NCBI GenBank assembly: GCA_002269645.1
Contig: NIVC01003125.1
Span: 1-27,892 of the forward strand
From: Macrostomum lignano
Lineage: Eukaryota
Reading direction: 5' to 3'
DNA: 27,892 nt
Below the pieces are notes generated by a model that was given only the letters and a program-made list of their open reading frames with translations, did not search any database and was not told where the DNA came from. Positions 1 to 27,892 of this stretch are shown piece after piece (position 1 is the stretch's first letter; each line of letters opens with the position of its first letter). Both the position numbers and the translations under genes were made by a program.

Positions 1-747
1 CTTTGGGCCACGAAATGCGTGAGTGCCACTTGATGACTTTGCAAATCTGTCCATGTACCATGCTACTACGAGTAGAAAAATCGTTTTTTCGTACAATTTA
101 GTGATGAAACGGTCCAACCTGGGCTATTTGGCTTGCCGTTGGCTGTCAAAATCTGGAAATTGGTTGTGGCTTCAGACCAGTCTGCGATTGGTTCGGAGAG
201 CGGAGTCCAAACAGCAGCAACAGATTGAGGCCATCATTTGTACTCACAGGCAGCTCAGGTTTGACTTTTTTGTTATACTAGTAGCCTGATAGAACCATTA
301 GCATCTGAGGGATTCCCCATGAGTCATTAGTATCTGAGGGATTCCCCATGAGTCATTAGCATCTGAGGGATTCCCCATGAGCCATTATCATCTGAGGGAT
401 TCCCATGAGCCATTATCATCACAATCCATGGCAACTGCATAATTCAACAGCGACCAGGAAGGCGCGGACCTTCTCACCCGACGCAATGCCGAGTACAAGC
501 TGCCGTTTCCTCTGCTGGAGCCCGAATCCGGACTGAGCGACATTCTCGACGAGTGCAAATTCGAAAATTCTTCAGCTTCGATAATTACAACACGCGGTAA
601 CAGTGCTCAAGCTACTCAAGCTGCTGGGACCGGCAGGGCAACAGCTGCTGGTCAGACGAGAACGGGTCATTCTCAGACTAGGGAATATCTGCAAGCCAGT
701 AGAAAGAGGAGGCAGCCTCAGACACAGCAGCAGCAATCTGCAACCAG
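1..747 (+). CDS. AHR: AhR/spineless-type bHLH-PAS transcription factor, PAS-B/PAC exons (1-18, 102-258, 451-747); gene begins upstream of the window
   Basis: GT-AG introns 19-101 (phase 1) and 259-450 (phase 2) join in frame to LGHEM-LMKRSNLGYLACRWLSKSGNWLWLQTSLRLV...IICTHRQL-SDQEGADLLTRRNAEYKLPF. This matches the recalled spineless/AhR PAC end (WQWLQTSSRLV...VICTHRQLMDEEGHDLLGKR). Confidence 0.88.
293..417 (+). repeat. Intronic tandem repeat, ~29-bp unit (gcatctgagggattccccatgagtcatta), about 4 copies
   Basis: Units read directly at 301, 330, 359 and 388 inside intron 259-450. Confidence 0.9.
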
Positions 748-761
748 GTGAGGATATCTAA

Positions 762-2437
762 CCGTTCTGTTGGGTGATCTGCCCACCCGTTTGACGTCTC
801 GTGAGAACCGTTCTGTTGGGTGTGATCTGCCGACCCGTTTGACGTCTCGTGAGAGCCGTTCTGTTGGGTGTGATCTGCTCACCCGTTTGACATCTTGTGA
901 GAGCCGTTCTGTTGGGTGTGATCTGCCCACCCGTTTGACGTCTCGTGAGAGCCGTTCTGTTGGGTGTGATCTGCCACCCGTTTGACGTCTCGTGAGAGCC
1001 GTTCTGTTGGGTGTGATCTGCTCACCCGTTTGACGTCTCGTGAGAGCCGTTCTGTTGGGTGTGATCTGCTCACCCGTTTGACGTCTTGTGAGAGCCGTTC
1101 TGTTGGGTGTGATCTGCCACCCGTTTGACGTCTGTGAGAGCCGTTCTGTTGGGTGTGATCTGCCACCCGTTTGACGTCTCGTGAGAGCCGTTCTGTTGGG
1201 TGTGATCTGCTCACCCGTTTGACGTCTCGTGAGAGCCGTTCTGTTGGGTGTGATCTGCCCACCCGTTTGACGTCTCGTGAGAGCCGTTCTGTTGGGTGTG
1301 ATCTGCCACCCGTTGACGTCTGTGAGAGCCGTTCTGTTGGGTGTGATCTGCTCGACCCGTTTGACGTCTCGTGAGAGCCGTTCTGTTGGGTGTGATCTGC
1401 TCACCCGTTTGACGTCTTGTGAGAGCCGTTCTGTTGGGTGTGATCTGCCACCCGTTTGACGTCTCGTGAGAGCCGTTCTGTTGGGTGTGATCTGCTCACC
1501 CGTTTGACATCTTGTGAGAGCCGTTCTGTTGGGTGTGATCTGCCGACCCGTTTGACGTCTCGTGAGAGCCGTTCTGTTGGGTGTGATCTGCCCACCCGTT
1601 TGACGTCTCGTGAGAGCCGTTCTGTTGGGTGTGATCTGCTCACCCGTTTGACGTCTCGTGAGAGCCGTTCTGTTGGGTGTGATCTGCTCACCCGTTTGAC
1701 GTCTCGTGAGAGCCGTTCTGTTGGGTGTGATCTGCTCACCCGTTTGACGTCTTGTGAGAGCCGTTCTGTTGGGTGTGATCTGCCACCCGTTTGACGTCTC
1801 GTGAGAGCCGTTCTGTTGGGTGTGATCTGCCACCCGTTTGACGTCTCGTGAGAGCCGTTCTGTTGGGTGTGATCTGCCACCCGTTTGACGTCTCGTGAGA
1901 GCCGTTCTGTTGGGTGTGATCTGCCGACCCGTTTGACGTCTCGTGAGAGCCGTTCTGTTGGGTGTGATCTGCCGACCCGTTTGACGTCTCGTGAGAGCCG
2001 TTCTGTTGGGTGTGATCTGCTCACCCGTTTGACGTCTCGTGAGAGCCGTTCTGTTGGGTGTGATCTGCTCACCCGTTTGACGTCTCGTGAGAGCCGTTCT
2101 GTTGGGTGTGATCTGCTCACCCGTTTGACGTCTCGTGAGAGCCGTTCTGTTGGGTGTGATCTGCTCACCCGTTTGACGTCTTGTGAGAGCCGTTCTGTTG
2201 GGTGTGATCTGCCGACCCGTTTGACGTCTCGTGAGAGCCGTTCTGTTGGGTGTGATCTGCTCACCCGTTTGACGTCTCGTGAGAGCCGTTCTGTTGGGTG
2301 TGATCTGCTCACCCGTTTGACGTCTCGTGAGAGCCGTTCTGTTGGGTGTGATCTGCTCACCCGTTTGACATCTTGTGAGAGCCGTTCTGTTGGGTGTGAT
2401 CTGCTCACTCGTTTGACGTCTCATGAGAACCATTCTG
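762..2437 (+). repeat. Intronic minisatellite, 48-bp unit (47-49 bp variants), about 35 copies
   Basis: Unit ccgttctgttgggtgtgatctgctcacccgtttgacgtctcgtgagag counted copy by copy; it fills the AhR intron that starts at 748. No unique spacers. Confidence 0.97.
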
Positions 2438-2511
2438 CACATGTACTAAAAGGCCTCAGTCATCACTATTGCGTCAGTCTGGTCTCTGACCATATCTGTT
2501 TCCTTACAAAG

Positions 2512-4137
2512 CCATAACTTACAGTCACCTACCCCTTACTCGTACAGCAGCTGCGTCAGTGAACCAATGCAACAGCAGCACCAGCAGTTGATACAGCACC
2601 AGCACACTCTTCAAGCTCAGTTGCCGTCAGCGTCTATCTACAGCCAGCAAGTTCAGCAGCCTCATCATCATCATCATCATCATATACAGAATCCTTACTC
2701 GATAGGCTACCATCCCCAGCATCAGCAGCAGCATCCTTCATCATATTATCATCTCCATCAGCTGAATGAAAGCATTGGCATGGACGGCTATCAGTTTAGC
2801 TATGGTGACTATCAGCATCATCAGCATCATCAGCTGCATCAACAGCAGCTTCATCTGCAGTATCAGCAGTCTCAGCAGCCTCATCAGCACACTGATCAGC
2901 TGAGATCTCGAGCTGCGGCTGCTGCGGCTGCTGCTGCGGCTGCGGCTGCCACCGCTGCAGCGGTGGCCACTGCCGGTCAGTACGCTGCCGCGGCCGCTGG
3001 AGCTGGAGGCACCGACGACCTCACCGGCTACTCGTCCAGCGCACCTGGCTTCTGCGTCGACGAGCCAATCAGCGGCGCCAGTGGCGGCGCTTTTGATGGC
3101 GCTGCCGGCTATAGCGCCGGATTTTATGCCAGCGGACGGGAGGAGAGCTGCGGACAGTTTTATGACTCGCTTGTTGGCGGAGGGTAAGGGAGTTTGCTTG
3201 ATGCTTTTCATTGTGCTTTAATTATCTAACATAGTTGCCAGAGAGTAGCGAAGGGTAGAAGAGGGTAGCGAAAGGTAGAAGAGGGTAGCGGAGGGTAGCG
3301 GAAGGTAGAAGAGGGTAGCGGAGGGTAGCGGAAGGTAGAAGAGGGTAGCGGAGGGTAGCGGAAGGTAGAAGAAGGTAGCGGAGGGTAGCGGAAGGTAGAA
3401 GAGGCTAGCGGAGGGTAGCAGAGGCTAGCGGAGAGTAGCGGAGGGTAGAAGAGGCTAGCGGAGGGTAGCGGAGGGTAGCAGAGGGTAGCAGAGGCTAGCG
3501 GAGGGTAGCGAAGGGTAGAAGAGGCTAGCGGAGGGTAGCAGAGGCTAGCGGAGGGTAGCGGAGGGTAGTGGAGGGTAGCGGAGGGTAGCAGAGGCTAGCG
3601 GAGGGTAGAAGAGGGTGGCGGAGGGTAGCGGAGGGTAGCCAGAAGTCTTTAAAAAGCGCCAGCAGCAGTGCAGAGTATGAACTCTACCCTTCACAGTTCA
3701 ATAACTCGTTTCCAAACTCCGCGCATACCTTCTTCTCGCAGTTTCCAGTCGGGCATTCCGGTGCCAGTAGTTCGCAGCTCGCATTCCTACGCGTGGAAAT
3801 CAAATTTTCACGATGCCCAGCAGCAACAGCAGCAGCAGCTTGCAGCAGCCGGATATCAGTATGCCTATCAGGTGAGTCAGATATAAAACTTATGATACTC
3901 AGCAGCCCCTGGTGCTGGCGCCCTTGGTGCTGGCGCCCCTGGTGCTGGCGCCCTTGGTGCTGGCGCCCCTGGTGCTAAAGAGCCATTTCTTGTGCAAGGC
4001 ATGATAAAATGCTTGTATAGCACTGTGTATGAGTAGTATACGAGCGTAGTAGGAGTATAGCTGGAAATATGAAAATTATTTTAATTTTTTTAAATGAACT
4101 TTTTTTTCAGTCCTCAGAGCAGCTCGCAAGCAGCTAG
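2512..4137 (+). CDS. AHR: Q/H/A-rich C-terminal (transactivation-type) exons of the same AhR-like gene: 2512 (or 2548/2551)-3183, ~3657/3663-3871, 4111-4137
   Basis: Phase-2 donor at 748 matches phase-2 acceptors at 2512/2548/2551. The 206-aa ORF is polyQ/H/A-rich. Donors GG|gtaag (3184) and CAG|gtgagt (3872), acceptor tttttttcag|4111 gives SSEQLASS*, with AATAAA at 4206. The 3657-3871 exon needs an internal frame switch; unspliced read-through would stop at 3185-3187. Confidence 0.65.
3241..3640 (+). repeat. Intronic 10-bp purine-rich tandem repeat (gagggtagcg and variants), about 40 copies
   Basis: Direct reading; lies between the donor at 3184 and acceptors at ~3657-3663. Confidence 0.95.
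3903..3976 (+). repeat. 15-bp tandem repeat (gcccctggtgctggc / gcccttggtgctggc alternating), 5 copies, intronic
   Basis: Direct reading; follows the donor at 3872. Confidence 0.9.
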
Positions 4138-4999
4138 ACTGAATCATCGTCTAAATTCAAAGTTTCGCGACACGCGTGATTTATAACAAATTGTCGAATT
4201 TTTTAAATAAATGTTTTAATGCACCGATTTATCAATTAGATTGTTTGCACTTTTATTAAAACTTAGATGTGGTGTCTAGCATAACAGATTGAACTAATTA
4301 AAATTTAGATATTACAAAATTTTTTTTCTGGATGATATGTCAATATAATAACGATTTTAAGTAAATGGAAAATTTATATAAATAGTTTCTGTAATGACTT
4401 ATACATGTATATATCATTAATTTTTGCATTGCAAGTCATACTTGACTGTAACTAATTATTATTTAGATGTACATACTTATTGTTTTTATAATCTGCACTT
4501 CAAACAAAAAACTTTTGTTTAAACTGTTGTTGACTTAATAACAAGAACTGTATAATGCATAAATGTAGTCTTGTCTATCGCATCCGTGCATGCACTTTTT
4601 ACTAATTTATTGATTAATTTATGGTAGAATGAGTTTACCCAAATGAGTTTAAGTATTAAAAGTAAATGCGTTGTCCATCTTCACCAATAAAATTGTCTAA
4701 TAGGCAAATGACAGTTGATGTTTGATCCATGCATACATGACTATAGTACCCGGCAATGCATTTTATAATAAGTTAGTTCTTGCATTGAATTCCTTTGACA
4801 ACATAATTTACATTGCACATTTCATGTGTACCCGTACAGCAATCCGAATTCGGCTAAACGTTGGTGCAATGTGATGTAGGCTTTATTGGTACAAGGTCAC
4901 CATTCAGCCTCGACACGAGGCGAGTGACAGCTGAAGCGACTCCGAAGTCCACTGTTACACTGACGGCTCAATGAGGCATACATGTACATGTATGGTATT

Positions 5000-6045
5000 T
5001 CAGGCTTCGGAGCGTGTGCGTCTTCTTCAAGGGAGAAGCGGTGTGGAGCTATACTCCCAGTACACTGGACTCAACTCGTGTTTTCCAGAGCGAGGTGCTT
5101 GCCATTAGCTCCTGCGCGGCAGAACTGCGCCGAAGGCAGCTTAGCGGCTGGAAATTGATTTTTCACTCTGCTGACAGTCAGGCAGCCCTTCGGGCCCTCT
5201 GCCGCAGCACCACCAGTTCCAGATCTGTCCCAGCTCAACGGGCTTGCGCAAGACAATCAGGTGGAGCTCAAATGGATCCCGGTCCACGCTGGTTTCCTCG
5301 CCAACGAGCGCGCTGACCTGCTGGCCAAGGCTGGCTCCGCCGGTGCGCTGCTGGGGCCGGCCTCCTCCCTGCCTCGGTGATGAACTCCCGCGTTAAGCGC
5401 TGGGCTGATTCCGAGCATCTCCGCAGGTGGCAAGACGCTCAGAATTGCAGGCAATCCAGTGCTACCGTCCCAGCTGTCCCTCCCCCCTCCTGCGCGGAGT
5501 TCTCCTCAGGCTGAACCGAGAGACCTTTAGAGCAGCTATAGCATCCATGGGCCTCTCCGGGCAATAGCTGCTTGATCTCGCCACCGCTTCCTTCAGGGCC
5601 AGGTACCTGATGAGGAGTTGTGCCCCATCTGCAGCTCAGGCAGTAAAAACGCTGAGCACTTTATCTGCCACTGTCTGGTTTTCACCACGGCCAGGCTCAC
5701 TCACCTAGTGCCAAAACCCGCGGTTTTCTCCGACGTTTGCAGGCCGAGGGCATATACCGCTGCTGTCCCGGTACCTCAGAGATACGGGGACGAGCTGATT
5801 CTTCCCCACCGCCGGTGAGGAGGACCGCCTTGCAGGCGGGACCGACGGGTCCCCCTGAGCGACATCACTTCGACGGAAGTCGTTGGTTGCCATGATCGGG
5901 GGGCGGCGATCTCCTCTGCCTCCTGCAGATCGCTGCACCCGCCGGACGATGCCCCTGTAGCTAAAGTCAAATACGTAACGTGGATACATCGTGGATTCAT
6001 CGCCTAAATAACTCATACGTATACTGCTAACTAATAACTAACAAC
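5000..6045 (+). mobile_element. 5'-truncated, frameshifted non-LTR retrotransposon (LOA/R1-group-like): RNase H, C-terminal CCHC knuckle, 3' UTR
   Basis: Motifs across frames: VFQSEVLAI, SADSQAALRAL, WIPVHAGFLANERADLLAKAG (RNase H), HLRRWQDAQNCRQS, CPICSSGSKNAEHFICHC. TAA-rich tail near 6027-6045. Boundaries approximate; no clear TSD. Confidence 0.85.
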
Positions 6046-7379
6046 GCAGTGACAACAATTACACACACATCTCCAGGCTCCGTTTTTCACATTTCGCCTT
6101 TCTGTGGTTAGTTTTGTTTCTTGTCCTTTTGTAAATAATGTATTTTAATAAAAAAATAATTCAGATTGTTATTTATGGGTTATACGAGTTTTATTTAACA
6201 CGGTTTAAATCTATAATTTGTTGATATTTTTAAAGGTTTTCAAAGAAATTTTTTTCGAAAACTGTTTTTTAAACAAACCATGGCCTGCACAGCGATAATT
6301 ATAGCAAATTAGGTGAATTTAAATTTATATTAAAGTGTTTTCTCATTCCCATTGCATTTGTTGTGTAATCCACGGTAAAACTTATACAGTGTAATGCAAT
6401 CTCTCATCAAAACCCCTAATCAACACTGCACTGATCCATTAATTTGAGGCTGTTAGTTGAGGCTGTAGCCTGTAAAATACCTTGATATTTGAACGGAACG
6501 AGCTAATTGATATTTAGCTACGTTGCGTGTTGGTTAGGCTTGTTTATTTATGAGCTTATGTTTCGGCTGCTGTACTGGAAGTGTATCTATCGTCTCTATG
6601 ACTTGGAGCAATTCTAGTATTCGTAGTATAGGCCTAATGAGTTTCAGTTGAAAACAAAGTTAGGTCTACCCTGTGATGCTTGTATATGCATATTGCGCAT
6701 CTGTGCGCATCTGTATTTTTTAGCTTCTTAAGCCTACGCCAATCTTATCATTCAAGTCAAAGTGATGCTCTTTTAAGATTTTGATGTTTAAAAAGAATTA
6801 AACAATACTACATCTGCATTCACATTGCAATAACCAAAAATGTGCAACAGATGCAAAAAATGCTCAACAAAAGTTGTGCCAGCTATAATAGCTTGGTCTG
6901 TTTTAATTGTTTTTACTGGATTGTATTTCTACTTTGTGTAAGTACTTAGTTATTGTTGTTCAAATTTTAACCTTCTGGCTCTTTGGCAAATTATAATATT
7001 ATAAGTGATGATAAATGATTATGCTTTAAAATATTAATTAATTTAGGAGCATTCAAGTCCTTATTTAATAATTAGTTGGGTGCATGACCAAGATGGCCAC
7101 ACACCAAGATGGCTGCAGCTTTAAATGTATAAATAGATAATAGTAAGCCTATATATATAATATACGCACTCATTTCTTGTTGGTAATAATTTGTATTAGA
7201 TATACTATATCATACTATAGATCCTTAAGTCTTGGGGGGGATAGATGCTATAATAGAATTATTTTAAATTAAGAACATACCCTTTGGTTTTAGCTTTTAT
7301 TATAGCCTAACTTATAATAATAATTATTATCTACTAAATAAAGCAAGTAACTTGGTGTTACACTGCTTCCTAAGACAAG

Positions 7380-10300
7380 TAGGCTGTCCAATGTGATAAC
7401 AAAAGTTTGTCAACAAAATTGTAAAAAGTTACAAAATAGTGTCAACTTTGATTTCAAATTTTGGATAAAGTATTGTGTGCACAGAACTGCTGAAATATAC
7501 ACTGAAAAGAAGAAAAAAAACTCTGTAATCTGGCCAAACCCCAAGTAAAATTATTAATCCTCGTGTGATTATTTGTTAACTGAAAATAATATACTTTTCG
7601 TGTTTTTTCCTTTTTGGTTGATTTTTTACGAAAAAAACTGCTTTCACAAAATCTAAATTTAAAGATTTAAAAAACCATTTTTAACAAAAAGGATAGTATA
7701 AGTATGAAAGTAAACATTCCACTTTATATTTTTAGAATATTTCAAGGAAAAAAAGTTTTTCCTGTACACCTGTATTGCAATTGAAAGAATCTAATACAAA
7801 AATAATCAGGTTTCCTTCACATTGGCAAGCAATTTGACTTTTTTCTTAGAAAGATATGCATACCAGTAATTACATGCAGAAAGAATTTTGTAAGTTGCTT
7901 TTCCGCAACATAGTTATTGTATATTTTGTAGACCATCAAAATACATGTAAATCTCCATTGAAAAGCAGATATTGCTTCTTACTATTCTAATTTATATTCA
8001 GCAGAAGTTTTTTTGCTGAAAATGAAGTAATTATAAGGGGGTGAACTTTTTGAGCTACTCATAGCCATTACCATGCATACCGCAAGCTGGATTTCATGCT
8101 TTGATCCTAAATATGCACATACTACTTATATGCTACTTAGTAGAAAAAATATTTTTTTTGCGTAGAAATGCATACATATACTTATAAATATGCTGTTTTC
8201 GAAAAAATGTTGATTTATTCATCTTCTCTTTCCAATCTGCCTAATATAGAAGTAAATTTACTTCCATTTAGCAAGCGACTCTACCAGCATTTTACTTCCA
8301 TTTCTTTTTAACCATTGACCAAAGGCAAATGCAATCATTATTATCAATGATGGTATATGTATAGATGTATGTACATTGTATGAAAATGTAAACAAGACAC
8401 TAAGTCATTAAATAAACTTCTACAGGAGGCGCAGGTCTCACCAATCCAGTCACAATACAAGTCGTATTCGAATTCCTCCCCTTCGAAGTCATTGAACTCT
8501 ACCAAGAACAGCAAATCGAACACATCGTGGCAGATGCCAAGTGTAGGAAGCTGCTCAATAATGCGCCCTGAATTCCACTCTTCATATCCTCTTCCTTATC
8601 ATCTTCATCGACATACAGAAACGGCATTTCGATTCGCTGATCATTGCAAAGGCGTGGCATGCCAGCTAGGAGGAGGTGGTCAAAATTGGCTGATGCTGAT
8701 GGCCTAGCAGATTGACTCCCGCATGCACACCTCTGCCTCGTGACCGCGACAAACTTTGGCTGCGTCCGCGACCATTGGATGCGCCTCTGTGCATTCCACG
8801 ACCTCGTCCACGACCTAATTGTCCACTGTCAGCATCAGTGCCTGGCCTGGGGGCAGCAGGTTGTCTAGCACCCTTTGCCAAGATGGCTTGGATGACTGTG
8901 CTGACCCGCTCCTCACGGATGGCCAGCGAGTCCATGGCAACTGAAGCTGTGCGCTGACCATCCTCGTTCTGCTGGGGGGTCTGTGCCAGAATGCCCAGCA
9001 CCTCGCACAAATTTTCACGGAGCTGTGCAGTTGAAAAGCGCACACCACCTGCTGAAAAATTCAGCAAGCGGACTTTGTCCTTCGGTAGGACAATCTCTAA
9101 AAAAGAATTGATAAATAAATCTAAATGTTTTCCTAAGTCTTAACATTCTCCATGTGTAAATAAAAATTTTTCTGCTATAGGGACATACTCGTTGCCTTGT
9201 GGAGCCGGAGCTGAGCTTTTAATGCCTGCTCATGCTCAGCAGGTGACAAGGCTGCCAGCTGACTGTCCACGTCATCTGCACTACGCCACATGCCACCGAA
9301 TGCCTCGATGCCAACAATGGCATTTTGCAAAGTGGACGCCCGTAGCTCCTGCTTGCGCTGCTTCTCCAGCATCTTGTCGTGCAATAGCTCCTGACGTCTG
9401 TGACGAACAAATTCTGCGGAAGTGCGCGCGCGCTTCTCCATGGTTGGTGCCATGACTCGGGCCCGCGACATGATCAGCTGTTTTTCATGCTGTGACTTTG
9501 TTTCCAGCCACTCAGCAGTGCAGTTCTGGCTGAAAAGAACAGCTGACTCGCGTGCCAAATGCCTCATGTTCGGCTTGCCATGCACCGTGTAGTCCAAAAC
9601 AGCGAACATCCGCTCTCCAGCTACATTGTCTTTTGGTGCCTGAGCAGCTGCTGCCGTGTCCTCGGCAGACAGATCTCGCAGACGACCTCCTTGTAGGTGA
9701 TCAGCAACTTCCCGCTGAAGCAGCACAAGACAATGGGCGCATAGAACCTGGGTATGAAAAATGGGTTATTTTACTTCAATTAGATACATGTAATTGTATA
9801 TCTGCTTCATTGTACACTACAGTACTGTACATTAAAGTGTGACCAGACTAAGCAAATAACATAAAATATCTGACCTTGAGCGCTTGACTGACAAGACTAG
9901 TCTCCGCAGATACCTCGTCCGAAGTCAGCGACTCCCACGAAGCCCGTGCATCATCATCCTGAAGCACAACACCGGAAAGCTCCGGAAATGGGCCCTCCAG
10001 CTCTGCAGTCGGGACAACCGTCTCAGCCGATGTCATTTGCTGGAGCCAACTGCAGGCAGTCTCATATCGCTCATTCATGTCGATTAGGGTCACGCGGGAG
10101 TCCCGAAGCAGAAACCAGAGAGGACGAATGAGCAACAGGTCGAGCAAGCCCAGAGCACGGCATCCGGCCAACAGGATTGCAGATTTGAGGTCTGCTTCGA
10201 CCGCGAGAAGCAGGCGGTTGCTACAGTGGTATTCCGACAGAAAGGCCAGTAGGAGATCCTTCTGCCGGTAGACATAACCGCCATTTGGAAAAATGACGTA

Positions 10301-13262
10301 CAGTCGATTACCGCGAAAGTCTTCCATCCGGAAGCTGGGCGCACCTTTCGACGCCAGGAAGGACTCGAATGGCATGGCAACACCGCATTGCTCGTTTCCC
10401 AGCTTATGAAAAGCCTTGCACGTTGTACGAATAAGACGCTGAGTACCTGATTCCGACTTTGATGGACGAAAGCCCCCAATTGCAGCGGAACCGATTAGCT
10501 CAGACGTGGCACATTTCTCAGTCGAACAGTCCCTTATCCACGGCACCAGCCAAGTTTACAATGACATGCATGCCGCAGAAGAGCGATACAACAGGAGGAG
10601 GCGGCGCCTTTCCGTGTTCACCGGCCAGTTGAGAGCGCATGTCGTTCAGAAGAACCTGAGTTGCGTAGACGCGTAGATGCAGGTGAGGTGGCGGTAGAAA
10701 AGTACACTAGTTCTGTAAATAATCAAAATTTTTATAATTTTTATATTTATTTGCTTCAAATATTTCAATTTCTTACCTGAAGGCTCTTGTTAACGACGTG
10801 GCGATCTGTCATCAGAAATTTTAGGCGCATCATCACGTTGTACTTCATCTTCTGGCGCTCCTCTTCACTGCCTTCCAAAGTTAGTGCGCAGAAGGTGTCT
10901 ACAAGTTCATCGATAGAGGCGTCCAACTCGCGAAGGTACGTTTCCGCGGTGCCGCCTTCCACTTCTCGCAGAGACAGGCCAACATGGCGGTTGTCAGCTG
11001 AGCCGAGGTCAATCTGTAAAATGCAACCAATTTTTTTATTTTGACTCTTTAGGAAAACTTGATGCCTTGGCTTTATTGAAACGAGGAAATTATTTTATTC
11101 CATGTACATGTACACGCATTTTGCAGGTCTCCATTCATCTCCACTCACCTGGTACTCAGCGTAATGCCGACCTTCTTTGACGTGCCGTCGGTCATCAGCG
11201 TGAGTGGCTGATCTGTCTGTGTGACTGCCAGGATTTTGTCCATCCCACTAGCCTTCGCCAGACAGTTTCCGACGCTGAATGCACAGCTAGCAATCAGCGA
11301 CTTAGACGGCAGCTCCATTGACTTCGAATCAAAGGATGTGAACCCCGCCAGGACATGCTGGATGCACGGGGACACAATCGGACTGGGACATGGCAGTCGA
11401 GAACGAGCTTTACGCAGGTTTCAATTACCTAGTTAAAGATCAATTTCGAAATTCGATTTTAGTTTTACTACATGTAGCAGCAAAAGTAGAACAATACTGA
11501 TAAGAAAATAGAGAATAGCATACATAAAATTTATAGCTATTGACTATTGTATTGAACTTATAAGTATCTCATACCTGGTTACTGTATTGCAGTCCTCCTC
11601 TGGGGCGGTTCTCCTTCGTCGAAATCAAGTTGCCTTTCTCCGCCCCCTCCAGAGAGATCGACACCTGGTCCAGACTGCTGTGGAGCTCGCGAATCTCGCG
11701 TTGCAGCTCACCGACTTTCTGCTTCGAGCTCTGCTGGGACACGCTTTGTCGGTCATGCTGTCTGACCTGGGCTCGAAGCTCGCAAATCGTTTCGCGCTGA
11801 CGCAGATTCTCCTGCAGCAGCTGCTGCACCTTCTTCTTCGAACTATCAACTTTCGATTGCAGAGTTCGGAGCTGCCGAGTATAAAAGCCGGCACTAGGTC
11901 GTTTGGCAAGACGGCAATGCAGGGCGTGGAGCTGCTGTTCCTTCTGACACAGCTGCCGTCGGAGGTCGGAATTGATGTCCGACAGAGCTGCCTGGACGCC
12001 AGTTTGCTCCTCAACTGACATAGCGGATGAGGCCTGCTGGTGAATGCGATCTGTGCTAGGAAGCAGATCAGCTTCAGCGTCGCCCATGTCAAGATCATCC
12101 ACTTGTTCGGGCTCAGCTGGCAGCCTTTTCCCTACAAAATGCTGCACCTCTTGGAGAAGTACTTGAGGCACATCAAAGCTGGCTTCAAGAAAGGCATCAT
12201 AAGACGAATGAAGCTTGCCAGACTTCAGTTCGCGCTTGTGATCTCTGTACAAATCTTGTGCCTTCTTCTTGCAATGGCGGACCTTTCGCAGAAGAGCCTC
12301 TTTGCACTTGTCACTAAGGCTCACCGAAATGAGCCCCATTGCACGAAGCAGGCGAGTTGCCATAGCAACGCCTGTTTCATTTTTACTTCTCGCCTTTTCG
12401 AAAAAATGGATGGCCCTTTGATTTGAAATGACCACAAGGCGATCTTTTGAAGATGATGCCATTTTAACTTTGAATGAGAAGGCTGAAAATCCATGTTCAT
12501 GAAAAAGTGCATTGGCCTTTGCCAACAAAACTAGTGTTGTGCAATATAAATAGAATTGATAAAAACATTTTATAATATTTATCATTCCCTAATAAACTAA
12601 GAATAAAATACATTACATAGCATAGGTACCCTATATTAGAACTTAATGAGATAATAAAGATTTAAGTCAAATATATACATTTGTGCAGTAAAGGTACAAA
12701 TTAATTATATATAGAAATGAATAAAACAACAATCTTTTCTCTAGATAATTAATTCTCAGCAAAACTTTATATAATATTTAATATACATGTTCTTAACACA
12801 AGGACAAAATAGTGAGAGTATATCTTCCATATTTTTCAAGTTTTCCATGTTTGAATAAAAAAATCATGCATCCGGTAGCTTGTATTTTTATATTTTTTAA
12901 AAATTCTTTTACAAAATCCAATGATATCTCTATAAATAGACAATGACAAATATATCACAAAAATGAAAACAATTTCTTTTTTCAAATGACACCAGAGCCA
13001 ATAATTTCTTGCCAAAAATAAGAAAGTTATGTTCATTTAAACACAAAAAAAATTTTCCAGAACGAAAAAATGAACCAGATCGTAATGTATTTTTGTCATC
13101 TAAAAAGTTCAAATTTTTAAACACAAAAATCGTTATAACTTTTTTATTACTAGTTCAATTTTCATGAGTGAAGTCTTTTTGGAATGCTACAAACATCCTC
13201 TATAATGTTTTATTGTTAGATTAGCAGATTTTTTTACTTTCAAAGTCTCATTGGACAGCCTA
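7380..13262 (-). mobile_element. Cut-and-paste DNA transposon, 5,883 bp, DD-CxxH-E transposase group (hAT/P/MULE/Kolobok-like; superfamily not assigned)
   Basis: Perfect 14-bp inverted repeat taggctgtccaatg (7380-7393) / cattggacagccta (13249-13262), 21/27 identical when extended. It brackets one transposase gene and AT-rich subterminal DNA. Confidence 0.8.
8420..12462 (-). CDS. Spliced transposase, about 1,140 aa after repair; exons 12462-11575, 11428-11149, 11013-10777, 10655-9875, 9747-9189, 9096-8420; six apparent frameshifts
   Basis: Five GT-AG introns (146, 135, 121, 127, 92 bp), phases consistent after repair. Catalytic-type motifs LMTDGTSKK (D at 11187-89), LMTDRHVVN (D at 10804-06), FCGMH (10566-77), FRGNR, NVAGERMFAVLD (E at 9613-15). 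C-terminus ...DWIGGDLRLL* ends at TAG 8420-22. Confidence 0.8.
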
Positions 13263-13652
13263 TCCTAAGTTCTTGAAAATGTTCCTAGAAATAGAACTCA
13301 CTGCTCTGGAAGTAGCTAGATAGCACTGTTGTACTATCTATCAATTTGTCTAAAATTGAACCTGAAACGTTAGCCTTAACTTGGTAGGGTTGCTGCTACC
13401 TTGGTGTGTAGACTCGACGCGTTAGCAGAGTTGTCTATCTGTCACCTGAAATAAAATAACAAAGTTGCTCGGAGCAAAGGCAAATATGAAAATGTCTCAA
13501 CAGTCAATCGTTCTAGTAGAATGTTGCTCAACTCAAACCTGAAACCTGAAAAACCTGAAATGAGAGAGGAAAGCTCAGAGGCAGAGAGGCAGCTCCAGTC
13601 GAACCCAGGCAAGATGATGCAATCTGGAGAAAAAAGGCTTGCAGATGCTCCA

Positions 13653-14012
13653 TATTTATAGCCAAGCAGACCCCCCAAAAATCATGTGAGTTTCATGTAG
13701 TGAGCGCATGAAACTTCCTTATTTGGTCATCAGGATCATGCGAGCAACATGTGATCCAAGGCTGACTTCCAAATAAGACAAGCCTGTCACGCGACAGTGG
13801 TGTGACTCAAGGTCAGTGGCCATGCACAGTGTGTGTGCAGTCACATGCTTTTCTGTGCTAAAAAAAGAACTTGGGTAGATAAGTCATCCTGTTCACTCCC
13901 TCTAGGCAGCCTTTATCCTCCACGCCGGTAATGAGTCATCCTGCTATAGCTCCTCAGCGTGGGAGAAGAAGACATTGAGTGTAGTTGCCACGCCTGCTCA
14001 GGCGATGAGTCA
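13653..14012 (-). promoter_or_regulatory. Putative minus-strand Pol II promoter: TATA box, CArG/Ets composite, three AP-1 sites, E-boxes
   Basis: TATAAATA on the minus strand at 13653-60. CC(A/T)6GG at 13717-26 overlapping GGAAGT; near-CArG plus Ets at 13764-78. TGA(C/G)TCA at 13803, 13932 and 14006. CATGTG/CACATG at 13683, 13748 and 13841. Motif-only evidence. Confidence 0.5.
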
Positions 14013-16199
14013 TTGGGTAGTAAACACTTGGGCCTAGCACAGGGTAACTCTCACTAGATCAGGTGGACTGAGCCACTGTGCAACAGATCACAGCGCCCTT
14101 AGGAAAAGCTAGTGAATGCTGCTGAATAGCCAGTTAGCAGCTAGTCACTGCACTCTCCCCGTCCAAATTAAATTATAGCAGCAAAACGATGATTCAATTT
14201 ATTTGAAAAGAACAATTTGGCTCTAATAAAGCCACGCAAATTTTATTGAAAATTTTTTAATAAACTAAGGCAGCGCTAATTATAGAGTTGGTGTACAAAG
14301 CGCGCAAAAGTCAAAGCTGCTAGTCATGAATCAAATTGTTACGTACAAGTATTATCAGAGATTTTTGATTGTACATGTTTTAATGAATGATTGTTAGTGT
14401 AATAAGTTTTTTTGAGATGCTGAGTTCAAGCTGAATTGAATGAAATGTTAGAGTAGAATAGCGTATTAGTTTTGAGTTGTACATACCAATGTTTTAATGA
14501 GAGATAACTTATTTTTGCAACTAATTGTTGGACTCAACCGTCCTAGTGTTTATGAATTTCAAAATCATACAAAATGGTGAAGCTCATCTGGGACTTGGGT
14601 GGCTTGACCTGAGAAAAAAACATTTTGAGGATGGCTAGTTCCAAGGACTTTGCATGCGGCGGTTCAGGCAGAAGGGCGGTGGCGGTGTGGCGGGCCACTT
14701 TGGCAATGACTAATACTAAGTAGATAATGAGGCATTTTGCTTTAATAAGATAGTCATAGTTACTCTTGCTGTTTATCCAAAGTTGCATTAATTTTACTTA
14801 AAGGTTTCTTTTATATGTAAGTTGCATTTTTGGCCAAAAACTACATCACATTTTTTTTAAAATTAAGTTGCATGGCTGACTGAATTTTGGAGGTTGTGCA
14901 TATATGGCACAAAATAAATACCTTGTTGCATATATATCATTTTTTGTTTAGCATTACTACTAGCAATGGTTTCTTGATAAACTAATAGTGAGAAATTTGA
15001 TAGATGTAATAAATTGGTACAAACACAAAAAAGATTGAAGTTTTGTATTATAGGTAATTAGTTTCAAATCTACTATTGTAGCTTGCCTGAGCCCCTCATC
15101 AGTATTTATAAATATTAATATGTTTTATTTAACATATTAGTTAATATTACAATAGCTATTAAGTTGCTAATTAATGGTACAAAGAGAAAGAGTAGATATA
15201 ACAGAAATTCAATGCTGTGGCTATCTTGGTCTTACACCATTAGTTGGCCTTTATTCTTTAAAAGAATACCAACTTGGTCTGTTTTGCTTTAAAAAATAAA
15301 AAAGTAATTATAGTTATTAGGGTTTAATAAAAAATATAACTATTTTAATGCTGATAAAATCATTTATATCTAATGTATTTATTCTTTTTACAATTGTTTA
15401 CTAAATAAAAATGAGATACATAGGCAATAAATGACCTATAAGCAAAAGGAAGGCATATATATTGTAAATTTCTATAATATACTCAAGAAATTTGGTGTCC
15501 ATGTTTACATTCAAAATGTTATACTAATATAATAATTATTTTTAGTCTTTAACTTCATCAAATTGAAATTAAATATCAAAATCACTAGTCTAGTAGTAAT
15601 GTTTCAAAATTGACAACTTGAAGCTGTATTTAAGGTATGTATTTGGCATACAATAGTGTACACAAAAAATTGGTCATTTTTTCTGGGTACATTCAGTGTT
15701 TTGAACTATGATAAGTAACAAATATTGTTTTTTTTTGCTAGCACTAACTAAGGTATAAAATTGCATCTAAGGTCTTATTTTAGAAGATTCAGTAAGTAGG
15801 TCATTTTAGTAACAGGATGCATTTGATAATATTAGTTGGTAGTTATTTTGGTAAATTTTTTTTATATTTTAGCAATTACACCAATAGATTGTTACATATA
15901 TTCCGAATTTAGGATTATGTCATTTTTGCCAGAATTTCTAGTGAATATTTGTAATAGCTAATGGATACTTTTAATATACAATTTTTTTGAAAAGTCTTAT
16001 GGCACATATATCTAAATTTTGATATATAAGATACATTATATGGCATATATATACTTATTCTAGACCTGAAAAAGGTCTAGAATTGCTAGAAATTGCTAGA
16101 ATTGCTAGGAATTGCTAGAAATGGGACAAAATGGAAATTTTAAACAAATTTGATTCAAATATCTAATAGAACCAATTCAAATGCTGAATAAGAATACTT

Positions 16200-16560
16200 C
16201 AGTGAATAATATCCTTTTAGTAGCCTTTGACCAATAGGCCATCTTTACTTTGTAAGAATTAACGTCCCCAAAACCATGTTTTATAAACTCAAATCCTAAT
16301 TTTTCACTTCTCCTAAAGCATAAACACAACTTGCTGACAATGGCTCAAGCATCCCTACCTTTCTTCAAGATATGCCATGTGTTATCTTATCCTTAATTCT
16401 CTACCTTTATTTATGCCTATAACCCCTAGCACTTTTGAATCTCCAAACTCAAACTCTTAGTCTTCCAATTCTAAAGCCTTCTCAAATCTTTATACAACAT
16501 ACTCAATTGTTATTCCTTTAATCCCTTTGTCTTTCCTCAGAGCACAATTATCCCTAATTC
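16200..16560 (-). pseudogene. Possible heavily decayed non-LTR reverse-transcriptase C-terminal remnant
   Basis: One minus frame reads FEFGDSKVLGVIG...*HMAYL...KIRI*VYKTW with about 9 stops, resembling the KYLGV...H...LYK region; strong strand skew. Weak evidence. Confidence 0.3.
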
Positions 16561-19397
16561 TTTCTCTTCATTCTAAATATTTGTTCCACATCAAAGCAAT
16601 TATTTGGTATTCAGATTGTCATCAACTTTCTGATTTTGATTTGAACCAAATATTTAGTCAATTCAATTTGATTCTGAGTATTCTGAATATTTGTCCCATC
16701 TCTAAAAGAGGCTGCATCATGCCAATATATTTTGTACAAACACAAGAAGTCATATATAAGTTATGAAAAATTGAGTATTTTTTGAAAATTTTAATTAAAG
16801 AATTTATATAGCATAAAGTTATAAGTATATAGTTTAACAATTCTTTTGCAAACATTATAAATATGTAAAGGATAACAGCTTTATCAAAAAACATTAGTAA
16901 TTTTTTTAATTTATGTAAATTTTTCTATGAACTGCATAGAATACCATCATATTTGTTCTATGTAGCCTATAAGAATTTTCATTCCTACATGTATGCTCTT
17001 TAGTGTTTTTAATAAAAAGAATAGACAGTAAAGCCACTTGCTTCACTCTTTTCCCTTGTCTGCCTCTGCAGGTCCAAAGGCATTGCCATTGCCTTAGCTG
17101 GGCTATAGAACTGCAGCAGCCTAGGCCTAGAAATGCTTTGAATTTAATTCTTTGCTATTCAATGTGATCAGAAGGTGCAAGGAGGATGCATACATTAAAA
17201 ATAGAAGAATATTGAATTCGTTCCAGAATATTCAAACATAAACAAAAAGGATCCTCCTCATGAAATGCCCAGTGAGAAAAGCATAGATAAATATTCACCA
17301 AATTAAAAAAATGCAAATTTGAAAGATCACTTGCATTGCAATCTGTTAATAGTAATAAACAAAATTAAATGAAACAAAAATTTACCATTTTCAAAAACCT
17401 TTAAAATTTTAGTCAATGTAATAGCAACAAAAATGTTGTTAGATCATTTTCATTTGGCTGAACTCTATATTGCCTAGCCATCCTATACAAATTGCCAAGA
17501 TTGAATAAGAATTCTGGCATTGATAGACTAGATAGATAGTATAGTTGGACTAATTGTCAATTCTTGCAAATGGCTTCTAGATGACAATAGCATGAGACAT
17601 GGACTGCAATAAGCAAAATTAGACATTTTTGGATAGCCAGATAATGTGGATTGTAATAAGCTATATTCACCTTGAGAAACAGAATTGGATACATCATACT
17701 TCTAGCAAAACTGATGTGCATGGCAAAAATAGCAAAGGACATTCTTGCTCAGGATCTAGAGCAAGTGTTGACTAGCATTCTAGATATAACAATTTTAAAG
17801 CCTGACTCATGCAAACTTCAGGATCACTATTAGTTTAAGCACAATAAATGATAAAATGATCTAAAGGCTAATGTCAAAAATACTTATTTGGATTAAGAAA
17901 TCTTTTGACACATTCAATTTCATGTAGCATGCATTTGATTGGCCACTTTTTATATGCCGTATGCTGTGCTAGATGATCCCAACAAGTCTTTAATGAATGA
18001 TTAAAGAGATTTAATGAGTCATTTCCACACTGGAAAATGATTTCAGACTGTTAGACTCCATCAGAAATAGCCATTACAATTGTCTTCCAATATGGATTCT
18101 CCTTTAGGCTCATTCCATATAAGCATGGTCGTAACATGACAGGCTATTTTTACTTATAAAATGAAATCTAATAATAGAATATACTAAACCAATATTTTAA
18201 ATGAAAGATTATTTTGTCTAGAATATATTTATAGAGTTTCATATAGATATCATCATTAGTATAGATGCTATTAAACCTTAAATGACACTTATGGTCATAA
18301 CGACAGGATTTTTGACATATAGAAACTAAAAGGTAAAAGTCTTATAACATTTTTCATTTTTGATATTTTGCAATACATTTTTAAAATTTGACTAAGAACA
18401 TCTTTAGAAATCATACTCTTTTATTAGAATATATAAACTCAAAAGGCAACAAAGATACAAAAGAAAAGGCAGCCTTATGGTCATAACATTATGGTCGTAA
18501 CATATTTTTTTCTGTTAATTCAGTAACTTTGAGGTACTAATACATTAAAAATATAATAGATTATTTGGTCACCAATGCTTTTATCTGATGATGCAAGTAC
18601 TATACTTTTATCTATAGTTTGTTTCAACCTTCAAAAGCTTTCTATTTGTTTTTAAAAGGTACAAAATCTTAATGATGTCTTTTGCTTCGAAAAATGTCCA
18701 AATTTTTACAAATATGACTTTTTGCCAATTGATAACATACTAATCCAACATTTTATCATTTATTTATTCTTAGATTGTATATATTGCACATAAAAAACAT
18801 TTGGTAAAAAAATAGGCTGATAAGGCAATGGCAAGCAAAAATATTGACTTTTTTCTATTTTCCAAATATGTCCATCTTATATGGATTCTCCTTTAGGTTT
18901 TTGTATTTTGTTTCATTACAATCAATGCATGTGTCTCTTGATACAATTTCAATTGTTTTGTCACTTATGAAGAACACTAATAGGAATTATAATGCATGAA
19001 TTAGACTTTTAAAAGCATGCTTATTTGGCTTATAATTTATACTCATATTTCTTTGGCCCTTTTATTCCTTCTTACATTATATCTATCTACTATATCTACT
19101 ATGTGTAGACCTCTTAAATCCTTAAATGCCCTAATAAATAGTTAACTGATTTCAATATTTGTTTCACTTATATAGATGAAAGTAGTTTTATTCCTATTTG
19201 ACAACCAAATATATAATTGTTTGGGGGGTATATAGGGGGATTCTCCCTCTCTCCTTTCTTCCCCCTCTCCATCCCTCTCCTCCCCTCTCCTCACCTATTA
19301 TATGCTGTGACAGCAACAGACTGGCATCAGGCACAAGTTGGCAAGCCTTGCCCAGCCTAGCACTAATCATACCAATTCGCTGTACACATACACTCAG

Positions 19398-22122
19398 GTC
19401 GCCTTACCTAGCCGAGACTTTGTCAGCCGCGGTGCCGGCAGTCCACGCCTTAATCGTATTCTTTGTCGTGGCCAATTTCACCCGGGCCACCTTCCTAGAC
19501 CCCGGCTTATATCCGCGAGCCACCGCCGAGGAGGCCAGAGAGGACGAAATCCGCGGATTATTATTTAAACCTGTCACTGTTCGAGGCTGCCAATCAAAAA
19601 TCAAATGGTGTTCAACCTGTCAGTTCTATCGGCCGCCCAGGTGTTCGCATTGTTCAGCCTGCGATCAGTGCATTGACACGTTCGATCATCATTGTCCGTG
19701 GGTTAATAACTGTATTGGCCGGCGGAATTACCGCGCATTCTTTTTCTTCTTGGTATCGCTGACTCTGCACATTGCCGGCGTGCTGGTTGCTTGCGTCTAT
19801 CACATTGTGATGAATCGAGAGCGATTGAATCAAGCGGAACCAATTGTCTCTATTGTCATTATTGTAGTCGCTGGCTTGCTGTTTGTGCCTGTGACTGGCC
19901 TGACAGGCTTTCATTTCTTCTTAGTTAGCAGGGGGCTCACGACTAATGAACAGGTTTGTTTTGGCGTTTATATTGTTTATGATTTCCTATGATTCTTTTG
20001 TCCCATGTGTTTATTTATGAATAGATCCTCTAGAATTATCCACTATCCCATGTGTATAGATCCCATGTAGAGTTATCCCCTATCCCATGTGGATAGATCC
20101 CATGTAGAGTTATCCCCTATCCCATGTGGATAGATATCCCATGTAGAGTTATCCCCTATCCCATGTGAATAGATATCCCATGTAGAGTTATCCCCTATCC
20201 CATGTGAATAGATATCCCATGTAGAGTTATCCCCTATCCCATGTGAATAGATATCCCATGTAGATTTATCCCCTATCCCATGTGAATAGATCCCATGTAG
20301 AGTTATCCCCTATCCCATGTGAATAGATCCCATGTAGAGTTATCCCCTATCCCATGTGAATAGATATCTCATGTAGATTTATCCCCTATCCCATGTGAAT
20401 AGATCCCATGTAGAGTTATCCCCTATCCCATGTAAATAGATCCCATGTAGAGTAATCCCCTATCCCATGTGAATAGATATCTCATGTAGATTTATCCCCT
20501 ATCCCATGTGAATAGATCCCATGTAGAGCTATCCCCTATCCCATGTGAATAGATATCCCATGTAGATTTATCCCCTATCCCATGTGAATAGATCCCATGT
20601 AGAGCTATCCCCTATCCCATGTGAATAGATCCCATGTAGAGTTATCCCCTATCCCATGTGAATAGATCCCATGTAGAGTTATCCCCTATCCCATGTGGAT
20701 AGATATCTCATGTGGATTGATCCCATATCCCATGTGGATTTATAGCATATCCCATGTGGATAGATGTAGATTTATCCCCTATCCCACGGGGATAGATCCG
20801 ATCAAGAGTTATCCTCATTATCAACAAAGATCAACAAAGAAACAACAAAGATTTCCCCAATCCATGCTCAGGTGACGCACAAATACCCTGTCGGAGGTAA
20901 TCCGTTCGATCGCGGTTGCCGGGCCAACTGTCTGTGGGCATTGTGCAGCGCCCAGTTCCCCAGGCCGTCGCGGCCCGCAGCTTCAACGGCCAGGACTGCC
21001 AGGCGAGCTCGGCAGCAGCGACTCCGGGCTGGCGACTACGCCTATGACGAGGCCAATGTAGAAGACGACCATCACCGAGTTGTCGTGGCCTCGGCAGCCG
21101 GCGATGGCTACCCGTCAGCTCCGCCGCGTCAGCAGCCACCATCGGCTTCGACCGTTGTTGTCGTTTCCCCTAGCAACAATGGCCGGCAGCAGCAGTCGGG
21201 CGGAGTTGTTAGGACGGCTTCTAGGGGAGAGCGGACTGTGAGTTGCTGTTGGTGTCATGTCTGCTTGTTTGGCATTAGCCCCCTGTCATTAGCCCCTGTC
21301 ATTAGCCCCTGTCATTAGCCCCTGTCATTAGCCCCTGTCATTAGCCCCCTGTCATTAGCCCTGTCATTAGCTCCTGTCATTAGCCCCCTGTCATTAGCCC
21401 CCTGTCATTAACCCTGTCATTAGCTCCTGTCATTAGCCCCCTGTCATTTGCCCCCTGTCATCAGCCCCTGTCATTAGCCCCTGTCATTAGCTCCTGTCAT
21501 TAGCTCCTGTCATTAGCCCCTGTCATTAGCCCCCTGTCATTAGCTCCTGTCATTAGTCCGCTGTCATTAGCTCCTGTTATTAGTCCCTGTCATTAGCCCC
21601 TGTTATTAGCCCCTGTCATTAGCCTCTGTCCTTAGCCCCTGTCCTTAGCCCCTGTCATTAGCCTCTGTCAAATTAGCCCATGTTCTTAGCCCTTGTCCAT
21701 ACAAAGTGTCAAGAGTCAGCCAGTGTGTCAGATATAGTATCAGTCAGTCAGTAATTAATCTAACAGTAATTAGTGCCCGCTATTCACAATCCCGATCAAC
21801 AATGGCACTTACCCCATCATCGCAACAGATATCGCAGACCTCCGCTGGAGCTCCTGGCGCCCCCTCGGCTGTTGTTGGGATGACAATGGGAGATCCGTTG
21901 CTATCCCATTCTAATCGGTCGGATTCTTATAATAATTTCTACAACCCTGGTGATCAGTACCAGCAGCAGCAACAGCCCCAGATGCAGACAATACAATATC
22001 ATCCCTCTAGCGGCCGAGTTAGTTTCATTCAGCAGCCACAGCAACAGCAGCAGCAGATTCTTTATCATCACCAGGCCTCTGCGTCCAATATTGATCCTAA
22101 TCAACGCGTTGTACCATTTTAA
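19398..22122 (+). CDS. ZDHHC5/8: DHHC palmitoyltransferase of the ZDHHC5/8 type; exons 19398-19953, 20872-21237, ~21829 (or 21748)-22122; first coding exon not located
   Basis: DPG motif; [43 protein letters not shown]; TTNEQ|[12 protein letters not shown] joined across phase-0 intron 19954-20871. Donor gtgagt at 21238; Q-rich tail ending RVVPF*. The last acceptor is uncertain. Confidence 0.9.
20035..20790 (+). repeat. Intronic minisatellite, 37/39-bp unit (tatcccatgtgaatagat[at]cccatgtagagttatcccc), about 18-20 copies
   Basis: Direct reading within ZDHHC intron 19954-20871. Confidence 0.95.
21273..21697 (+). repeat. Intronic 12/13-bp tandem repeat (cattagcccctgt)
   Basis: Direct reading; begins about 35 bp after the donor at 21238. 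Confidence 0.95.
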
Positions 22123-22254
22123 ATCTTATTTACAATAAGACTAATCAAAGAGTTAATTTTTGCTATTTTGTTTTAATGCACTAATTACTGTTTATGTTTG
22201 TCTATATTAAATGTGTAATATTATTATTGGTAACTTCAATTCAGAGCTTACTCA

Positions 22255-22950
22255 TGGAATGGTCATTGGCTACTTTAAATGGTGTTATTGGTTACTTTAG
22301 TTGGTCATTATCTACTTAAATGGTCGTTGGCAACTTTAATTGGTCATTGGCTAATTTAAATGGTCATTGGCTACTTTAAATGGTCATTGGCGACTTTAAA
22401 TGGTCATTGGCTACTTGAAATGGTCATTAACTTACTTTAGTTGATCATTACTTTAGTTGGTCATTATCTACTTAAATGGTCGTTGGCAACTTTAATTGGT
22501 CATTGGCTACTTTAAATGGTCATTGCTTACTTTAAATGGTTATTGGTTACTTTAAATGGTTATTGGCTACTTTAAATGGTCATTGGCTACTTGAAATGGT
22601 CATGTGCTACTTTAGTTGATCATTGGCTAGTTTAGTTGATCATTCGCTACTTTAAATGGTTATTGGTCACTTTAAATAGTCATTGACTACTTCAAATGGT
22701 ATTATTGGTTACTTTAGTTGGTAATTAGCTACTTTAGTTGATCATTGGCTACTTTAGTTGATCATTCGCTACTTTAAATGGTCATTGGCTACTTTAAATG
22801 GTCATTGGCTACTTTAAATGGTATTATTGGTCACTTTAGGGTCATTGACTACTTCAAATGGTATTATTGGTTACTTTAGTTGGTCATTAGCTACTTTAGT
22901 TGATCATTGGCTACTTTAAATGGTCATTGGTCACTTTAACTGGTCATTAG
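22255..22950 (+). repeat. Degenerate ~20-bp tandem repeat (tggtcattggctactttaaa), about 30-35 copies
   Basis: Direct reading, downstream of the ZDHHC stop. Confidence 0.9.
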
Positions 22951-23700
22951 ACGCTAGAGTTCGAATGCCAGTAAAAATAATTGGAAAAAATGTTTAAAAG
23001 TTTTGAGGCATCTTTCAGTTCACACTCAGCTCTCGATTATGTTGTGTGCTATAGAGTTTTTTGTATACTAAAACAGCTTTAACTGTTATTTGTTACCTGC
23101 TTGTCTGTGCGCGCAAGTGAGCGGTATTGTAATTTTGCAGCTTCTACATTTTATTAAATAATTGTAGTGGCTTAAGACTACTTGATAATATTCAGGTGTC
23201 AATCATTCACCGTTCAGAGTCAATCAGTCAGATAAAGTCAGTATTTGGTATTCATTTATTTTCGCCTAAATGTTTTATTTTTCCATTTGTTTTCTCTTCT
23301 AGTCTTGTCGTCGACTTTATAGTCCCACGGGGCGGGTAATTTGTGCAATATGTTTGTAATTAAATTAGAGTAGTAAGTAACTAATGGCTTTTTAAATTTG
23401 TTTTTTTCCTTTTATTTACTTTTCAAGTACGAAACGGTTAATGGCGTTGATAGCCGCAAAGCATGATTGTATATTATTGGTATTTGTGCCATAGACATTT
23501 ACGCCGAAGCCCCGCTTGTGACCATGTTTTTTATTGGAGGCAGGGGGGGGCTGTGTGCACCCTGGCGCACTTTAAGCGACATAGGCACACAACCGGCGAG
23601 AGGCATTACTGCCCATTCCGCCGACTCCCCTGAGCAGGCGCACAAGCGCGCGGATACGTACGCAGGCACACACTCACACAGGAGTGTACAGCGACCCTAA

Positions 23701-23870
23701 CTTTATTTATTGTTAGGCATGTACACTTCACTGCGCCTTGGGGGGTTGGCTCTCAAGGCCGTTAATTGCACGAGCAGAGCCAAGCCGAGATTCCAATTTT
23801 AGTCCCCAAATTAATGTGACTGCACTTGGAATCGAGCCTGGACAGCGCTAGACCACTAGGCTACGGACCC
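23701..23870 (-). mobile_element. tRNA-derived SINE-like element
   Basis: Minus strand starts gggtccg-TAGCCTAGTGG (A box, 23853-63), then GGCTCGATTCC (B box, 23828-38), and ends in an aataaataaa tail (23702-11). No TSD seen. Confidence 0.6.
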
Positions 23871-24678
23871 AGACTTTTGACCATAGACTATTTTACTCTT
23901 AAATGAATCGAGTCACCGATTTGTCTATGGTAGTTGACCGATTTTTTTGCTAGTTGGACGCTTAGAGGACGATTAGATAACTGCAGCTGTTGCGTCATTG
24001 TAAACTAAGAGTTTCTCTATACGCTGTTTGAGTTGGTTTAATTAAATTCAGGTAAAAGGTTTCGACATGTCTGTGTTATTACTATCAATGATATTATTTT
24101 AATTATTTATTGCTTTTTTTGTCTTAAATCTGTTTAGCAGCAACGACCCGTTCTATGCAATCAGTGTTTTCTGCGCGCGTGTGAAGTACAGCTTACTTGT
24201 TTGCTTTCTCTCTCTTTGGTACATGTAGTTCATTATTAACTCAATCATATTTGTATAGGCGCTGCTATTGCTAAAGTACTCGTACAATATAAAAGATATT
24301 GTCATTTAGAAAAAAAAACAGTTAGTCGGAGTTAATCACAATCTCTCATTAATAAATTTTGACCTGAAAAAAACACTTAGCGCTTATTTTGTACACTTTT
24401 TGTTTTTCTATCTATTAATGCATTGATTTTTTGTATGTTAATACAAAATATAGATATTATTTGTTAACAGTAGTCTAACTTGCTACATGTAGTGCTGTTC
24501 AAAATGTCATCTGTATCAGTGTTTTTCTTAACTATGTCAGTCTAATAAATTCAATGGCTTTCTGGATGTTTGCAAATGTTTTTGATTCGTTGTTGTTTTT
24601 TATCTTGTTTATTTCAGAACCACAGCCACCTCACACCTCCCCACCCACCCCCTCACTGAATGTACACTCGGCTTCAGA

Positions 24679-25459
24679 CAGACTAGCCATAGAATGTACA
24701 CTAGTCACCCAGCTCCAATCAGACTAGCCATAGAATGTACACTAGTCACCCAGCTCCAATCAGACTAGCCATAGAATGTACACTAGGCACCCAGCTCCAA
24801 TCAGACTAGCCATAGAATGTACACTAGTCACCCAGCTCCAATCAGACTAGCCATAGAATGTACACTAGTCACCCAGCTCCAATCAGACTAGCCATAGAAT
24901 GTACACTAGTCACCCAGCTCCAATCAGACTAGCCATAGAATGTACACTAGTCACCCAGCTCCAATCAGACTAGCCATAGAATGTACACTAGGCACCCAGC
25001 TCCAATCAGACTAGCCATAGAATGTACACTAGTCACCCAGCTCCAATCAGACTAGCCATAGAATGTACACTAGTCACCCAAGCTCCAATCAGACTAGCCA
25101 TAGAATGTACACTAGTCACCCAGCTCCAATCAGACTAGCCATAGAATGTACACTAGTCACCCAGCTCCAATCAGACTAGCCATAGAATGTACACTAGGCA
25201 CCCAGCTCCAATCAGACTAGCCATAGAATGTACACTAGTCACCCAGCTCCAATCAGACTAGCCATAGAATGTACACTAGTCACCCAAGCTCCAATCAGAC
25301 TAGCCATAGAATGTACACTAGTCACCCAGCTCCAATCAGACTAGCCATAGAATGTACACTAGTCACCCAGCTCCAATCAGACTAGCCATAGAATGTACAC
25401 TAGTCACCCAGCTCCAATCAGACTAGCCATAGAATGTACACTAGTCACCCAGCTCCAAT
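24679..25459 (+). repeat. Highly homogeneous 41-bp minisatellite (cagactagccatagaatgtacactagtcacccagctccaat), 19 copies
   Basis: 781 bp = 19 x 41 + 2 (two 42-bp units). No spacers. Confidence 0.97.
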
Positions 25460-25603
25460 CAAAACGCATAACAACAGACCGTAGGATAAAATTTTCATTT
25501 TACTCTCACTTGCATGCTAGCTAGCACAATGCAAGTGCAATAATTTTTTTCAAAGCTGATTTTGTTTTGAAAATAACAAATATTTTGCGCACAACATCTT
25601 GTC

Positions 25604-27892
25604 ATGGCCTCCCTAATTGACGAGACTGGACGAAGACGCATAATTAATATACGCGTAGCTGGCTTCGAAATTTCTGAAGATCACACTGTGAGAATTACTT
25701 CTTGTCTTCATTAACGCATGAGACATATTGTAATGGAAGACGCGTAATTATTCAACTATTATTTTAATTACAGACCTATCTGATTGAGGTGCAAATCGAT
25801 TCGGTCAAATGGCAAGTGAAGCGTCGTTTCAAAGAGTTTCATTATCTGCACGAGACTGTGAGTTTTGTTTTTTGGTATTTTCTTATTGTCTTTAAAATTA
25901 GATTATTATGTTGGAATCTCGTTACTAGATATAGGCACTCGTTATCAGTGGTAAATTTGCTTATTGAGCATTGAAACCTGGTTATCAGGTGGTGAAACCT
26001 GGTTAAGAGGTAAAAGAAACCTGGTTAAGAGGTAAAGAAACCTGGTTACTAGGTAGTGAAACCTAGTTATCAGGTGGTGGTTATCATGGAGTGAAACCTG
26101 GGTATTAGGTAGTGAAACCTAGTTAAGAGGTAAAGAAACCTGGTTACTAGGTAGTGAAACCTAGTTAAGAGGTAAAGAAACCTGGTTACTAGGTAGTGAA
26201 ACCTACCAAGTAGGTTAAGAAGTGAAACCTGGTTATCACGTGTTAAACCCGGTTATTAGGTATTGAAACCTGGTTATTGGGTAGTGAGACCTAACTATTA
26301 AGTAGTGAAACCTCTGTTATTAGGTATTGAAACCTGGTTACTAGGTATGAAACCTGGTTACCAGATAGTGAAACCTGGTTATTAGGTAGTGAAACCTGGT
26401 TATTAGGTAGTGAAACCTGCGTATCAGGTAGTGAAACCTGTTTATTAAGGAGTGAAACCTAGTTGGTAGGTAGTAAAACCTGGTTATTAAGGAGTGAAAC
26501 CTGGTTAGTAGGTAGTGAAACCTGGTTATAAGGTAGTGAAACCTGGTTTTTTGGTAGTGAAACCTGAATACTAAGTATTGAAACCTGATTATTAAGGAGT
26601 GAAACCTGGTTATTAGGTAGTGAAATCTGGTTATTAGGTAGGGAAACCTGGTTACCAGATAGTGAAACCTGGTTATTAGGTAGTGAAACCTGGCTATTAG
26701 GTAGTGAAACCTGGTTATTAAGGAGTGAAACCTCTGGTTATTAGGTAGTGAAACCTGTTTATTAGGTAGTGAAACCTCTGGTTATTAGGTAGTGGAACCT
26801 GATTACTAGGTAGTGAAAGCTGGTTATTAACGAGTGAAACCTAGTTATTAAGGAGTGAAACCTCTGGTTTTTAGGTAGTGAAACCTGTTTATTAGGTAGT
26901 GAAACCTCTGGTTATTAGGTAGTGAAACCTGATTACTAGGTAGTGAAACCTGGTTATTAAGGAGTGAAACCTCTGGTTATTAGGTAGTGAAACCTGTTTA
27001 TTAGGTAGTGAAACCTCTGGTTATTAGGTAGTGGAACCTGATTACTAGGTAGTGAAAGCTGGTTATTAACGAGTGAAACCTAGTTATTAAGGAGTGAAAC
27101 CTCTGGTTATTAGGTAGTGAAACCTGATTACTAGGTAGTGAAAGCTGGTTATTAACGAGTGAAACCTAGTTATTAAGGAGTGAAACCTCTGGTTATTAGG
27201 TAGTGAAACCTGATTACTAGGTAGTGAAACCTGGTTATTAAGGAGTGAAACCTGGTTATTAAGGAGTGAAACCCGTTATTAGGTTAGTCAAACCTGGATA
27301 TCAGGTAGTGAAACCTGGTTATTAGGTAGTGAAACCTGGATATCAGGTAGTGAAACCTTTTTTTGGTAGTGAAACCTGAATACTAAGTAGTGAAACCTGG
27401 TTATTAGGTAGTGAAACCTGGTTACCAGATAGTGAAACCTTGTTATTTGGTAGTGAAACCTCTGGTTATTAGGTAGTGAAACCTGTTTTATTAGGTAGTG
27501 AAACCTCTGTTATTAGGTAGTGAAACCTGATTGCTAGGTAGTGAAACCTGGTTATTAAGGAGTGAAACCTGGTTATTAAGGAGTGAAACCTGGTTATTAA
27601 GGAGTGAAACCTGGTTATTAAGGAGTGAAACCTGGTTATTAAGGAGTGAAACCTCTGGTTATTAGGTAGTGAAACCTGTTTATTAGGTAGTGAAACCTGG
27701 TTATCAGGTAGTGAAACCTGGATATCAGGTAGTGAAACCTGGTTATCAGGTAGTGAAACCTGGATATCAGGTAGTAACCTGGTTAATTAATGCCGCACAC
27801 TTTCCCCGTTGGCACCATTTTCAGCTGTGCAGAGATCGCGCAACCGAAATGAAATCTGTGGCAAAATTTCCTCCAAAGAAGTCAATCGGCCA
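25604..27892 (+). CDS. N-terminal PX-domain protein (nischarin/sorting-nexin-like); exons 25604-25687, 25774-25857, 27825 to window end
   Basis: Two phase-0 GT-AG introns join MASLIDETGRRRIINIRVAGFEISEDHT|TYLIEVQIDSVKWQVKRRFKEFHYLHET|LCRDRATEMKSVAKFPPKKSIG. It has the PX W-x-V-x-RR-F/Y-x-EF-xx-LH motif and the PPKK loop. The orthologue is not determinable from 78 aa. Confidence 0.82.
25975..27783 (+). repeat. Intronic minisatellite, 21-bp unit (gtgaaacctggttattaggta) with 23-bp variants, roughly 85 copies
   Basis: Direct reading; fills PX-gene intron 25858-27824. Confidence 0.97.

Follow-up and report, generated by a model that had tools for sequence, protein, structure and literature searches.

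A decayed hAT-like transposon of Macrostomum lignano from a family whose transposase carries a C-terminal Spin/Ssty Tudor-like domain

The stretch of Macrostomum lignano DNA analyzed here (27,892 nucleotides; hereafter, the window) harbors a hAT-like DNA transposon, the transposase gene of which ends in the decayed remains of a Spin/Ssty Tudor-like domain. The ancestral protein, of about 1,150 residues, is composed of a coiled coil, a DDE core with a CxxH motif and an insertion domain, an RG-rich linker, and a Spin/Ssty barrel, and belongs to a widespread animal protein family of which domain databases annotate only the last 65 residues. Because the enzyme of intact relatives ends in this Spindlin-like reader domain, the element may choose its landing sites through chromatin marks. 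The overall reading, namely that the window holds a dead hAT-like copy with a Spin/Ssty tail, which in intact elements binds methylated histone H3 and biases insertion, is one that we hold with moderate confidence.

The element spans positions 7380–13262 (5,883 bp), with its transposase gene lying on the minus strand in six exons, and is delimited by inverted 16-mers homologous to the terminal inverted repeats (TIRs) of M. lignano elements. The search pattern derived from the latter, TAGRCTGTCCAGTGAG, has two matches within the window, versus 0.32 expected by chance. With the gene as reference, the TIR at the 5′ end (TAGGCTGTCCAATGAG; 13247–13262, minus strand) shows one mismatch to this pattern, and that at the 3′ end (TAGGCTGTCCAATGTG; 7380–7395, plus strand) is identical to the other TIR at 15 of 16 bases; the TIR by which copies and non-autonomous derivatives in M. 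lignano can be located is TAGGSTGTCCAGTGAG. A target-site duplication (TSD) of 7 bp, TCCTAAG, abuts the former TIR at 13263–13269, with its second copy at 7368–7374. A 5-nt spacer (ACAAG, 7375–7379) sits between the second copy and the TIR. The TSD length is that of related M. lignano insertions, three of which have perfect 7-bp TSDs (CCTATAA, GTATAAT, and TTAAAAG). Furthermore, a 7.29-kb unit with TIRs and perfect 7-bp TSDs is present at two M. lignano loci with 99.9% identity and unrelated flanks, the TIRs of a third lineage of the flatworm are perfect over 16 bp, and a non-autonomous derivative of 2 kb combines the TIRs common to the family with a perfect 7-bp TSD. The 7380–13262 segment is thus a cut-and-paste DNA transposon bounded by TIRs and TSDs. 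The short TIRs of hAT elements have YARNG as their consensus start, with which TAGGG of the P0002 lineage agrees fully, and TAGGC/TAGAC of the window and the P0001 lineage at four of five positions.

All six exons are read from the minus strand. Exon 1 (11575–12462) contains the start codon (MASSSKD...) and the N-terminal coiled-coil region, for which a family profile matched solely coiled-coil proteins in the PDB, and ends with ...QYSNQ/gtatga. Exon 2 (11148–11428) encodes a helical DNA-binding-like region and the first catalytic Asp (LMTDGTSK; D385 in the numbering of the relative P0153), with a 1-nt deletion at about 11378. The second catalytic Asp (FLMTDRHVVNK; D469) is located in exon 3 (10777–11013), and the CxxH motif (FCGMHVIVNL) together with the all-alpha insertion domain (FRGNRLYVIF, AGCRALG, RPLW) in exon 4 (9875–10655), which has a frameshift at about 10520. 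Exon 5 (9189–9747) provides the catalytic Glu motif (KDNVAGERMFAVLD...PN...N.TAEWL; E785) and a long C-terminal helix. The first part of exon 6 (8717–9096) carries a conserved LPKDKVRLLNFSAGG motif and the RG-rich linker (GRGRGRG...SRGRG), and aligns with residues 1020–1046 of P0153. In the last part (8420–8711), a linker (SARPSAS...) leads into what remains of the Spin/Ssty domain; the reading passes through three frames (8711–8589, 8586–8440, and 8437–8423) and closes with a stop codon at 8422–8420.

The earlier note on this DNA, written from the sequence alone, had called the gene a transposase, in agreement with both the element borders and the predicted core. With the exon 4 ORF as query, 702 homologues (clusters at 50% identity) were found. 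The residues D385, D469, C505, H508, and E785 are invariant in an alignment of 16 sequences (A2), and in a larger one of 50 (A7), D469 and H508 are invariant, and D385, C505, and E785 at least 90% conserved. Structure models were built from M. lignano relatives, not from the window copy itself. In the AF2 model of the core (pLDDT, 93.1; pTM, 0.88), the two Asp residues are on or adjoining β-1 and β-4, and the Glu is on the helix following the insertion domain (residues 491–506 of the model). The top 12 matches of this model in a Foldseek search of the PDB were all Hermes (E-values, 9e-7 to 5e-5; ~600 aligned columns) and the next ones had E-values above 0.1, leaving the Hermes chains (PDB entry IDs, 2bw3, 4d1q, 6dwz, and 8edg) as the sole significant structural matches. 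As in hAT transposases, the predicted RNase-H-like core bearing the DDE triad is interrupted between the second Asp and the Glu by a large all-alpha domain, the CxxH motif follows shortly after the second Asp, giving the order D...D...CxxH...E, and the Glu is in an ER.F motif near the C-terminus; short TIRs starting with TAG and cut-and-paste transposition with a TSD of several bp are also common to both. From these models, the predicted core is a Hermes/hAT-type RNase-H-fold DDE transposase.

The family nevertheless differs from Hermes in several respects. The domain arrangement is different, since the TM-scores are low (0.26–0.37); the N-terminus is a coiled coil rather than a BED zinc finger; and a Spin/Ssty domain is added at the C-terminus. 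Neither a BED zinc finger nor the Pfam hAT dimerization domain was detected, and no sequence-level match of the family to Hermes or any Pfam hAT model was obtained. The products of the element have no Pfam family on record. Searches of the PDB with the core, as single sequence or profile, found no transposase, and there was no match in NCBIfam, or in word-indexed homologue searches with the repaired tail and the 232-aa ORF; the same type of search with the family alignment returned only seven M. lignano proteins, all without Pfam annotation. UniProt lists one relative under the name ‘DUF659 domain-containing’. The TSD of hAT elements is usually 8 bp, whereas it is 7 bp at the window element and the three M. 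lignano insertions given above. This difference needs not exclude the hAT assignment, because hAT entries annotated with a ‘7-bp TSD’ are mentioned in a Repbase paper (PMC4455052).

The Dada superfamily was also considered, as it shares with the window family a TSD of 6–7 bp, a multi-exon gene for a DDE protein of ~1,000 aa or more, a C/DxxH motif, and an occurrence in aquatic animals. Dada elements, however, have DxxH, CCCC and CCHC zinc fingers, and no TIRs, and insert into snRNA and tRNA genes (Kojima and Jurka 2013; PMC3706591). The window family has TIRs, CxxH, and no conserved Cys clusters, and the targets of the Macrostomum elements examined are AT-rich and non-genic; the assignment to Dada was therefore rejected.

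The 3′ end of the transposase gene is the segment 8420–8711, which has decayed. Beyond the stop closing the ORF-track ORF, the minus strand at 8669–8420 reads LAGMPRLCNDQRIEM...DWIGGDLRLL* across two 1-nt deletions in a three-frame translation: LAGMPRLCNDQRIEMPFLYVDEDDKEE at 8669–8589, with the leftover bases 8588–8587 marking the first deletion; YEEWNSGRIIEQLPTLGICHDVFDLLFLVEFNDFEGEEFEYDLYCDWIG at 8586–8440, with 8439–8438 marking the second; and DLRLL plus the stop codon at 8437–8420. The peptides quoted in the earlier note, which had described a continuation past a stop at 8666 with two 1-nt shifts, were thereby recovered exactly, and its two shifts within the domain stand. A third shift, at about 8712–8716, had to be added, because the RG-rich ORF upstream, which runs to about 8717, is itself out of register with the SARPSAS...LAGMPRL frame beginning at 8711, so that three shifts lie between the transposase ORF and its end. 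Owing to this shift, the TAG at 8666–8668 (minus strand) is out of the ancestral frame, and its reading as an in-frame nonsense codon of the domain was rejected. The window copy contains five frameshifts in total, three of them within the last 300 nt, and as assembled is therefore unable to make the Spin/Ssty domain. Judged from these frameshifts, it looks like a dead copy as assembled, which falls short of proof, since the shifts could partly be errors of long-read assembly. The same tail exon is intact in three other copies (L001, L002, and L003).

The ancestral tail is a genuine single Spin/Ssty Tudor-like domain, closest to the second repeat of spindlins. A profile of 15 family tails matched only spindlin-1/2/3/4 in the PDB (E-values, 6e-39 to 8e-33), with repeat 2 scoring best (61–66 bits, versus 36–41 bits for repeat 1). 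The flatworm tails, including that of the window, are divergent from spindlins, and their relationship surfaces in profiles only: when the flatworm-type tails, among them the repaired window peptide, were combined into a profile, the best 17 PDB matches were all spindlins (E-values from 2.9e-4 upwards), and hhalign gave 93.4% against the SPIN1 repeats and 95.9% against other family tails, whereas single-sequence PDB searches with the repaired window tail or an intact M. lignano tail found no spindlin. The PDB search suggested earlier for the repaired tail thus succeeded as a profile and failed as a single sequence. Typical family tails are 40% identical to repeat 2 of human Spindlin-1, as exemplified by the Diadema tail (E-value, 1e-16), and share with it the LLDDY..GDLrI motif. 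The predicted barrel is also of the same type. In the AF2 model built for the intact M. lignano tail (pLDDT, 88.6), strands occupy residues 10–18, 25–39, 52–57, 65–67, and 78–80, corresponding to a Tudor-like barrel of four core strands and one extra. The top seven Foldseek matches of this 89-aa model in the PDB were all Spindlin-1/4, with probability 1.0 and E-values of only 0.04–0.1, and the alignment used by AF2 included spindlin-like family tails. Several features set the tail apart from Spindlin-1: the family has a single repeat (or two in a few members; P0060, P0048, and P0043) instead of three integrated ones, it is fused to a transposase, and in the flatworm clade there are an insertion of 7–8 residues before the third strand, Phe in place of Tyr residues, and Met in place of the conserved His of the GKxxxH motif. 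As spindlins consist of three tandem repeats in one globular unit without other domains, and here one repeat ends a transposase of ~1,100 aa, the protein carries a Spin/Ssty domain but is not a spindlin.

The residues lining the ligand pocket of spindlin are largely retained in the family. In SPIN1, Phe141, Trp151, Tyr170, and Tyr177 of repeat 2 form the cage for H3K4me3, with Glu142, Asp184, and Asp189 as anchors, the two Asp residues holding A1/R2 of H3 (PMC3967050); the SPIN1 sequence and numbering given in the earlier note are correct, and its line-up of F, W, F, F, D, and GDLR falls on Phe141, Trp151, Tyr170, Tyr177, Asp184, and Asp189. The window has F, W, F, F, D, and D at these positions, the L003 tail likewise F, W, F, and F in the cage, and the P0153 tail F, W, F, and V (Val at the Tyr177 position). 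Across 24 family tails, the four cage positions are 79–100% aromatic, with Phe at that of Phe141 in 19, Tyr, Phe, or Trp at that of Trp151 in 19, Tyr or Phe at that of Tyr170 in all 24, and Tyr or Trp at that of Tyr177 in 23. The Asp184 position is Asp in 20 of the 24 and the Asp189 position Asp or Glu in 17, both being Asp in the window, P0153, L003, and P0071. The Spin/Ssty identity of the C-terminus, proposed from the window sequence, is borne out at the level of profiles, models, and alignments.

The architecture of core plus Spin/Ssty domain is found in Macrostomum, two sea urchins, a clam, a gastropod, and the spotted gar, and the fusion proteins of all these taxa are annotated as uncharacterized. 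A search of the literature yielded no description of a Spin/Ssty–transposase fusion. In the window and each of the three M. lignano lineages, the tail is immediately preceded by an RGRGRG-type linker, which is missing from the non-flatworm members with the best-conserved tails.

Two alternatives concern the nature of the gene itself. The similarity might be a chance product of a 3′ UTR read through frameshifts, with no real domain behind it; the repaired window peptide has by itself no significant PDB match, its BLASTP E-values against SPIN1 are only 0.013–0.023, and three frame changes are required. Yet the repaired tail (81 aa) is 59% identical, with no internal gaps, to the in-frame annotated C-termini of the M. 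lignano proteins P0153 (PAA87338.1) and P0151 (PAA94379.1), and reached 17.6 bits with an HMM built from the family tails of non-flatworms, the maximum of 1000 shuffles being 7.8 bits. Together with the intact exons of the three other copies and the flatworm-type profile, these results refute the chance explanation, to which we give practically no credence. Alternatively, the family could represent a host gene that arose by domestication, with an exapted hAT transposase joined to a reader, and the window copy a pseudogene duplicate of it. The introns of the gene, the absence of a detected Pfam transposase domain, and the annotation of several sea-urchin, gastropod, and gar members as single genes named ‘uncharacterized protein LOC...’ are compatible with such an origin, and some non-flatworm taxa may have domesticated the gene. 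As an account of the family as a whole it appears quite unlikely, being at odds with the TIRs and TSDs found at the window copy as well as at four M. lignano copies, the 99.9% identity of two copies at unrelated loci, the TIRs on the 2-kb non-autonomous derivative, and the DDE/CxxH residues that stay invariant or at least 90% conserved in a family of 702 clusters.

Histone-guided insertion by intact elements is a plausible function of the tail. Since the four cage positions and the two aspartates that anchor H3 A1/R2 are conserved, the tail of intact elements probably binds the histone H3 N-terminus when this is modified by K4me3 or a comparable methylation. The bound tail would then tether the transposase–DNA complex to marked nucleosomes near active promoters, and the tethering would bias the sites of the 7-bp staggered cut and strand transfer. 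The integrases of chromoviruses (Ty3/gypsy) and Tf1 carry chromodomains, and LEDGF/p75 tethers lentiviral integrase. The proposed tethering would be analogous to these systems, in which a DDE recombinase is joined, C-terminally or via a partner, to a methyl-lysine reader of the Royal family that biases integration. They differ in being retroelement integrases with chromo or PWWP domains, as opposed to a cut-and-paste, hAT-like transposase with a Spin/Ssty domain, the closest relative of which reads a mark of active promoters. Three of four M. lignano insertions are at most ~2 kb from an annotated gene 5′ end, an anecdotal figure from four sites, and open 5′ regions are favored even by hAT and P elements that lack a reader domain. 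The high affinity of spindlins relies on three integrated repeats, versus the one of the window transposase.

Other ligands and roles are also conceivable for the tail. It might read methyl-arginine, either within the RG-rich linker of the element itself or on RG proteins of the host (PIWI/Sm-type partners, for instance), instead of H3K4me3, and serve oligomerization, autoregulation, or contact with germline granules rather than target choice. Methylated RG motifs are common ligands of Tudor domains, and the RGRGRG-type linker adjoins the tail in the flatworm lineages and the window. Moreover, the first repeat of spindlin has a similar cage that accommodates H3R8me2a (PMC3967050). We regard this reading as unlikely, although less so than domestication, since the best-conserved, non-flatworm tails are without the linker, the tail fits the K4me3 pocket of repeat 2 better than repeat 1 by the bit scores given above, and it keeps the equivalents of Asp184 and Asp189, the anchors of the free H3 N-terminus. 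It is also conceivable, but still less probable than domestication, that the tail acts as a decoy in counter-defense, occupying the marks used by host spindlin-type readers to silence young transposons and playing no role in integration. The close mimicry of spindlin repeat 2 would suit a decoy, and two reports (PMC11499256; bioRxiv 10.64898/2026.08.20.746118) describe a contribution of mammalian SPIN1 to the piRNA-directed methylation and silencing of young transposons. That pathway is known in mammals only, and in every lineage seen, tail and transposase are covalently fused, which is more in keeping with tethering than with a competitor acting freely.

Built-in readers that steer integration are well known in retroelement integrases and, to our knowledge, essentially uncharacterized in cut-and-paste DNA transposases. 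If tethering by the H3-binding tail holds, the family would offer a transposase and a methyl-lysine reader naturally combined in compact form, directly testable in Macrostomum lignano, which is culturable and open to transgenesis, and would bear on how transposons choose safe or heritable landing sites, on the source of Spin/Ssty readers, and on transposase tools targeted by chromatin state. A bolder scenario envisages an entire, so far unnamed, clade of hAT-like cut-and-paste elements across Bilateria with its own H3K4me3 reader directing insertion to active promoters, from which spindlins arose as domesticated and tandemly duplicated tails; we consider it unlikely, at about the level of the methyl-arginine reading. 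The possible link between such elements and the origin of spindlins, suggested by the 40% identity to human repeat 2 and the two-repeat tails, would have intermediates in the sea-urchin copies, whose transposase tails with two repeats would stand between tail and spindlin, while the reverse direction, in which a transposase captured a host spindlin exon, is equally conceivable. Two further members of the family, P0074 and P0141, have an alternative C-terminal barrel.

The transposase gene, on the minus strand of the window, comprises six exons with canonical splice sites and runs from an ATG at 12462 to a stop at 8420. The window is eukaryotic; it is AT-rich between genes and has GC-rich exons, short introns of the GT..AG type, and numerous minisatellites. 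The catalytic residues are conserved: D385, D469, C505, H508, and E785 (numbering of the M. lignano family protein PAA87338.1, P0153) are invariant in a 16-sequence family alignment, and in a 50-sequence alignment D469 and H508 are still invariant, with the other three conserved in at least 90%. The window motifs holding the catalytic and CxxH residues are LMTDGTSK, FLMTDRHVVNK, FCGMHVIVNL, and NVAGERMFAVLD. No sequence match of the core was found in Pfam, NCBIfam, or PDB. From 50 family sequences, AlphaFold modeled the core at very high confidence (pLDDT, 93.1; pTM, 0.88), as an RNase-H-like βββαβαβ unit with a long all-α insertion and the catalytic Glu on the next helix. In a Foldseek search of PDB with this model, all 12 significant matches were the hAT transposase Hermes (E, 9e-7 to 5e-5; ~600 aligned columns), followed by P-element and ISCth4 transposases at E >0.1. 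By its predicted core fold, the element probably belongs with hAT, in a divergent clade with a 7-bp TSD, a coiled-coil N-terminus replacing the BED finger, and zero Pfam matches. Dada, the other family with 6–7-bp TSDs, was ruled out by its published description.

Close relatives of the element have been mobile. A 7.29-kb block is common to L001 and L002, the two M. lignano loci encoding family protein P0001, at 99.9% identity; the flanks of the two loci are unrelated. Inverted TAGGCTGTCCAGTGAG and TAGACTGTCCAGTGAG form the ends of the block, just outside which lie perfect 7-bp duplications (CCTATAA and GTATAAT). At the locus of another family protein, P0002 (L003), a 6,560-bp element has perfect TAGGGTGTCCAGTGAG TIRs; adjoining it, at 17477–19484, is a non-autonomous derivative of 2,008 bp, which has TAGGGACTCCAGTGAG TIRs and the perfect 7-bp TSD TTAAAAG. 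Scanning the window with the M. lignano TIR pattern gave exactly two matches (0.32 expected by chance), at 7380–7395 and 13247–13262, in inverted orientation and flanking the gene; TSD copies of TCCTAAG lie at 13263–13269 and 7368–7374, the latter 5 nt from its TIR. The element is therefore assigned to 7380–13262. The spacer ACAAG (7375–7379) separates TSD and TIR at this end only, filler DNA and later mutation being possible origins.

Three-frame translation of the minus strand of 8380–8720 recovered exactly the peptides of the earlier note. The tail is read as LAGMPRLCNDQRIEMPFLYVDEDDKEE (8669–8589), YEEWNSGRII...LYCDWIG (8586–8440), and DLRLL with the stop (8437–8420), the first two segments each followed by two leftover bases, so that both breaks look like 1-nt deletions. 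The two 1-nt shifts described in that note thus stand within the tail, and a further shift has to be added at ~8712–8716, where the ancestral reading departs from the RG-rich frame and goes on as SARPSASANFDHLLLAGMPRL. The TAG at 8668–8666 closes the RG-rich ORF (...SRGRGVHAGVNLLGHQHQPILTTSS*), whose frame differs from that of LAGMPRL; the last 300 nt therefore contain three frameshifts, and the TAG, outside the domain frame, is a by-product of the first. An RGRGRG linker, of a type that is a typical arginine-methylation substrate, lies immediately upstream of the Spin domain in the window (8717–8830) and in M. lignano relatives, and was seen in flatworm lineages only.

Intact counterparts of the tail were found among 702 relatives of the gene's longest ORF (235 aa), searched against 1.84 billion representative proteins; the closest is from the flatworm M. 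lignano (69% identical). P0153 (1158 aa) and P0151 (PAA94379.1), in the same cluster, end in frame with ...RGRGRGRG...GLPRLYAGLRIEMLFAYVDEDSDVADYEEWNAGYIIRQVPTPGLSRDVLDQRFLVEFDDFPGKPVPYDLYRDYIRGDLRILANDWDSDD, and the repaired window peptide matches their C-terminus at 59% identity without internal gaps. The Spin exon is uninterrupted at three M. lignano loci. In L001 and L002 (~14030–14390; 99.9%-identical copies), the intact exon is shifted by 1 nt relative to the frame of the upstream exon, so that the annotated P0001 has a different, spurious 80-aa end; P0153, from another locus, is in frame. Judged by these sequences, the tail reading is real rather than due to chance.

The proposal that the transposase carries a C-terminal Spin/Ssty domain is borne out by profile searches and modeling. 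At least 31 of 166 family proteins end in LLVGKRIxHRF...W/Y.G.VISQVPGFP.WFNI.Y...VY.Y.LLDDY..GDL.I, and a combined HMM counts 39 Spin-tailed proteins among ~176. A 15-tail profile matched only spindlins in PDB (E, 6e-39 to 8e-33), scoring highest on repeat 2 (61–66 bits), then repeat 1 (36–41) and repeat 3 (25–26); human SPIN1 repeat 2 shares 40% identity with the Diadema setosum tail (E, 1e-16). Single flatworm tails, which are more divergent, gave no matches as queries. A flatworm-type profile of four tails (P0153, the L003 exon, the repaired window peptide, and the bridging sequence P0071) had spindlins as 17 of 17 best PDB matches, from E 2.9e-4 and aligned to repeat 2, and hhalign gave 93.4% against the three SPIN1 repeats and 95.9% against other family tails. 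Against an HMM built from non-flatworm tails, the window peptide scored 17.6 bits (maximum of 1000 shuffles, 7.8 bits). The P0153 tail is modeled by AlphaFold as a small barrel (pLDDT, 88.6), for which the seven top-ranking PDB structures are without exception Spindlin-1/4. We regard the identity of element and domain as highly probable.

Spin-tailed members occur in the flatworm M. lignano, the sea urchins D. setosum and Strongylocentrotus purpuratus, the clam Mya arenaria, the gastropod Gigantopelta aegis, and the spotted gar Lepisosteus oculatus; all are annotated as uncharacterised except that of My. arenaria, auto-named 'SPIN3-like protein, partial'. Full-text literature searches turned up no description of a Spin/Ssty–transposase fusion. 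The tails of P0060 (S. purpuratus LOC105446121 cluster), P0048, and P0043 contain two tandem Spin/Ssty repeats and bear on the possible origin of the three-repeat spindlins. P0074 (1254 aa) and P0141 (1140 aa) have instead another barrel-like C-terminus (..VAVGFENTWYLGEI..IKYM...F.WP..DD..), which matches only Agenet/DUF724 proteins in PDB, weakly (E, 0.12–0.17), and may be a swapped reader module.

The reader residues are conserved as well. Repeat 2 of SPIN1 builds the K4me3 pocket from F141, W151, Y170, and Y177; E142 and D189 hold the H3 α-amine and D184 holds H3R2, with a ~90-fold loss of affinity in the D184A mutant (PMC3967050). At the cage and anchor positions, the repaired window sequence reads F, W, F, F, D, and D, as does the L003 tail, and P0153 has Val at the Y177 position; the residue mapping onto SPIN1 made in the earlier note is therefore correct. 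The cage is kept in most of the 24 complete family tails (19–24 of 24 at the four positions), with Phe at F141 in 19, Tyr, Phe, or Trp at W151 in 19, Tyr or Phe at Y170 in all 24, and Tyr or Trp at Y177 in 23; the D184 position is Asp in 20 and the D189 position Asp or Glu in 17.

The element may be likened to chromodomain integrases, as a hAT-like transposon with an acquired Royal-family reader. The tail would bind an H3-like N-terminus carrying K4me3 and tether the transposase–DNA complex to marked nucleosomes, which could bias insertion towards active promoters. We tentatively favour such target tethering over the other functions considered. Of four M. lignano insertions, a tiny sample, three are within ~2 kb of the start of an annotated gene; two lie between divergently oriented genes, and one, the 2,008-bp derivative, is located 1.1 kb into a DnaJ gene. 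hAT and P elements have a preference for gene-start regions in any case. Less likely than tethering are methyl-arginine reading, tied to the flatworm-specific RG linker, and a decoy role against spindlin-based silencing by the host; domestication in some taxa is a further rival.

The window copy, as assembled, cannot make the domain. It has five frameshifts, three in the tail and two at ~11378 and ~10520, one TIR–TIR mismatch, and a displaced TSD, and its exons share 68–75% DNA identity with the closest M. lignano element; the locus is a decayed copy, of interest at the family level. Single-base deletions account for four of the five breaks and are also the typical long-read assembly error, so that the pseudogene call is provisional. 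Three frameshifts fall in 8420–8730, which makes up 0.3 kb at the end of a coding sequence of ~3.6 kb, as against two in 8730–12462 (~0.4 expected in the former if even), and this clustering could reflect chance, local sequence context, or assembly error.

Elsewhere in the window, ORF pieces at 5014–5818 (+) with an RNase-H-like motif (VFQSEVLAI...SADSQAALRAL) and a CPICSSGSKNAEHFICHC motif look to be the 3' portion of an ORF2 from a non-LTR retrotransposon. Minisatellite arrays occupy 640–2520, 3180–3700, 19947–20817, 21244–21715, 22252–22968, 24585–25574, and 26000–27700, with units of 48, 10, 37–39, 13, 20, 41, and 21 nt, some yielding long artificial ORFs. An exon of a DHHC-type palmitoyltransferase, a host gene ~6 kb from the element, lies at 19198–19992 (+).
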